Below, one piece after another: positions 1-64,000 of a stretch of DNA of 64,000 bases (position 1 is the first letter of the stretch; each line of letters starts with the position of its first letter). The DNA comes from a candidate division FCPU426 bacterium. Lineage in GTDB: Bacteria; Oederibacteriota; Muellerivitia; Muellerivitales; Muellerivitaceae. Position numbers and translations under genes: made by a program. The notes beneath the pieces were generated by a model. That model searched no databases. It was not told the DNA's origin and saw nothing but the letters and a program-made list of their open reading frames with translations. Where the stretch lies: NCBI GenBank assembly GCA_963796105.1, contig CAWCKJ010000004.1, positions 768,001 through 832,000 on the forward strand, given 5' to 3'.

Positions 1-1
1 A

Positions 2-217
2 TGCCGGGAGGGGCTGGGGAAGCTCCGCAAGATCCCCCCGAAGGCCCAGGCTTTCGCCGAGGAATTCCACGATCCACGGGAGGCCTGGTGCTGGTTCCTG
101 ACCCTGGAATGCGGAATCCGCATGACGGAAGCGAAACTGGCCTGGTTCGAGGATGTCATTAAGCGGATCGGGAAGGGGGAAATCCCCAAGGCTCGCAAGC
201 GCAAGGAGAAACCATGA
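2..217 (+). CDS. 3' end of a PadR-family transcriptional regulator (partial, begins before the window)
   Basis: Frame 2 is open from the window edge: ...EAWCWFLTLECGIRMTEAKLAWFEDVIKRI..., resembling the PadR C-terminal helix (W-x-LTLExGIR...AxLAW). Its TGA overlaps the next ATG (ATGA at 214-217). Confidence 0.65.
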   Translation, partial: CREGLGKLRKIPPKAQAFAEEFHDPREAWCWFLTLECGIRMTEAKLAWFEDVIKRIGKGEIPKARKRKEKP

Positions 218-789
218 AAACCTTGATCCTGCATGCTCATACGAAGGACGACGTCCTGGGGAACGCCATCCACCGGACGCTATGCGGGGCGCTGGCGGCG
301 CGGGGCTGGGAAACGGAAACGAAGGCGGCGGCCGAATTGCGCGTGAGCCCCTGCGTGGGGTGCTTCAACTGCTGGGCGAAAACCCCCGGCATTTGCTCCA
401 GCAACGACGACGGGCGGGAAATAGCGAGGGCCAGGGCGAATTGCGACGCCTTCATCGTCCTGAGCCGTGTGACCTTCGGGGGTTATTCCAGCGCCTTGAA
501 GCGCGCGATGGAACGCAACCTCCCGAACCTTTGGCCCCTCTTTATCAAGGTGCGCGGCGAGATGCACCATCCCCAGCGCTACCGCAGGCACGGCTTCCTG
601 GCCTTGGGCTGGCAGGTGGAGCCGGACCAAGAAAGCGCCGAAATCTTCACCCGTTTGGCCGGGCGCAACGCCTTGAACATGCAATCCACCGTCTCGGGAA
701 GCCTGGTGCTTCACGGGGGTCAAACACCGGAAGACCGCCGGTCCCAGGTAGAACAGCTTTTATCGAAATTGGAGGAAGTCCATGGCTAA
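214..789 (+). CDS. Flavodoxin-like / iron-sulfur flavoprotein-family protein (FMN reductase fold)
   Basis: PCVGCFNCWAKTPGIC cysteine motif, then DD and the SRVTFGGYSSALK flavodoxin segment; RBS GGAG upstream. Confidence 0.8.
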   Translation: MKTLILHAHTKDDVLGNAIHRTLCGALAARGWETETKAAAELRVSPCVGCFNCWAKTPGICSSNDDGREIARARANCDAFIVLSRVTFGGYSSALKRAMERNLPNLWPLFIKVRGEMHHPQRYRRHGFLALGWQVEPDQESAEIFTRLAGRNALNMQSTVSGSLVLHGGQTPEDRRSQVEQLLSKLEEVHG

Positions 790-1441
790 AAAATTCCTCG
801 CCCTCGTCGGAAGCCCCAGGACGGACAGCACTTCCGAAAAACTGGCGCAATACCTGGTGGACGGCCTCGCGGACCTTGGCTGGCAGGCCCAAGCGCTCGC
901 CGCCTGTTCGGCCATCCGCAGGGAGGAGCAATGGCCCGTTTTGGAGGAGGCTTACCGGAAAGCGGACACGGTCGCCATCGTCACCCCCCTCTACGTGGAC
1001 AGCCTGCCGGCCGAGTTGACCGCGGCCCTGGAGCGCCTGGCCCCGGCTCGCGCCGAGAAATCCGGCCGGATTTTCGCCGTGGTCAATTGCGGTTTCGCCG
1101 AATCGCATCAGAACGACGTGGCCCTGGAAATCTGCCGGCTTTTCGCCCGCGACGCGGGCCTCCATTGGATGGGCGGCCTTGCCATCGGCGGAGGGGGGAT
1201 GTTTTCAGACGGTCCCCTGGAAAAGCAGGGGGGAAAGGCGGGGAATATCACCGCCGCTTTCGACCAGGTCATCAACGCCTTGGACCAAGGGCTGGATATC
1301 CCCGAGTCCGCTGCGGCCGGGATCCGCAAACTGCCAATCCCCAAATGGCTTTATTTCACCCTTGGGAACCTGGGAATGGTCATTGAGGCCGCCAAGAACG
1401 GCAATCTTTTCAGGATAGGGGCAAGGCCGTACCGGCAATAA
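782..1441 (+). CDS. NADPH-dependent FMN reductase family protein
   Basis: N-terminal GSPR motif, TPLYVDSLP and NCGFxE motifs; overlaps the previous stop; RBS GGAGG. Confidence 0.8.
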   Translation: MAKKFLALVGSPRTDSTSEKLAQYLVDGLADLGWQAQALAACSAIRREEQWPVLEEAYRKADTVAIVTPLYVDSLPAELTAALERLAPARAEKSGRIFAVVNCGFAESHQNDVALEICRLFARDAGLHWMGGLAIGGGGMFSDGPLEKQGGKAGNITAAFDQVINALDQGLDIPESAAAGIRKLPIPKWLYFTLGNLGMVIEAAKNGNLFRIGARPYRQ

Positions 1442-1521
1442 ACCCCTTAACCGGCGGAAAACCTTTAAAAACCAATTTTTGGAATTGAATTCAAAATTTG
1501 GGTGGAATTCCGGGCCAATCT

Positions 1522-1648
1522 TTCCATAAAGAAAGATTAAATGGAGATTGGTACGGTACAGGCCGCATGAGGCCACCAGCCGAGTGCGAGGGTTGCCAGC
1601 GCAGATTTATAGTAAATCTGTACCAGCCTCACTATTTGCTTTATGGAA
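1522..1648. repeat. Long imperfect inverted-repeat element (MITE/REP-like or structured RNA)
   Basis: TTCCATAAAG (1522-1531) pairs with CTTTATGGAA (1639-1648). GAGATTGGTACGG (1544-1556) pairs with CTGTACCAGCCTC (1618-1630). A related arm lies at 21763-21796. Confidence 0.6.
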
Positions 1649-2280
1649 GGCCTATGCGTCAAGGTTTCAAGCCGAGATGCGCTCCTGGTGTGCCGGGCCA
1701 CAAAAACCCCGGCCGCTTAATTGGTGTTTTTGAATTCCAAAATTTGGTTATTGTCGACACTCGACACGTAGAGGTTGCCCGAACCGTCCAAGGCAAGACC
1801 CACGGGGCCCTGAAAATAATTGTTTCCAAAAGTCACTCCGGCGGTATAGGTGGTCCCGGAGGACGCGGGGTTGAATTCCTGGATATAACCAGGTAACGCG
1901 CACTGGGACACCAGCACGTTCCCGGCGCTGTCCACGGCGATGCCAATCGGCAGGGTTAAGCCGGAAGCGCGAAAGGAAACCGGGCTCCCGCCGGCCGGGC
2001 CGTACTTGACGGCATCCGACGTCGCCCCACCGGTCAAATTCGCCACATAAACATTGTTGTTTGAATCCAGTGCCAGATATTCCGGGATATCCAAGACGCC
2101 CGCGCCTGAACTGGTGGAGCTGAAGGCGCCGATATAAGTAAAGGTTTTTGGGGTCGTGGTATTGTCGATGGAATAAACCAAAATCGCCGGCGTCGCGGTT
2201 GTTTCCGTGACATAAAGGGTTGTGCCGGCCGAATTGACCGCCACGCCTTCGACTTTCAATGCCTCTCCAAACGGTACCTG

Positions 2281-2308
2281 TTGAAATAAAGGAATACAGG
2301 AGTATACT
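2281..2308 (+). promoter_or_regulatory. Putative sigma70 promoter of the IS transposase
   Basis: TTGAAA-N16-TATACT; the same arrangement is conserved in the divergent IS at 61947-61974. Confidence 0.6.
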
Positions 2309-2328
2309 CATTGTTGGAGGGGCAAATT

Positions 2329-3240
2329 ATGAACTACCAACGGATGAAGGGGATTGAGATTTTCAAGGAAATCGATACAGAAGAAAAGGCACGTCAATGG
2401 GTGTGGAAGAGCCGTTTTGCCGGAAAAGACTTTGTTTGCCCACAATGTGAAGGAGAAAGTTTCTGGCAACACAAAAACCGCCCCGAAGTGCGGGAATGTG
2501 ACTATTGTCGAAAGCAAATACGGCTTCGAGCCGGAACGATCTTCCGGAAATCCAAGATCCCAATCTTAACCTGGTTGAGGATGATTGGATTGGTGATGCA
2601 AGGGAAAAGGGGCATTTCAGCCCTGGAACTTCAGCGGCAATTGGGAATGCCCTCCTACGATACCGTTTGGAGGATGTTGCATAAGATTCGGGAAAGTCTT
2701 CGACAAAGGGATGAAAATTACCAACTCAAGGAAATCATTGAGTTGGATGGGGCTGTATTCGGCAAGAGAGAAAAGGAAAACCAGGCTGAAGTGCTGGTGG
2801 CGGTTGAAAGCAAAGAATGGATAGATGAGAAAGGGCGCAAAAAAGAGAAAGCGGGTTTTGCAAAGATAAAGGTGACCGCAGAAACCAAGTGGGAAGCCCA
2901 AGCATTCGTCGATCAAGCAATCCAGAAAGGCGCCATGATAAACACGGATGCCAGTCCCAGCTTGAGAAACTTGGAAAACGTGGATGTGGAGTACCAGGTA
3001 ACAGCCAATGACCCAGTGGTGTTAAATCACTGGTTACCTTGGGTCCACCGATTCATTTCCAACGCCAAGGCTTGGATCCTAGGAACCCATCATGGAGTCA
3101 ACGTGAAATATCTGCCTGGATACTTGAGCGAATATACTTATCGGTTCAATCGTCGCCATGACCCAGATTCCTTATTTCACCGGGCCTTAACCGCTTGCGC
3201 TTTGGCAAAACCCATTACTGCGCAAGCGTTGTTCGGATAG
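2329..3240 (+). CDS. IS1595-family transposase
   Basis: Zn ribbon CPQC...CDYC, then GTIF, GISALEL, IELDG, NTD and HHGV...YLSEYxYRFNRR. ATG 2329 follows GGAGG; the ORF track starts at 2311. Confidence 0.95.
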   Translation: MNYQRMKGIEIFKEIDTEEKARQWVWKSRFAGKDFVCPQCEGESFWQHKNRPEVRECDYCRKQIRLRAGTIFRKSKIPILTWLRMIGLVMQGKRGISALELQRQLGMPSYDTVWRMLHKIRESLRQRDENYQLKEIIELDGAVFGKREKENQAEVLVAVESKEWIDEKGRKKEKAGFAKIKVTAETKWEAQAFVDQAIQKGAMINTDASPSLRNLENVDVEYQVTANDPVVLNHWLPWVHRFISNAKAWILGTHHGVNVKYLPGYLSEYTYRFNRRHDPDSLFHRALTACALAKPITAQALFG

Positions 3241-3975
3241 GCATGCGACTTTCGTTAGGCCCGTGATGACGGTTTGGTAGGCCCCGGTGGAGGAAAATAC
3301 TTCGATCTGGCCGTTTCCCCAGTCCCCTAAGTAGATCGTTCCATCAGGGCCGATATTCGCCTGGGTCAGGCCGTCAAAAGTAGCGGAACCGTTATAGGCG
3401 GAAATGGTCGTCACCGATAGGCCTGACGTGGTGAATTCCTCTAAATCCCCAGCCGTCGTGTAAGTATTAACGATCCATAAGTGGCCGTTATAGTAACTAA
3501 TGCTCCGGGGGGAAAAAGTACTCGGCCCTGAAATCACCGTCACCGCCGTGGTGGAATAAGCCGGCGTTGAGGCGGGCTTCGCCGGGGAAGCGGGACTATT
3601 GTTGGAACTGCAGGAAGCGCTCAGGACGGCTGTTGCCGCGAGGATTAAGATGAAACACCAAATGGATTTATCGCGAATACCGGGCATAGGAGACCTCCAT
3701 GGATTTTTTTAAATCCGGAAGGTTTAATAGCAACCTTTCAGAAGTCTCCCCAGATAAGAAACAACGGCTTTATCCTATCCCCGGCATACATATCGGTCAA
3801 CATAGTGTTCACTAGGAAACGATGAAATCAATCGGGCGACCCAAAATCTTCCACTAGGTACTGCCGGATTTATGCCCGGTTTCAGGGTTCCCAGCCAGTT
3901 CCCGGGACAATCAGTCCGTGCCGGCGAAAAACCTTTTTTCCCTTTAGATGTTCGCAAGCCGGTTGGCTGAATGGG

Positions 3976-4953
3976 TTAAAAGGCGAGGCCTATCCGCGTC
4001 CCGGGAATGGCGGCCGGGTAAAAGGTTGTCCGTGGAATATAGGAAATATTGAAATTCCAATTCCCGTACTGGTCCTGGTATTCGTTATAGACTTCCGTTT
4101 GGTTCGTGATGATTAAGAACCCGATCGCCCACTCCATCTCAAAATAAAAGTTGCCGTCGTTGATGAGGCTCAATCCGACCTTTAAATTAGGCCCGATCCA
4201 GGAGGAATTTTGGGATGGATCGTACGTATCGCTGTAGCCCCCAAACGCGATTCCCGCGCCCCAGAAAAAGGAAAGGTCCTTCGGACTGCTGTAAAACTTT
4301 ATCCTCGGCTCGATGGAATAGAGGGTGTCCTCAGAGGAGGGGATATACGAGAAGCCGACTCCGACGTTCGTCATGGGATTCAGGGAATACCCCAGGTCAA
4401 GGCCTAGTATGACCGGGGACCCGACGGCGAGCCCCATCTGGAAGCGGTTATCGTCCTTCGAGAATTGCGGCATGCCGTAATCCGCGATGTTTTTGGCCTC
4501 GGGGGAAAGGGTTTGGGTGGATTCCAAACCGCGCAGGGTATCGCGGGACTTCTCGATGAGGGATTGGCCTTGCTCGTACTGGGATAAGCCCAAAGTTTCC
4601 GAACCACTCTTTCCCGCTTGGACGGGAGCGGCCTCGGAACCATCGACGGGGCTGAGATTCGCGGCGAATTTCCCCAATTCGGCATTCGGGTGCAAGGCCA
4701 GGCTCTTCTTGAATGCATCCCTTGCGTCCGGGATGTCTTTCTCCTGGTAATAGCAATTACCCATCAATTGATAGGCTTCCCAGTTTTTGGGATCGTTCTT
4801 AACGGCGGCTTTCAGGGATTGGATGGATTTCGCGTAATCCTTTTGCTGGTAAGAAGCGAGGCCCGCTTGGTAATCGTCAGGGGCATCAGCCTTAGCGGTG
4901 TTGAGGGATAGGCAAACGAAGCATACGGCTAATATCAATCCGCGCTGGAACAT
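3976..4953 (-). CDS. Secreted TPR protein with a C-terminal outer-membrane beta-barrel-like domain
   Basis: Signal peptide (AKA|D), TPR helices (DPKNWEAYQLMGNCYY), amphipathic beta-strands in the C-terminal half and a terminal Phe. Confidence 0.65.
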   Translation of the reverse strand: MFQRGLILAVCFVCLSLNTAKADAPDDYQAGLASYQQKDYAKSIQSLKAAVKNDPKNWEAYQLMGNCYYQEKDIPDARDAFKKSLALHPNAELGKFAANLSPVDGSEAAPVQAGKSGSETLGLSQYEQGQSLIEKSRDTLRGLESTQTLSPEAKNIADYGMPQFSKDDNRFQMGLAVGSPVILGLDLGYSLNPMTNVGVGFSYIPSSEDTLYSIEPRIKFYSSPKDLSFFWGAGIAFGGYSDTYDPSQNSSWIGPNLKVGLSLINDGNFYFEMEWAIGFLIITNQTEVYNEYQDQYGNWNFNISYIPRTTFYPAAIPGTRIGLAF

Positions 4954-5197
4954 AAGGTACTCCCGTAATTGATTTAATACCGGGTGGCATTATCGAGGGA
5001 AAATCCGGGAAATGGAGGAATTTTTTTCATCGGAAATTGCTGGGATTCCCGCGGGCAGGGCTGGCGGCGGTAAGGAAATAGATTGAGGAGGATCCTGGAT
5101 TCGGGGCCCGGTTAGTTAATATAAAATGAAGACCTGACCCCAATAGTACGAGAACCCCCGAAGCCTTGGGCGTAGGGAGGGCTGGCCCCTTTTCCTT

Positions 5198-6334
5198 TTA
5201 TTGGAACGCCATGACGGTGGCCTTCCCGCCGTTTCCGGTGTCGCCGTAAGTCGCGTAGGGAATGCCGTTGTTGATTGCCAGGTTCAAATAATCCGACATG
5301 CCGGAGGAAAAACCCGGCGTTCCCACGTTCACCCATTGGCTCCCGTTAAAGGCCATCACGCAGGCGCGGTAATCGACCCCGGCGTCGGAAAATCCCACGT
5401 AAGGGGCGCCGTTGTTAAAGGCCAGGGAAGTTGACTGGGCGGCCCCCACGGAGAACCCCGGGGTTCCCACGTTCACCCATGAACCCCCGTTGTATTTCAT
5501 GACGGTCGCCTTGTTGGCGTGGGCGCCGTCCACGAAAGAGACGTAGGGCACGGCGTTGTCGATGGCCAGGGAAATATACTCGGCCGTTCCCGCCGAGAAA
5601 CCCGGGGTTCCCACGTTCACCCAGGAAGCCCCGTTGTAGTACATCACGGTGGCTTTGGCCCCATTCCCGAAATCCTGGAAAGCCACGTAGGGCGTGCTGT
5701 TGTTGAAAGCCAGGCTGGTGAAGTTGGCCTGTCCCGCGGAAAATCCAGCGGTCCCCACCGGGTCCCAGCTTCCGGTATAGACGTCCAAAGTCGCCTTTTG
5801 CGACTGGCTTCCGTCCTGGAAAGCCAAGTAAAAGTTCTGGTTGTTGCAGGCCAGGGAAAGGTAGACCGCCGTACCGGGGGTGAACCCCGCGTTCCCGGCG
5901 GTTCCCCAAGATCCCGAAGAGTAACCCATGACGATGGCCTTTTGGGTGGTGCTCAGGTCGGTGTAAGCCATCCAGAGGTCGCCGTAGCCGTCGCAGGCGA
6001 TGGAGGGCATGTAGGACTGTCCGATGGAAAAGTCCGGGATTCCCAGGGTCACCCAAGCGTTTCCATCGAAGGCCATCACCATGGCTTTGTTATTGTTCGC
6101 TCCGTCCTCGAAGCCCACGAATGGGAGGCCGCCCTCGAAAACAAGGGAGGTATAGGATGCCCCGCCGGGGCTGAACCAGGCGTTGCCCACGAGTTTCCAG
6201 GAGGCGTTGGGATTGAGGAACGGCGCGGGGCTGGGGCTGGAGGGGGATGAATTTTTCGCGCAGCCCAAGAGCAGGAACCCAGCGGATAACAACAAACAAA
6301 CGGCCGTCCAGCGTTGGAATTTTCCCATGATCAC
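5198..6334 (-). CDS. Lipoprotein with about seven ~47-aa repeats (beta-propeller)
   Basis: Lipobox LLG-C; repeats of the form WxxVGxxGFSxGxAxxxSLAxxNxxPYVxFxDxxNxxKAxVM. Confidence 0.8.
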   Translation of the reverse strand: MIMGKFQRWTAVCLLLSAGFLLLGCAKNSSPSSPSPAPFLNPNASWKLVGNAWFSPGGASYTSLVFEGGLPFVGFEDGANNNKAMVMAFDGNAWVTLGIPDFSIGQSYMPSIACDGYGDLWMAYTDLSTTQKAIVMGYSSGSWGTAGNAGFTPGTAVYLSLACNNQNFYLAFQDGSQSQKATLDVYTGSWDPVGTAGFSAGQANFTSLAFNNSTPYVAFQDFGNGAKATVMYYNGASWVNVGTPGFSAGTAEYISLAIDNAVPYVSFVDGAHANKATVMKYNGGSWVNVGTPGFSVGAAQSTSLAFNNGAPYVGFSDAGVDYRACVMAFNGSQWVNVGTPGFSSGMSDYLNLAINNGIPYATYGDTGNGGKATVMAFQ

Positions 6335-6436
6335 CCTCCCCTTTTTCCGCCCTATTTATTTGAATAGGATGGAATCTAAGTTATATGGATTCTGGATAGC
6401 AAGGGGGGACATCTTTGTGAACTGGCTAATGGGCAC

Positions 6437-6698
6437 CTGCGGGCAGGGTTCTCGGCACTTGCGGGCAGGACTCCCCAGACCTGCGGGCAGGAGACCCCGA
6501 AATGCGGGCAGGAATGTGGGCGGGTTATCCTCCCTTGCCGACACATGTTCCCGGGAATGTGGGCGGTTTATCCCGTTCGGCGGCGGAAAACCGGCCTCTT
6601 GCCAATTAAGTTTACTGGGTTACGGGCTTCCAATACTAGGTTGTGGCATCTGCGGGCAGGGTTCTCGGCACTTGCGGGCAGGACTCCCCAGACCTGCG
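6437..6698 (+). repeat. TGCGGGCAGG array with a 21-22 bp period plus a 49-bp duplication
   Basis: TGCGGGCAGG starts at 6438, 6460, 6482, 6503, 6651 and 6673; 6437-6485 is identical to 6650-6698. Confidence 0.9.
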
Positions 6699-6854
6699 TG
6701 TGTCAGTTGGGCAATCAAATCTCACCATTCGCCTTGTTGGCTCATGGCAGATGGGTTAAGAATTGATGCCAAAAACAATGGACCCATTCGACCCCGCTGC
6801 TTTTAGGAATATTGAGGCGATACGCCTTAATCCGAGAATGACCGTGTTTGATAC

Positions 6855-6894
6855 ATTGCAATAGCATTGCAATATATTGCTTAAAGCTTATAAT
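6855..6894 (+). promoter_or_regulatory. Putative promoter with tandem ATTGCAAT palindromes
   Basis: ATTGCAAT at 6855-6862 and 6866-6873; TTGCAA-N16-TATAAT; followed by RBS GGAGG and GTG 6919. Confidence 0.5.
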
Positions 6895-6918
6895 AGCGTT
6901 GCATTATAGGGAGGTCCC

Positions 6919-8256
6919 GTGGAACTGTCACAATTGAAGGAAATCCTCGTCCGGCACCGGGAACGCTTCCTGGGCCGCGCCGGCTTTGTGGGCCGGGAAG
7001 CGCAAGCGGCCATCGCTCCCTGGCTGAAACAACGCGAAATCATTTCCATCGTAGGGGTGCGCCGGAGCGGAAAATCCTCCCTTCTTAGGCTCTTGGCCGG
7101 GGACCTGGTGGATAAGGGCGGGGTACCCGAAAACCAGATTCTTTACCTTAATTTCGAGGACGAGCGTTTTACGGATTTTAAACCCCCGGACTTCGAAAAA
7201 ATCCTGGAAGCCGCGGATGAAGTTTTAGAGTCCCGCGGGAAACGGTACTTCTTCCTGGATGAGATCCAGAAGGTTCCGGGTTGGGAGCGCTGGCTGAACC
7301 GCCTCTATGAATTAGAGGATGTCAAAATATTCGTGACCGGATCCAATACCGACCTGACCGCTTCCAAAGTTTCCGCTTCACTGACCGGGCGAAACCGCCA
7401 AGTGGCTAATTTCCCCTTTTCGTTCAGGGAATACCTCGCCTTCAAGGGGTGGAAGGCAGCGGGGAAAGACGGAATTCTTCGGCGCGAAAACCGGGCTTTG
7501 GTCCGGAAAAGGCTGTCCGAATACGCCCAGACCGGTGGTTTTCCGGAAGTGGTGAAGATCGGGGACGAAAGCTTGTTGGAGCAGTATTTCAAGGACATTC
7601 TCTACCGTGACATCATCGCGGCCCATTCGGTACGCAATCAAATGGAAGTCCGTGAGTTGGCGCTTTACTTGGCCTCAAACCCCGGGTCCATCCTCAGTCT
7701 CGACAACATGAAAAAAATGATACGGGTTAAAAGCCTTAATACCGTCAAGAGGTACCTGGAAATGTTTGAGGGCGTTTTTCTTTTCATGAGGCTGAACCTC
7801 TTCGATTACTCCGTCAAAAGGCAGATATACAATCCTCCTAAATTCTATCCGGTTGATACGGGTCTCTCGGACGCGGTGGGTTTCCATTTCTCGGGAGACA
7901 AGGGGAAAATCTTGGAGTCACTGGTGTTCCTAGACCTGAAAAGACGGGCATTGGATATCTATTACTGGAAATCCAAGCAGGGTAAGGAAGTGGATTTCGT
8001 CGTCCGAAAGGGCCGAAAAGTCCGGGAGGCTATTCAAGTTTCCCTCGATCTCCGGAATTCCAAGACCATGGAAAGGGAGATGGAGGGTCTTCGATCCGCC
8101 CACAAGGAGTTAGGAGCCAAGCGGCTGGTGGTCATCACCCACGACGAGGAAAAGGAAATCAAGGAAAGCGGGCTTCGTGTTGAAATCATCCCTCTTTGGA
8201 AATGGCTATTGAACGTCGATTCACCCGAATTAGGGGATTCAGGGGATAGGCTCTAG
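6919..8256 (+). CDS. AAA+ ATP-binding protein (AAA_14 plus DUF4143 type)
   Basis: Walker A GVRRSGKS, Walker B FFLDEIQ, then VTGS, LTGR, GGFPE, KFYPVDTGL and a C-terminal EVDFV...AIQV motif. Confidence 0.9.
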   Translation: MELSQLKEILVRHRERFLGRAGFVGREAQAAIAPWLKQREIISIVGVRRSGKSSLLRLLAGDLVDKGGVPENQILYLNFEDERFTDFKPPDFEKILEAADEVLESRGKRYFFLDEIQKVPGWERWLNRLYELEDVKIFVTGSNTDLTASKVSASLTGRNRQVANFPFSFREYLAFKGWKAAGKDGILRRENRALVRKRLSEYAQTGGFPEVVKIGDESLLEQYFKDILYRDIIAAHSVRNQMEVRELALYLASNPGSILSLDNMKKMIRVKSLNTVKRYLEMFEGVFLFMRLNLFDYSVKRQIYNPPKFYPVDTGLSDAVGFHFSGDKGKILESLVFLDLKRRALDIYYWKSKQGKEVDFVVRKGRKVREAIQVSLDLRNSKTMEREMEGLRSAHKELGAKRLVVITHDEEKEIKESGLRVEIIPLWKWLLNVDSPELGDSGDRL

Positions 8257-8340
8257 ATGAAAAACAATGAAAAAAGAACATTCTCCCGAGCAATACATCG
8301 CGGCTTGACCAAAACATGTCATCGGGGTGACAAGTAACTC

Positions 8341-8916
8341 TCACTTGAATTCAATCCGCAACCCCTCGTTCATGTCTTTCAAATTAAAGGCTTCCGGGTC
8401 GAAAGGCCTATCCAACCATTCCACCTTGTCCTTGTGCGCTGGATGCCGGGGGTCGGCCAGGGCCGCCAAAAGTTCCTTATAGCCCCAGGGACCGCCGCAA
8501 TCCTCGGACGGGCAGGCGCGCTTTCCCGCCAGGCAGTGGGGTAATTTTACCGACGGCTCCGGCTCGACGAATTTTTCCAGAAAGATCTTGTGGTACCAAC
8601 CGTCCCCCGGATCGTAAAGGTATTCCACCTTGTCGCCCGGCGCCCTCAACACTTCCCCCAACTTGACCTTCCGGGAGGAGATGATTTCGTCCCCGAAATC
8701 AGGGTCAGGTACACCGACCCTGATTCCCGCGCAATCGAATTCGTAAAGGTGGCCATCCATCCACCCCATGACCTCCTGTAACGCCTTGTGGAATTTGTGA
8801 AGGGTCATGGCCGGGTCCGCCAGGAACCGCCTCCAGACGGGAGGGTTGACGCCCAAGAGGGTGACCTTGACCTGGAAGGCAACCTTTCCCGTTTTGACTA
8901 ATTTAAGCTCAACCAT
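8341..8916 (-). CDS. Plasmid pRiA4b ORF-3 family protein
   Basis: PPVWRR, GWxxxHLYEF, YxYDxGDxWxH and ACPxEDCGGxWGY motifs. Confidence 0.9.
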   Translation of the reverse strand: MVELKLVKTGKVAFQVKVTLLGVNPPVWRRFLADPAMTLHKFHKALQEVMGWMDGHLYEFDCAGIRVGVPDPDFGDEIISSRKVKLGEVLRAPGDKVEYLYDPGDGWYHKIFLEKFVEPEPSVKLPHCLAGKRACPSEDCGGPWGYKELLAALADPRHPAHKDKVEWLDRPFDPEAFNLKDMNEGLRIEFK

Positions 8917-8938
8917 GGGAACCTCCCCGGGAAAATAA

Positions 8939-11902
8939 TCAGTGGCAGTAGGCCTGAAGAACGTAATCGCCCGTCCAAGCCGAGCAGGAGGAGTTCACGT
9001 TCGCCGGGGCGGGGTTGTTGATCAGGTCCAGCCCCGCGTAGGCGCCCCCGCCAGTGGTACCATTGCTCCACCAGTCATAGGTCCCCCCCAGGTTCAGGCA
9101 GGCCCCCAGCCAGTAAACCCCCGGGCTCAGCGGGGTGTCGGGAAGCGGAATGATGTTCCAACCCTGCTGCCAGGTCACCACGATGGCGGAAGATTCCGCC
9201 ACGAGCGTATCCGGCAGGCCGTTGCTCCCGTTGGGCGTATAAATGAAGGCCTTGGCCATTCCGAGGATCGGGCTGCTGGTGGAAGTGATATAGACGGAAA
9301 TTCCCGCCACCGTCGAGGACGTGTTGAGCGTGTATTGCCCGAACCGGGTGCCCTCTCCAGTCAGGCCCCCGCAATCGTTGCCGGTCAGCGAGGTGCCCAG
9401 GCCGTCGCAGGGCGTGGTGGTGGCGGTCGGGGTGTAGGTTTGGGTGGGGGTGCTGGTAGGCGTGGAAGTCGGCACGGTCACAGGCTGGGAGCAGATGGCC
9501 CTGAAGGTGAAATCCGGGTAGCCGGTGGAGACGTAGTAGGAAAGGCCCGCGGGGGGGAAATTATCCGCGTAGTCCTGGGAATTGCCTCCCCCGCCCGTGT
9601 CGGCGCTGCACCACCAGTCATAGCCCGGGCCTGTGACGTTGACGGACGCCCCCAGCCAATAGTCCCCCGGCGAGAGCTGGAGGTCGGGCAGGGCCACGCC
9701 GTTCCAACCCTGCTGGAAGGTCATGACCTGGGCGGTGGAGTTTCCAAGGAGGGAGAGCGGCGTCCCGTTGACGCTGTTGTTGGAATAAACGAACACCCGG
9801 ACTAACCCGGTGGCGTTGGACTGGGCCGTGGTGATGAAGAAATCCACCTGCGACACGTCGGCGTAGGCATCAAGGTGGTACAGGCCGAACCTCGTGGAAA
9901 GTCCGCCCACGGAGCCCGGATCCGTGACCGGCCCCTGCGCGCCAAACCCGCCGCAGGTGGACGGCGGGGGCGTGGGGGTAAGGGTCACGGTGGGCGTGTC
10001 GGCCGCAGTGGGGAGGGGGTTGAGGCTGCAAAAATTCGCGGACAGCGAAAGGTGGTAGGACGCGTTCGCCGCGTTCTGGGTCCAGGGGGCGCCGAGGTCG
10101 CAGGGGCAGGCCAGGATGGTGCCGGCGGACTGGTTGGCCCCAATCTGGCTGTCGGGGCTATCCGTCGAGAATTCGGAGGCCAGGTAATATTTTCCCGCCT
10201 GCAGGTCCAGGGGCCCGATGGGGGCGTCGTTCAATCCCCCGGTGGAGGTCACGGGCGACGTGGCCGCGATCAGGGTGCCGGGCGACGAGCCCCCGTCCGA
10301 GTAGACCCCGAGCCTCAGGATTGCCCCGGGAGTGGCGTAAAAGCCGATGGAGGTGATCACGGCCTCGTAGGGGAACTGGGCCGGGGACGCGGAGGTTTGG
10401 ATGGTCCCGTAGTTGACCAGGCCGGTGGTGACGGCCTCCCCGAAGGTTCCGGGGTAGCAGAAGGTGGGTGTCGGGGTGTGAGTGCCGGGGGTGGGGGAGA
10501 AGGTGGGGGACCAGGTGCTCGTGCCGGTCAGCGTGATGGTCGGGGTAGCGGTCACGGTGGGCGTGGCGGTGGCGGTGGGGAGGGGATTGGGACTGCAAAA
10601 ATTCGCCTGTATGGCCAGTTCCCATCCCACCTGCATGGCGTCGGACCAGGCGGAGCCGAGGTCGCAGGAACACATGTGCGTCATGCCCGTGGTGTTGTTG
10701 ATCCCGATGGGACCGCCCGGGCCCGAGGACGCGAATTTAACCGCCAGGTAGTAGTTCCCCGCCGCCAGGTCCTGGGGCGCGATGGCCGCGGTGTTGAGCC
10801 CGTCCACGGCCGTCACGGAGTTGGATTCCGCCATGAGGGTCCCTGGGCCGGAGCCACCATCCGAATAGAGGCCCACCCGCAGGATTTCCCCCGCCGTGGC
10901 GTAAAAGCTGAGGGAGGAAACCTTGCCCGCGATGGGGATAACCGCCAGGGTCGCGGCGGAATTAGTCAGCCCGATGTTCCCCATGCCGGTGGTGACAGAC
11001 TGGCCGAAACTGCCGGAGTAACAAAGGGTGCCGGAAGGAGTGGGGGTCATCGTGAGGGTAGCCGTAACCGTTGGGGTATAGGAAGGGGTAATGGTGGGTG
11101 AGAAGGTTGACGTTGGGGTATTGGAGGGCGTCGCGGTGGGGGTTTGTGTCGCCGTGGAGGTGACCGTGTCGGTCACAGTGGCCGTGACTGTGGGCGTGGC
11201 TGAGTACGTAACAGTCGCCGTGTAGGTGAATGTCGTGGTCGCCGTATCCGTCGGCGTGAAAGTATAAGTGAAGGAGAGGGTTGCCGTCAGGGTATAGGAG
11301 GGTGTCTGGGTGGTTGTGGACGTCTCAGTGGGAGAAGCCGGGACGGTGAGCGTAGCCGAAGGCGTAGTCGAATCCGTTGGCGTGACCGAAGGAGTAGCGG
11401 TGGGGGTGACCGTATTGGTCACAGTAGCCGTATCAGCCGCCGTGTAGGTGAATGTCGGGGTCATCGAATCCGTCGGGGTGAAAGTATCCGTGGGGGAGAG
11501 GGTTGCCGTCGGGGTATAGGAGGGCGTCTGGGTGGGGGTTGGCGTCGTGGTGTAAGACGCTGTTACGGTGGACATCACTGAGCTTGTCGAAGTGGCGGTG
11601 AGCGTGTCGGTCATAGTGGCCGTACCAGTCACCGTGTATGTGACTGTCGGGGTAAATGAAGGGGTAAGGGCTGGAGTTGCGGTCCAAGTAAAGGATTGCG
11701 TCGCGGTGCTGGAAACCGCGGGGGTCATCGAATCCGTCGGCGTGGCGGTTTTTGCCGGGGCCGGGGGGGACGAGGGATTGGAGGAACTGTTGCTGCAGGC
11801 CGTCGGCAAAAGCGCGAGGCAGGCCGCGGCGGCGGCATAGGCGATAAACAAACGGAACTTGAGGCTCACAATATCCCTCGGCATTGAGGATTTCCGGATC
11901 AT
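8939..11902 (-). CDS. Large surface lipoprotein: Thr/Pro-rich stalk plus four repeated beta-rich domains
   Basis: Lipobox PTA-C; ~240-aa T/P/S stalk; two repeats with FYATxGxILRxGxYSDGGSxPGTL and two with TRFGxYxL...QQGWN...LSPGxYWLGA. Start codon uncertain. Confidence 0.8.
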   Translation of the reverse strand: MIRKSSMPRDIVSLKFRLFIAYAAAAACLALLPTACSNSSSNPSSPPAPAKTATPTDSMTPAVSSTATQSFTWTATPALTPSFTPTVTYTVTGTATMTDTLTATSTSSVMSTVTASYTTTPTPTQTPSYTPTATLSPTDTFTPTDSMTPTFTYTAADTATVTNTVTPTATPSVTPTDSTTPSATLTVPASPTETSTTTQTPSYTLTATLSFTYTFTPTDTATTTFTYTATVTYSATPTVTATVTDTVTSTATQTPTATPSNTPTSTFSPTITPSYTPTVTATLTMTPTPSGTLCYSGSFGQSVTTGMGNIGLTNSAATLAVIPIAGKVSSLSFYATAGEILRVGLYSDGGSGPGTLMAESNSVTAVDGLNTAAIAPQDLAAGNYYLAVKFASSGPGGPIGINNTTGMTHMCSCDLGSAWSDAMQVGWELAIQANFCSPNPLPTATATPTVTATPTITLTGTSTWSPTFSPTPGTHTPTPTFCYPGTFGEAVTTGLVNYGTIQTSASPAQFPYEAVITSIGFYATPGAILRLGVYSDGGSSPGTLIAATSPVTSTGGLNDAPIGPLDLQAGKYYLASEFSTDSPDSQIGANQSAGTILACPCDLGAPWTQNAANASYHLSLSANFCSLNPLPTAADTPTVTLTPTPPPSTCGGFGAQGPVTDPGSVGGLSTRFGLYHLDAYADVSQVDFFITTAQSNATGLVRVFVYSNNSVNGTPLSLLGNSTAQVMTFQQGWNGVALPDLQLSPGDYWLGASVNVTGPGYDWWCSADTGGGGNSQDYADNFPPAGLSYYVSTGYPDFTFRAICSQPVTVPTSTPTSTPTQTYTPTATTTPCDGLGTSLTGNDCGGLTGEGTRFGQYTLNTSSTVAGISVYITSTSSPILGMAKAFIYTPNGSNGLPDTLVAESSAIVVTWQQGWNIIPLPDTPLSPGVYWLGACLNLGGTYDWWSNGTTGGGAYAGLDLINNPAPANVNSSCSAWTGDYVLQAYCH

Positions 11903-12221
11903 ATCGGCCTTTTCATGGGCCGGTGACTAGGCCTGGATTATACCACCCCCATATTACGGCCGGGTAAAACCCATTTTAGCCCCCGATATGGGAGAAGGAT
12001 CTTACTGTCAAACCAAAAGACCTGGGAAACAAAGGTGAAATGTTAATGAAAAATGGACGGATTCGACTCCCGATGGTCGCTCACCACTGGGCAATGGAGA
12101 ATGGATAAACTCAATTAAAAATGAAGAATGAATAATGAAAAATTATTGAAAAAGTTGAGGAGTTAGAAGTTTTACAAATAACAATCAAATACCAATTGAT
12201 AATTAAATTATTCGTCCCCCC

Positions 12222-12566
12222 TCAAACCCCGAAGGCGATCAACAATTCCACGGTCAGGTAGGCTATAAACCCCAGGGAAGCCAATAAAACTCCGATAATT
12301 TTCAGGCTTTGGGCCTCGAGGAATGAAAAATACAAACCCAAATAGAAAATCCACAACGGGAAAGCAATGGACAGGCACCAGCGGACCTGGTCCGGGAAGG
12401 AATCGTTCCAGGTATTAAACGCGTTGTGAAGGTCGTAGAAAATCCCCAGCAAAGTTAAAGTCCACAAAATAAGAACTAAAAACTTCGTCCAGGGGGTTTT
12501 CTTCTCGGATAAGTAAATCGCGAGTGCCGGCAATATCAAATTCAACGCCGAAACAAAAATGATCAA
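12222..12566 (-). CDS. Hypothetical small membrane protein (about 4 TM), AT-rich
   Basis: Hydrophobic ORF with a TTG start; no recognisable motif. Confidence 0.45.
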   Translation of the reverse strand: MIIFVSALNLILPALAIYLSEKKTPWTKFLVLILWTLTLLGIFYDLHNAFNTWNDSFPDQVRWCLSIAFPLWIFYLGLYFSFLEAQSLKIIGVLLASLGFIAYLTVELLIAFGV

Positions 12567-12748
12567 GATGTTTTCCTTTCGAGCGGCGCCTGTTCCGGGA
12601 AACGGCCATTAAGGCCGCGAAATAACAACCAACGATACACTAATTTATAATGAATAACGGGAAATTAAGGGGCGTTCCAAAAGAAACAAACCAAGATGAA
12701 AGACAATGAGTCGAGGTAAAAGAATCCCGGAAAATGTGAGAATTAAAA

Positions 12749-13150
12749 CTATTTCAAATATTCATCCAGGCCAACCGTCAACTGGGGCACCGCTTTCCTC
12801 AAGGCCTTATCGCAGGTCACGCACACCATTCCCAGGGTTTTAGCCAGCGCCACGAACAAGGCGTCATAACCGCTGATTTTGTGCCTCAAAGCCAGGTCCA
12901 AGGCCTGGTCACCCTCCACGGGTTCCTCCCGCAAATGGGATAACTGGAACGAGGCTTTCCAAACGGCCCTGATATCTTCCGCCGGCATTTTTTGGTGCCG
13001 GGAGTAATTCACGAGGATGTTCAGGAACTCGATGCGCCAAAAGGAAGGAACAACCCAATCCCGTTCGCGGTCCAGGAGCGCCATGGCCTTCGGGGTATTC
13101 TCGCCCTTGATGAGCAGGTAAGCGATGATGTTCGTGTCTACGGCGATCAA
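12749..13150 (-). CDS. vapC: VapC/PIN-domain toxin
   Basis: IAVDTN, EFLN, YDALFVALA and VTCD PIN motifs; a probable TTG start overlaps the antitoxin stop. Confidence 0.9.
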   Translation of the reverse strand: MIAVDTNIIAYLLIKGENTPKAMALLDRERDWVVPSFWRIEFLNILVNYSRHQKMPAEDIRAVWKASFQLSHLREEPVEGDQALDLALRHKISGYDALFVALAKTLGMVCVTCDKALRKAVPQLTVGLDEYLK

Positions 13151-13377
13151 GCCATTCCCTTGCGCTTCCATTGGTGGATCAACTTTTCGGTGAGGGGCTT
13201 CTTGCCCTCATAAGGCGCTGGAAGCTCGCCCGCGTAAAAACGGCCCTGGTTCCCGCTTAAACCCGCCTCCAAGAGATAGATCGCCTCCCCGTTCATGGAC
13301 CTATGGGCTTTTTGGGCCTCTTCCTTCAAGCGCCGGTGAAGCTCATCCGGCAGGTCCTTAATCACCAAAGTCGCCAT
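13147..13377 (-). CDS. FitA/Arc-like ribbon-helix-helix antitoxin
   Basis: MATLVIKDLPDELHRRLKEEAQKAHRSMNGE is a typical RHH N-terminus; lies immediately upstream of vapC. Confidence 0.88.
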   Translation of the reverse strand: MATLVIKDLPDELHRRLKEEAQKAHRSMNGEAIYLLEAGLSGNQGRFYAGELPAPYEGKKPLTEKLIHQWKRKGMA

Positions 13378-13404
13378 GGAAACCCCCGAGGTTGAGTTGA
13401 CTAC

Positions 13405-13425
13405 CATTATGGAATCATTATGGAA
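13405..13425. promoter_or_regulatory. Probable TA autoregulatory operator
   Basis: CATTATGGAA repeated at 13405-13414 and 13416-13425, just downstream of a minus-strand TTGACA (13432-13437) and upstream of the antitoxin. Confidence 0.5.
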
Positions 13426-13635
13426 GTTTTTTGTCAAGGCTCAAACAGCGCCCGGCGAATCGCCATGGTTTTTCCAGTCAAAGGACGGCCCTCCGCACCG
13501 CAGCGTAGGGCAGGGCTTCAGGCCGCCAGTTTGTTGCGGGTCCTGGCCCATCCTCCTCTGTGGAACCCATTTCTCACCGCGTCCCTGGCGCTTCCAATAG
13601 TCACGGGCCCGGACCAGCTAAAGGGATGGGTCCGC

Positions 13636-13792
13636 CAACATTTAACGCCTGCCTTGAGGCCGCTAACTCGGCCTTCAACCTGAAAATATCCGCGTCGAGC
13701 CGGGCCAGGACCACGTTCCTGAATTTCCCGAAATGAAGGTAAAGGGCCATGAGGGATATGGCGCTGTTCAGGGCCCTGGGATACCTGAAGAG
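13636..13792 (-). repeat. Duplicated 3' end of the radical SAM gene (left direct repeat)
   Basis: 13667-13792 matches 19989-20114 (126 bp, mismatches only at 13678 and 13783). Degenerate similarity extends to CAACATTTAAC at 13636 versus 19951. Confidence 0.95.
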
Positions 13793-13913
13793 GGAGATGA
13801 AATATCCAACATTTCCCATGGTTTTATTGGGGTTAATTGATAACCCTGGATAGTTGATTAGTGGTAGTATTTATCATCTGTTGTTTGACCAGAATATGAG
13901 GTGCATATTTTTT

Positions 13914-16900
13914 ATGAAGCGAACCTGGTTCCTAAAAGCCCTTTGCCTTCTTTTATTCGCCACGCCTTCATTCGTCTCCGCCCAATCCGAAGATACTGAC
14001 ACGCCCACTTATACTTCCACTGATATCTGGACCGACACACCTACTGATGTTCCGGTTTTCACAGCGACGGATACTCCTGCCGACACGCCCACGGCTTTGC
14101 CGACTTTCACCCCGTCGGATGTTCCCACCGCCACACCCACCTTTACCTATACCTCCACCTACTACCCGACAAACACATTCACCTGGTCCCCGACACCGCT
14201 TCCTTACGGGACGAACTATTTCGGCAACAACTTCCCGTTGGACGGGAACTACAGCGATTACCCGATGACGGACCCGTCGTACCAGGGTAGCGTCCGGTTC
14301 ACGGCGAGGAATAGCGGCGCGGTATCCATCGCGTGGGTGTACTTTAGCCAGGATTCGGGCGGGCAGTACGTGGCGCAGTTCGAGGGGGATAATGCGGGAG
14401 TACCTGATGGCAACACGCTGGGAAACCCGGCGACCTTCTCCTCCGCCAATGCCGGGTGGTCCGGCGTGACGTTCACCGGCAATCCACCCAATTTGACGGC
14501 CGGGACTGTGTACCATATGGTATTGTCGGGAACCTCGAACGACGGGCCCGCCACCTACTGCACATGGCGGTTGGGGACCACGCCCTATAACGGGATGTAC
14601 CCCTACGACCAGTCCTCCGACCCCAACCAGGGGGCCGCGAAAAACCTGGGGACCGGCTGGACAGCCCTGGGCGGCGTCCAACCCCTATTCTTTCTCCAAT
14701 TCGGCAACAATTTTCTCGACGGCAACCTAAATGATTTGCAAGTGGATGAAATGGTTTACGGGAATAACCAGGAATCGGAGATGTTCGTCCTCAACGGGGT
14801 TCCCGTGACCATTACCTCCGTGGGCGCTTTCGTGAAAGAAATCGGTTCACCCTCCGAAAGCCTGACTTGGGCCATAAAAGACGGGAACGTGAACATTAAC
14901 ATCGCGACCGGAATCCTCGCCATGCCTTCTCAAGTGGGTCCGGGATACCAGTGGGTGGAAACGAACCTCCCCACTCCCTTGGTATTATCCCCGGATAATT
15001 ACATTTTCGCTTTAAACTCCAGCGGGTCCTCAAATTCCTCAAATTGCTATAGCTGGAGCCTGGGCGGATGTGAATCTCTTGGGTTTAAATACTTGCTCGC
15101 TGGGACGTATGAGGGGTACCTGGCGTCTGGGGCCTACTCAATAGACGGCGGTTCCACTTGGAATCACTTCCAAAACCCATACGTCAACAGTTTCCCTTTC
15201 CGGTTCCTGCAAAGCCCCGCGGGTACACCGACCCCGACCCCAACGCCGACTCCGCCCGGGACAAGCTACGTGGGGAACCAATCGGTCGTTTCCAGCCCCA
15301 ACGATCTGGTTTTAGACGACTTCAGTATCCGGGGAAGCTTGAGGTTCACGTCCAGGATCAACGGCCCAGTGACGGGCGTTGATTTATATATCGACTGGAC
15401 TTACGCGGGCCCCTTTTACAGAATCGGGATCCAGGGCGATAACAACGGCATACCCAACGGGACTTATCTCTCCGCGCCGGTCACGCAATCCATTACGAAG
15501 GTTGGCTGGCAGACATTCGCCCTGGGCCCGGGCGTAACCCTTTCCTCCGGCAATATATACCACGTTGTTCTTGAAACGGTTCATTACGGGGATTTTATGG
15601 GCGGCTCGGTCCTATGGAGGCAAGCTACCGCGCCGGCGGCGCAGCTATATCCATCGGGCCAGCAATCCGACCCGAACATGGGTATCGCGCAGGATTTAGG
15701 GAAAGGATGGGCCTTCGTCCCGGGTTACCAGCCGATTTTCGCCCTCAGGATCTCAAGCGGCCCGATGGACGGCAACCCCTATATTGCCTCGAATGATTGG
15801 AATATCCTCGGCACCGTCCAATTAGGCGAACGGTTCCTGGTCAACGGCCTCCCGGTCACGGTCAGCACCGCCGGCGCTTATGTGAGGAAATACGGAAACC
15901 CAAGCGGGAATCTGAACTGGGCCATTCAAGTTTTCACTTCGGGGATGACGGTCACCACCGCGTCAGGCACCCTTGCCGCTCCCAGCCAGGTCGGAACGAA
16001 CTATCAATGGGTGGAGGCGCCCATACCCTCGACCCGTTTAGCTCCGGGGATATACAGGTTCGTCCTTTCCTCGCCCGGGTCCACGACCCAAGGGAACGGG
16101 TATCAATGGAGCATGGCTTACTCGAATTTTGCCAGTCCGAGCCCATATGCGAACATCACTTACGGCAAGGACATGGCCTTCGGGGAGGAATCAAACGACG
16201 GGGGATCCACCTGGAGCGGCCTGGATATCTCCCCATACTATGGCAATGATTTTTGCTTCAGGATGTTAACCGACCCCAACGCCACTCCGGTCCCCACGTC
16301 CACCCCCACCCCCACGGGTTTCCTTGCCATCGGCAACCAATCGGTGTATTCCTCGGTCAACAACCTCGTGCTAGGCGACCCCGGAACGCGGGGAAGCCTT
16401 CGATTCACGGCCCGGCAAAGCGCCCCGGTGTCGGGCGTATGCCTGTATATCGACCACTCCATAGGTACCCCTCAATATAAATTCGGCCTGCAAGGGGACA
16501 ATAACGGGTTTCCCGCCGGGACTTATTTATCGGGCCCCGCGACCCTGGCGTTTAATAATTACGGCAACGGATGGGTGACATTGGGGGTGAACCCAAGCGT
16601 GAACCTGGCCGCCGGGACGGTTTACCACGTCGTCGCGGAACCAGTGAGCGTGAACGGGACCAACTATGCCGTTTGGGAGCAATCCACCGTCCCCGGCACA
16701 AAGTTATATCCATTGGGCCAGCAGGCCGACGCGAACATGGGGATTGACCAGGACATGGGGAATGGCTGGAATTTTGTCCCGGGTTACCAACCGGTTTTTG
16801 TCCTGTTGAACGGCGCGGGTCCTTTCGACGGCAATCCTTATATATTCGGTTTTAACATGGATATATACGGGTCGAACGAATATTCGCAGAGGTTCACCCC

Positions 16901-19900
16901 TTCCTCCTCCTACGTGATAAACGCGGTCGGGGCCTACGTCACCAAAACGGGCAATCCGGCAGGGGACTTAAAATGGGAAATCAGGAGCCTTCCCGGTACA
17001 TTGATCGCCTCGGGAACTTTGGCCACCGCCTCCCAGGTCGGGACGAAGCTGCAATGGGTGGAAACCGGAATCACCCCGGTATCTTTACCAGCCCAGCAGG
17101 CGTGCCGTTTTATCCTTTCCTCCCCCGGATCAGCGTCAGGCAATGATTACCAATGGACGATGAACGGCACACAATCCTCTTGTTGCGCGAATTTCGGGAA
17201 TATCACTTACGATGGGACAAATTCCTTCGGCGAATCCTCCGCCAACAGCGGTTCCAGCTGGGTTTCAATATCCACCCTGGGAGATTGCGATTTTGGTTTC
17301 CGGGTCTGGTCGAACGGGTCCACCCCGACCTTAACCCCGACGGCCACCGCCACCAATACCCCCACTAAAACAAGCACCAATACCTTAACGAATACCGCGA
17401 CAAAAACCCCGACTAAAACCAGCACGCCCACCGTAACGGCCACCCCAACTCCCACCCCCACCGTTACCTTTACAAGCACCCCTTCCTATACTTCAACCCC
17501 CACGCAGACTTGCAACCCATCTATCGTCGGCTCCTGCTGGTACGAGTCCACCGCGAACGCGGCTTTCAGCGCCAGGGCCGGTAATGGTTGCGTGGTATTC
17601 GACCCAAGCACAGGAAACCCCGCGGGCAAAATGTGGGTCATCGCCGGGCAGACCTCGCCCTCGGCATTCTTGAACGACGTTTATTACAGCCCCGACGGGG
17701 CCAACTGGACCCAGGCCACGGCCAGCGCGGCCTTCTCCCAAAGGACGAGGCCCAGCGCCTTGGTTTTTGATCCCGTCACTAAAAATCAATCGAAACGGAT
17801 TTGGGTCATCGGCGGTTTGGACACTTCCTCAACTTGTCTCAACGACGTCTGGTGGTCTCCCAACGGGGTCAACTGGTTGCAGGCTACCTCCCACGCGGGC
17901 TTCACCGGCAGGTGGGGCATGAGCACCGCGGTCTATAATCCAACCGACGGCACGGCTACTGGAAAAATGTGGGTCATCGGCGGATATACGTCGAGCGGTT
18001 TCGCCAACGACGTTTGGTATTCCGCCGACGGGGTCAACTGGACCCTGGCCACTTCAAATCCACCCTTTGATGGAAGGTTCGGGGCGTCGGCCCTGGTCTT
18101 TGGCGGGAAATTGTGGGTTATCAGCGGGAGTGCCGTGACCAACGGCGTCTGGTGCACCACGGACGGGGTCCATTGGACTACGGCCACCTCCTCCCCCGCC
18201 TTTGGGTACAAATACGGCAACGCCGGTTATGTTTACAACGGCGCCATGTGGGTGGTCTCGGGCACCTCCTCAGGAAGCATCAACACCAACGACGTGTGGG
18301 CCTCCACGGATGGCGCCAACTGGACCCAGGTTAATTCCTCCGCGCCCTTCCCTGCCCGTCAAGTGACAAACGGCGTGGTGTTCGACGCCGGTACCGGCCT
18401 TTCCATGTGGCTGATCGGCGGCGCCGGGAACAGTTACTTTAACGATGTCTGGCACACGGTCGGCCTGCCGCCGACCGCCACTCCGACCTTTACAGTAACG
18501 CCGACGAATTCGCCGACTTCAACCCCCACCGTTACCTTTACGATGACCCCCACCTCCACCGCAACCTCGACAGGGACGGCCACCAATACACCCACTGCCA
18601 CGCCGACTGACACGGCTACAAGCACTCCAACTTCAAGCGATACAACTACGGATACGCCCACCTTTTCTCCGACCGATACGGCGACATTTACGGATACTTG
18701 CACGCCTTCCTACACCTCGACCAGCACACCCACCGATACGCCTACTTACACACCCACGAATACTCCGACTGATACCCCTACACCTACCAACACGACCACT
18801 GATACGCCAACCAATACCCCAACAAACACGCCTACGGATTCGCCTACGCCGTCGCCGACCAACACCCCGACCGATACTCCCACTAGCACCCCCACACCGA
18901 CACTTACAGACACCCTTACCCCAACCTATACGCCGTCCTCCACGCCTACCAGTACCTCAACTCCTACTGACACATCAACGGACACACCGACGGATTCGGC
19001 TACGGCAACGCCTACACCCACCAATACACCCACCAGCACTCTCACGCCAACCTTCACCAATACCCTTATCCCAACCTATACGCCGTCATTCACGCCTACC
19101 AATAAGTTTACGACAACGCCTACTCCCACCAACACACCTTCCAGTACACCAACGCCAGCCTCTACCAACACCCTTACCCCAACTTATACGCCGTCATTTA
19201 CACCTACCAACACGGCTACGCCAACGCCTACGCCCACCTATACGTTTACGAATACCCCCACGAATACTCCTACCAAAACCTACACATTCACAGCCACTTT
19301 TACTTATACGTACACATCCACCAATACCCCTACGAAAACGATTACAAACACGTACACAAAGACTTATACGCCGACTAACACCGGTACCCCGACAAAAACC
19401 CCGACTATTACCAATACATTCACGAAGACATTAATCCCTACCATAACGCGTTCCCCAACCGCCACATCCACGCCGACGAAAACCCTCACCCGTACCCCAA
19501 CACCCACCATCACCCGGACACCGACCAAGACGTTTACCGGAACGCCGACAAAAACACCTACCCGCACGAATACCCCCGCGGGTAAATCGATGAAAGACTT
19601 TGAACGGGAAACCCCGACCCCCACCCGACCGGCTGCATTATTGGTCATCGCGGCTCCAAGCATTTCCCGGAACGGGGAACCCATCCGATTCCGGATGGAG
19701 TTGGACCGGACGGTCGGGATCAAGCTGGGCCTTTACTCCCTGGATGGGGAAGAGGTCTTCCGGTCCTCGGTTGTGGGGAAGCCGGGTGAAAACATTTTGA
19801 CCTGGAATATTCAAAACACGGCCGGAAACCCAGTGGCCAGCGGCTTGTACGTGGCGGTCGTGCGGGTGGAGGACGGCGCTGGATCAAGAAAAAAGACTGT

Positions 19901-19922
19901 GAAAGTCGTGGTTTTGCGCTAA
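13914..19922 (+). CDS. Giant (~2000 aa) secreted modular protein: three ~340-aa repeats, a Kelch-like propeller, Thr/Pro linkers and a FlgD/T9SS-like C-terminal domain
   Basis: Signal peptide [23 protein letters not shown]; three GSxRFTxR...GDNxGxP...SQVGxxxQWVE repeats; NDVWxSxDGxNW repeats; C-terminal LYSLDGEEV...WN..N..G..VASGLY...KVVVLR. The ORF track starts at 13854. Confidence 0.88.
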
Positions 19923-19949
19923 TAAGCTGGTTCGAAAATCCCCATTAAT

Positions 19950-21554
19950 TCAACATTTAACAACTGCCTTGATGGAGGCTAATTCCGCCTCGGCCTTCAG
20001 CCTGAAAATATCCGCGTCGAGCCGGGCCAGGACCACGTTCCTGAATTTCCCGAAATGAAGGTAAAGGGCCATGAGGGATATGGCGCTGTTCAGGGCCCTG
20101 GGATTCCTGAAGAGTGTGGAGAGGATGACCTTCACGTAATGGTAGGCGGCTACGGGGTTGAATCCGAACTTGACGGAAAGGTTGAGCAAGGCCCTCATTT
20201 CCTTGATCTTCCTGAGGAAAGGCGTGCGGAACTGGTGGTTGGAACGGTTCAATTCCAGGGCCATGCGCTGGATGCGCCCGAAATATTTCCCCGCCGAGAA
20301 TGTTTCCTTAATAACCCTGCGGAAATCCTTCAGGATCTCGAACTTCGGCCTCAAGGTGGTGAAATTAAGCCCCGTCGTGCATTGGCAGGTGGCGTTGGCG
20401 GCGGGGACATCGAAAGTTTCGTCCAACCGGCCTTCCCGGCGCAGGCGGCGGGTCATTTGGGTGTTGGGCAGGGCGTACAAAAGGCCCACCATGCTCACGG
20501 GGATGTTGGTGTCCTCGATATTGTCCAGGAGGGCCTGGGCCACGCTTCCCTTCTCGCCGTCGAACCCCACGATATAGCCCGCGTGCACGACCATCCCGTG
20601 CTGGTTGATCCGCTGGACGCTTTCCGCGATGGACCTTCGGGTGTTCTGGCCCTTCTGGGTGGCTTTGAGCGTCTCCTCATTCGGCGTCTCGATGCCCGTG
20701 AAAACCCAGCTGAAGCCCGCTTCCTTCATCAGGTCCATGAGGGGCGAATCGTCGGAAAGGTTCAGGGAGGCCTCGGTGGAAAGGTCGAAGGGATGGCGGT
20801 GCTCCCTCTGCCATTGGATGATGGAAGGCAGGAGTTCCTTGACGGCTTTCTTGTTTCCGATGAAATTATCGTCCACGATCTCCACGTGCCCCCGGTAGCC
20901 CAGGTCGTAGATCTTCTGGAGCTCCAAAAGCACCTGTCCGGGGCTCTTGCCTCTGGGCACCCGGCCGAAAAGCTCGATGATGTCGCAGAACTCGCACAGG
21001 AAGGGACAACCCCGGTTCCATTGGATGGCCACATGGAGGTATTTCTTGAGTTTCAGGAGCTCGAACCTCGGGGCGGGGCTTTTCGTCATATCGGCCTTGC
21101 GCCCTCCCGCCTCATAGAGGTGCCTGGGCTTGCCCCTTTGGAAATCCTCCAAGAACTCCGGGAAGGTGATTTCCGCCTCCCCCAGGACTAGATGGTCGGC
21201 CCGGTCGTAAACGTGTGGGCTGGAGCTGGGGTCGGGTCCCCCCACGATGACCTTTTTCTTGAGGGCCTTGAAAAAGCCGATCAAGCGCAGGTGGTCCGGC
21301 TGTTGGAAGATCATGCCGCTGATGAAAACCGTGTCCGCCCAGGCCACATCCCGGGCCTTGAGCTTTTCCACGTTCAAGTCGATGAGCTTGACCCGCCAGG
21401 CGGGGGGAAACATGGCGGCCACCGTGATGAGGCCCAGGGGGGCGGTGGGGTACTTGGCCCCCATCAGCTCGCAGGCTTCCTTATAGTTCCAGAAGGACTG
21501 GGCGGTGAACTTGGGATAGATGAGCAAACAACGGTTAACTTGGTTTTCCAGCAT
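19950..21554 (-). CDS. B12-binding domain radical SAM protein (DUF4070 type)
   Basis: PLGLITVA and VGGP B12-binding motifs; RGCPFLCEFC cluster motif; VDDNFIG and GIET. ATG 21554 follows GGAGG. Confidence 0.92.
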   Translation of the reverse strand: MLENQVNRCLLIYPKFTAQSFWNYKEACELMGAKYPTAPLGLITVAAMFPPAWRVKLIDLNVEKLKARDVAWADTVFISGMIFQQPDHLRLIGFFKALKKKVIVGGPDPSSSPHVYDRADHLVLGEAEITFPEFLEDFQRGKPRHLYEAGGRKADMTKSPAPRFELLKLKKYLHVAIQWNRGCPFLCEFCDIIELFGRVPRGKSPGQVLLELQKIYDLGYRGHVEIVDDNFIGNKKAVKELLPSIIQWQREHRHPFDLSTEASLNLSDDSPLMDLMKEAGFSWVFTGIETPNEETLKATQKGQNTRRSIAESVQRINQHGMVVHAGYIVGFDGEKGSVAQALLDNIEDTNIPVSMVGLLYALPNTQMTRRLRREGRLDETFDVPAANATCQCTTGLNFTTLRPKFEILKDFRRVIKETFSAGKYFGRIQRMALELNRSNHQFRTPFLRKIKEMRALLNLSVKFGFNPVAAYHYVKVILSTLFRNPRALNSAISLMALYLHFGKFRNVVLARLDADIFRLKAEAELASIKAVVKC

Positions 21555-21973
21555 GGATGCCTCCATAGGGGACTCAACCGGCCTGCGGGGAAACTCTGCG
21601 GAATAAGCGGCGGATTCGGGGTCGAAGAAGTCTTTATTCACTATAGACCTAATGGGGGATAAGGGGGGATAAAAAGGACAATGTAAAATGAACAATTGAG
21701 AATGAACGATTAAACAACGGAACCGAGAGACCCGGCGAACAACTATGTTGATTCACGTGCCAGCCTTCCATAAAGCTTTTACAGAGGCTGGTACAGTACC
21801 GATCTCTATAATATTTTTATAGATTATCGGCATGAATTAAGAGGATTCCAGTGGATTGGCTTAAGATGAAAAACAATGAACCCATTCGAACCCCTCGCAT
21901 CACGGCATAGGGTAGGAGCTTCGGGTGACCAATTGGGCTAGGTTCCATTCCCCGCCCAAGTACACGGCTAGGC

Positions 21974-21991
21974 CCCCGGGCTTGCCCGGGG
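21974..21991. repeat. GC-rich REP/IS200-end-like hairpin
   Basis: CCCCGGG-CTTG-CCCGGGG, a perfect stem with a CTTG loop, intergenic. Confidence 0.45.
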
Positions 21992-22101
21992 TCTTGGCAG
22001 CCGGTAAAATCATATCAACTGCCGGAGTTAGGGCCGGCGATCATTCCCGATCCTGGCGGACACAAGGGCCGCTGATAAATTAAAACTAATGGGAGGCTTT
22101 T

Positions 22102-22638
22102 ATGACCCACCTTGAAAACACCGGCGCGCCAGTCGAAACCGAGCTTCTGGTTTCCTTCACCGGACTCGCTGGATTCAACCGGAAATTCGTCCTGCCGGGC
22201 CAAGACCGTCTCGTCTTCGACGCCATGAGGGATTACTTCGCCTGGAGCGGCGCCCTCATCCAAGGACTTGGCGGAACCGTGGTCAAGTGCATCGGGGACG
22301 CCATGCTGCTGGCCTTTCCCGAGGATGCCGCAAGCCTGGGGGTGGCGGCCCTGATGGAACTGAAAACCCAAGGGGACGCCTGGTTGGAACAAAGGCGGAT
22401 CCCTTGCCAGCACCAGATCAAAGCCCATCTTGGCCCGGTTGTCGTCGGCCCCATCGGGGCGCCGGGCCATGAGCGCCTGGACGTCTACGGGAAGACTGTG
22501 AATGTCTGCGCCACCTTGGAGAACGGCCCCTTCGTGCTGACACCCCAGGTGTTTCGGGCGCTGGATGAGGGCACCCGGCGGCATTTCAAGAAACACACCC
22601 CGCCGGTGACCTACATCCGGGTTGAGGACAGGCATTAA
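22102..22638 (+). CDS. Class III nucleotidyl cyclase-like protein, degenerate
   Basis: GGTVVKCIGDA, HLGPV and DVYGKTVN motifs; RBS GGAGG. Confidence 0.75.
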   Translation: MTHLENTGAPVETELLVSFTGLAGFNRKFVLPGQDRLVFDAMRDYFAWSGALIQGLGGTVVKCIGDAMLLAFPEDAASLGVAALMELKTQGDAWLEQRRIPCQHQIKAHLGPVVVGPIGAPGHERLDVYGKTVNVCATLENGPFVLTPQVFRALDEGTRRHFKKHTPPVTYIRVEDRH

Positions 22639-22855
22639 AGAATGAAAAATGAATAATGGACAATGAACGGATTCGACGGGTTCGATGAACTCACCGCAGG
22701 CTCTCTACATGCGCTCACCGAGGGCAAACCAAAACATCAATTTTGAATCTTCCGAGAGAATAAGGAAAGTTTTTAACTTTTAATTCCGAAATCGGGTTAA
22801 TCGAACATCCCGCTTTTTAGCGGACTTCGTTTTAAATTAAGAACTTCCAAAAAAA

Positions 22856-22960
22856 CTTTCACCACAGGCTGCCTATGGCAGCGCACAGAGGCACCGTAGG
22901 ATAAAACCTTAATGTTTTAACGCCATAAACCCAACAACTTATTTCGGTGCGAAGCTCCAC
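22856..22960. repeat. TTTCACCACAG-family palindromic repeat, copy 1
   Basis: CTTTCACCACAGGCT is identical to 26629-26643; contains hairpin GCTGCC-TAT-GGCAGC; GGTGCGAAGC is shared with 26709-26718. Confidence 0.6.
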
Positions 22961-23203
22961 GGTTTAAAGAAGTAACTTTGCTAGAGCCTCTAAGTTTGGT
23001 TTCATCCGCCGAAATCAATTGAACGTTTTCTGAAAGCACATGCCTCCCGAAAACAGTAAAACGTGCTTCCCATATAAAGGCCCTTTACCCTTCTTTTCGC
23101 CAGGCGCCGGTGCTAATTTTGATTTGAAGGAAGATTCATCCACCGACAACCTACGCCAGCCCGCTTGAAATACGGCATCATTCCCAACCCCAAGGAGGAG
23201 AAT

Positions 23204-25273
23204 ATGCGGAGTCTTCAAGCGGCCCCGGTACCGGAATCCCACAAACTGCTTTTTCCCCAGCTCATACGTGATTTCAAAACCGCGCTCAATTACGTTTCCT
23301 TTTACTCAGTCGACAGCCCCTTCGTCCTGCAGGCGGTGCAGAAACTTTTCAAGGGATTACAGCGCCTCCTGATGGGAGTGGGGACCGTCGTGATCCGCGC
23401 GCAAGGCGGGCGGCTCTTCCTGAACGACACGGATTTTTCCGATTGCGACGAGCTCCTAAAGGATATCGAGGACAAGAATATTTTGGGACTGGTTTTGGAA
23501 AAAGGCCTCACCCAGGGGGAACTCGTCCGCTGGCTCAAGCACCTCACCCTTCCCGTCTCCCGCATGGACGAAGATCCTTCCTCGGACACCCCCTTGGCCC
23601 TGCGCGCCCTCTCGGCGGACGAGATGGTCCAGGTCCAAACGGCAGAGGCCGAAACCGTCCACGTCGAGGAGCGGTCCCCGGATTTGGACAAGCTTCTCGA
23701 ACCCCCGACGCTCGCGGTGCCCGTCATGGAAAATCTTCTCAAAGAACCCCCAATCCCTCCACCCTCCACCGCCGCGCCGACCCTCCCTGTTCCCGTGAAC
23801 GAGGCCCTCTTGAGCTTCGTCGCGGAGGCCTGGCAGCACGCCCAAACCCAGAGGAAAATGGTGGATACCTCAACCGAAATGACCACCCTGGCCGAGTCCT
23901 TCGAGAAATTGTTCGACCGCCTCCTGGACCGAGTGGAAAAAACCTCGCCCGAGTTCGCGGGGGTCTGCCAATGGTTCAAGGCCTCCCCGGGGGAATTCCT
24001 GGAGAAGCAGACGGTGGCTTCCATGTACCCCCTGCTGGAAACGGCGGTGAGGAATGGATGGACGGGGGTTTTGTTCGATCCCGCCACCGAGGGCCTGGTG
24101 GGGGAGTGCCTGGCCTACTGGGGGGCGCAGGGGAAGAGCGACCTGGTGGAGAAAACCGTGGCCGGGCTCTCCGATGGATTCTCGGGGGACCCGCTGGAAA
24201 GGGAGTTAGCTCTCATTCATCTCATGGACGCCAGGCCCTGGATCTCCAACGGCAAACTCTTGGGAATGGTGCTGGACCGCTTGAATTCCCTCCTGGCCAA
24301 CGAGACCTTCCCGGGGCTCTACCAAAGCGGATTGCTCCTGGCCTGGGACCTGACGGGTCCCGCCTTGGCCGAGGAAAACGAGCCGGCTGTCCTGACGCTC
24401 CTATCCACGCTCCACTTCCACGCCGACGAGGACTTGACCTCTTTCCCCGAGAGGAACCGGATCGCGCGCCACTGGCTTTTCGAGCGCTCCACGCCGGAGA
24501 TGATCAGGCGCTTCACGCAATGCGCCTTTCGCGCGGGGCAGTTAAGCCATTACCCCCTCCTGGGGGACATGGCCGCGAAACTTCTCGTGGCAGACTACTT
24601 CGCGGCGGCGGCCCCCGAGAGGGCGGTGTTCCTGCAGATGTTTTCCGAGATGAGGGAATCCATCAACAACTTCCTGGCGGAGCGCCTCCCCGATTTGAGG
24701 GACGAGGAGGAAGTCAGGGCCTTGATCCCCATAGTCCGGGTCAGCGGGTTGGACGCGGGCCTCTCCCTCCAGTTCTGTCCCTGGCTGAGCAAGGGAAGCA
24801 GGGAGCTCAAGCAGGACTTGATCAGCATGATCGAGGAGGTGAAGAAACCCGGAGGGGGACCGGCCCTGCGTCTGGCCTTGTTCGACGACTCGGAGGAAAT
24901 CGCCGCCATGGCGGCGCGGGTGGCGGGAAAGATCGGCTTCAAGCCGGCCCTGAACCTGTTGGTGAAGGCCGCCAAGATCCGGGAGAAGCATTTCCCGAAC
25001 AACGACCTTTTCCTGGCCTCCGTCTGCCAGGCCCTGGGGGACTTGGGAAGCCCTGAGGCGCTTCCGACCCTGCTCGACATCGCCCGTAAGAAACCCCTCT
25101 TGAAGGGACGGACCTACGCGCTTCCCGTCAGGCTCGCGGCGATCCAGGCCTTGACCCGGTTGAACCAGCCCGAGGGCTGGCAGTTCGTGGAATCGCTGGT
25201 GGAAGAGAAGAACGAGCAACTGCAGGAAGGTTTGGAGAAGATCCTCCAGGACAAGAACGAATTTTCAGCCTGA
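23204..25273 (+). CDS. HEAT-repeat domain protein
   Basis: Helical protein with C-terminal HEAT-like repeats (AARVAGKIG, VCQALGDLGSPEALPTL, VRLAAIQAL); RBS AAGGAGG before ATG 23204. Confidence 0.7.
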   Translation: MRSLQAAPVPESHKLLFPQLIRDFKTALNYVSFYSVDSPFVLQAVQKLFKGLQRLLMGVGTVVIRAQGGRLFLNDTDFSDCDELLKDIEDKNILGLVLEKGLTQGELVRWLKHLTLPVSRMDEDPSSDTPLALRALSADEMVQVQTAEAETVHVEERSPDLDKLLEPPTLAVPVMENLLKEPPIPPPSTAAPTLPVPVNEALLSFVAEAWQHAQTQRKMVDTSTEMTTLAESFEKLFDRLLDRVEKTSPEFAGVCQWFKASPGEFLEKQTVASMYPLLETAVRNGWTGVLFDPATEGLVGECLAYWGAQGKSDLVEKTVAGLSDGFSGDPLERELALIHLMDARPWISNGKLLGMVLDRLNSLLANETFPGLYQSGLLLAWDLTGPALAEENEPAVLTLLSTLHFHADEDLTSFPERNRIARHWLFERSTPEMIRRFTQCAFRAGQLSHYPLLGDMAAKLLVADYFAAAAPERAVFLQMFSEMRESINNFLAERLPDLRDEEEVRALIPIVRVSGLDAGLSLQFCPWLSKGSRELKQDLISMIEEVKKPGGGPALRLALFDDSEEIAAMAARVAGKIGFKPALNLLVKAAKIREKHFPNNDLFLASVCQALGDLGSPEALPTLLDIARKKPLLKGRTYALPVRLAAIQALTRLNQPEGWQFVESLVEEKNEQLQEGLEKILQDKNEFSA

Positions 25274-25291
25274 GAAGGATCACGGAGGTAA

Positions 25292-25334
25292 GCGCCCGGC
25301 GGGTGAGTCAATCCCCGCCGGGCGTGTTATTTAT
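25292..25334 (+). terminator. Intrinsic terminator-like hairpin between convergent genes
   Basis: GCGCCCGGCGGG ... CCCGCCGGGCGT followed by GTTATTTAT. Confidence 0.6.
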
Positions 25335-25358
25335 GGGCCTTTTATTGAATGAACCAGC

Positions 25359-25598
25359 TTACCGCCCGCTGCCCATGACTTCCCCCGCGGCCTCGGCGCC
25401 CTGGACAGCCTGGCCCGCCGGGGAAGCCGCGATGGGCTTGCCCCCGTTCAAGGTGACGGCGGCGGTATCCGCGCTGATGGGGCCTAAAAAGCCGAAGTAC
25501 TTGAGAGCGTAGTAGCCTCCCCCGACCAGGATCGCGATCAATATCAAAGTCTGGAAGACCCCTCCCCTCTCGTTATTCACTAGATTTGGGGTTGTCAT
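25359..25598 (-). CDS. Small single-TM protein with a prepilin-like N-terminus
   Basis: NNERG|GVFQTLILIAILVGGGYYAL; RBS GGAG upstream. Confidence 0.55.
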   Translation of the reverse strand: MTTPNLVNNERGGVFQTLILIAILVGGGYYALKYFGFLGPISADTAAVTLNGGKPIAASPAGQAVQGAEAAGEVMGSGR

Positions 25599-25735
25599 GG
25601 CGCACTCCTATGGAAATTTATTGATATACGATCATACCACTTACCCAGGGCAAATCCGAGTTCCTCCCAACCTCTGTGTCCAAAAAGAATTTATGGGGTT
25701 TATTTTTTTCCGAAACTCCGTATCCTGTTTCGCAC

Positions 25736-26623
25736 ATGAAACCCTCATCCCTATCGCCTTTAAAAACCCCGGCTTTTCTTTTGAACCCCCATCCCAAGCA
25801 TCTTTTCCGGGACGCGGTTCAAAAACTTCCCATGAACGGCATCCACACCATCTGCGAGGAGGCCAAGTGCCCCAACCGCGGGGAATGCCTTCCCAAGCAC
25901 GGAACCCTTTCCATCATGGTCATGGGATCCATCTGCACCAGGGGATGCCCCTTTTGCGCCGTCACGACAGGGAAGCCCCTGCCCTTGGACCCAGGGGAGC
26001 CCCAAAAGGTGGTGGAGATCGCCAGGGCCTTGGGGGTCCGCTACTTGGTCATGACCTCCCCCAACCGTGACGAACTGCCGGACGGGGGCGCCTACCAGTA
26101 CACGAGAATCGTGTCGGCCTTGAGGGAGTCCCTGCCTTCCTTGAGAATCGAGATTTTGGCCCCGGATTTCCAAGGCAGAGAATCCTCCTATGGAATCCTT
26201 CTGGAGAATCCGCCGGACGTCTTGGCCCACGACCTTCAAACCGTTCCCAGGCTTTACCAAAACATTCGTCCCGGCGCCGATTACGAAAGATCCTTGGGGT
26301 TTTTCCGCTGGTTCAAGGAAAATTCGGACCCAACCCGGATGTCACTCAAGGGCGGGCTCATGGTGGGCTTTGGGGAAAGGGAGGAAGAGGTGGAAGAGGT
26401 GCTTGCCGGCGCCGCGAGGGCCGGGGCGAAATTCTTCACCATTGGGCAATACCTGAAGCCTCCCGGCTCCACCCTGGAAGTGGCGGAATACGTCCCACTG
26501 GAGCGCTATCAGCGTTGGACGAAGGCCGGGGAGAGGCTGGGGCTGAGCGTCCAGGCGTCCCCCTTGACCCGCTCCAGCTACCTGGCGGAGCGTCTCGCTG
26601 GCCAAAATACCAAGGACTTCTAA
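25736..26623 (+). CDS. lipA: Lipoyl synthase
   Basis: CEEAKCPNRGEC auxiliary-cluster motif, CTRGCPFC SAM-cluster motif, TIGQYL and C-terminal RSSY. Confidence 0.95.
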   Translation: MKPSSLSPLKTPAFLLNPHPKHLFRDAVQKLPMNGIHTICEEAKCPNRGECLPKHGTLSIMVMGSICTRGCPFCAVTTGKPLPLDPGEPQKVVEIARALGVRYLVMTSPNRDELPDGGAYQYTRIVSALRESLPSLRIEILAPDFQGRESSYGILLENPPDVLAHDLQTVPRLYQNIRPGADYERSLGFFRWFKENSDPTRMSLKGGLMVGFGEREEEVEEVLAGAARAGAKFFTIGQYLKPPGSTLEVAEYVPLERYQRWTKAGERLGLSVQASPLTRSSYLAERLAGQNTKDF

Positions 26624-26628
26624 TAAAG

Positions 26629-26733
26629 CTTTCACCACAGGCTCTTGTTTTAGATTTAAAAATCTTTTTGAATAATAGCCAATAAAATGTAAAACCATGC
26701 CTCTGTGTGGTGCGAAGCACCACTGTGGTGAAA
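26629..26733. repeat. TTTCACCACAG-family palindromic repeat, copy 2 (REP/REPIN-like)
   Basis: TTTCACCACAG (26630-26640) is inverted to CTGTGGTGAAA (26723-26733); internal hairpin GTGGTGC-GAA-GCACCAC. Confidence 0.7.
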
Positions 26734-26778
26734 TTCCTTTGCTTTAAATATTTTCCCAATATTGGATAAAATTCAAAT

Positions 26779-27099
26779 ATGCCCCAAACATCCGAATCGA
26801 AATACTTCATCACGGTCTATACCGACAAAAAGAAGCCCCTCCTGGAGGGGCCCTTGAAAGGCCTGGCCGAGAAGGGCTTGAAAAGGCTCACCCAGCGTTT
26901 CCCCGGCTTGAGGATCTCCCGTCAGGCTTTTTTCCCGGAGCGGGTGGAATTCTTATTGGATTTCGCGCGCCTGGACGAGGACCTTCCTCGCGTGGTCCAG
27001 TTCTTCAAGTTCGAGGTGAAGGACCAGGCCAAGAAGAAGGGTTTCCAGGGGGAGTCGCTCTGGCAGTGGAATTACGACGTGGTTGAGATTCCTTTTTAA
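26779..27099 (+). CDS. Y1/HUH transposase-like (RAYT/IS200 TnpA fold) protein lacking catalytic residues
   Basis: YFITVYT..KKP, VVQFFK and LWQWNY match the TnpA scaffold; the HUH position reads PERVE instead of PDHVH. Confidence 0.65.
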   Translation: MPQTSESKYFITVYTDKKKPLLEGPLKGLAEKGLKRLTQRFPGLRISRQAFFPERVEFLLDFARLDEDLPRVVQFFKFEVKDQAKKKGFQGESLWQWNYDVVEIPF

Positions 27100-27656
27100 G
27101 CTGGCCGCGAATCCGGCAAGATTTCAGAGGAATGGATCAGGGTAATCCCGTTTCGCCGCATCTGGGCCAGGGCCTTCTCCCCGTCCCCCGGCTTGGCGTT
27201 CACCGCGGCCACGGCGTCCTCGATGACGAAAGTCTCGAATCCCTTCCGGTCCGAGTCCAGTGCCGTCGCTTTGACGCAGTAATCGGTGGCGAGCCCCGCC
27301 AGAAAAAGCTCGTTGACGTCCTTCTCCCTCAGGTACTTGTCCAGGTCCTTGCTGGTGGCCTCGAAGGCCGAGTAGCCGTCGTCCTTGTTGTTGGTTCCCT
27401 TCAGGAAGGTTTCCTGGATTTTTTTCGCGTCGAGGGCGGGATGGAACTCCGCGCCGGGCGTGTTCTGGACGCAATGGGGCGGCCATTTCTTGAAATGCGC
27501 GCTTCCCGCGGGATGCCAGGACTTGGAGGCGATCACCAGGGGGAAGGAGGCCATCAGGGAGTTGATGACCGGCACCACCTTGTCCCCCTCGGGAACCGCG
27601 AGGGTTCCGCCGGGGCAGAAGTCGTTTTGAACGTCCAAGATCAATAAGGCTTTCAT
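27096..27656 (-). CDS. pncA: Nicotinamidase/pyrazinamidase
   Basis: DVQNDFCPGG, WPPHCVQ, KG...YSAF and GLATDYCV motifs. Confidence 0.92.
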   Translation of the reverse strand: MKALLILDVQNDFCPGGTLAVPEGDKVVPVINSLMASFPLVIASKSWHPAGSAHFKKWPPHCVQNTPGAEFHPALDAKKIQETFLKGTNNKDDGYSAFEATSKDLDKYLREKDVNELFLAGLATDYCVKATALDSDRKGFETFVIEDAVAAVNAKPGDGEKALAQMRRNGITLIHSSEILPDSRPA

Positions 27657-27689
27657 TTAACCTCCCTTCAAGCGGTTCCTAATGAGGTT

Positions 27690-27995
27690 CTATAAAATCT
27701 CATCCAAAAGACGCGAGCCATGAAGAACCCGGTGTATTTCGGTTTTTTTATTTTGAACAACGTAAAAAACAAGATAATCCTCAAGTATCAAGACACGATA
27801 ACCAAGCCGTTTTAATTTTTCGTGCCGGGGTATCCGGCCCATTAATGGGTGGGATTCCAAATGCCCAATCCGTTTGGCCAAAGCCTCCACAAAATTCAAG
27901 GCGCGGGCGGGATTGTCTTTGGCGATCCAATCGACAATGGCCGTCAAGTCATCCTGGGCTATGGGAAGATACGTCAGGGAAATCTTATTTAGCAT
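27690..27995 (-). CDS. RelE/ParE-family toxin
   Basis: AQDDLxAI...HPLMGR...YRVL...YLVFY...IHRVLHG; lies downstream of a Phd antitoxin. Exact start uncertain. Confidence 0.88.
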   Translation of the reverse strand: MLNKISLTYLPIAQDDLTAIVDWIAKDNPARALNFVEALAKRIGHLESHPLMGRIPRHEKLKRLGYRVLILEDYLVFYVVQNKKTEIHRVLHGSRLLDEIL

Positions 27996-28254
27996 GAACG
28001 CGTTGTTTCAGGGCCTGAAGCATCTGAGTGTGGGAAATGCCCTTAACACCGGAAGCGGATTGGGATTGGGCTACTGAAAGTTTTTCAAAAAGATCCAATT
28101 CGGCCTTCAATTTTTCATAGTGTTCCATGCTCATGACCACTAAATCCCCCTCGCCGTTGGTGGTCAAATAAACAGGCTCATCCTGTTCATGACATAGGGT
28201 GGAAATTTTACGGGCGTGGTTCCGAAGACTGGAAATGGATTTGATGATGGCCAT
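27985..28254 (-). CDS. Phd/YefM-family antitoxin
   Basis: IKSISSLRN...EPVYLTTNG...VVMSMEHYE; RBS AAGGAG. Confidence 0.9.
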   Translation of the reverse strand: MAIIKSISSLRNHARKISTLCHEQDEPVYLTTNGEGDLVVMSMEHYEKLKAELDLFEKLSVAQSQSASGVKGISHTQMLQALKQRVHAK

Positions 28255-28335
28255 AAGCGCTTTGCTCCTTCATTGGGGATAAGCGCAAATTAACACCAAA
28301 TATTGATAATATCAAGGGACCTTTCCTGCGGAAAC

Positions 28336-30255
28336 TTACCGGTTGAACAGTTGGGGAATGAAGGTCGTCAGGAAAGGCACGTAGGTGATCAACAAGACCA
28401 TGGCGTACAGCATGGCCAGCATGGGCAGGACGGATTTATAGACTTCCACCATGGGCTTCTTGAAGCGGTAGGAGGACAGGAAGAGGTTCAATCCCAGGGG
28501 CGGGGTGAGAAAGCCCAGCTCCATGTTGGCCAGGAAAATGATCCCCATGTGAACGGGGTCCACGCCGAAGGCCTGGGAAATCGGGATCAAAAGCGGGACC
28601 ACCACGATGATGGCCGCGAAGATTTCCAGGAGACCCCCGACAAAAAGCAGCATCACGTTCACCATCAGGAGGAATAGCCATTGGGAATGCACGGTGGCGC
28701 TCACCCAGGATGCCAGCTTGGCCGGGATCTGGGCGTCCACCATGTCGTTGGTGAATCCCAGGGAGACACCCAGGATCAGGAGCACGCCTCCCACCAGGAT
28801 GCCGCACTCCATGATGACCGTGGGAATGTGCTTGATTTTCAGCCCTCTATATATGAAGACCTCCACGATAAAGGCGTACATGGCGGTCAGGGCCGCCGAT
28901 TCAACCAGGGTGACCTTGACGACAAAAAGGAAGAAGAAGACCACCAGGGGAAGGACCAGTTCAAATTTCGCTGCCCAGAGCGACTCCAGGGCCTCCCGGC
29001 GCGTGAAAGGATGCTTGGCGGCCTGCTCGGAGGAGCCTTTCCAGATGCCCCAGGCGGCGGTTCCCAAAACCAGCAGGGTTCCCGGGAGAAGGCCTCCCAG
29101 GAACAGCTTGTCGATGGGCGTGTGGGAGACAACCCCGTAAAGGATGACCGGAAGGCTGGGGGGAAACAGCAGGCCCAGGGAGCCGGCGGAAGTCAAAAGC
29201 CCCAGCGAGTTCCTTTCCGTGTACCTTTCCGCGATGAGGATGGGCATCAAGAGCCCGCCCAAGGCCAGGATGGTGACGCCGGACCCCCCGGTGAAAGCCG
29301 TGAAGAAGGCGCAGACCAGGCAGGTCACGATGGCCGGCCCGCCCTTCAAGGACCCGAAGAGGGCCTGGAAAACCCGAAGAAGCCGTTTGGAGGCCCCGCC
29401 TTCCGCCAGCAAATAACCCGTCAGCGTGAAAAGCGGGATCGTCGGGATGGTGGGGTTCACCACCATGCGGTAGGTTTCGGCCGGGATGGAGCTGATGGGA
29501 GTCTCGGAATTCCACAGGAAGAAAAGCGCCGCGCCGCCCAAGGCCACGAAAACCGGCGCTCCCAAGACGACCGCCGTGATCAAGAGAACGAAAGCCAGGA
29601 TGAGGAACCCCTGGGGAGGGTTATGGACAAAGAAACCCAAAGAAGCCAGTGCTGCTGTCACCAGCAAGGTATAAAACCTCTCCCTCATCTCGCCGGAGGA
29701 GCGCCACACGAGCCGGCCCACGATCAGGGAAAAACCGAAGGGAAGAAGGCAAAGCACCGCCCAGGTGGGGATGCCCAGCGACACCATGTCCCCCGAGTCC
29801 TTCTCGATCAGGACGAAACTGAGGCTGGCCTTGGCCAGGTAAAAGGTGATGGCCCCGCCAAAACCGTAAGTGAGGATGCGAACCGTGTTCTTGTGGCGGT
29901 CGGGAATCAGGCCGGCCGTGGAGGCGAGGGCCAGGAGTTTTCCCTCCCTGGCGGCGATAGCCCCGCCGAACATCATGATGGCCAAAATCGTGTGCTGGAC
30001 CAGAGTGAGGGAGCCGGGGACGATGTTGGCCGGGATGAAATGAAAGAGGGGATTCAGCTTCCGGCCGATGATGTCCAACAGGGGGAGAAGCATCATGAAG
30101 CCGAAGAAGAAGGTCAGAAGGAGGTTCTCCACCGGGTGCCAGAAGGCTTTCTTGGCGGGGAGCGCCGTGGGGTCGCCCTCGAACATCAAACCTTCCCCCG
30201 GAGCCATTTCTTCCGGAGGAGCCGCTGGCATGGGATTGACGGGTTCAGACGGCAT
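28336..30255 (-). CDS. TRAP transporter fused small and large permease (DctQM)
   Basis: IPLFTLTG, TGGSG, GSLGLLFPPS and ELGFLTPPLGLNLF DctM motifs; N-terminal DctQ-like region. Confidence 0.9.
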   Translation of the reverse strand: MPSEPVNPMPAAPPEEMAPGEGLMFEGDPTALPAKKAFWHPVENLLLTFFFGFMMLLPLLDIIGRKLNPLFHFIPANIVPGSLTLVQHTILAIMMFGGAIAAREGKLLALASTAGLIPDRHKNTVRILTYGFGGAITFYLAKASLSFVLIEKDSGDMVSLGIPTWAVLCLLPFGFSLIVGRLVWRSSGEMRERFYTLLVTAALASLGFFVHNPPQGFLILAFVLLITAVVLGAPVFVALGGAALFFLWNSETPISSIPAETYRMVVNPTIPTIPLFTLTGYLLAEGGASKRLLRVFQALFGSLKGGPAIVTCLVCAFFTAFTGGSGVTILALGGLLMPILIAERYTERNSLGLLTSAGSLGLLFPPSLPVILYGVVSHTPIDKLFLGGLLPGTLLVLGTAAWGIWKGSSEQAAKHPFTRREALESLWAAKFELVLPLVVFFFLFVVKVTLVESAALTAMYAFIVEVFIYRGLKIKHIPTVIMECGILVGGVLLILGVSLGFTNDMVDAQIPAKLASWVSATVHSQWLFLLMVNVMLLFVGGLLEIFAAIIVVVPLLIPISQAFGVDPVHMGIIFLANMELGFLTPPLGLNLFLSSYRFKKPMVEVYKSVLPMLAMLYAMVLLITYVPFLTTFIPQLFNR

Positions 30256-30257
30256 TA

Positions 30258-31286
30258 TTATTCGGCCGTCTTCTTGGCCCTGTATTCATCGCGGTACTTG
30301 ATGGCCAACTCCATGATGTCGGTGGGGATGAGGGTGCCGGAAATCTGGGGCTTGAAGTCCAGGAAGAGTTTTTCCCATTGGGCGTACTGCTCCGCCGTGA
30401 TCTCGTGGGTCTCCAGGCCGTGCTCCTTCATCACGTCGATGGCCTTGTCGGAGTTCTGGCGGATGTCATCCCGGAAGCCCTTGCCGGCCGCGGCCGCGGC
30501 CCTCTGGATGGCGGGGCGCGAGGCCTCGGGGATCTTTTCCCAGGCCTTGGTGGTGATGATGGTGGCGCCGATCAAGGGGCACCATTTCATGTTCGTCATG
30601 TGCTTGGCCAGGGCGAACCATTGGAAGGACAGCGCAGCGATGGGGGTGGTGTCGAAACAGTTGATCATGCCGGTCTGGAGGTTGGGGAGGATGTCCGTAG
30701 CGGCCAGGGGAATGGGGGAAAAGCCGGCCGAATGCCAGATGTTCATGGTGTCCGGATCGTCGCCCCAGACGAAGAGCTTCATTTTTTTCAGGTCATCGGG
30801 GGTCAGGATGGGGGTCTTTCCGAAGAAGTACACCCAGCCGGCCTCGCCCCAGTTGAGCACCTTGAAGCCCTTGGCTTCCAGGCGCTTCTCAAGGATCGGC
30901 TGCATCTTCGCGCGCACGTAATCGCTCTCCGCGAAGTCCTTGTAAAGCATGGGGATGGAAAGTACTTCCACGGCCTTGTCGATCTTGGCCAGCCCCACCA
31001 CGGTCACCACGCCCACCTGGATCTGGTTGATGCGCATCTTGGTGATGATGTCCGGCTCGTCGCCCAGGACGCCGTTTCCGAAAACCTTCAGCTTCACTCC
31101 GGCGGTTTTCCATTTATTTCCCATTTCCTGGAGGATGTTGTCCCAGGAGGAATGCTCGGGGGCGAGGGTTCCCAGCTTCAGGGTCATCATTTCCTCTTCC
31201 TGGGCGTTCAAGGCCGGTGCCAGGAATACACCCGCGAAGAACAGGAGCCCCATCGCAAGGCTGGTGAGTCTTATAAATGATTTCAT
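30258..31286 (-). CDS. dctP: TRAP substrate-binding protein DctP (TatP type)
   Basis: Signal peptide; LKLGTLAPxxSxW, GxLGDE and TPDDLKKMK. Confidence 0.9.
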   Translation of the reverse strand: MKSFIRLTSLAMGLLFFAGVFLAPALNAQEEEMMTLKLGTLAPEHSSWDNILQEMGNKWKTAGVKLKVFGNGVLGDEPDIITKMRINQIQVGVVTVVGLAKIDKAVEVLSIPMLYKDFAESDYVRAKMQPILEKRLEAKGFKVLNWGEAGWVYFFGKTPILTPDDLKKMKLFVWGDDPDTMNIWHSAGFSPIPLAATDILPNLQTGMINCFDTTPIAALSFQWFALAKHMTNMKWCPLIGATIITTKAWEKIPEASRPAIQRAAAAAGKGFRDDIRQNSDKAIDVMKEHGLETHEITAEQYAQWEKLFLDFKPQISGTLIPTDIMELAIKYRDEYRAKKTAE

Positions 31287-31371
31287 TAAATTCCCCCTTA
31301 AGTTCGGACCAGCGCGAAAACATTACTACCATGAAACACAGCACGAAAAGACAATTTTTTTGAACCGCTGA

Positions 31372-32310
31372 TTACTGAGCGAAGATCGAGTCCTCGTGCG
31401 CCAAAAGCCAGCGGGCCCTCTTTTGGGTGATCAGGTTCACCAGGCGGCTGCCGGGCTTCTTGTCCGGGTCGATCGCCAGGGCCTTGTTCAGCATCTCCTC
31501 GAATTCGTCCCGGTTTTGCTCTTTCTCGTCCACCGCCTCGGCCCAGTTCACGTAGGTGGAGACGCTTTGGCCGTGGTTCAACACCAGGGCCCGGTCAAAA
31601 TGTTCCTTGGCTTTCTTCGCCGAGCCGCCCATCATGGCGGGCTTTCCCCCCTCGTAGGTAATGAGGAAATCATGCAGCGCCCCCTCGTCATAGTCGGGAT
31701 CAAGCTCATAGGCCCGGTAGATGAGGGCCTCGGCCTGGGGCACGTCGGAAACCAACTCGGGATCGTCCTTGCCGATGGAAATGGCGGCCATCCAGGAAAG
31801 ACCGGTCCAATAAAGGAGGTCCATGTCCTCCTTCTTGGCCTTGGCTGCCGTTCCCTTGGGATCGGTCATCAGCGTCTTGGAGAAATGCTCATGCCGGACA
31901 TCCAGGCCCCTCAACCCGTAATCCCTCGCGCGGATGTAGAGGTTCTTGGCCCTCAGGTTGAGTTCCTTGGATTTCTCGTAATTCTTGTCCGCGATATACT
32001 CGCTGTCGGATTGGACATAGGCGTATCCATACTCAGTGAAGCCCTTGCAGGCGGCGGTCAAGAGACCCACGTGGCGGGGAGTGGCCGAGAGAATGCTTTC
32101 CATTAATTTCAAGCTGAAGGGAATGGCCTCACGGATGAGCTCTGGATCGTTATCGGAGGAAAAGGTGTCCCCGGTCCCGGCCAAGCTGTCCGCCACCGAA
32201 TTGATAGCGAGGGACTTAATGAAACACCCGTTCAGAAGAGGGGATAGCGCCAATAAAAGCGCCCATAACGGCCAAAGGGAAAGAGTTTTTGAGTTTTTTG
32301 AAGGCATCAT
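31372..32310 (-). CDS. TRAP-associated TatT lipoprotein
   Basis: Lipobox LNG-C; DPELIREAIPFxLK and GGSAKKAKEHFDRAL; first gene of the TRAP operon. Confidence 0.85.
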   Translation of the reverse strand: MMPSKNSKTLSLWPLWALLLALSPLLNGCFIKSLAINSVADSLAGTGDTFSSDNDPELIREAIPFSLKLMESILSATPRHVGLLTAACKGFTEYGYAYVQSDSEYIADKNYEKSKELNLRAKNLYIRARDYGLRGLDVRHEHFSKTLMTDPKGTAAKAKKEDMDLLYWTGLSWMAAISIGKDDPELVSDVPQAEALIYRAYELDPDYDEGALHDFLITYEGGKPAMMGGSAKKAKEHFDRALVLNHGQSVSTYVNWAEAVDEKEQNRDEFEEMLNKALAIDPDKKPGSRLVNLITQKRARWLLAHEDSIFAQ

Positions 32311-32757
32311 CGGTCCTAGGGATGAAATAAAGAGTGACCTTTTTACCCTTAACTCATGGGAAGTGTCAATCATAACGAATACCTACTTATTGGACAAATC
32401 AGGCCTGTTTTTTGTTAATTCACGGGTTTTTGCTGGTTCTTACTGGATAGTTACCCACAAAATAATAGACAACACTAAAGCGTTGTTCGGAGTTTCGGGC
32501 GCTAAAAACATGAATCATTCAGAAGACCTGATGTGAATCCACGACACTATTATGGATTTTCCCCTTAAAGCCCTGGACATAATGCGTTAAAGACATTATT
32601 CGTTCTGATTAGAATTTATGGTACATTTTCAACCAATCGGAAAAGCTATTAAAACTTGGCCGTGGTTATTTTAGGAAATGAACGGCTTTTTCCCTTTTTG
32701 TGCTGTATATTTTTTTCGGGGTTTACCTTACATCCATTAATGAGTTAAGGAGAAATC

Positions 32758-33317
32758 ATGAGAAAATTTCAAGGCAATCATTGGCTGATCCTGATGATAT
32801 TCGCCCTCAGCCCACTTACAGCCTGGGGCCTGCAATCCCCCGGCACCGGAAACCAAGGAGGCCCGGCCGCATTGAGATGATGCAAAAACAGCTCGGGTTA
32901 AGCGACGCCCAAGCCAGCAAGATAAGGGATTTATTCGCGAATGGGGACAGGGAAATTTCCCGGCTGAATGACAGGATCAAAGTGGAGTCGGATTATCTCG
33001 TGAAGAAACTTCAATTGGGTTACTCGGACTCGGAAATTCAAAACTCGGTGGATGAGCTGAACAAGGATGAGAAAAAAATCCAGGCAATCCAGAACAGGGT
33101 TCGGGACGACATGAAATTGATCCTTAACCCGGTGCAACAGGCCAAGTTCGTCCTGGGAGGCCTGAGGAACAATCCCAACAACCATCCGGTCATGGGGAGA
33201 AGGCCCTCGGGCGCCGCGCCCCGCGCCAAGCAGCCCGCGATGAACAGACAAAATTCGAATCAAAAACAACCCTCAGGGTCGGGATCGGCTCCTAGCCAAT
33301 CCGAACCTGAAAAATAA
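32758..33317 (+). pseudogene. Spy/CpxP-like periplasmic protein with a frameshift after its signal peptide
   Basis: ATG 32758 (RBS AAGGAG) encodes the signal peptide MRKFQGNHWLILMIFALSPLTAWG and stops at 32880. The QLGLSDAQ...ILNPVQQAKF domain is in another frame from about 32865. Confidence 0.7.
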
Positions 33318-33367
33318 TACCTTCAAACAGGATCTATAAGACGCCTGTTTCAAAAATTAGTTTTAAT

Positions 33368-33402
33368 AAAAAAGCCCGGCGGAAATCCCACCGGGCTTTT
33401 TT
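33368..33402. terminator. Bidirectional intrinsic terminator
   Basis: AAAAAAGCCCGG...CCGGGCTTTTTT between convergent genes. Confidence 0.9.
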
Positions 33403-33431
33403 GTTTTTCTTTAGGTTTTAAATTTAATCGC

Positions 33432-33629
33432 TTACTTCGCGGTTTTCGCCTTGGGGGCGACCGACGCGGCGGTTTTAGGCGCCACAACGGTTTTATGCGC
33501 TTTTTTGTGCGCCTTTTTGTGGGCCTTGATGGTTTTCTCGGCCGGAGTTTCCTTCGCTTGGGCAAAAACCACGCCTGAAGTAGCTGCTAAAAAAAACGCG
33601 GACAGAACTAGCACCAGAACTTTTTTCAT
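33432..33629 (-). CDS. Small secreted Lys/Ala/His-rich protein
   Basis: Signal peptide ending VFA|Q; KAHK repeats; strong RBS AAGGAGG. Confidence 0.75.
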   Translation of the reverse strand: MKKVLVLVLSAFFLAATSGVVFAQAKETPAEKTIKAHKKAHKKAHKTVVAPKTAASVAPKAKTAK

Positions 33630-33786
33630 AACTTATCCCTCCTTAGGATATCCCTGATTTGTTGAGACAACTAAAGCCTGCATTAGATTAGACGTGATTA
33701 TCCCTGAAAAGTTCCAATGATTCTCCTAATAAAACGGTAATTTTGGCGGTTCCTTTTCCCTTTAAATATAAAGATATTAAAAAAGA

Positions 33787-33815
33787 TTGATAATTAACCG
33801 ACCGGTTGGTAAGTT
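33787..33815 (+). promoter_or_regulatory. Promoter with a palindromic TetR-type operator
   Basis: TTGATA-N17-TAAGTT overlapping the near-palindrome ACCGACCGGTTGGT directly before the TetR gene. Confidence 0.6.
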
Positions 33816-33823
33816 TATCGCCC

Positions 33824-34435
33824 ATGTCAAGAGTATTGGATAAGAAAAAACATTCGGGCCAGAAGAACCGCTTCCTGGTCCAGGCCCGCAGGCTCTTCGC
33901 GGCCCACGGCATCATGGAAACCAGCATGTCCCAGATCGCCAAGGCCTGCAAGGTGACCAAGGCCGGCCTGTACCACTATTTCAAGAGCAAGGACGCGGTC
34001 GTCAAGGAGATCTTCCTCTCCCATGCCGATGAGAGAGAGCAAATTGTGGCCCTCTTAAACAAGGCGAAGAATTTGGAGGAGTGCCTTTACCTGATGGGCA
34101 AGCACCATTTGGAGGAAATGACCCGTCCCGACAACAAGGAGCTCATGAGGATCATGCTCAGCGAGACGATGAAAAACGCCGAGATGAGAAAATTTTACGA
34201 GGAATTCATCACGGGGCAGATCGCCTATATCGTCCAGGAAATCCTGGCGCCCAAGGCCTGCTGTCCGAAACCGGAAAAGGAAGTCCGGCTTCTCTTCTTC
34301 CAGTTCTTCGCGAGCCTGATGCATTACTCCTGGCACCAGATGATGGTGAGCGACCTTACCCCCCTGATCGGGGACGGCGAGACATTCATCAAGTCGCTTT
34401 CCAGGACTTACGCCATGAGGCTCCAGGAACGTTAA
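33824..34435 (+). CDS. TetR/AcrR-family regulator
   Basis: ARRLFAAHG..ETSMSQIAKACKVTKAGLYHYFKSKD helix-turn-helix. Confidence 0.93.
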   Translation: MSRVLDKKKHSGQKNRFLVQARRLFAAHGIMETSMSQIAKACKVTKAGLYHYFKSKDAVVKEIFLSHADEREQIVALLNKAKNLEECLYLMGKHHLEEMTRPDNKELMRIMLSETMKNAEMRKFYEEFITGQIAYIVQEILAPKACCPKPEKEVRLLFFQFFASLMHYSWHQMMVSDLTPLIGDGETFIKSLSRTYAMRLQER

Positions 34436-34553
34436 GGTTTAAAACCCCGATAATCCGGCGGAGTCTGGTTATTTCAGGAAGAAACGAGATTTTTTTTAGA
34501 CAAAAAGTTGAGTCCCTGGATCATTCGAAGTGAGCGAGGTTTAAACCCAAGCC

Positions 34554-35075
34554 ATGTACGATTTCAGGGTGGAAAAGGACTTCCAGGAATTCGTTTCAGC
34601 CCACCGCCGTTCGTGGGTCAGGATGGCCGCCAGCGTCCTGAGGGACCGTCACGAGGCTGAGGACACGGTCCAGGAAACATTGGCCATACTTTGGAAGAAC
34701 CGGAGCACCTTGAAAGTCGGGAACCCGGCGGCTTACGCCTCCCGGGCGGTTTGGGTCAACGCGCTCAAGCGACGAAAGAGGGGAAAGCGCCTTCTTTCCC
34801 TGGAGGGACTGCCGGAACCGGCGGCTGATCCAGGGGAAGAGGACCCGGAAGGTTGGGGCGAGGTCAGCCCTTCGGCCCTGGAAAAGGCCATAGAGGGTCT
34901 GCCCGAGGTTCAGAGGTCGGTGATCCGCATGAAATATTACGCGGGCCTGTCCTTCAGGGAAATCGGGGAGGCGTTGAAGATATCCTTGAACACGGCGGCC
35001 AGCCGGTGCCGTTACGCCTTGGCCGCCTTGAAGGAAGCCCTCGGTACCCGTCGTCATCCAGGGGACCGCGGCTAA
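34554..35075 (+). CDS. ECF RNA polymerase sigma factor
   Basis: AEDTVQE (region 2) and LPEVQRSVI..KYYAGLSFREIGEAL...NTAASR (region 4). Confidence 0.9.
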   Translation: MYDFRVEKDFQEFVSAHRRSWVRMAASVLRDRHEAEDTVQETLAILWKNRSTLKVGNPAAYASRAVWVNALKRRKRGKRLLSLEGLPEPAADPGEEDPEGWGEVSPSALEKAIEGLPEVQRSVIRMKYYAGLSFREIGEALKISLNTAASRCRYALAALKEALGTRRHPGDRG

Positions 35076-35102
35076 CACGGCCCCTTTTAAAAGGAGAAAG
35101 TC

Positions 35103-35474
35103 ATGGTCGAGAAATTAAAGGATCAGGAAAAAAGCGGGCCGGAGCAGAACGTTGAATTTTCAGCGGGCGCGGCTGTCGGGGTGACGGGAATCCTCGGCGG
35201 CGTGGCGCTCGCGCTGGGGTTGCCATGGATCCTATTGTCCCATGCCCAAGCGTTGGACCCTAAAGTGACGGTGATTCTGACCGTAACAGCTTTGATCGTA
35301 GGGGGACTAGTGGCCTTGACCTCGGCTTTTTTCGGCCTGGTCATGCCCCGTCACGTGGGCGGTTGGAGGCACCTTGGAAGGCATCACCATTGGGACGCCG
35401 AGAATTGGAAGGATTGGGGCCAGGAATTGAAAGAGGATTTCAAAAGACGGGGCCGGCGCCGGGAACGAGATTAG
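35103..35474 (+). CDS. Hypothetical 2-TM membrane protein (possible anti-sigma partner)
   Basis: Two hydrophobic segments; RBS AAGGAG; directly follows the ECF sigma gene. Confidence 0.6.
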   Translation: MVEKLKDQEKSGPEQNVEFSAGAAVGVTGILGGVALALGLPWILLSHAQALDPKVTVILTVTALIVGGLVALTSAFFGLVMPRHVGGWRHLGRHHHWDAENWKDWGQELKEDFKRRGRRRERD

Positions 35475-35541
35475 TTTCCAGGCGGGGGATTTTAAGGGGA
35501 CTAAAGCCCCTAAAAGTTTTTGATCATCAACGAGGTGGGTC

Positions 35542-36984
35542 ATGAAAAAGTTAATGGGACTGGGTTTGGGACTGTGGCTGGCGGCGGGCATGGCCTCCGC
35601 CCAGCAAAAGCTGTCGCTGGAGGATTACCTGGCGCAGGTGAAGGCCCAGGGGTCGGAATACAAAGGCCTTCAAGCCGCCGAGGAAGGGTACCGGAAAGAA
35701 TCCCACCAAATGGACCTGCTTTATTCCCCGGTGTTAACGGCGAATTACAGCCATTTGAACGACCAATCCCAGCAGGCCACGGTCCTGTCCACCGACCAAA
35801 CCTTAGCCGATACGGCGGGAGTAGCCATCGCCGAAAAGATGCCGTTCGGCCCCACCCTCGCGATTGGTTATACCTTCAATGATATCAATTTGAAATATTC
35901 CCCACAATTGCTTAACGCTTTTGGGTCTTATTCATCCCTATTCTTAACCTCCTACTATCAAATCGCGCCAATCGTTTCCTTGTCCGTCCCTTTATTCAAG
36001 GATTTCGGCGGGGCCCAAACTTCCGCGGGTGTCAAAGCAGTTGAATATGGCTTGGATTCATCTGAGAAAGCTTCGGCTTTTCAAAAAGAAGGAGTCCTTT
36101 ACGGAGCCAAGGTGGCTTATTGGAACTTGGCCTTGGCGAGAAAAGACGTTGAAATCCGCCAGGATACCCTGAGCCGCAACCAGAAAATTTGGGAATGGAC
36201 AAAACGCAGGGTCGCTCGCAATCTGGCTGATCCCCCAGACGCACTTCAAGCGGAAGCCTCCGTAAGGGAAGCTGAATTGGACTTGCAACAGTCTATGGAT
36301 GGGGAGCGATCACGGCGGTTGGTTTTTAATAAATACCGGAATTTGGCGACGGATGACGTTCCAGAGGGGCAGGAAAACCTGGAAGATTCATTGGCCAATA
36401 CACACGTTGATATTCCCCGGGATCCTCCGGAGCGGGTAGATTTGAAATCCGCTGAATTCATCGCCCAGCAGAAAAAAGCCACCTATGACGAAACCTACCA
36501 AAACATCTACCCGGATATCATGGCTTTCGCGACCTGGAGGGGGAACGGTCTTGATCCCAGTTTCCAAACCGCGAATGACACCGCTTTTGGAACCGACCAT
36601 CCTACCTGGACCCTGGGAGCCCAATTCAACCTGCCGTTGGATCTTTTCACTGCCTCGAGAACGGCGGAGGGTTACAAAAAGGAATATGAAAGCTCGGAAC
36701 TCACCTTGCAAAACAAAAAGCTGTCGGTGGACCAGGATTGGCGGGATATCAGGGCCCGCCTCGCCGATGTGGATAAGCGCCTGGCCATGGCCGCCGAGAT
36801 TGAGTCGCTTCAAAAGAGAAACGCCGAGGAGCAAAAAAGCCAGTTGGAACTTGGCCGATCCACCCAATTCCAGCTAATACAGATCGAAAACGGATACTCC
36901 CTGGCGCGCTTGAGGCGCTTGAACCTCGTCGCCGAGAAGTTGGGGCTTTTAGCCGAGGCGCAATGGTGGCTTTCCGCCCAATAA
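35542..36984 (+). CDS. TolC-family outer membrane efflux protein
   Basis: Signal peptide; KLSLEDYL, AYWNL, DALQA and ELGRST..QL motifs; upstream of the RND genes. Confidence 0.85.
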   Translation: MKKLMGLGLGLWLAAGMASAQQKLSLEDYLAQVKAQGSEYKGLQAAEEGYRKESHQMDLLYSPVLTANYSHLNDQSQQATVLSTDQTLADTAGVAIAEKMPFGPTLAIGYTFNDINLKYSPQLLNAFGSYSSLFLTSYYQIAPIVSLSVPLFKDFGGAQTSAGVKAVEYGLDSSEKASAFQKEGVLYGAKVAYWNLALARKDVEIRQDTLSRNQKIWEWTKRRVARNLADPPDALQAEASVREAELDLQQSMDGERSRRLVFNKYRNLATDDVPEGQENLEDSLANTHVDIPRDPPERVDLKSAEFIAQQKKATYDETYQNIYPDIMAFATWRGNGLDPSFQTANDTAFGTDHPTWTLGAQFNLPLDLFTASRTAEGYKKEYESSELTLQNKKLSVDQDWRDIRARLADVDKRLAMAAEIESLQKRNAEEQKSQLELGRSTQFQLIQIENGYSLARLRRLNLVAEKLGLLAEAQWWLSAQ

Positions 36985-37107
36985 GGCTTTGGGCGAATGA
37001 TAAGTTTTAAATGTTTAATTTTAAATAAAGGAATTTTCCGCGAAGCGGGAATGACCTAAATTTAAAATTCAAAATCAAGAATTCAAAATTTAAAGGGGTT
37101 TTTTAGA

Positions 37108-40100
37108 ATGAATCTCCCAAAATTGGCAATTGACCGGCCCGTCTTCATGAGCTGCGTGGTCATCATGATCATGGTGCTGGGCATCATGGGCTACCTGTCC
37201 TTGGGCGTGGACCTGTTCCCGGACGTCAGCTTCCCCTTCGTGTTCGTGACGGTCCCCTACCAGGGGGCCTCGCCTGAGGAAATCGAGACGCAAATCTCCA
37301 AGCCCATGGAGGACGAGCTCAGCTCCCTTCAGGGCGTAAAAAAAGTCTCCTCCTCCAATCAGGAGGGGTTCGCCGTCATCTGGGTGCAGTTCACCCTGGA
37401 GACCGACGCCAAGGACGCCGAGCAGCAGGTGCGCGACCGGGTGGCCTTCGTGCGGCCCCAATTGCCCAAAGGCATCGATGAGCCCATCATCCGGCGGTTC
37501 GACCCCACGGACCAAGCGGTGGCCATCCTGAGCCTCCAGGCCCCTGGGCTTTCCCCCGCCGACACCTACGACCTGGCCGACCAGTACATCAAACCCCGCC
37601 TCGCGGAGGTGCCGGGGGTGGGCGTGGTCAACATCGTGGGGGGCCACAAAAGGGAGATTCAGGTCCAGTTGGACCGAGGCCAGCTCAACCGATACCGCCT
37701 CAGCGCGGGCCAGGTGGCGGACAGGATCGGCTTGAACGGCATGAACGTGCCCGTGGGCAAGGTTGACCTGGGGCCCCAGGAGCTTCTTTTCAGGTCCGTC
37801 GGCGAGTACAACGACTTGGAGCGCATCAAGCGGACCCCCGTCAACTTTTTCGGTTCCGACGTGTCGGTAACGGTGGATAAATTGGGCCGGGTGATAGACA
37901 CGGTGGCGGACCCCGACAGCTACAGTTTCCTCAACGGCCAGCCCACCCTGGTCTTGCAAGTTTACAAACAGTCCAAGGCAAATACCGTGGCGGTGGTGGA
38001 CGGGGCCTTGAAGCAGATGGATAAGATCAACAAGTACCTCAAGACGAAATCGGGCTCCCCCGAGCTTTCCGTGATCCAGGAAATGGCGCGACCCGTCCGG
38101 ATGAACCTCACGGACGTCAAGTTCACCATCCTCCAGGGCATCCTCCTGACCATCCTGGTGGTCCTTCTGTTTCTCGGAAGTTTCCGCTCCACCTTGATCA
38201 CCATCACCTCCCTCCCGGTTTCACTATTGGGAGCCTTCTTCCTCATGAACAGCCAGGGTTACACCCTGAATGTCATGACGCTTTTGGCCTTGTCGCTCGC
38301 GGTGGGACTTTTGATCGACGACGCCATCGTGGTCCGGGAAAACATCTGGCGGCACATCGAGGAGGGGATGGAGCCTAAAAAAGCCGCCGTGGACGGGGCG
38401 CTGGAAGTGGCCCTGGCGGTCGTGGCGACCTCCTCGGTCATCATCGCGGTTTTCATGCCGATTGCTTTCCTCCACGGGATCGTGGGGCAATTTTTCCGGG
38501 AATTCGGCTTGACGGTCTGTTTCGCAATGGGCATCTCTCTCTTCGAGGCCATGGTCATGGGGCCCTTGCTCTCGGCCTATTGGGCGAGGAAAACCACCAA
38601 GGACGAGAAGGAATTACCCGTGATTGGCCCCATCCTCAAAGCTTTCAGCCGGTTCCAGGATTTCCTGGAGTCTAAATACGCGGTCCTTATCGATTGGTGC
38701 CTGAGGAACCGCAAAAAAGTGATCGGGACCGCAGTATTTCTTTTCTTTTTCGCCCTGCTGGGTTTGGGCCCCCGCATAAAGTTCACATTCCTGCCAACAG
38801 CTGATGTGGGGGAATTCGTGGTCCTTTTAAAGGGCGCTCCCGGAACCTCCCTGGAGGCGATGAAATCCATGACGGGCGAAGTCTCCGCCGTCATCCAGAA
38901 ACACCCGGAAGTGGTGGTTATGTCCGGATCCATCGGAGGGAGCGACGCCGCTGGCGCGGCCCAGGGCGTGAACAAGGCCCGTATCTATATCCGCCTCAAA
39001 TCCTACAAGGACCGCGATATCACCACGTCCGAAATGATGGCCCAGGTCCGAAAGGAACTGGAGCCCTTCCGGGAGAAACTGAAACCCCAGGTGGCAGAGG
39101 CCAGCGCCTTTGGGGACCAGGCGCCCTTCAACTTGAACCTGGTGGGGGATGATTACTCCACCTTGGTCCCCTTCGCCGAACAAATCGCGGAAAAATTCCG
39201 GGGCTTGAAGGACCTGGCCGACGTCCAATCCACCTATGACGGGGGCAAGCCCGAGTTCCAGGCGGTCTTGGACTCGGAGCGCATGAAGGTCCTCGGGGTC
39301 TCGGGCGTGGAAGCGGGGATGGAACTTCGCACCCAGGTGGAGGGTTTGGTGGCGGCTAAATTGCGCCAGCATGGCCAGGACTATGACATCCGCGTCAGGC
39401 TCCAGGAAAGCCAGAGGAACCTGGAAAAGGAATACGAAAATATCCTGGTCCCCAACCAGAACCACAACATGATCCATTTGTCCGACGTGTCCCGCCCCGT
39501 CACGACCGAGGGACCGGCCCGTATCGACCGGCAGGACCGGGCTCGCTACATCATGGTCTCGGCCCAGATCGCACCGGGAGGCGCCCTGGGTAACGCCATC
39601 GACAAGGCCAAGGCAGCCATGAAGGACATCCAACTGCCCCCCGGCGTGACCTATGAGTTCGTGGGCCAGGCCCAGGACCTCCAGGACCTCGTGGTCAGTA
39701 TGCTGGAGGCCGTGGGCTTGGCGGTTCTTTTCACTTTCATGATCCTCGCCAGCCTTTACGAATCGCCCATCATCCCCTTCACCATCATGCTGGCCATCCC
39801 CCTGGCCATCGTGGGGGCTTTCCTCGCGCTCTTCCTCGGGCAGATGATCGTCCCCACCCTGAGCCTGAATATTTTCAGCATGGTGGCCCTCATCATGCTT
39901 CTGGGACTCGTCACCAAGAATTCCATCCTCCTGGTGGACTATACCCTCCAGATGATGCGAAAGGGCATGCCGCGCGACGAGGCCCTGAAAGCAGCCGGGA
40001 AAGTCCGTTTGCGTCCCATCCTGATGACCACCTTCGCCCTGATCGCCGGCATGCTTCCGGTGGCTTTGGCCCTGACCGAGGTGGGCAAGTTCCGGCAATC

Positions 40101-40254
40101 CATGGGCGTGGCCATCGAGGGCGGCTTGATCAGTTCGCTTCTTTTAACCCTCGTCATCGTGCCTTCGGTCTTCGGCTACGTGGATGATTTCCGCCTGTGG
40201 TTGACCAGGATATTCGAGTCGTTCAACGCGAAGCCCGGACTGGATAAGGACTAA
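37108..40254 (+). CDS. RND efflux permease (AcrB/AcrD/AcrF family), paralogue 1
   Basis: GASPEEIE, GLLIDDAIVVREN, GLVTKNSILL and RLRPILMTT. Confidence 0.96.
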   Translation: MNLPKLAIDRPVFMSCVVIMIMVLGIMGYLSLGVDLFPDVSFPFVFVTVPYQGASPEEIETQISKPMEDELSSLQGVKKVSSSNQEGFAVIWVQFTLETDAKDAEQQVRDRVAFVRPQLPKGIDEPIIRRFDPTDQAVAILSLQAPGLSPADTYDLADQYIKPRLAEVPGVGVVNIVGGHKREIQVQLDRGQLNRYRLSAGQVADRIGLNGMNVPVGKVDLGPQELLFRSVGEYNDLERIKRTPVNFFGSDVSVTVDKLGRVIDTVADPDSYSFLNGQPTLVLQVYKQSKANTVAVVDGALKQMDKINKYLKTKSGSPELSVIQEMARPVRMNLTDVKFTILQGILLTILVVLLFLGSFRSTLITITSLPVSLLGAFFLMNSQGYTLNVMTLLALSLAVGLLIDDAIVVRENIWRHIEEGMEPKKAAVDGALEVALAVVATSSVIIAVFMPIAFLHGIVGQFFREFGLTVCFAMGISLFEAMVMGPLLSAYWARKTTKDEKELPVIGPILKAFSRFQDFLESKYAVLIDWCLRNRKKVIGTAVFLFFFALLGLGPRIKFTFLPTADVGEFVVLLKGAPGTSLEAMKSMTGEVSAVIQKHPEVVVMSGSIGGSDAAGAAQGVNKARIYIRLKSYKDRDITTSEMMAQVRKELEPFREKLKPQVAEASAFGDQAPFNLNLVGDDYSTLVPFAEQIAEKFRGLKDLADVQSTYDGGKPEFQAVLDSERMKVLGVSGVEAGMELRTQVEGLVAAKLRQHGQDYDIRVRLQESQRNLEKEYENILVPNQNHNMIHLSDVSRPVTTEGPARIDRQDRARYIMVSAQIAPGGALGNAIDKAKAAMKDIQLPPGVTYEFVGQAQDLQDLVVSMLEAVGLAVLFTFMILASLYESPIIPFTIMLAIPLAIVGAFLALFLGQMIVPTLSLNIFSMVALIMLLGLVTKNSILLVDYTLQMMRKGMPRDEALKAAGKVRLRPILMTTFALIAGMLPVALALTEVGKFRQSMGVAIEGGLISSLLLTLVIVPSVFGYVDDFRLWLTRIFESFNAKPGLDKD

Positions 40255-40257
40255 ACT

Positions 40258-43200
40258 ATGAATCTTCCAAAATTAGCGGTCGAACGGCCGGTTTTCATGA
40301 GTTGCGTGGTCATCCTCCTCCTGGTGCTGGGTGTCATGGCCTACAGCACCATGGCGGTGGACCTTTTCCCCGATGTCAGCTTCCCCTTCGTCATCGTGAC
40401 CACGCCCTACCAGGGGGCCTCCCCCGAGGAAATCGAGACCCAGGTCTCCAAGCCCATGGAGGACGAGTTCAGCACCATCCAGGGCGTGAAGAAAGTGACC
40501 TCCAACAACCAGGAAGGCTACTCGGTGGTGATGGTCCAGTTCAACATGGACGCTGACGTGAAGGATTCCGAACAGCAGGTGAAGGACCACCTTTCCTTCG
40601 TGAGGACCACCCTGCCTAAGGACATCGACGAGCCGATCGTGCGGCGCCTGGATCCCAGCGCGCTTCCCGTGGCGCAGTTGAGCCTTTCCTCAACCCTTCC
40701 CCCCGCCCAGGCCTACGACTTGGCGGACCAGGTCATCAAGCCCCAATTGGCCCAGGTCGAGGGCGTGGGCGTCATCAATATCCAGGGAGGCCGCAAGCGG
40801 GAAATCCAGGTGCAGTTGGACCGCGGTTTGTTGAACCGTTTCCACATCAGCGCCTCCCAGGTAGCCACCCGCATCGGCATGAACGGCATGAACGTGCCCG
40901 TGGGCAAGGTGCAAGTAGCGGGCAGGGACCTCCTGTTCCGGTCGGTGGGCCAGTACGAGGACCTCGACCGCCTCCGCCAGACATCGGTTAATTTCATGGG
41001 GTCCGACGTTTCCGTGCCAGTGGAGCGCCTGGGCAAGGTGGTGGACACGGTGGAGGACGCTCAGGGTTACAGTTTTATCAACGGACAATCCGCCCTCATC
41101 ATCCAGATCGTGAAACAATCCAAGGCCAACACGGTCGCGGTGGTGGATGCCCTTACCAAGCGCATCTCCAAAATCAACGAGAGCCTCAAGGGCCGCCCCG
41201 GCTCACCGCGTTTGGATATGTTCCAAGACATGGCTTGGTACATCCGCATGAACCTGCAGGACGTCAAGTTCACCATCCTCCAGGGAATCCTTCTCACCAT
41301 CCTGGTGGTTTTCCTGTTCCTGGGAAGCTTCCGTTCGACCCTCATCACCATCACAGCCCTGCCAGTGTCGCTTTTCGGCGCTTTTTTCCTGATGAACGGC
41401 GTGGGTTTTACCTTGAACATGATGACCTTCCTGGCCTTGTCCTTGGCGGTGGGGCTTTTGATCGACGACGCCATCGTGGTGCGGGAAAACATCTGGAGGC
41501 ACATCGAGGAAGGGACGGAACCCAAGAAAGCCGCGGTGGAGGCCGCTTTGGAGGTCGCGCTGGCCGTCGTGGCAACCTCCTCCGTGGTTATCGCGGTTTT
41601 CATGCCCATTTCCTTCCTGAGCGGATTGGTAGGCCAGTTTTTCCGGCAGTTCGGCTTGACGGTTTGTTTCGCCATGAGCATTTCGCTTTTCGAGGCCATG
41701 GTCATGGGTCCCTTGCTTTCGGCTTTCTGGGGAAAGAAAAGGGGGAAAGGTTTCAGCTTGATCGACTATCTGGACCATCTTTTCGCTCCGTTTCTCGCCA
41801 AGTTCGGGCGGTTCCAGGATTTCCTTCAGGAAGTCTACTCGAAGGTGATCGACGCTTGCTTGAAACACCGTTTCCTCGTGATCCTGGGAGCGGTTTTGAT
41901 TTTCCTTTGCAGCCTGGGCCTTCTGCCCCTCATGAAAGTGACCTTCAAACCTTCCGCGGACGTGGGGCAGTTCGCGGTTTACCTGATGGCGGATCCGGCC
42001 ACCTCCCTGGAAACCATGCGGGACAAGACTTTGGAAATCGAAAAGTTGGTCCGCAAACATCCGGAGGTTGCGCTGGTGGCCGACAGCATCGGGGGTTCTA
42101 CCGCCACTGGAGCCGACCAGGGCTCCAACAAGTCGAACCTTTATATCCTGATGAAGCCGGCTGACCAGCGCCATATCGACACCGCCGGATTGAAGGAAAT
42201 CCTCCGCAAGGAATTGGAGCCTTATACCAAGGAATTGAGTCCCCAGGTGGCTGACTATGATCCCATCATGAACCAGGCTCCCTTCACCTTGAACCTGATC
42301 GGGGAGGACTACTCGGTTCTGGCGCCTTATGCTCTTCAAGTCGTGGAAAAGGTCAAGAGCATTCCCGGCCTGGCGGACGTGCAGTCCACCTTCAACGGCG
42401 GTAAGCCGGAGTTCCAGGCCAAACTGGACCCCGTCAAACTGAAAAACCTCGGGGTTTCCGGATTGGAAGCGGGAGGGGAACTCCGAACCCAGGTGGAAGG
42501 GGCCACCCCGGCCAAGTTCCGGCAGGGGGGATTGGATTACTTCATCCGGGTACGGCTCCAGGAGGACCAGAGGAACCTCCAAAAGGAATTCCCGAAGGTT
42601 CTGGTGCCCAACCAAAACGGCAACCTGGTCCGGCTTTCCGACATTGCCGACCCTGTCACCACCGAGGGTCCCTCCGAGATCGACCGTGAGAACCGGGCCC
42701 GGTATATCCAGATTACCGGCCAACTGACTCCGGGCGGAAGCCTGGGCAACGTCCTTCGGGACGGGAAGAAAATCCTGCAGAGCATGCAGATGCCCAAGGG
42801 AGTATCTTACGAGTTCGTGGGCCAAGCCGAAGATTTCCATGACCTGCTGGTCAACATGGCGATTGCCGTGGGACTGGCCATGCTCTTCACCTACATGATT
42901 CTCGCCAGCCTTTACGAGTCCCCCATCTTTCCATTTGCCATCATGCTGCCTATTCCTATGGCCATGATCGGGGCCTTGGCCGCCCTTTACGCGGGGGGCT
43001 TGTTCATTCCCTATGTGAACCTCAGCCTCTTCAGCATGATTGCCATCATTATGCTGATGGGCCTGGTCACGAAAAATTCCATCCTATTGATCGACTACAC
43101 CCTGCAAATGATGCGCAAGGGAATGCCCAGGGACGAGGCCCTCAAGGCAGCTGGCCGGGTGCGGCTCCGTCCCATCCTCATGACCACTTTCGCGCTGATC

Positions 43201-43443
43201 GCGGGCATGCTTCCGGTCGCGATGGCCCTGACCGAGATTGGAAAATTCCGGCAATCGATGGGGATCGCGATGGAAGGGGGCCTCATTAGTTCCTTGGTCT
43301 TGACGCTCATCATCATTCCCTCGAGTTTCGGCTACGTGGACGATTTCCGGTTGTGGATTCGCAGGATTTCAGGGGAGGAGGAGGACGATCTCGCGCCGAA
43401 ACCGGATCATCCAAGCGTAGTTTCAACAGACAAACCAGGATGA
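40258..43443 (+). CDS. RND efflux permease (AcrB/AcrD/AcrF family), paralogue 2
   Basis: Same motifs as paralogue 1, with long near-identical stretches. Confidence 0.96.
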   Translation: MNLPKLAVERPVFMSCVVILLLVLGVMAYSTMAVDLFPDVSFPFVIVTTPYQGASPEEIETQVSKPMEDEFSTIQGVKKVTSNNQEGYSVVMVQFNMDADVKDSEQQVKDHLSFVRTTLPKDIDEPIVRRLDPSALPVAQLSLSSTLPPAQAYDLADQVIKPQLAQVEGVGVINIQGGRKREIQVQLDRGLLNRFHISASQVATRIGMNGMNVPVGKVQVAGRDLLFRSVGQYEDLDRLRQTSVNFMGSDVSVPVERLGKVVDTVEDAQGYSFINGQSALIIQIVKQSKANTVAVVDALTKRISKINESLKGRPGSPRLDMFQDMAWYIRMNLQDVKFTILQGILLTILVVFLFLGSFRSTLITITALPVSLFGAFFLMNGVGFTLNMMTFLALSLAVGLLIDDAIVVRENIWRHIEEGTEPKKAAVEAALEVALAVVATSSVVIAVFMPISFLSGLVGQFFRQFGLTVCFAMSISLFEAMVMGPLLSAFWGKKRGKGFSLIDYLDHLFAPFLAKFGRFQDFLQEVYSKVIDACLKHRFLVILGAVLIFLCSLGLLPLMKVTFKPSADVGQFAVYLMADPATSLETMRDKTLEIEKLVRKHPEVALVADSIGGSTATGADQGSNKSNLYILMKPADQRHIDTAGLKEILRKELEPYTKELSPQVADYDPIMNQAPFTLNLIGEDYSVLAPYALQVVEKVKSIPGLADVQSTFNGGKPEFQAKLDPVKLKNLGVSGLEAGGELRTQVEGATPAKFRQGGLDYFIRVRLQEDQRNLQKEFPKVLVPNQNGNLVRLSDIADPVTTEGPSEIDRENRARYIQITGQLTPGGSLGNVLRDGKKILQSMQMPKGVSYEFVGQAEDFHDLLVNMAIAVGLAMLFTYMILASLYESPIFPFAIMLPIPMAMIGALAALYAGGLFIPYVNLSLFSMIAIIMLMGLVTKNSILLIDYTLQMMRKGMPRDEALKAAGRVRLRPILMTTFALIAGMLPVAMALTEIGKFRQSMGIAMEGGLISSLVLTLIIIPSSFGYVDDFRLWIRRISGEEEDDLAPKPDHPSVVSTDKPG

Positions 43444-43599
43444 GGCGGGAAAAGGCCAACATGAACTCTGGGAGCTTTACTTTTCAAATGACGGTTTTAT
43501 GGAAGAATGGACTACTACATAACTATAATATGAGGTGTTATTTATTACGCATTCCGAATTTCCCGGAAAATATTAAATATTTACGAATGAGGCTTTTAA

Positions 43600-44622
43600 A
43601 TGGTCGCTAGAACCAATACCTACCATTCAACACCGAGGTTCGAATTCCCCTCCCGCTCCGGTTTTTATCCCTCTGAATGGCTGGCGATCTTCATTTTATT
43701 GGGGTTATCCTTTATCGCCCTGGCTGTTTATCCCACCAGTCAGGCCGGAACAACCAAGACCCTCCTCATTTCTTTGTTCCACCTTTCCCTCTGGTCCATT
43801 TGGCTCGCCTTCACCTTCTCCCGATGGGGGAAAAAACCTTTCTTCCATTTCTTCCGGGGTTTTGGGCCCTGGGTGGCCGTTGCCCTCTGTTATGGCCTGA
43901 TGAGGTACCTGGTTCCCTTGGTCCATTCCTCCCATTTCGACTTGGCTTTCCGGGATTGTGAACAATGGATCTGGGGTTTGGACGCTTCCCGCCTCTGCGC
44001 GAATTTGGCGAGCCCCTCCTGGACTGGTTTTTTCTGCCTTTTATACTTGGGTGTTTTTCCCTGGCTCGCCTTGTTCTTCCTTTATTACCGGTTGCGTCAC
44101 GTTGAATTGTTCGAACGTGTCATGATCGGACTCCTGTTGATTTACATGGGCGGATTCCTGGGCTATATGGCTTTCCCGGCTGAGGGGCCCCGCTACGCCT
44201 TTCCGGGGGATTGGAACTGGCTGGGAACAGGCCGGATTCCCGCCCTGACCAACGGGGTGGTGGGCCACATGGGGTCCCACTTGGATGTCTTCCCGAGCCT
44301 GCATGCGGCTTTTGTGGTTTATCTGCTTCTCTGGCAGGCCGAATCCCATAAAAAAACCCTGTTTTGGGCGGCTCCCCTGGCGGTGGGAGTTTGGATTTCA
44401 ACGATTTATTTGGGTTTCCACTATTTCCCTGATTTCATCGGGGGTTGGGCCTTGGGAGTCCTGGCCTTTATCACAGCCCCTTGGTTCGAGGGAAAATTGG
44501 AAAGTTTGAACAAATGGGTCTTCGATTCGTTGAGGGAGGCCTATAAAAACCGCCCGGGTGAAGTCGCCCCCGAAGCCATGGAAAACTCCAGCCTGGACCG
44601 GCCTTTGGACGCGGAAGGTTAA
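43600..44622 (+). CDS. PAP2-superfamily membrane phosphoesterase / IPC-synthase-like protein
   Basis: FPAEGPR, FPSLHAA and STIYLGFHYFPD motifs; multiple TM segments. Confidence 0.85.
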   Translation: MVARTNTYHSTPRFEFPSRSGFYPSEWLAIFILLGLSFIALAVYPTSQAGTTKTLLISLFHLSLWSIWLAFTFSRWGKKPFFHFFRGFGPWVAVALCYGLMRYLVPLVHSSHFDLAFRDCEQWIWGLDASRLCANLASPSWTGFFCLLYLGVFPWLALFFLYYRLRHVELFERVMIGLLLIYMGGFLGYMAFPAEGPRYAFPGDWNWLGTGRIPALTNGVVGHMGSHLDVFPSLHAAFVVYLLLWQAESHKKTLFWAAPLAVGVWISTIYLGFHYFPDFIGGWALGVLAFITAPWFEGKLESLNKWVFDSLREAYKNRPGEVAPEAMENSSLDRPLDAEG

Positions 44623-44629
44623 GATTCCG

Positions 44630-46888
44630 TTATTCCAGCGGGACACCCGGCACGAGCCCCTTTTGCGCCTTCCGGTACTCCTCCAATGGGATTTCGAAAA
44701 TATTCAGGAACTTCTCGTTCCAAAGATTCCTCGTCTGGGTCCAAACCGCGTTCGGGTAGCATTTCATCACCACTTCCGGCCTCCAGATTTGCCTTACATC
44801 CTGGCAAATCAGGACCACATCCCTTGAGGCGGGATTGCGCAGGGGAAATTCCTGCTGATCCGGCAGGACCGTGAACTTCATTTCCATTCCATAATGACTC
44901 AAGAATCTCAGGACGGGAGAATCGGTATCGCCAGGCACCACCACCTGGCACCTGGGATAATAACTTTTCACGGTCTTGGAAATATCCAGGTGGATACCCC
45001 AGACGCTCCAGGTCTCATGACAATGCGGGAAACTGTAGAAGCAAATCACCGCGTTGAAACAAGTGGAGAAGATTAAACCCAAAGCCAAGATTGTGTTGCG
45101 CCAGCGTTCCAGGCGTGGGCGCAATCCCGCGAATACTTGCTCCGCGGCCACCAGCCCCCTGGCCACCGCCAGGAACGCGAAAGGCAGGCAGAGAAAATGC
45201 CGGATGGAGTAAAGATAATTGGGGGTCGGATCCTGATCCGAGCAGGCGTAGGCGTTGGCCAAGAGGCTGAAAAACAATCCCGAGATCCAGTACCAGTTGA
45301 AACGGCCGCGCCATCCACCTGAGACGATCGACGTGAATCCGATCAGGAATAGGACACCCGCGAAGGGATCCAGGTGGGGATTGTGGGGCTGGTTGAAGCA
45401 GTCGTCGCTGTCGTAGTTGGGCCAGAAGATGGCGAGAAAGGTGTAGCCGAGCCTGGCTAAAACAAGAAGAGCCCGCCCCACTTTTCCCGGGCCATTCATG
45501 ATGTTCAACTCCTGGAGGTGGCTGAAAAACATTCCGGGCTCAAGGTAAGCCCTGTGGAGAAAGGGCCCAGCCATCCAAAGGAAACCCAGCAATGCCAGGG
45601 CTCCCGTCCAAAAATGTTTTTGGAGTTTTCCCTTTTCCCCGGTAAAAAGCGCGCAACCCGCCAAGGCCCCTCCCGCCATGAGCGGAACCATCCTCCCGGG
45701 GAAATAAGACATGAAGCACACGGCGCTGAAAATTCCAGCCCAGATGAAACGGCCTGGCCGTCCTTCCCGGAAACCTTTCTCCAGGAAATAAAAGGCGCAC
45801 AGCTCAATGAAAACAATAAACGTATTCAGCCAAATGTCGAAACTCCAGAACAGGTGCCACCAGCTGATGGAGAAAAGGAAGGCCGTAGCCAGGGAGACAG
45901 CCTGGCTGAAGAAGAGCCGGCATAGCCGGAAAAATACGTAAACTGACAGCACGGCGAATAGGCAGGGCATGATCCGACCCGTGTCCAATCCCGGCCCGAA
46001 AACCTTGAATGCCGCGGCGGTAAAATAATGCCCCAGGGCGCACCAGGGGCCCCACACGATATCGTAGGGGTTGTGATTCTCCCCCTTCCAAATGCTGATT
46101 CCCGCGGAAAGTTGGGCCGCCTCGTCATGGTTGAAACCGAGGAAATTCCGGTGAAGGAATGGAAAGCGGATCAGGACGCTGACGGTAAGAACTAGTCCCA
46201 GCAGGATCTTCTCCCTGGGTCCGGATTCAAGCGCGGGGGGCTGGAATTTACTCCCCCTCACTTTCAAGTAAATCCAAGCCGCCAGGGCCGCCGCCCAAAC
46301 CAAAAGGGCGATGATGAGAAGGTTGAGCCAGAATAGAACGAAGGATAAAACCAGCAGTCCCAAAAAGAGGGAGCCTTCCCGGGCCCAAGAGATAATCCCC
46401 TCTTTTATCCGGTACATTTTTCCCGTTTGCTCGGTGATTTGAGGTTGAAGAGGTTTGGAAGTCTTGGCCGGGCCTAGTTTCAAGGGGAGACTCGCCGCCG
46501 GTTGCGGGCTTTGGGGACTTTTTATGAATCCGGAAGCGTTTTCCAAAAAAGGCTCCAGGGGCGGAACCGCCTTGAAAAGCAGGCCCAGGGATAGGGCTTG
46601 AAGGACGCTTCCCCAAAGCCATTGGGCCTCATACACGAAATGACTGGTTCCGTACCATCCGCAAACAACGGACGCGGCAAGGAAAAGCCAGTTGGTCTTG
46701 GGAGATACCCCCGATATAGGTGGGTACGGAGAAACCGGGGCGGGCATTTTTGAGAAGTGGAAAGCCAGCCAGATGCAAAGCGCGGTAGGCAGCAGAAGCA
46801 GCCTGTCGAAAAAGAAATAAGCCGCCAAGGCGCTGAATAAAAGCCTGAATAAAAAAGCCAAAGGTCCTCCATCCCCTGGATTGGTCAA
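44630..46888 (-). CDS. GT-C (ArnT/PMT, GT39/GT83-like) glycosyltransferase
   Basis: Polytopic; RF...GFNHDE loop, FG....TGR and YFPGR motifs. Confidence 0.75.
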   Translation of the reverse strand: MTNPGDGGPLAFLFRLLFSALAAYFFFDRLLLLPTALCIWLAFHFSKMPAPVSPYPPISGVSPKTNWLFLAASVVCGWYGTSHFVYEAQWLWGSVLQALSLGLLFKAVPPLEPFLENASGFIKSPQSPQPAASLPLKLGPAKTSKPLQPQITEQTGKMYRIKEGIISWAREGSLFLGLLVLSFVLFWLNLLIIALLVWAAALAAWIYLKVRGSKFQPPALESGPREKILLGLVLTVSVLIRFPFLHRNFLGFNHDEAAQLSAGISIWKGENHNPYDIVWGPWCALGHYFTAAAFKVFGPGLDTGRIMPCLFAVLSVYVFFRLCRLFFSQAVSLATAFLFSISWWHLFWSFDIWLNTFIVFIELCAFYFLEKGFREGRPGRFIWAGIFSAVCFMSYFPGRMVPLMAGGALAGCALFTGEKGKLQKHFWTGALALLGFLWMAGPFLHRAYLEPGMFFSHLQELNIMNGPGKVGRALLVLARLGYTFLAIFWPNYDSDDCFNQPHNPHLDPFAGVLFLIGFTSIVSGGWRGRFNWYWISGLFFSLLANAYACSDQDPTPNYLYSIRHFLCLPFAFLAVARGLVAAEQVFAGLRPRLERWRNTILALGLIFSTCFNAVICFYSFPHCHETWSVWGIHLDISKTVKSYYPRCQVVVPGDTDSPVLRFLSHYGMEMKFTVLPDQQEFPLRNPASRDVVLICQDVRQIWRPEVVMKCYPNAVWTQTRNLWNEKFLNIFEIPLEEYRKAQKGLVPGVPLE

Positions 46889-46968
46889 TCAAAAACCCGC
46901 GGAGAAAAAATCATCCAATGTATTTTAAGGAAAATGAACCTAAACGGATAGGAAGTCCCAACCGGGCC

Positions 46969-48867
46969 TTAATGGCTCTTGTTTCCATCGCGGTCATGGC
47001 CCTGTCCCTGGCGGAAAAAAGGTTTGTGGGATGAGCCGGGATGACTTTTCCTGGGAAAACCCCCGCCCGGCTTTCCCCCCTGTCTTGGCCGTCCCTTGAA
47101 TCCGGGACGCCTGGGGAAGAAACCCTCGGGTTTGCGCTCCCAATTTTCCCGGAAAGGCTTGGTCGGCTGGCGGTCATCCAACGGCGCTCCCCCGCCCGAA
47201 GGGGAGTTGGGGCCCTTTTCAGGTCCATGATAAATGAAGGTTTGCCTCTCGGCTCCGGGACGCGCTTCCCCGAATTTCCGGTAATGCTGGTCTGAACGCC
47301 GCTGGTGGCGTCCGTCAGGATGGCGTTCCTTTGGAATGCGGTCTTTTTGCCAAGGCTTGGGAGCGTGCCCCCCCGGGATTTCAGCCCGGTCGTAGCGGTT
47401 GCGGTTCCTGTCTGGATTCGGCCTGGGGCCGTTGAAATTTCCGCTCCTAGCCGGGTCAAAGGTCCTTTTCGGCTTGAAGCGATCCCAGGGCCGTCCCTGG
47501 TTCTCCCGGCGCGTATCTTGGAAAGGCGCGGGACGCCGGTGGGGCCGGAATTCCTCCCGCCTGCGGTTCGGATCGGAATTTTCCAATCGTCCTGGCCCCG
47601 CCCCGGGCCGGCCCCGGTTACCTCCCGCAAACCCTCCCGGCCTTCCCTCGCGGCCCTGTTGTCTAGGTTGGCTCCGAAAATCACCGCGCGGAACGGACGG
47701 CCTCGAAGGGGCGGCGGGATGGGACGCAGATGCCGCTGGCGGCGCGTCCTTCGCGCGGGATGGCTGGGTTTGAATAGTGTTTCTCGGCACTTTCATCAAT
47801 TTCAGGATTCTTTCCCAAAGAGCGTTGTCTTCCCCGGTTAAAAAACAAAGGGAAGACCCCTCGGCCCCGGCACGGGCGGTCCGCCCCACCCGGTGAATGT
47901 AGTCCTCCGGGTTGCGGGGCAGGTCGTAATTGATCACGTGCGCGATATGGTGGATGTCCAGCCCCCGCGCGGCCAAGTCGGTTGCCACCAGGACCCGGTA
48001 ACGGCCCTCGCGGAAATGATCCATGGCCTGCCTTCTCTGGGATTGGCTGCGCCCCCCGTGGACCCTCGTGGCCTTGAAACCCTGGTCCTTGAGGCGAGTC
48101 AGGATCCGGTCTACCCGCCTTTGGGTCCTGGCGAAAACCAGGACTGATCCCTCCCGCGCGTTCAATTCCGCCGCGAGCTCCCGGTCTTTTGCGGATTCAA
48201 GGGTGTAAAGCACCCTTTGGGCGATGGTGGAGACAGGCTGGGTGCTGGATCCCACTTCGATCCTGACGGGATCCTTCAAATAACGGGAAGCCATGGACTT
48301 GATATCCGGGGGAATGGTGGCCGAGAAAAGGAGCGTCTGGCGGTCGGGGGAAAGTTTTCCGCGGATTTCCTCCAGCTGAGGCTCGAATCCCATATCCAGC
48401 ATCCGGTCCGCCTCATCCAGGACCAGGATCCCGACGCGGGCCAGGGAAAGGGTGCCGCGTTTCAAGTGGTCGATGATGCGACCGGGGGTTCCGATGATAA
48501 GCCGGGGTTTGCGCGCGAGCGCGGAAAGCTGGGGGCCCATCGCGTCGCCACCGATCAGCAGGGCCGATATGCCCGCGGGGTTCCCGCCGGAAAGATTCCT
48601 GAGGACCCCGGAAACCTGGATGGCCAATTCCCGAGTGGGCGTCAGTACGAGGGCGCAGCGGTCCTGCTTGGCGTCCAAGTAAGCCAGAAGGGGGATGCCG
48701 AAAGCCGCAGTCTTTCCGGTTCCCGTCTGGGCGGAAGCCACCACGTCCCTGCCTAAAAGCGCCGCGGGAATAGCCTGGGCCTGGACCGGCATGGGCTTGG
48801 TGAATTTCATTCTCTGGAGGGACGATGTCAAAAAAGCAGGCAGATTCAACTCTTGAAAACTTTCCAT
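46969..48867 (-). CDS. DEAD-box RNA helicase with a long R/G/P-rich C-terminal tail
   Basis: Q motif, AQTGTGKT, PTRELA, DEAD, SAT, ARGLD and HRVGRTAR. Confidence 0.96.
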   Translation of the reverse strand: MESFQELNLPAFLTSSLQRMKFTKPMPVQAQAIPAALLGRDVVASAQTGTGKTAAFGIPLLAYLDAKQDRCALVLTPTRELAIQVSGVLRNLSGGNPAGISALLIGGDAMGPQLSALARKPRLIIGTPGRIIDHLKRGTLSLARVGILVLDEADRMLDMGFEPQLEEIRGKLSPDRQTLLFSATIPPDIKSMASRYLKDPVRIEVGSSTQPVSTIAQRVLYTLESAKDRELAAELNAREGSVLVFARTQRRVDRILTRLKDQGFKATRVHGGRSQSQRRQAMDHFREGRYRVLVATDLAARGLDIHHIAHVINYDLPRNPEDYIHRVGRTARAGAEGSSLCFLTGEDNALWERILKLMKVPRNTIQTQPSRAKDAPPAASASHPAAPSRPSVPRGDFRSQPRQQGREGRPGGFAGGNRGRPGAGPGRLENSDPNRRREEFRPHRRPAPFQDTRRENQGRPWDRFKPKRTFDPARSGNFNGPRPNPDRNRNRYDRAEIPGGHAPKPWQKDRIPKERHPDGRHQRRSDQHYRKFGEARPGAERQTFIYHGPEKGPNSPSGGGAPLDDRQPTKPFRENWERKPEGFFPRRPGFKGRPRQGGKPGGGFPRKSHPGSSHKPFFRQGQGHDRDGNKSH

Positions 48868-48999
48868 GATTTCCTTTTCTGGTTTATTTACTGGGGAATG
48901 GGGGGTTGGGCCGGTCTCAGTTTCCCTTAAACCAGGTTGTTTTTCCATCCATTTCCCTCATTAATTGAAAGGTACTTTTCTTCCTGCCCGGCCCCAACT

Positions 49000-50289
49000 T
49001 CAACGAACCAGGAGAATCCGCCTCATTTGAGTCTGAAAAGGCTCGGCGAGGTAGAGAATATAGACTCCGCTGGCGCAGGAATCTCCGTAGGCATTGGTCC
49101 CATCCCAGGTGTAGGAGCGGGCGATCGGGGCGTTGAGGTATTGCTCATCCAGCGTTTTCACCCTTTCCCCCGCTGAGTTGTAGATCCAAAAGCCGTAATT
49201 GCCAGGATAGCTCGGGTAGGCCACAAAGATGGAAACAGGCCCCTGCGCCGGAAGGAGAAGATTTTTTGATACGGTAAAAGCTATTTGCGGGGTGGCGGTA
49301 GGGGTGCAGGTGTTTCCCGGCCAGCCGCAAGGCGTGGCTGTGTTGGTGAGCGTAAAAGTGGAAGTGGGGGTGAAAGTCTGCGTAGGCGTTCCGGTTTCAG
49401 TGGGGGTATTCGTAATAGTGGGTGAGTAGGTCCAGGTAAGGGTGAATGTAGGGGTCCGGGAGAAGGTCGGGGTCTTGGTGGGCGTGGGTGTCTTGGTCAG
49501 GGTGGGTGTCCAGGTGGATGTAAAGGTGTAAGTGGGAGTACGGGTATTGGTGGGAGTGGCGGTGGGAGTAGGGGTAATGGTGTCGGTCGGGGTGGAAGTG
49601 GGAGTGGAAGTCGCCGTGGGAAGGGGAGTGGGAAGGGTAATCACCTGACGCCAGTAAAGGATACCGCAATATTCAGCGGTGGCAGCGGCGCTGTAGGAAA
49701 TAGGGACAATAGTAACGCCCGTGGAGGGATTAGTAATGCGATGAGCGTAGGTTGAGCCGGTGACGACGACTCCGGTTTGATCGAAATATCCCGCGGGCGG
49801 ACTGTAACTTACCGAGGTCCAATCGTTATTGCCGCCGTCCAGGGGAGGAGGCGAGTCCCCGACGCAGGTAGTCCCCCCATTGGGATCCCAATAAAGGGAG
49901 AGTCCCGGAGCTGCGGGATTTTCGCTGGTAGTCACCACGTCCCCTCCGCCCTGACAGGTAAAATCCAAGGCCCAGGAACTGAAAACCTGTACGGGGTTGT
50001 TATTGATGGTTTCCACCGCCAGGGTCAATCCTGGTCCCGTGAGGGCCTCCGGGGGCAATGTCAAGGGCCCTGATGGGGTGCACCCGTTGCCGCAGAAGGA
50101 GACCGACCCCACGTAAACCCCGTTCACCCAAACCATGGTGATGTCGTCTCCGGAGACCCAAATCTGTCCCGTGGTCGGCATGCATTGCGCCCCGGCCCTC
50201 CGGACTTCTAAGGGACTCAGGATCAAGGTGAAAAGAATCAATAGTATTGAAAACTTCAAAGGGAATTTCGTTTTCAGGCCCTTTCTCAT
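49000..50289 (-). CDS. Secreted Cys-containing beta-sandwich protein with a Thr/Pro linker and a FlgD/T9SS-like C-terminal domain
   Basis: Signal peptide (AGA|Q); GDD...VWVNG; T/P linker; [12 protein letters not shown]...WDGTN..G...ASGVY...RRILLVR. Confidence 0.8.
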
Positions 50290-50490
50290 TTAAGAACTCG
50301 GCCGTCCTCTGGAAGAAGTTTGCAAGTTATCGGAGAAAATTAAATTGACCTCGCGGACGCAAGGGATTAAAGGCGGCGCGGACAATTATCTTCCGCCATT
50401 CAAGGGGCCAAGTAAACTGTCATTCAACTTTAATTCAAGGTTGTTATGACGATTGGATGAAACCGGTTTTTTCAGGACGATATAAAAGTT

Positions 50491-51009
50491 TTAGTTGTCG
50501 CTCAAATTCCAGGCATATTTCACAGGTTTGAAAATCTTTCCCCCGATTTCTAATTCACCGTCATAGGGTTCCAGGACGCCGCCGGTGGACTCGTAAAACC
50601 TGCGGTAGGGATTCTCGGCGAAAACATAAACGACCATTTTATGGAACCCCATTTCCAACAGGTTTTTAACGCAGACATCGAACAATTTCCGGCCGATCCC
50701 CCTACCTTGGAATTCCTTGAGCAGGTAAATGGCGTAAAGTTCCCCCGTGCCTGGTTCCGGGTTTTTGCGTTGCGCGCCCCCGACGATAAACCCAACCACC
50801 TCTTTTTCCTCTTCCGCCACGTAGAAAAATCGGCTCTTGGAACCGCCGGTCATGTCGTCCTCGAACCTCTTGGCGCTGGTTTGGGGGTTCATGCCTTCCA
50901 AATAGGCGTCGGAAACGATCCCCCGATAGGTGGTTTTCCAGCTTTCCACATGGACTTTCCCCATCTGGGGGGCGTCCGATAAGATGGCTTTCCGAATAAT
51001 CATCGTCAT
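50491..51009 (-). CDS. GNAT N-acetyltransferase
   Basis: VHVESWKTTYRG, ELYAIYL..xQGRGIG and NPxRRFYE. Confidence 0.92.
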   Translation of the reverse strand: MTMIIRKAILSDAPQMGKVHVESWKTTYRGIVSDAYLEGMNPQTSAKRFEDDMTGGSKSRFFYVAEEEKEVVGFIVGGAQRKNPEPGTGELYAIYLLKEFQGRGIGRKLFDVCVKNLLEMGFHKMVVYVFAENPYRRFYESTGGVLEPYDGELEIGGKIFKPVKYAWNLSDN

Positions 51010-51064
51010 TGCCCGTCGAGAAGCGTTGATTCACGACTTTTATATCACTTAGATATTGCGCTTT

Positions 51065-51328
51065 TTATTCACCAACAAATGTTTTATCTAAGTGCAGGAA
51101 AATCCGCTGGGTTTCTTCCGGGGTAAAGTCGGTCCCGTAAAAACGCGTGAAAAGCCGCCGGCGCATTTCCCGGGGATCGTCCCGGCCCATTTCCCGCTGG
51201 ATCCCAGCCATGGCCAGTTCCTTGGCCGCGGTAAACATCTCACAGCCCATCCGCAGGCGCTCGGCGGGGGGGACTTTTTTCCACATTTCCAAGTAAAGGG
51301 CTTCCATATCCGGGGAGGTATCCGTCAA
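51065..51328 (-). CDS. Small helical protein, partner of the nucleotidyltransferase
   Basis: TDTSP...YLEMWKKVPPAERLRM; a probable TTG start overlaps the upstream TGA. Confidence 0.65.
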   Translation of the reverse strand: MTDTSPDMEALYLEMWKKVPPAERLRMGCEMFTAAKELAMAGIQREMGRDDPREMRRRLFTRFYGTDFTPEETQRIFLHLDKTFVGE

Positions 51329-51873
51329 GGTTTCAACTCCTGAAGCAACGCGTGAACACCGAGCACAATGGCCCATTTATGCAGGTATTCGTCATCCAAT
51401 TTGGGCGATAAAGACAAAAGACTGCGGATGTCCCGCCTTTGGACTTCGGAGCCCGAATCTTTTGACCAAACCAATTTGGAAAGAATCAAGTCTTCCGGGG
51501 ATGTGACAAAAATCCTCGTCCCATCCTTCAAAGCAATGGGCTGCCTCCGGTTGAATTCAACCTTCCGGTACTCGGTGTTCTTCCGAACGATAAAATCCAC
51601 TTTGATCATCCAGGTGTTGTGTATGGCATTGAACATGGATTGCTGTTGAATTGCCTTTTGGATCGCGCTTTCGTCCAGGTAAAAATCCGAGGAAAATGTC
51701 TCGAACAAAAGCCGGGCATCTGATGGCTTTAATTCCACCACGAGGTCGATATCGCGGGTCATCCGGGGTTGGGCGTAAAAGTCCAATGCCGAGGAGCCCG
51801 TGATCATGTAGGGTATTCCGGCTTTCTCGAGCTGGCCGGTAACGAGTTTAATCAATTCAATCTGGTCGTTCAT
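51325..51873 (-). CDS. Nucleotidyltransferase-fold protein
   Basis: YMITGS.A...PRMTRDIDLV, KVDF and SPEDLILSKL motifs. Confidence 0.85.
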   Translation of the reverse strand: MNDQIELIKLVTGQLEKAGIPYMITGSSALDFYAQPRMTRDIDLVVELKPSDARLLFETFSSDFYLDESAIQKAIQQQSMFNAIHNTWMIKVDFIVRKNTEYRKVEFNRRQPIALKDGTRIFVTSPEDLILSKLVWSKDSGSEVQRRDIRSLLSLSPKLDDEYLHKWAIVLGVHALLQELKP

Positions 51874-51940
51874 GGATGAATCTTAGCACGGTCCGCCTTG
51901 GGTGGACCGTTGTTTTTATAACCGATAAAGGCGTTCTTCC

Positions 51941-52567
51941 TTATCCCAGGGTTTTCAGGATCGCCGCGGAATCCTCCACGATGAACATCCTCGCCATGTT
52001 CAAAAGGGATCTCTCGTGGGCTTCCTTGTCCATGGACGACACACAGTCGGAAATCACGACCGGATAGAAACCCCTGGCGGCCGCGTCGCGGGCCGAGGCT
52101 TCCACCCCGATTTCGGTCGCGATGCCGGTGAAGAGCAGGGTCTTGATGCCCCGGTTTCGCATCATGGCCTCGAAGTTCGTGCCCAGGAAGATATTGGCCG
52201 TGGGTTTTTCCAGCGTCACGTCGCCAGGTTGAGGTGCCACGGTGGGGGCCACCTCGCGGTCCCTTGACCCCGGCGCCATGAAGACCGGCAGTTTGGCCGG
52301 GTCATCCACCCGGTACCGCTTCATCATCGAGTAGACAGCCCAGGAGGACTGGAATCCCTGGGGCGGGGGAGTGATGAGGGTATAAACCACCGGCATTTTC
52401 CCTCGGAGGGTTTCCACCACCTTTTTCAATTTCTCCAGGAAAATTTCCTTGTTGAAAATCCGGTCCACGAGGCCGTTTTGGACGTCCCAGACCACCAGGC
52501 AGGAGTGGCTGGGGTTGGCGATCTCCCCGAGATTTTCATAGATTTCCATCCCGTTAAAATTCCTCAT
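51941..52567 (-). CDS. Isochorismatase/cysteine-hydrolase family protein (YecD-like)
   Basis: VVWDVQN, LEKP and GIATEIGVEASARDA. Confidence 0.88.
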   Translation of the reverse strand: MRNFNGMEIYENLGEIANPSHSCLVVWDVQNGLVDRIFNKEIFLEKLKKVVETLRGKMPVVYTLITPPPQGFQSSWAVYSMMKRYRVDDPAKLPVFMAPGSRDREVAPTVAPQPGDVTLEKPTANIFLGTNFEAMMRNRGIKTLLFTGIATEIGVEASARDAAARGFYPVVISDCVSSMDKEAHERSLLNMARMFIVEDSAAILKTLG

Positions 52568-54558
52568 TTCGCTTCTCCTTTATTCCCGGCTTTCGCGAGA
52601 ACCTCGTTGATTTTTTGCTGGAGGCCCGCGTTGCCCGGCTGGATTTTATCGGCCGATTGGTACATCTTGAGCGAATCCCAAAAATTTCCCTGCTCCTCGT
52701 AGAGGTTCCCCAATCTCAGGTAAAAAACAGCCTCATTCGGGGAAATCATGAGCCCCTTCTTGTACCAAACGAGGGCCTCCTTGATGTTTTTGCGCTTATG
52801 GTAATAGGAACCCAGGCTGTCCAGGTATTCCGGGTTGAAGGGGTCCAGCGAACAGGCTGTCTTCAAAGCTTCTTCCGATTCCTTGAATCTTTTCAAGTTC
52901 CAATAAGTGACTCCCAGGTCGCTGTAAGCTTTGGAATAACTTGGGTTGGTATTGAGCAAAACCTGAAGCGCCCGCAGGGCCTCCTGGTGCTTTCCCTGGG
53001 CCTCCAAGGAATACCAGAGGCGGTGGTAAAGATCGGACGGGACATTCCCGTTGTAAAGCGAGATAGCCTGCTGGAACTCCATCACGGCCTCTTTGTGACT
53101 GTGAAGATTCGAGAGGATCGTTCCCTTCTCGTCGTGGTAAAGGGGGTCCGGCGGGGGAATCGCGAGGGCCCGGTCGTATTCCATCAGGGCGTCCGCCACC
53201 CGGCCGGCTTTCGCGTAAGTCCTGGCGAGATCCGCGTGAACCAAGGCGACATCGGGGTTCACCCTGGCCACATCCCGCCAAAGGTTGATGGAATTCTCCC
53301 AGACCCCCATCTGCCGGAGGGTTCCCGCTCCAAGCGCTCCCGCTAGTAACAGGGAAAGAAACATAAGTTGATCCGGTTTTTTCGAGAAAAGATAAGCCAG
53401 GAAGCCTGAAACCAGGATGAACAACCCCAGGCTGGGCAGATAAGTATATCGGTCCGCGGCGGCCTGCATTCCCGCCTGGACAAGGCCCAGGACCGGGATT
53501 TCCGTGAGGATGTAATAGACCCAGGCCGCGGCCAGGTAGGGTTTCTCCTTTCGGAGCGCAAAACAAACCGCCGAGATTCCCAGGATCAATAAAGCCGACA
53601 GGAGGTTGGCCAGCGAGAAGGGGTCCTGATTCTCGCTAATCGGATAAAAGGGTGTCAGGTGCCAGGGAACGGCCATCTTGACGAGGTAAAAACTCAGCGA
53701 GTGGAAGGAGTTCATGATCCGGTCGACGGGTGAGAATTTTTGAAGGTTGATCAGGGCGGAGGATTGGTATTGGGCCAGGATCGTCAAGGCGACCAAGGCG
53801 GCGCCGGCCGCCAGGAAAAGGATTTTTTCCCTCAATAATCTGGCAAGGCCCAGCCGGTACCGGCCCAAGGGCCAGGCGTCCAGGATCAAGAGCACCAGCG
53901 GAAGCGACATGGCCATGGGCTTGGACATCAAGGCCAGCAGGAACAAACAAAAACTGGCCCTTAATTTCCAGGGCTTGGATTCCTTCCGGGAGGCGTAATC
54001 CAGGTAAACCAGCAGGCTGGCCAGGTAGAAAAAAGCGCACAAGACATCTTTTCGTTCCGAGGCCCAAGCGACGGATTCCACGTGGATGGGATGGAGCCCG
54101 AACAGAAGGGATGCCAGGACCGCTCCCGCGCTTTCGTAGAAGCGGCCTTTCGCGTCAGAAGGAGCAGGTCCCCCCGTCAATACGGGTTGGATCAGACGCA
54201 AACTCAAGAAAAAAACCAGGATAGTGTTCAGGCAATGAAGGAGGACGTTGTGTAGGTGATAGACCCAGGGGTTCAACCCGGCCCATTTGTAATCCAGGGC
54301 CAGGGACATCCAGGTCAGGGGGATCCAGTTGCCCGTGTAAAAAGTGGTCCACATCCATTGGAGGTTGGAAAGCTGAAAGGAGCGGATATGGGGATTGTCG
54401 GTGATGTAAACCGGGTCGTCCCAGAGCACCAACTCATGGCGCAGGACGGGGAGGTAAAAAAACAAGACGATAAAGGCTGGCAGGAGGGAAAGGAACCAGT
54501 AAAGGCTTCCCGCGAACTCCGCTCCCCCCTGGGGCATTGAATTTTTTTCGCTCGGCAT
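52564..54558 (-). CDS. TMTC-like GT-C membrane protein with C-terminal TPRs (putative protein O-glycosyltransferase)
   Basis: WDD, W.PLT, HP.HVESVAW.SERKD, SKP and ADRYTYLP, then TPR repeats. Start uncertain. Confidence 0.85.
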   Translation of the reverse strand: MPSEKNSMPQGGAEFAGSLYWFLSLLPAFIVLFFYLPVLRHELVLWDDPVYITDNPHIRSFQLSNLQWMWTTFYTGNWIPLTWMSLALDYKWAGLNPWVYHLHNVLLHCLNTILVFFLSLRLIQPVLTGGPAPSDAKGRFYESAGAVLASLLFGLHPIHVESVAWASERKDVLCAFFYLASLLVYLDYASRKESKPWKLRASFCLFLLALMSKPMAMSLPLVLLILDAWPLGRYRLGLARLLREKILFLAAGAALVALTILAQYQSSALINLQKFSPVDRIMNSFHSLSFYLVKMAVPWHLTPFYPISENQDPFSLANLLSALLILGISAVCFALRKEKPYLAAAWVYYILTEIPVLGLVQAGMQAAADRYTYLPSLGLFILVSGFLAYLFSKKPDQLMFLSLLLAGALGAGTLRQMGVWENSINLWRDVARVNPDVALVHADLARTYAKAGRVADALMEYDRALAIPPPDPLYHDEKGTILSNLHSHKEAVMEFQQAISLYNGNVPSDLYHRLWYSLEAQGKHQEALRALQVLLNTNPSYSKAYSDLGVTYWNLKRFKESEEALKTACSLDPFNPEYLDSLGSYYHKRKNIKEALVWYKKGLMISPNEAVFYLRLGNLYEEQGNFWDSLKMYQSADKIQPGNAGLQQKINEVLAKAGNKGEAK

Positions 54559-54730
54559 GGTCTTCTCCCGGAAAAAGCGCATTCTAACAAATCCCCCGCC
54601 CTTGGGCAAAAAGAGGGAAATGCGCGTGACGGGGCTGAAAAAAACACCTTTTTCAGCCCTTCCCTCCATTTGAGGTATGAAAAAAAGCCGTGCCCCCTGC
54701 TAGAATGGGCGCCGAATTCAAGGAGAACTT

Positions 54731-55831
54731 ATGGCCTCGCAGTTCAAAATCTCAAGGCAGAACATTTTCGTTATCGCCTTTTTCGTCCTGCTCATTGGGC
54801 TTCTCAGCCTATTGCTGACCATTTTACACCCCTTCCTCCGGGCGTTTGTCTGGGCCACCATCCTGGTTATGGTCTTTTACCCGCTCTACTCCCGCGTCCT
54901 CTCCTGGACCGGCGACCGCCGGAACCTGGCTTCCCTGCTGATCACGATCCTGGTTCTCGCTTTTTTCGCCGGGCCGGGTACCTTCGTGGTGGTCAACATG
55001 GGAAGGGAGCTTCCCCGCGCCTACGCCTTCCTTTCCTCCTCCCAATGGGACGATAAAAGCCAGTGGCTCCTGGACAAATTGAAGTCCGTTCACGTGGACT
55101 CCTGGCTTCAAAACTGGGGGGTGGACCCCAGCCAGACGGAAGGGGTCCTGCGCAAGGAATTGCTCGGTGTCTTGCAGGGTCTCTCCCAAATGGTCCTGGA
55201 CAAGGTCTCATATTTCTTCAAGAACCTGGCCGGCGTGATCCTGGAGGTCTTGTTCGCCGCGGTGGCTTTATTCTTCTTTTTCCGCGACGGGGCGCGCCTG
55301 GCCCTCAGGGCCATTGAGACACTTCCCCTGGAAAAGAAGCACCGGGAAAAGGTCGTTCACACCTTTTCCGTGACGGTCACGGCGGTAGTCAGGGCCATCT
55401 TCCTCACAGCCCTCCTGCAGGGGTTCTTAGCCTGCATGGGTTTTCTTTTTACCGGCGCCCCCGTGCCCATTCTTCTGGGGCTGGTCGCCTTCGTGAACTC
55501 CTTCATTCCTTTCCTGGGAGCCGCCTCGGTGTGGATTCCCGTTTGTATCTGGTTTTTCTACCAGGGACAGACAGCCACTGCGGTGGGCCTGGCCTGCTGG
55601 GGAATCGTCATCACCATCGTGGACCACATCATGAGGCCCTGGCTGATCGGCAACGAGGCCAAGCTTCCTATTTTCTGGTTGTTCTTTACCACCATCGGCG
55701 GCTTGCAGGTTTACGGTTTACTGGGGATTTTCCTGGGACCCATCATCCTTTCCCTCGTCATGGCCTTTCTGGCCATCTACCGGGAGGTTTACCTGCACCT
55801 CAAGACGCCCGCCAAAGCCCCCAAGTCTTAA
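54731..55831 (+). CDS. AI-2E family transporter
   Basis: FFFFRDG, SFIPFLG, DHIMRP and GGLQVYGLLGIFLGP. Confidence 0.9.
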   Translation: MASQFKISRQNIFVIAFFVLLIGLLSLLLTILHPFLRAFVWATILVMVFYPLYSRVLSWTGDRRNLASLLITILVLAFFAGPGTFVVVNMGRELPRAYAFLSSSQWDDKSQWLLDKLKSVHVDSWLQNWGVDPSQTEGVLRKELLGVLQGLSQMVLDKVSYFFKNLAGVILEVLFAAVALFFFFRDGARLALRAIETLPLEKKHREKVVHTFSVTVTAVVRAIFLTALLQGFLACMGFLFTGAPVPILLGLVAFVNSFIPFLGAASVWIPVCIWFFYQGQTATAVGLACWGIVITIVDHIMRPWLIGNEAKLPIFWLFFTTIGGLQVYGLLGIFLGPIILSLVMAFLAIYREVYLHLKTPAKAPKS

Positions 55832-55911
55832 TATTCCCCGGCCTTATTGCTTTCCTCCGGGGAGGGCTGACAATATTCATGGATCGTCAAGAAAGTTAGA
55901 GGAGGGAATGT

Positions 55912-57060
55912 ATGCGTTACAGATCACTTGGCAGTACCGGATTTAAGGTAAGCGAAATCGGCTTCGGGGCTTGGGCTATCGGAGGCGCCTGGTGGGGCCC
56001 CCAGGACGATGAGGACTCCAGGCTGGCCCTTCACAAGGCCCTCGACATGGGCTGCAACTTCATCGACACCGCGGCGGTTTACGGCGACGGCCACAGTGAG
56101 AGACTTATCGGGGGCGTCCTCAAGGAACGGGGGGAACACCCGGTCGTGGCCACCAAGGTTCCCCCCAAGAACTGGCAGTGGGACAACAAGCCAGGAACCT
56201 CCCTGGAGCAGGCCTTTCCCCCTGATTGGGTCTGCGCCTCCGTGGAGAAATCCCTGGGGAACCTTGGACTCGACTGCCTGGACGTTTTACAACTGCATAC
56301 CTGGATGGGGGAATGGAATTCCCAAGCGGAACCTCTTCTTGAGGGGATCGCCAAGCTTAAAAAAGAAGGCAAGATCCGGGCTTTCGGGATCTCCCTGAGG
56401 GATAAGGGGCCGGAGGAAGCCAATGACCTCATCCGCTGGAGGCAGGTGGATACTCTCCAGGTCTTTTTCAACCTTCTCTACCAGGACCCCCTCTGGAAGC
56501 TTTTTCCCCTGGCCAAACAATACGGGACGGGAATCATAGCCCGTGTGCCCATGGCTTTCGGGGCCTTGACTGGAAAATTCACCGCCCACACGCGTTTCGT
56601 GGGGGATGACCACCGCCGCAACCTTTACATGGGCGAAAACCTGAAAACCACTTTATTGAAGTTGGATAAATTGAAATTCCTCAAAAACGCCTCCCGCCCC
56701 TTGGCGGAAGCGGCCTTGAAGTGGACTTTAGCCTATCCAGAGGTTTCCACCTCCATCCCGGGAATCCGCAACCTCCGGCAGGCCGATTTGAATTGCGCCG
56801 CGGGGGTCGGCCCGGTTTTGAAAAACGCCGAGGTGAAAAAAGCGGAGAAGCTATATCTAAAAAATTTCGGACTACCGGTAAAAAAAGTTTCCTCCCTGGA
56901 TGGAATCCACGCGGTGCTTCTTTCTGGGTTTAAGCTGGATTCCCCAAAAGCGCCCAAAGGGAAGGCGAGTCGACCGCCCCGAAAGAAAACAGCGGGCAAA
57001 AAAGTCAAAAAACACGTGAGGAAAAAGAAATCCCGCCCAGCGAAGAAAAATAAAAAATGA
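55912..57060 (+). CDS. Aldo/keto reductase with a Lys-rich C-terminal tail
   Basis: VSEIGFG, FIDTAAVYG, ATK, LQLH and IPG motifs. Confidence 0.93.
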   Translation: MRYRSLGSTGFKVSEIGFGAWAIGGAWWGPQDDEDSRLALHKALDMGCNFIDTAAVYGDGHSERLIGGVLKERGEHPVVATKVPPKNWQWDNKPGTSLEQAFPPDWVCASVEKSLGNLGLDCLDVLQLHTWMGEWNSQAEPLLEGIAKLKKEGKIRAFGISLRDKGPEEANDLIRWRQVDTLQVFFNLLYQDPLWKLFPLAKQYGTGIIARVPMAFGALTGKFTAHTRFVGDDHRRNLYMGENLKTTLLKLDKLKFLKNASRPLAEAALKWTLAYPEVSTSIPGIRNLRQADLNCAAGVGPVLKNAEVKKAEKLYLKNFGLPVKKVSSLDGIHAVLLSGFKLDSPKAPKGKASRPPRKKTAGKKVKKHVRKKKSRPAKKNKK

Positions 57061-57620
57061 TCAAGCCCTGGAAAAAACTGGAAGAGAAGACGGCTTATGA
57101 CTGCGGATTTTTCAAAATCCTCACCCAGCAAAGCGCCTCCCCCACCACCGGGAAAACACATCCTTTTTACGTGTTATCCACCCGCTCCTGGACCAATGTC
57201 GTGGCCATTACGGAGGACAATAAAGTGGTGCTCGTCTCCCAGTTCCGCCATGGAACCAGGGAGATCAGCCTGGAAATACCGGGTGGAGCCTTGGACCCGG
57301 GAGACAAGATGCCGGAACAGGCCGCCCGGAGGGAGCTTTTGGAGGAAACAGGCCACGAGGCGCCCGAATGGCACCTGTTGGGCGTGGTCCGGCCCAACCC
57401 GGCTATTTTGGACAACACCTGCCACTTTTTCCTGGCCCTGGGGGCCAAGCAAACTTCCGCCCTTAAATTGGATGAGGCCGAGGAGCTGGAAGTGCGGAAG
57501 GTGGACCTGAAGGAGATTCCAGAAATGATCCGGGACGGCAGGATCCAGCATGCCTTGGTGGTGGCGGCCTTTCATTACCTGGATCTTTATCGCCAAGAAA
57601 ATCCCGGCAAATTTAAATGA
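57057..57620 (+). CDS. NUDIX hydrolase (ADP-ribose pyrophosphatase-like)
   Basis: QFRH...LEIPGG...AARRELLEETG Nudix box. Confidence 0.92.
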   Translation: MIKPWKKLEEKTAYDCGFFKILTQQSASPTTGKTHPFYVLSTRSWTNVVAITEDNKVVLVSQFRHGTREISLEIPGGALDPGDKMPEQAARRELLEETGHEAPEWHLLGVVRPNPAILDNTCHFFLALGAKQTSALKLDEAEELEVRKVDLKEIPEMIRDGRIQHALVVAAFHYLDLYRQENPGKFK

Positions 57621-57786
57621 TTCGGCCTTCCTTTCATTTGGAAACTACCTTGTTTTCCTCAATATATTTGTCCCCTGCCGTTTAAAAATATCTATTTCCC
57701 CCCTTGATGTCGATTTTGAAGATGTGTAGTTTAATCTTAAATCTGGGTAAACCTATCGGTCGCCCCTAATATGAAAGAGGTAAAAA

Positions 57787-58377
57787 ATGGAACGTGTATG
57801 TGTCTTTATCGACGGCAGCAATCTTTATTTCGCCTTGAAGCGGAACAACAAAATGACCAGGGTGGACTATTTCCAGTTCGCCTCGGCCCTCACGGGTGAA
57901 AAGCGGAATCTCATCCGCACCTACTATTACAACGCCGTGTTCGACAGCACCCATTTCTCCGACAAGGCCAAGAGCCAGCAGTCCTTCTTCGATTCCCTGG
58001 ACCGGACCCCTTACTTGGAACTGCGCCTGGGCCGGATCATCCAGAACCGCGAGGGACACCGCATGGAAAAAGGAGTGGACGTCCGCATGGCGGCCGACAT
58101 GGTGTTTTACGCCGCGCGCGACTTCTTCGACACGGCCATCGTGGTGACCGAGGACCAGGACTTCTCCCCCGCCATGGGACTGGTGAAGGAGCTGGGCAAG
58201 CACGTGGAATTGGCCATCTTCCCCGACGCCCAGAGCCGGGAAATGATAAGAATCGCGGACCGCATCGTCGGCTTGGACGAGATCGTCAACAGCCACGCGT
58301 CCCAGATCTTCCCGCCGCAGCCAGAGGAGCGCACGGCCCCAGCCGCCACGGAAGAGGAAATGGCATACGGGGTCTAA
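57787..58377 (+). CDS. NYN-domain (LabA/DUF88) protein
   Basis: VFIDGSN, EKGVD and TEDQDF motifs. Confidence 0.92.
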   Translation: MERVCVFIDGSNLYFALKRNNKMTRVDYFQFASALTGEKRNLIRTYYYNAVFDSTHFSDKAKSQQSFFDSLDRTPYLELRLGRIIQNREGHRMEKGVDVRMAADMVFYAARDFFDTAIVVTEDQDFSPAMGLVKELGKHVELAIFPDAQSREMIRIADRIVGLDEIVNSHASQIFPPQPEERTAPAATEEEMAYGV

Positions 58378-58406
58378 AACAACCGTTCATTAAAAACTTT
58401 TAAAAG

Positions 58407-58442
58407 AAAACCCTATTTACCCAATGGTAAATGGGGGTTTTT
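58407..58442. terminator. Probable bidirectional terminator
   Basis: AAAACCCTATTTACC-CAAT-GGTAAATGGGGGTTTTT between convergent genes. Confidence 0.65.
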
Positions 58443-59706
58443 ATTTGTGAGAAAGACCAACCACTTTCAACAAAACTACCCCGTGGGAGGGGACGAAAGC
58501 CCTATAGTCTCCCTCAAAAGTTCCCATATCCTTGTGCTGCCAAAGATCGCGGACTTTCGCCATGCTTCCAGCGACTCCGATATCCCTCCAATTGGCCGTA
58601 ATGGTGTCGTCCTTGTCAGACCGGTTGAAAAGCGCCACCGCGCGCGCGTTGATCCCATCCAGCACCTTGGAATAAACGCATAATCCTTTTCCATCGTCCC
58701 GCATTTTGACGCACTGCCTTCCGAAAAGATCCTGGTCTACCGCGATGACTTCCTTGTTGAGAAGGATTTCCCTGATCTTCTCCGGCATCTTGCGCACGTC
58801 ATTGCCGGCGATGAGGGGCGCCGCCATCATGGCCCACATGCTGAAATGGGAACAGGTTTCCTCATTCGTTAAACCCTTGTTTCCCACCAAAGCCGAACAG
58901 CCCAAACACGCGGGATTATGCTGAAAATCCGGGACGTTGTAACAACCCACCACCAGCATATCCGGGTCGTTCCATTTTCCAGGTTCCGCGATGGAAGCCG
59001 ACCTCTCGTTTTGGTCGATGATATCCACGATCCTGTCCCAGCGATCGCTGATGTCGCCCGACGTGCGCCACAGGTTTCCCAGCTCCGGCATCCAATCCTT
59101 GAACCCCCAGGCGCAGATGCTGAACACGATGGGGCGCCCTGTGGCCGCGAGGGCGTCCCGCATGCGCCGGTAATCCCCTTCCTGGGAAGTCAACAAAGCT
59201 GGGTTGCAGTTGTCGTATTTCACATAATCCACGCCCCATGCGGCGAAATCATTGGCATCTGTTGTTTCATTCTCATAGGAACCAGGACTCTTCTTCATGC
59301 AGGTCATGGTGCCGCGATCCGAATAAATCCCGAATTTAAAACCCCGTGCGTGGAGATAATCGGCTACAGCCTTGAAACCACCTGAGAATTTGACGGAATC
59401 AGGCTGAAGATGCCCATTGAGCCGATGGGGGAGGGCCCATCCATCATCAATGTTAATGTACTGGTATCCCGCGTCCCTCATGCCGTTGGTGACCATGGCG
59501 TCGGCGACCTGCCGAAGCAGGGAATCGCTCACCCCACCCATGAAGGTATTCCAAGAATTCCATCCCATGGGAGGGGTTCGTGCAAGGCCATTGGAGGGAT
59601 TTACCGGCGCGGATGGATTCGAGCAACTTTGAAGAATGAACCCCAGCCCGAGAACCAATAAGAAGAACAAAGTTCTCGTAAACGCCTCCATGTCGCGGAC
59701 AACCAT
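58441..59706 (-). CDS. GH27 alpha-galactosidase family lipoprotein
   Basis: LARTPPMGWNSWN, IDDGW, YVKYDNC, WRTSGDI and WNDPDML; lipobox LQS-C. Confidence 0.95.
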   Translation of the reverse strand: MVVRDMEAFTRTLFFLLVLGLGFILQSCSNPSAPVNPSNGLARTPPMGWNSWNTFMGGVSDSLLRQVADAMVTNGMRDAGYQYINIDDGWALPHRLNGHLQPDSVKFSGGFKAVADYLHARGFKFGIYSDRGTMTCMKKSPGSYENETTDANDFAAWGVDYVKYDNCNPALLTSQEGDYRRMRDALAATGRPIVFSICAWGFKDWMPELGNLWRTSGDISDRWDRIVDIIDQNERSASIAEPGKWNDPDMLVVGCYNVPDFQHNPACLGCSALVGNKGLTNEETCSHFSMWAMMAAPLIAGNDVRKMPEKIREILLNKEVIAVDQDLFGRQCVKMRDDGKGLCVYSKVLDGINARAVALFNRSDKDDTITANWRDIGVAGSMAKVRDLWQHKDMGTFEGDYRAFVPSHGVVLLKVVGLSHK

Positions 59707-59828
59707 TTCTCAACTTAAGTTTCATTTGACCAGAAATTGAATGCATGGATATGCAAAACAATAATATAAAAATATTAAATTTTTATTTCCCTTATTTTTT
59801 ATTTTTAAATTGTGTTTCAAAATATTTT

Positions 59829-60010
59829 TCATCTATAAGGGCCCCCAAATCCAGCTGCTATTGCACTAGCGGTGGCACCAGACGTTATTTGATCAAATGT
59901 TGAACCCCCGCTGCCACCAATAACGCAATTATTACTCGGTGATGAACTATCGCCTTGAGATGAACCATAATATGTTGCACACCATCCTTTTTGCGACAGC
60001 CATGTGCAGG
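59829..60010 (-). pseudogene. Remnant of a secreted-protein gene (portion downstream of the duplicated 37-mer)
   Basis: Reads CTWLSQKGWCATYYGSSQGDSSSPSNNC...; its signal-peptide-like 5' part lies at 61867-61923 and beyond 63913. Confidence 0.5.
59974..60010 (+). repeat. 37-bp direct repeat, left copy
   Basis: GTTGCACACCATCCTTTTTGCGACAGCCATGTGCAGG, identical to 61867-61903. Confidence 0.95.
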
Positions 60011-60037
60011 GGAACCAGCTTGGCTTCCCGCTCTTGG

Positions 60038-60664
60038 TTACAGCCCCACCCACACTCCCGCGGTGATAGGCACATCGTTGTAAGAACCGCTCTGGGGCAT
60101 GATGAAGTTGTACTTGGCTTCCAGGTAAAAGTGGCTTTGTCCGCCCAGGTCGGCCTGGATGCCCAGCCCGCCCAAGGCGTCAAAGTTGGCGGTATTGTCA
60201 CCCGAGGGGTAAATGGATTGGAAAACCGTCCCAGCCCCCGCCACGATGTAAGGCTGCAGGCCCTTGCCCCCGAAGGTGTATTTGAGTTCCAACAAGGCCC
60301 GCAGGTTGTTCAGGGCGTTTGCCCCGCCCATGAAATACCATTGTTCCACGTCCAACTGCGCGGCCCAGTCCTTGCCCAGCCGGTAACCCAGGAAGGCTTG
60401 TGCTCCACCGCCCGCTTGAAAATCCGTATCCCAGTTGGAACCAGGCAGGTCCACGCCGGTGCCGAACCCCAAATACCAGTCGCTGGGTGAAGGGGCCGTG
60501 TCCGCGGCCGGGGTGGCGCTATCCGACGCTATGGCCGTCGCCTCAGACGCGGGGGCGGCCTTTTTCGCCCAGGCCCCGGGAGTGAAAGATAAGGCCAGGG
60601 CCATGGTGAGGATCAAAGCAAGAAATGGGGTCTTATGCCCAACCACTTCAGGTAAATGTCTCAT
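60038..60664 (-). CDS. Small outer-membrane beta-barrel protein (OmpA-TM/porin-like)
   Basis: Signal peptide (AWA|K), about 8 amphipathic strands (LQPYIVAGAG, FYLEAKYNFI); RBS AAGGAG before ATG 60664. Confidence 0.75.
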   Translation of the reverse strand: MRHLPEVVGHKTPFLALILTMALALSFTPGAWAKKAAPASEATAIASDSATPAADTAPSPSDWYLGFGTGVDLPGSNWDTDFQAGGGAQAFLGYRLGKDWAAQLDVEQWYFMGGANALNNLRALLELKYTFGGKGLQPYIVAGAGTVFQSIYPSGDNTANFDALGGLGIQADLGGQSHFYLEAKYNFIMPQSGSYNDVPITAGVWVGL

Positions 60665-60738
60665 CCAGTTGCTCCTTTTATAATGGGTCCCGCCTATCAA
60701 AAAAGGGGTAGTTACTTTGACCGTTGTTGTTTTAATGA

Positions 60739-61749
60739 TCACCAGGATGTCGCCGCCACCGCGCCGCCAGAAGGAACCGCCACAAACTCCCCATTCCCGT
60801 AGGTCACTGAGTACCAACCCTGCGAACTGGGGAGGATGCGGGCAGTCCAATCGATCCCGTTCGGCGATGTCGCCGCCACCGCGCTACCCCAAACAACCGC
60901 CGCGAACACCCCATTCCCGTAGGTCACTGACCACCAGTCCTGTGTACTGGGGAGGGTTTGGGCCGTCCATGTGATCCCGTCCGGTGATGTCGCCGCCACC
61001 GTACTTTCAGTAACCGCCACGAACACCCCATTCCCATAGGTCACTGAGTCCCATAACTGTGCACTGGGGAGGATGCGTTGCGTCCATGTGATCCCGTCCG
61101 GCGATGTCGCCGCCACCGCGCTATTAAAAGCAACCGCCACAAAAACCCCGTTCCCGTAGGTCACTGAAAACCAGGACTGTGAACTGGAGAGGGCGCGTTG
61201 CGTCCATGTGATACCGTCCAACGATGTCGCCGCAACCGCGCTATTATAAGCAACCGCCACAAACACCCCATTCGTGCCGTAGGTCACTGTAAACCAGTTC
61301 TGTGAACTGGGAAAGGTGCGGGCCGTCCATGTGATCCCGTCCGGCGAGGTCGCCGCCACCGAGCTATTATAAGCAACCGCCACAAAAACCCCGTTCCCGT
61401 AGGTCACTGACTGCCAGCCCTGTGTACTGGGAAGGGTGCGGGGCGTCCAGGTGATCCCGTCCGGCGAGGTCGCCGCCACCGAGCTATTATAAACAACCGC
61501 CACAAAAACCCCGTTCCCGTAGGCCACTGAGTACCATAACTGTGAACTGGGGAGGTTGCGGGCCGTCCAGGTCATTCCTGGTATTGGGGTTGGGGTGCCG
61601 ATAACCGTGGGCACGACTTCGACCACCGTCACCGGCCCCGGAGCCGCCGAGGGGCTCAGGGCTTTGCCGCAGGAAATAAAAAGTACCGGGCTCAGGATGA
61701 AAACGAACGCCGCGCCGATAAACCAAGCCGAATTTTTCTTTAACAACAT
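60739..61749 (-). CDS. Lipoprotein with seven ~39-aa repeats (beta-propeller)
   Basis: Lipobox FIS-C; seven copies of WTxRxLPSxQxWxSVTYGNGVFVAV...VAATSPDGI, recognisable as DNA repeats of about 120 bp. Confidence 0.85.
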   Translation of the reverse strand: MLLKKNSAWFIGAAFVFILSPVLFISCGKALSPSAAPGPVTVVEVVPTVIGTPTPIPGMTWTARNLPSSQLWYSVAYGNGVFVAVVYNSSVAATSPDGITWTPRTLPSTQGWQSVTYGNGVFVAVAYNSSVAATSPDGITWTARTFPSSQNWFTVTYGTNGVFVAVAYNSAVAATSLDGITWTQRALSSSQSWFSVTYGNGVFVAVAFNSAVAATSPDGITWTQRILPSAQLWDSVTYGNGVFVAVTESTVAATSPDGITWTAQTLPSTQDWWSVTYGNGVFAAVVWGSAVAATSPNGIDWTARILPSSQGWYSVTYGNGEFVAVPSGGAVAATSW

Positions 61750-61866
61750 AAACCGCCTCCCCGCCCGCTTTATTAGATTGTGAAAAAGATTATTCCCGGC
61801 AAAATCCACGAAGCCAGCATTATACTTATGTAAAGAGTAATAAAATATTTAAGTCTTTGTAAATTG

Positions 61867-61903
61867 GTTGCACACCATCCTTTTTGCGACAGCCATGTGC
61901 AGG
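61867..61903 (+). repeat. 37-bp direct repeat, right copy
   Basis: Identical to 59974-60010. Confidence 0.95.
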
Positions 61904-61923
61904 TAAATGCAACAAAAAAATTA

Positions 61924-62909
61924 CATGCTTCTGTATTAAGTGACCCTTGAAATAAAGGAATACATAGGTATACTGTCCGCTACGGGAGGTGGTACATGAG
62001 CTACCAGCGGATGAAAAGCATTAAAATTCTGAGGAAAATCCACACGGAAGAAGAAGCCCGCCAATGGGTGTGGAGATGCCGTTTCGGCGGGAAAGACTTT
62101 GTTTGTCCCCAATGTGAGGGCGAAAGCTTCTGGCAACACCAGGCCAAGCCTGAAGTGAGGGAATGTGACTATTGCCGGAAACGTCTTCGGCTTCGCGCCG
62201 GGACGATTTTTGAAAGCTCCAAGCTGCCTCTTTTAACCTGGGTCAGGGCCATCAGTTTGATGATGCAGGGCAAACGGGGTATTTCGGCCCTGGAACTGAA
62301 GCGGCATTTAAATCTTTCGGATCATTCGGCATGGCTTCTATTGCATAAGATCCGGGAAGGTCTTAGGCAAAAGGACGAAAGCTATACTCTAAAGGGCGTC
62401 ATTGAGTTGGATGGGGCGGTTTTTGGGAAAAAGGCCAAGGAAAACCAAGTGGAAGTCTTGGTGGCGGTGGAAAGCAAGGAATGGGTGGATGAGAATGGTT
62501 GCAAGAAGGAAAAAGCGGGTTTTGCCAAGGTGAAGGTAGCTATGGAAACCAAGTGGGAGAGCCAGGAATTCGTGAATCAGACTATGGAAAAAGGCTCTTT
62601 CCTCAACACAGATGCTTCGCCAGCCTTGCGTGAACTCAAAGGAGTGGAGGCAGACTACCGGGTGATGGCCAATGACCCGAAAGAGTTGGAAAGTTGGTTG
62701 CCCTGGGTACACCGGTTCATTTCCAACGCCAAGGCCTGGATCATTGGAACTCATCATGGCGTTGATGCTAAGTATTTAGGCCGGTATCTAAGTGAATATG
62801 CCTATCGGTTCAACCGTCGTCATGATCCCGATTCCTTATTTCACCGTGCTTTGACCGCATGTGCCTTAGCAAAACCCATTACAGCACGGTCACTTTGTGC
62901 ATAAGCATA
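61924..62909 (+). mobile_element. IS1595-family insertion sequence B (986 bp)
   Basis: IRs CATGCTTCTGTATTAAGTGACC / GGTCACTTTGTGCATAAGCATA; flanked by AAAAATTA at 61916-61923 and 62910-62917. Confidence 0.92.
61996..62904 (+). CDS. IS1595-family transposase (divergent homologue of A)
   Basis: Same Zn ribbon and IELDG/NTD/YLSEY motifs; RBS GGAGG. Confidence 0.95.
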   Translation: MSYQRMKSIKILRKIHTEEEARQWVWRCRFGGKDFVCPQCEGESFWQHQAKPEVRECDYCRKRLRLRAGTIFESSKLPLLTWVRAISLMMQGKRGISALELKRHLNLSDHSAWLLLHKIREGLRQKDESYTLKGVIELDGAVFGKKAKENQVEVLVAVESKEWVDENGCKKEKAGFAKVKVAMETKWESQEFVNQTMEKGSFLNTDASPALRELKGVEADYRVMANDPKELESWLPWVHRFISNAKAWIIGTHHGVDAKYLGRYLSEYAYRFNRRHDPDSLFHRALTACALAKPITARSLCA

Positions 62910-62917
62910 AAAAATTA

Positions 62918-63905
62918 CATGCCTATCCGAACAACGCTTGCGCAGTAATGGGTTTTGCCAAAGCGCAAGCGGTTAAGGCCCGGTGAAATAAGGAATCTGG
63001 GTCATGGCGACGATTGAACCGATAAGTATATTCGCTCAAGTATCCAGGCAGATATTTCACGTTGACTCCATGATGGGTTCCTAGGATCCAAGCCTTGGCG
63101 TTGGAAATGAATCGGTGGACCCAAGGTAACCAGTGATTTAACACCACTGGGTCATTGGCTGTTACCTGGTACTCCACATCCACGTTTTCCAAGTTTCTCA
63201 AGCTGGGACTGGCATCCGTGTTTATCATGGCGCCTTTCTGGATTGCTTGATCGACGAATGCTTGGGCTTCCCACTTGGTTTCTGCGGTCACCTTTATCTT
63301 TGCAAAACCCGCTTTCTCTTTTTTGCGCCCTTTCTCATCTATCCATTCTTTGCTTTCAACCGCCACCAGCACTTCAGCCTGGTTTTCCTTTTCTCTCTTG
63401 CCGAATACAGCCCCATCCAACTCAATGATTTCCTTGAGTTGGTAATTTTCATCCCTTTGTCGAAGACTTTCCCGAATCTTATGCAACATCCTCCAAACGG
63501 TATCGTAGGAGGGCATTCCCAATTGCCGCTGAAGTTCCAGGGCTGAAATGCCCCTTTTCCCTTGCATCACCAATCCAATCATCCTCAACCAGGTTAAGAT
63601 TGGGATCTTGGATTTCCGGAAGATCGTTCCGGCTCGAAGCCGTATTTGCTTTCGACAATAGTCACATTCCCGCACTTCGGGGCGGTTTTTGTGTTGCCAG
63701 AAACTTTCTCCTTCACATTGTGGGCAAACAAAGTCTTTTCCGGCAAAACGGCTCTTCCACACCCATTGACGTGCCTTTTCTTCTGTATCGATTTCCTTGA
63801 AAATCTCAATCCCCTTCATCCGTTGGTAGTTCATAATTTGCCCCTCCAACAATGAGTATACTCCTGTATTCCTTTATTTCAACAGGTACCGTTTGGAGAG
63901 GCATT
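62918..63905 (-). mobile_element. IS1595-family insertion sequence, copy A2 (988 bp)
   Basis: Reverse complement of 2258-3245 with an identical transposase; TSD AAAAATTA at 62910-62917 and 63906-63913. Confidence 0.95.
62923..63834 (-). CDS. IS1595-family transposase (identical to copy A1)
   Basis: Translation identical to that of 2329-3240. Confidence 0.95.
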   Translation of the reverse strand: MNYQRMKGIEIFKEIDTEEKARQWVWKSRFAGKDFVCPQCEGESFWQHKNRPEVRECDYCRKQIRLRAGTIFRKSKIPILTWLRMIGLVMQGKRGISALELQRQLGMPSYDTVWRMLHKIRESLRQRDENYQLKEIIELDGAVFGKREKENQAEVLVAVESKEWIDEKGRKKEKAGFAKIKVTAETKWEAQAFVDQAIQKGAMINTDASPSLRNLENVDVEYQVTANDPVVLNHWLPWVHRFISNAKAWILGTHHGVNVKYLPGYLSEYTYRFNRRHDPDSLFHRALTACALAKPITAQALFG

Positions 63906-64000
63906 AAAAATTAATTTATGACGTTTTATTAAAAAAAATCAAAATTCTCCGAATTCTTGATGTCCTTTTCTTTCGAAGGTTTATTGTGTTCACCTTCCGG

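Follow-up and report, generated by a model that had tools for sequence, protein, structure and literature searches.

Integrase-encoding islands and prophages, such as e14 in icd, restore the 3′ end of the protein gene that they target. Insertion with long target duplication was described by Furuta, Abe and Kobayashi in 2010 (PMC2853133). According to the accessible parts of that paper, the insert is shorter than 20 kb, the direct repeat is longer than 30 bp and spans the stop codon, the target remains intact, no mobile-element gene is present, insertion into operons occurs, and the hosts are mostly naturally competent. Its cases carry restriction-modification cargo, by which they were screened, between near-identical repeats (43/46 to 47/47 in the accessible table rows), and DNA breakage by the cargo was proposed to play a part. 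In E. coli, trimmed DNA that had been recircularised entered by a single crossover, with duplications of 109-950 bp in 56 of 60 clones (PMC3240628, accessible sections). This circularisation with single crossover, or homology-facilitated illegitimate recombination, involves one-sided homology, an arbitrary second end, RecA-dependent entry and duplication of the locus, and was obtained with a laboratory plasmid at about 6e-9 per recipient. Unconventional circularizable structures (PMC8401462) and the H47 island (PMC5426353), as presented in the accessible parts of both papers, are recurring elements with long imperfect flanking direct repeats and no recombinase of their own, and their excised circles were demonstrated by PCR. 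The entry of toxin-antitoxin pairs, defence ATPases and large surface genes with no attached mobile element is poorly explained; a 2026 paper, in its accessible part, still models the first step as mobile-element-mediated (PMC13617665).

We analysed a window of 64,000 nucleotides from a candidate division FCPU426 bacterium (contig CAWCKJ010000004.1, positions 768,001 to 832,000). A preliminary description of this DNA reported a direct repeat with two mismatches, an offset of 6322 bp and a degenerate extension through the stop-codon region, and a single gene between the two copies; our alignment and the 2002-aa open reading frame agree with both statements. The features of the locus are as follows.

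12749..13407, minus strand: FitA/VapBC-type toxin-antitoxin pair (PIN and FitA-like RHH matches), downstream of the displaced copy.
13470..13531, no strand assigned: short dispersed repeat, which we take to be REP-like, between the displaced copy and vapBC; five further genome copies, 84-98%.
13601..13666, minus strand: displaced, likely resident, radical SAM tail, whose reading frame stays open until the stop at 13601 (ORF 13601-13819), with a 23-aa Pro-rich C-terminus.
13667..13792, minus strand: left repeat, an orphan copy of radical SAM codons ~481-522.
13793..13913, plus strand: AT-rich region upstream of the giant gene, with a putative promoter; unique, with no other genome copy.
13914..19922, plus strand: giant gene, predicted to encode a 2002-aa secreted protein with a signal peptide, three ~345-aa double beta-sandwich units, a Kelch-like propeller, a Thr/Pro stalk and a FlgD/T9SS-like tail.
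15267..16310, plus strand: second of the three ~345-aa units, predicted as two jelly-roll/lectin-like beta-sandwiches.
17526..18458, plus strand: Kelch-like repeat region (repeat family D12).
18470..19580, plus strand: Thr/Pro-rich stalk, 60-80% T+P+S.
19611..19922, plus strand: C-terminal FlgD/T9SS-like tail.
19951..19988, minus strand: end of the intact gene, probably from the donor, with 14 aa following RLK and a one-base offset relative to the displaced tail.
19989..20114, minus strand: right repeat, within the intact radical SAM gene.
19950..21554, minus strand: intact B12-binding radical SAM/DUF4070 gene, the target, 534 aa.

The two 126-bp copies are identical at 124/126 positions; the mismatches (13678/20000 and 13783/20105) delimit a perfect core of 104 bp. 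The extension (13636-13666 / 19951-19988) crosses the stop region with four substitutions in 31 aligned bases, a 6-nt gap and a 1-nt gap. In BLASTN, the repeat including this extension aligned over 164 columns (92%, E 4e-61), and no third copy of any repeat piece was found elsewhere in the 4.98-Mb genome. The left repeat ends at a unique junction, 13792/13793, and no match to the sigma-70 consensus was found on the plus strand ahead of the giant gene. The radical SAM and giant genes are convergent, with stops 27 bp apart. The displaced copy has the C-terminal length of orthologues (23 and 25 aa), compared with 14 aa for the intact gene; the G001 orthologue is 90% identical.

Like the described insertions with long target duplication, the unit is small, has a direct repeat well above 30 bp that spans the stop codon of an intact target, and lacks any mobile-element gene. 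Unlike them, the cargo here is a surface protein, with toxin-antitoxin or ATPase cargo at other genes, the events occur genome-wide, and the copies are diverged alleles. Because the cargo is not restriction-modification, we classify the unit as a variant of that process, and it is best read as an integrase-free insertion with long target duplication. The one-sided homology, arbitrary second end and duplicated locus resemble circularisation with single crossover; here, however, natural chromosomal fragments are deduced from scars. The unit shares with unconventional circularizable structures and H47 the lack of a recombinase of its own and the extensive direct repeats at its flanks; unlike those elements, the inserts differ from site to site and are known from sequence alone. 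As with e14, a gene end is duplicated downstream and the gene is left intact; in contrast to e14, there is no integrase, no fixed core, and the targets are many and unrelated. We favour the explanation, with a probability of about 0.72, that one homologous crossover, without the help of an integrase, added a fragment from a close relative comprising the radical SAM gene end and its downstream neighbour. The preliminary description had proposed integration of a cassette at the radical SAM 3′ end. That part of the proposal is supported, as an insertion that duplicated and replaced the target end, most likely by RecA-type recombination; a dedicated single-gene mobile cassette is not supported.

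No integrase, transposase or phage gene was found within or beside the 6322-bp unit, which holds one cargo gene alone, in accordance with the earlier observation that the cassette lacks an integrase. An integrase acting in trans on a site-specific element, with the repeat as attL/attR, had also been suggested. The genome contains 36 tyrosine-recombinase matches and two resolvase-family matches (C4:259 kb, about 520 kb away, and contig C6), and the recombinase-free H47 island, with its long imperfect repeats, can excise and integrate (PMC5426353, accessible sections). Nevertheless, the nearest tyrosine recombinase lies 341 kb from the locus, and neither a recombinase in or by the element nor a fixed crossover core or reproducible junction, as attL/attR would have, was found. 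The sister repeats span 33-448 bp at 13-16 unrelated genes, the 13 repeats have no common junction motif and no shared sequence longer than 15 bp, and three different junctions occur at one target in G001. We consider an integrase in trans highly improbable.

A strict genome scan identified 13 genes with the 3′ end copied downstream versus two with it copied upstream (P=0.004), while mid-gene copies were balanced (1 vs 1). In a relaxed scan of 2633 genes, 18 downstream 3′-end copies were found at 16 genes, versus three upstream. The inserts, none with an integrase, include toxin-antitoxin pairs, DUF4143 ATPases and secreted proteins, and some have no called gene. Copies of 5′ ends located upstream (six strict, seven relaxed), the mirror arrangement, are not counted as support, since several are paralogous lipoprotein starts and their allele test was not significant (21/24 silent/amino-acid, P=0.18).

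Pooling the 13 copy pairs, we obtained 83 synonymous and 35 non-synonymous differences (pN/pS 0.13; P=5e-13 against a decaying-duplicate model), and mismatches overall showed no clustering toward one end (62 vs 72). Synonymous/non-synonymous counts for further copies were 55/40 in G000, 66/53 in G001 and 32/26 in G002. By these substitution patterns, the 13 pairs act like functional donor and resident alleles and not like a local duplicate in decay. A local duplication or repair error within the lineage (tandem duplication followed by deletion, or break repair that copied the gene end), with the orphan decaying, would account for the high core identity and tail gaps at the radical SAM locus, which fit a recent local copy, and for the balanced changes in some sister copies (tatD, 3/6; the G002 metH-like gene, 2/8; synonymous/non-synonymous). 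Taken on its own, the radical SAM locus is weak evidence for the favoured origin, its copies showing three silent and three amino-acid differences in 157 bp. Against a local origin, the pooled differences are strongly silent, the giant-gene cargo has no second copy in the genome, and the recG, MFS and livK pairs differ from each other (pS 0.34-0.42) as much as either copy does from another species (0.18-0.38). We therefore regard local duplication as quite unlikely. The favoured single-crossover origin has its own requirement: the tail, with 4/31 plus two gaps, has diverged more than the core, with 2/126 (P=0.014), so later homogenisation or a mosaic donor is needed.

The same layout is present in stretches of two independently assembled relatives, G001 and G002, including stacks with different junctions. 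Behind a GH67 gene of G001, three 90-91% identical units carry repeats of 142, 54 and 224 bp. Empty sites were found at two of the five sister loci tested: the genes of the ABC ATPase and permease locus abut in three of four relatives, and in G001 recG is the immediate neighbour of the MFS gene; the G001 sequence matches the DNA after the displaced recG copy and not that after the intact recG end. No clean empty site for tatD, livK or rsmI was found in four relatives. For the radical SAM locus, none was found in G001, G002 or G011, all of which have different genes beside radical SAM; nor was the giant gene found there beside radical SAM without the repeat, an arrangement that the preliminary description had linked to simple local duplication. 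A search of metagenomes for an empty site or donor, with the degenerate core pattern, returned no stretch. Radical SAM queries returned only distant homologues (best 62% in metagenomes, 62-71% in genomes, from sets that may lack the nearest records), and the giant-domain query found no relative among 14 candidate genome stretches. The nearest giant homologue of G001 lies elsewhere, among IS and toxin-antitoxin genes, on a contig that starts inside the gene.

The polarity could also be the reverse, with radical SAM and the giant gene already resident and a donor fragment, beginning within the donor's own radical SAM gene, bringing the orphan tail and the vapBC side, so that the orphan would be the foreign copy. 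The final structure would be the same, vapBC is itself of mobile type, and in the three-way comparison with G001 the sites split evenly (10 vs 10 for recG, 1 vs 1 for radical SAM), so that neither copy is assigned to the gene body. However, relatives lack the insert at the ABC and recG loci, where the orphan has kept its link to the ancestral neighbour, and the radical SAM orphan has the tail length of orthologues; we find this polarity unlikely.

Under the favoured donor-to-resident polarity, the giant gene would simply have been next to the radical SAM gene in the donor. Breaks at an arbitrary radical SAM point and about 120 bp ahead of the giant gene may have released the fragment, whose free ends then joined, either with one another to form a circle or, illegitimately, with the chromosome. 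Whether a circle came first or the joining was one-sided and illegitimate, the product is identical, and the two routes are indistinguishable. RecA would then pair the shared gene tail, and one crossover would insert the fragment, giving the gene the donor tail and pushing the resident tail downstream. Across the genome, the events that persist are those at gene ends, where the gene is not disrupted. The perfect core could subsequently permit occasional clean deletion or unequal exchange, with one-way loss or amplification as the predicted outcome instead of a programmed switch. Genes for recA, comEC and dprA are present in the genome; comEC and dprA are widespread (10/14 and 11/14 controls, respectively) and are not evidence of competence. 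Ku was not found in 13 genomes, which leaves the end-joining step without a named enzyme.

Judging from the recurring layout, the same process likely operated at 13-16 genes in this genome as well as in two relatives. More tentatively, and on balance doubtfully, additive capture of relatives' neighbour genes via one-sided gene-end homology could be a routine and major gene-gain route in this bacterial family (about 3-6 scars visible in each Mb, with stacks at certain genes), carrying toxin-antitoxin pairs as well as 6-kb adhesin genes between species with no mobile element, perhaps via dedicated uptake-linked, non-Ku end-joining; each orphan tail would then be a dated resident or donor allele. 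Such scars would offer a one-genome readout, in which a downstream gene-end copy with mostly silent differences marks additive capture from a relative and estimates donor distance, and insertion with long target duplication would become a countable process across genomes, beyond a restriction-modification curiosity. This analysis adds the genome-wide count and the allele test. The literature searched, which included few subscription papers, yielded neither a prior account of the silent-difference test nor genome-wide cases other than restriction-modification; closer cases may lie in the supplementary figures of PMC2853133.

On/off variation of the surface protein by looping out, as envisaged in the preliminary description, is not supported by our data: an empty site was not found for the locus, and the reads, too shallow to tell, showed neither junction nor circle. 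Two DNA runs of one study, possibly from the source campaign, contained 6% of the sampled sequence words, and no RNA run was listed as a match; the two shallow contig sets from the DNA runs contained fragments identical to parts of the giant gene and flanks at a depth of 2-4.5, covered neither repeat and showed no 6322-bp joint, a depth too shallow to judge excision. A switch under selection, reversibly turning a surface adhesin on and off or changing its copy number, could use the perfect core, which would permit in-frame excision (a crossover within it would cleanly yield a 543-aa radical SAM protein), and the G001 tandem array indicates that multi-unit states exist. Nevertheless, the units and junctions of that array are non-identical, which indicates accretion and not amplification; the same scar also occurs around toxin-antitoxin pairs, around ATPases and around inserts that lack any called gene, and thus is not tailored to surface proteins; and the unit has no replication or recombinase gene. 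A promoter-plus-gene circle with no origin would presumably be lost rather than toggled. The mostly silent differences and the recurrence at about 16 genes and in two relatives point to likely recombination scars, and a programmed switch is very unlikely.

An assembly artefact, in which two strain haplotypes were joined at the repeat, could arise in a metagenome-type assembly such as this one, and the read contigs span neither junction. However, the contig that contains the locus measures 1.6 Mb, the genome has 16 contigs and 0.32% contamination, the copies differ at their edges and tails, and the pattern recurs in the two independently assembled relatives. We give an artefact hardly any weight.

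The vapBC pair has a 91% identical copy in a different context in G001, and is itself a mobile-type module. The giant protein has a hydrophobic N-terminus and would measure 2022 aa if started from an upstream TTG. A PDB sequence search returned no genuine match, and Atlas matches were unnamed clusters and a lectin-like family. The second ~345-aa unit was modelled by AF2 with a pLDDT of 94 using a 74-sequence alignment; 42 of the 74 members match DUF4082. Single-sequence folding gave a pLDDT of 39. The predicted structure resembles jelly-roll/lectin-like domains (Z 11-14), and carbohydrate binding is predicted. The Kelch-like region has weak Kelch Pfam matches and matches 10 genome proteins, including itself. 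The C-terminal tail matches 19 genome proteins, including itself, and matches T9SS families weakly (E 3e-4 and 2e-3, far below family cut-offs). The composition of the giant gene is native (GC3 0.68 vs a genome median of 0.66). Since its product is one of a host class of 45 similar stalked proteins, the giant-gene locus, taken singly, is ordinary for this organism.

The 126-bp direct repeat of the preliminary description was confirmed: window positions 13667-13792 and 19989-20114 agree at 124 of 126 bases with an offset of 6322, and the mismatches (13678/20000 and 13783/20105) flank a perfect core of 104 bp. The likeness extends across the stop region over 31 bases with 4 substitutions, plus 6-nt and 1-nt gaps, and no third copy of the repeat piece was found in the genome (4.98 Mb, 16 contigs). 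The locus is arranged as follows:

13667-13792: left copy, an orphan gene end, with a short dispersed repeat and then a vapBC pair beyond it
Between the copies: a single gene for a giant protein of 2002 aa, converging on the radical SAM gene, with 121 bp of AT-rich DNA upstream
19989-20114, minus strand: right copy, the end of an intact B12-binding radical SAM/DUF4070 gene (534 aa)

The closest of the 36 tyrosine-recombinase matches lies 341 kb from the locus; resolvase-family matches were absent from its vicinity, both of those in the genome being distant. The short dispersed repeats directly after the orphan tail (13470-13637) have copies on four contigs, and the adjacent vapBC has a 91% copy at another place in the relative G001.

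Beyond the conserved RLK motif, 23 Pro-rich residues and a stop follow in the orphan tail and 14 residues in the intact radical SAM tail; the orthologues of the relatives G001 (90% identical) and G011 have 23 and 25, respectively. By computation, a crossover within the core would leave an open 543-aa radical SAM gene adjoining vapBC. Based on this clean product and on a tail length like that of the orthologues, the orphan is probably the resident gene end, and the present end would have arrived with the insert. No empty site for the locus was found in G001, G002 or G011, since the radical SAM gene has unrelated neighbours there, without the giant gene or vapBC.

Gene ends copied nearby were searched for in the source genome (G000), with 4109 genes called by a simple in-house model. 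In a strict scan (genes of at least 100 aa; unique partial copies 35-600 bp long with at least 85% identity), 3'-end copies were downstream and direct in 13 cases (0.3-6.2 kb), upstream and direct in 2 (13 vs 2, P=0.004), upstream and inverted in 1, and far in 9. Copies of 5' ends were upstream in 6 cases, downstream in 3 and far in 6, while mid-gene pieces gave one direct copy on each side, 2 inverted and 26 far. A relaxed local scan yielded 278 raw matches from 2633 genes; removal of multi-copy pieces and of matches inside longer same-strand genes left 32, with the same gene-end bias: 18 3'-downstream (16 genes), 3 3'-upstream, 7 5'-upstream, 1 5'-downstream and 3 mid-gene. A rough and biased control covered 155 loci surrounding distant homologues (2.09 Mb with 1283 genes) and yielded 3 matches downstream and 4 upstream, compared with 18 and 6, unfiltered, for 110 pieces taken at random from G000 (2.37 Mb with 1411 genes). 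Over 860 kb, roughly a fifth of G001, the strict scan found 2 downstream and 0 upstream matches, and the relaxed scan 10 and 1, four of the 10 being set aside as tandem or paralogue tails; 800 kb of G002 gave 5 and 1 in the relaxed scan.

The target genes are unrelated (recG, tatD, an MFS gene, an ABC ATPase, a periplasmic binding protein, GH42- and GH44-like hydrolases, rsmI), and the inserts behind them encode VapBC, HicA, HigBA, HEPN/nucleotidyltransferase, DUF4143 ATPases or secreted proteins, or hold no called gene. Junctions are arbitrary, with nothing in common beyond 15 bp among the 13 strict-scan repeats. Two stacked tail copies occur each at C3:813571 and at rsmI (C8:76713-80711), the rsmI inserts encoding a Schlafen/AlbA_2 protein and a YhcG/DUF1016 nuclease and each ending in an orphan rsmI tail. 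The present feature is real, and it is most likely one of many captures without an integrase rather than the special switchable cassette first proposed.

At two sister loci, the state in G000 is derived. An ABC ATPase/permease operon (C4:1300594-1303163) is interrupted by a vapBC pair and a 55-bp orphan ATPase end; the two genes adjoin in G002, G011 and G022 (three of four relatives), and the operon has no match in G001. At C3:600849-606367, orphan 3' copies lie downstream of recG (189 bp) and of the next MFS gene (75 bp), which adjoin in G001 (one of four relatives); G001 matches the DNA beyond the orphan recG end, not that beyond the intact end. For tatD, livK and rsmI, no clean empty site was found in the four relatives.

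In G001 (C27:23339-34345), a GH67 gene is followed by three units of ~2.9 kb (90-91% identical), each with a converging membrane glycosyltransferase gene and a tail copy (142, 54 and 224 bp). Their differing junctions indicate separate captures of one neighbour, not an amplification. Further left, a membrane-protein gene is present in triplicate. Elsewhere in G001 (C13:101852-108740), an Endonuclease III-type gene has two orphan tails around three genes, whose products are secreted or outer-membrane proteins of 195, 542 and 1005 aa.

The 13 strict pairs differ at 83 synonymous and 35 non-synonymous sites (pS 0.19, pN 0.024), a silent share of 70% vs the 38% expected if the orphan decayed neutrally and the gene drifted silently (P=5e-13). 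Further copies, hand-picked from the scans, gave silent/amino-acid counts of 55/40 (five from G000), 66/53 (eight from G001) and 32/26 (five from G002), with P of 2e-5, 1e-5 and 1e-3, respectively. By this comparison, the paired tails appear to be alleles, not decaying duplicates. Against the allele reading count the balance of silent and amino-acid changes in some pairs and, at the present locus, a tail less alike than the core (P=0.014); the present pair alone, with 3 silent and 3 amino-acid differences, has too few to judge, and 5'-end copies did not pass (21/24, P=0.18). For recG, the MFS gene and livK, pS between the two copies (0.34-0.42) is as large as the distance of either from G001, which indicates that the donors in some cases belonged to other species.

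In the inferred mechanism, a piece of chromosome from a relative, homologous at one end, was joined at the other and entered by one RecA crossover. The genome carries recA, comEC and dprA, whose presence permits transformation but does not demonstrate it; a search of 13 genomes found no Ku. In E. coli, trimmed DNA was recircularised and entered by a single crossover, with duplications of 109-950 bp in 56 of 60 clones, the other 4 showing one-sided illegitimate events (PMC3240628). Both a circle with a single crossover and one-sided illegitimate joining would fit the present structure. Excision of the 6322-bp unit is possible in principle; none was observed in the two available read runs, which were too shallow to show it, and it would mean loss rather than a toggle, because the unit has no origin or recombinase.

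In structure the locus conforms to 'insertion with long target duplication', a class for which competent hosts, repeats over stop codons and insertion between the genes of operons were already noted, though for restriction-modification cargo only (PMC2853133). Other reports describe elements with long repeats and no recombinase (PMC5426353; PMC8401462), additive transfer by flanking homology (PMC11375855) and duplications made by transformation (PMC3784515). No earlier genome-wide count or allele test was found in the literature searched, which left most subscription papers outside its coverage. The single locus is ordinary; the family-wide pattern and a simple allele test open the question of how genes are gained in the absence of mobile elements to direct testing.

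The giant protein comprises a signal peptide, three ~345-aa units (38-49% identical to each other), a Kelch-like region, a Thr/Pro stalk and a FlgD/T9SS-like tail. The unit at 15267-16310 defines a family of 235 proteins (E<=0.001), in which it is combined with many heads and tails of surface proteins; its DUF4082 and Lectin_like matches are weak, DUF4082 matching 42 of 74 aligned members. Its confidently predicted fold, two beta-sandwiches (pLDDT 94), resembles that of jelly-roll domains and of lectin-like ones (Z 14.0, rmsd 2.9, 146 aligned), including the lectin-like domain of Cwp84 (Z 11.0), and the protein is likely a glycan-binding surface adhesin. The gene is ordinary for its host, because the genome encodes 45 Thr/Pro-rich proteins whose tail motif is similar, six of them at least 2000 aa long, and the GC3 of the gene is at the genome median (0.68 vs 0.66). 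The closest G001 homologue, at another locus (C3:1-6137), has a different propeller and several near-identical tandem units, apparently a recent intragenic amplification.

In G000, giant Thr/Pro-rich gene arrays (C11:5382-33984, C13:17452-35931) contain blocks of several kilobases at 86-99.9% identity, a sign that gene conversion or amplification may be active. At C7:104870-108288, the last 117 bp of a 1094-aa secreted-protein gene recur at 99% ahead of the gene, 18 bp from its called start. Within the window, two tandem ~1050-aa paralogous genes (37147-43443; DNA blocks 66-80% identical) are presumably RND/AcrB-like. Additionally, two identical IS1595-family copies (2254-3252 and 62911-63909) lie inverted, 59.7 kb apart, and a related element (72-76%; ~61947-62904) lies head-on to the second.
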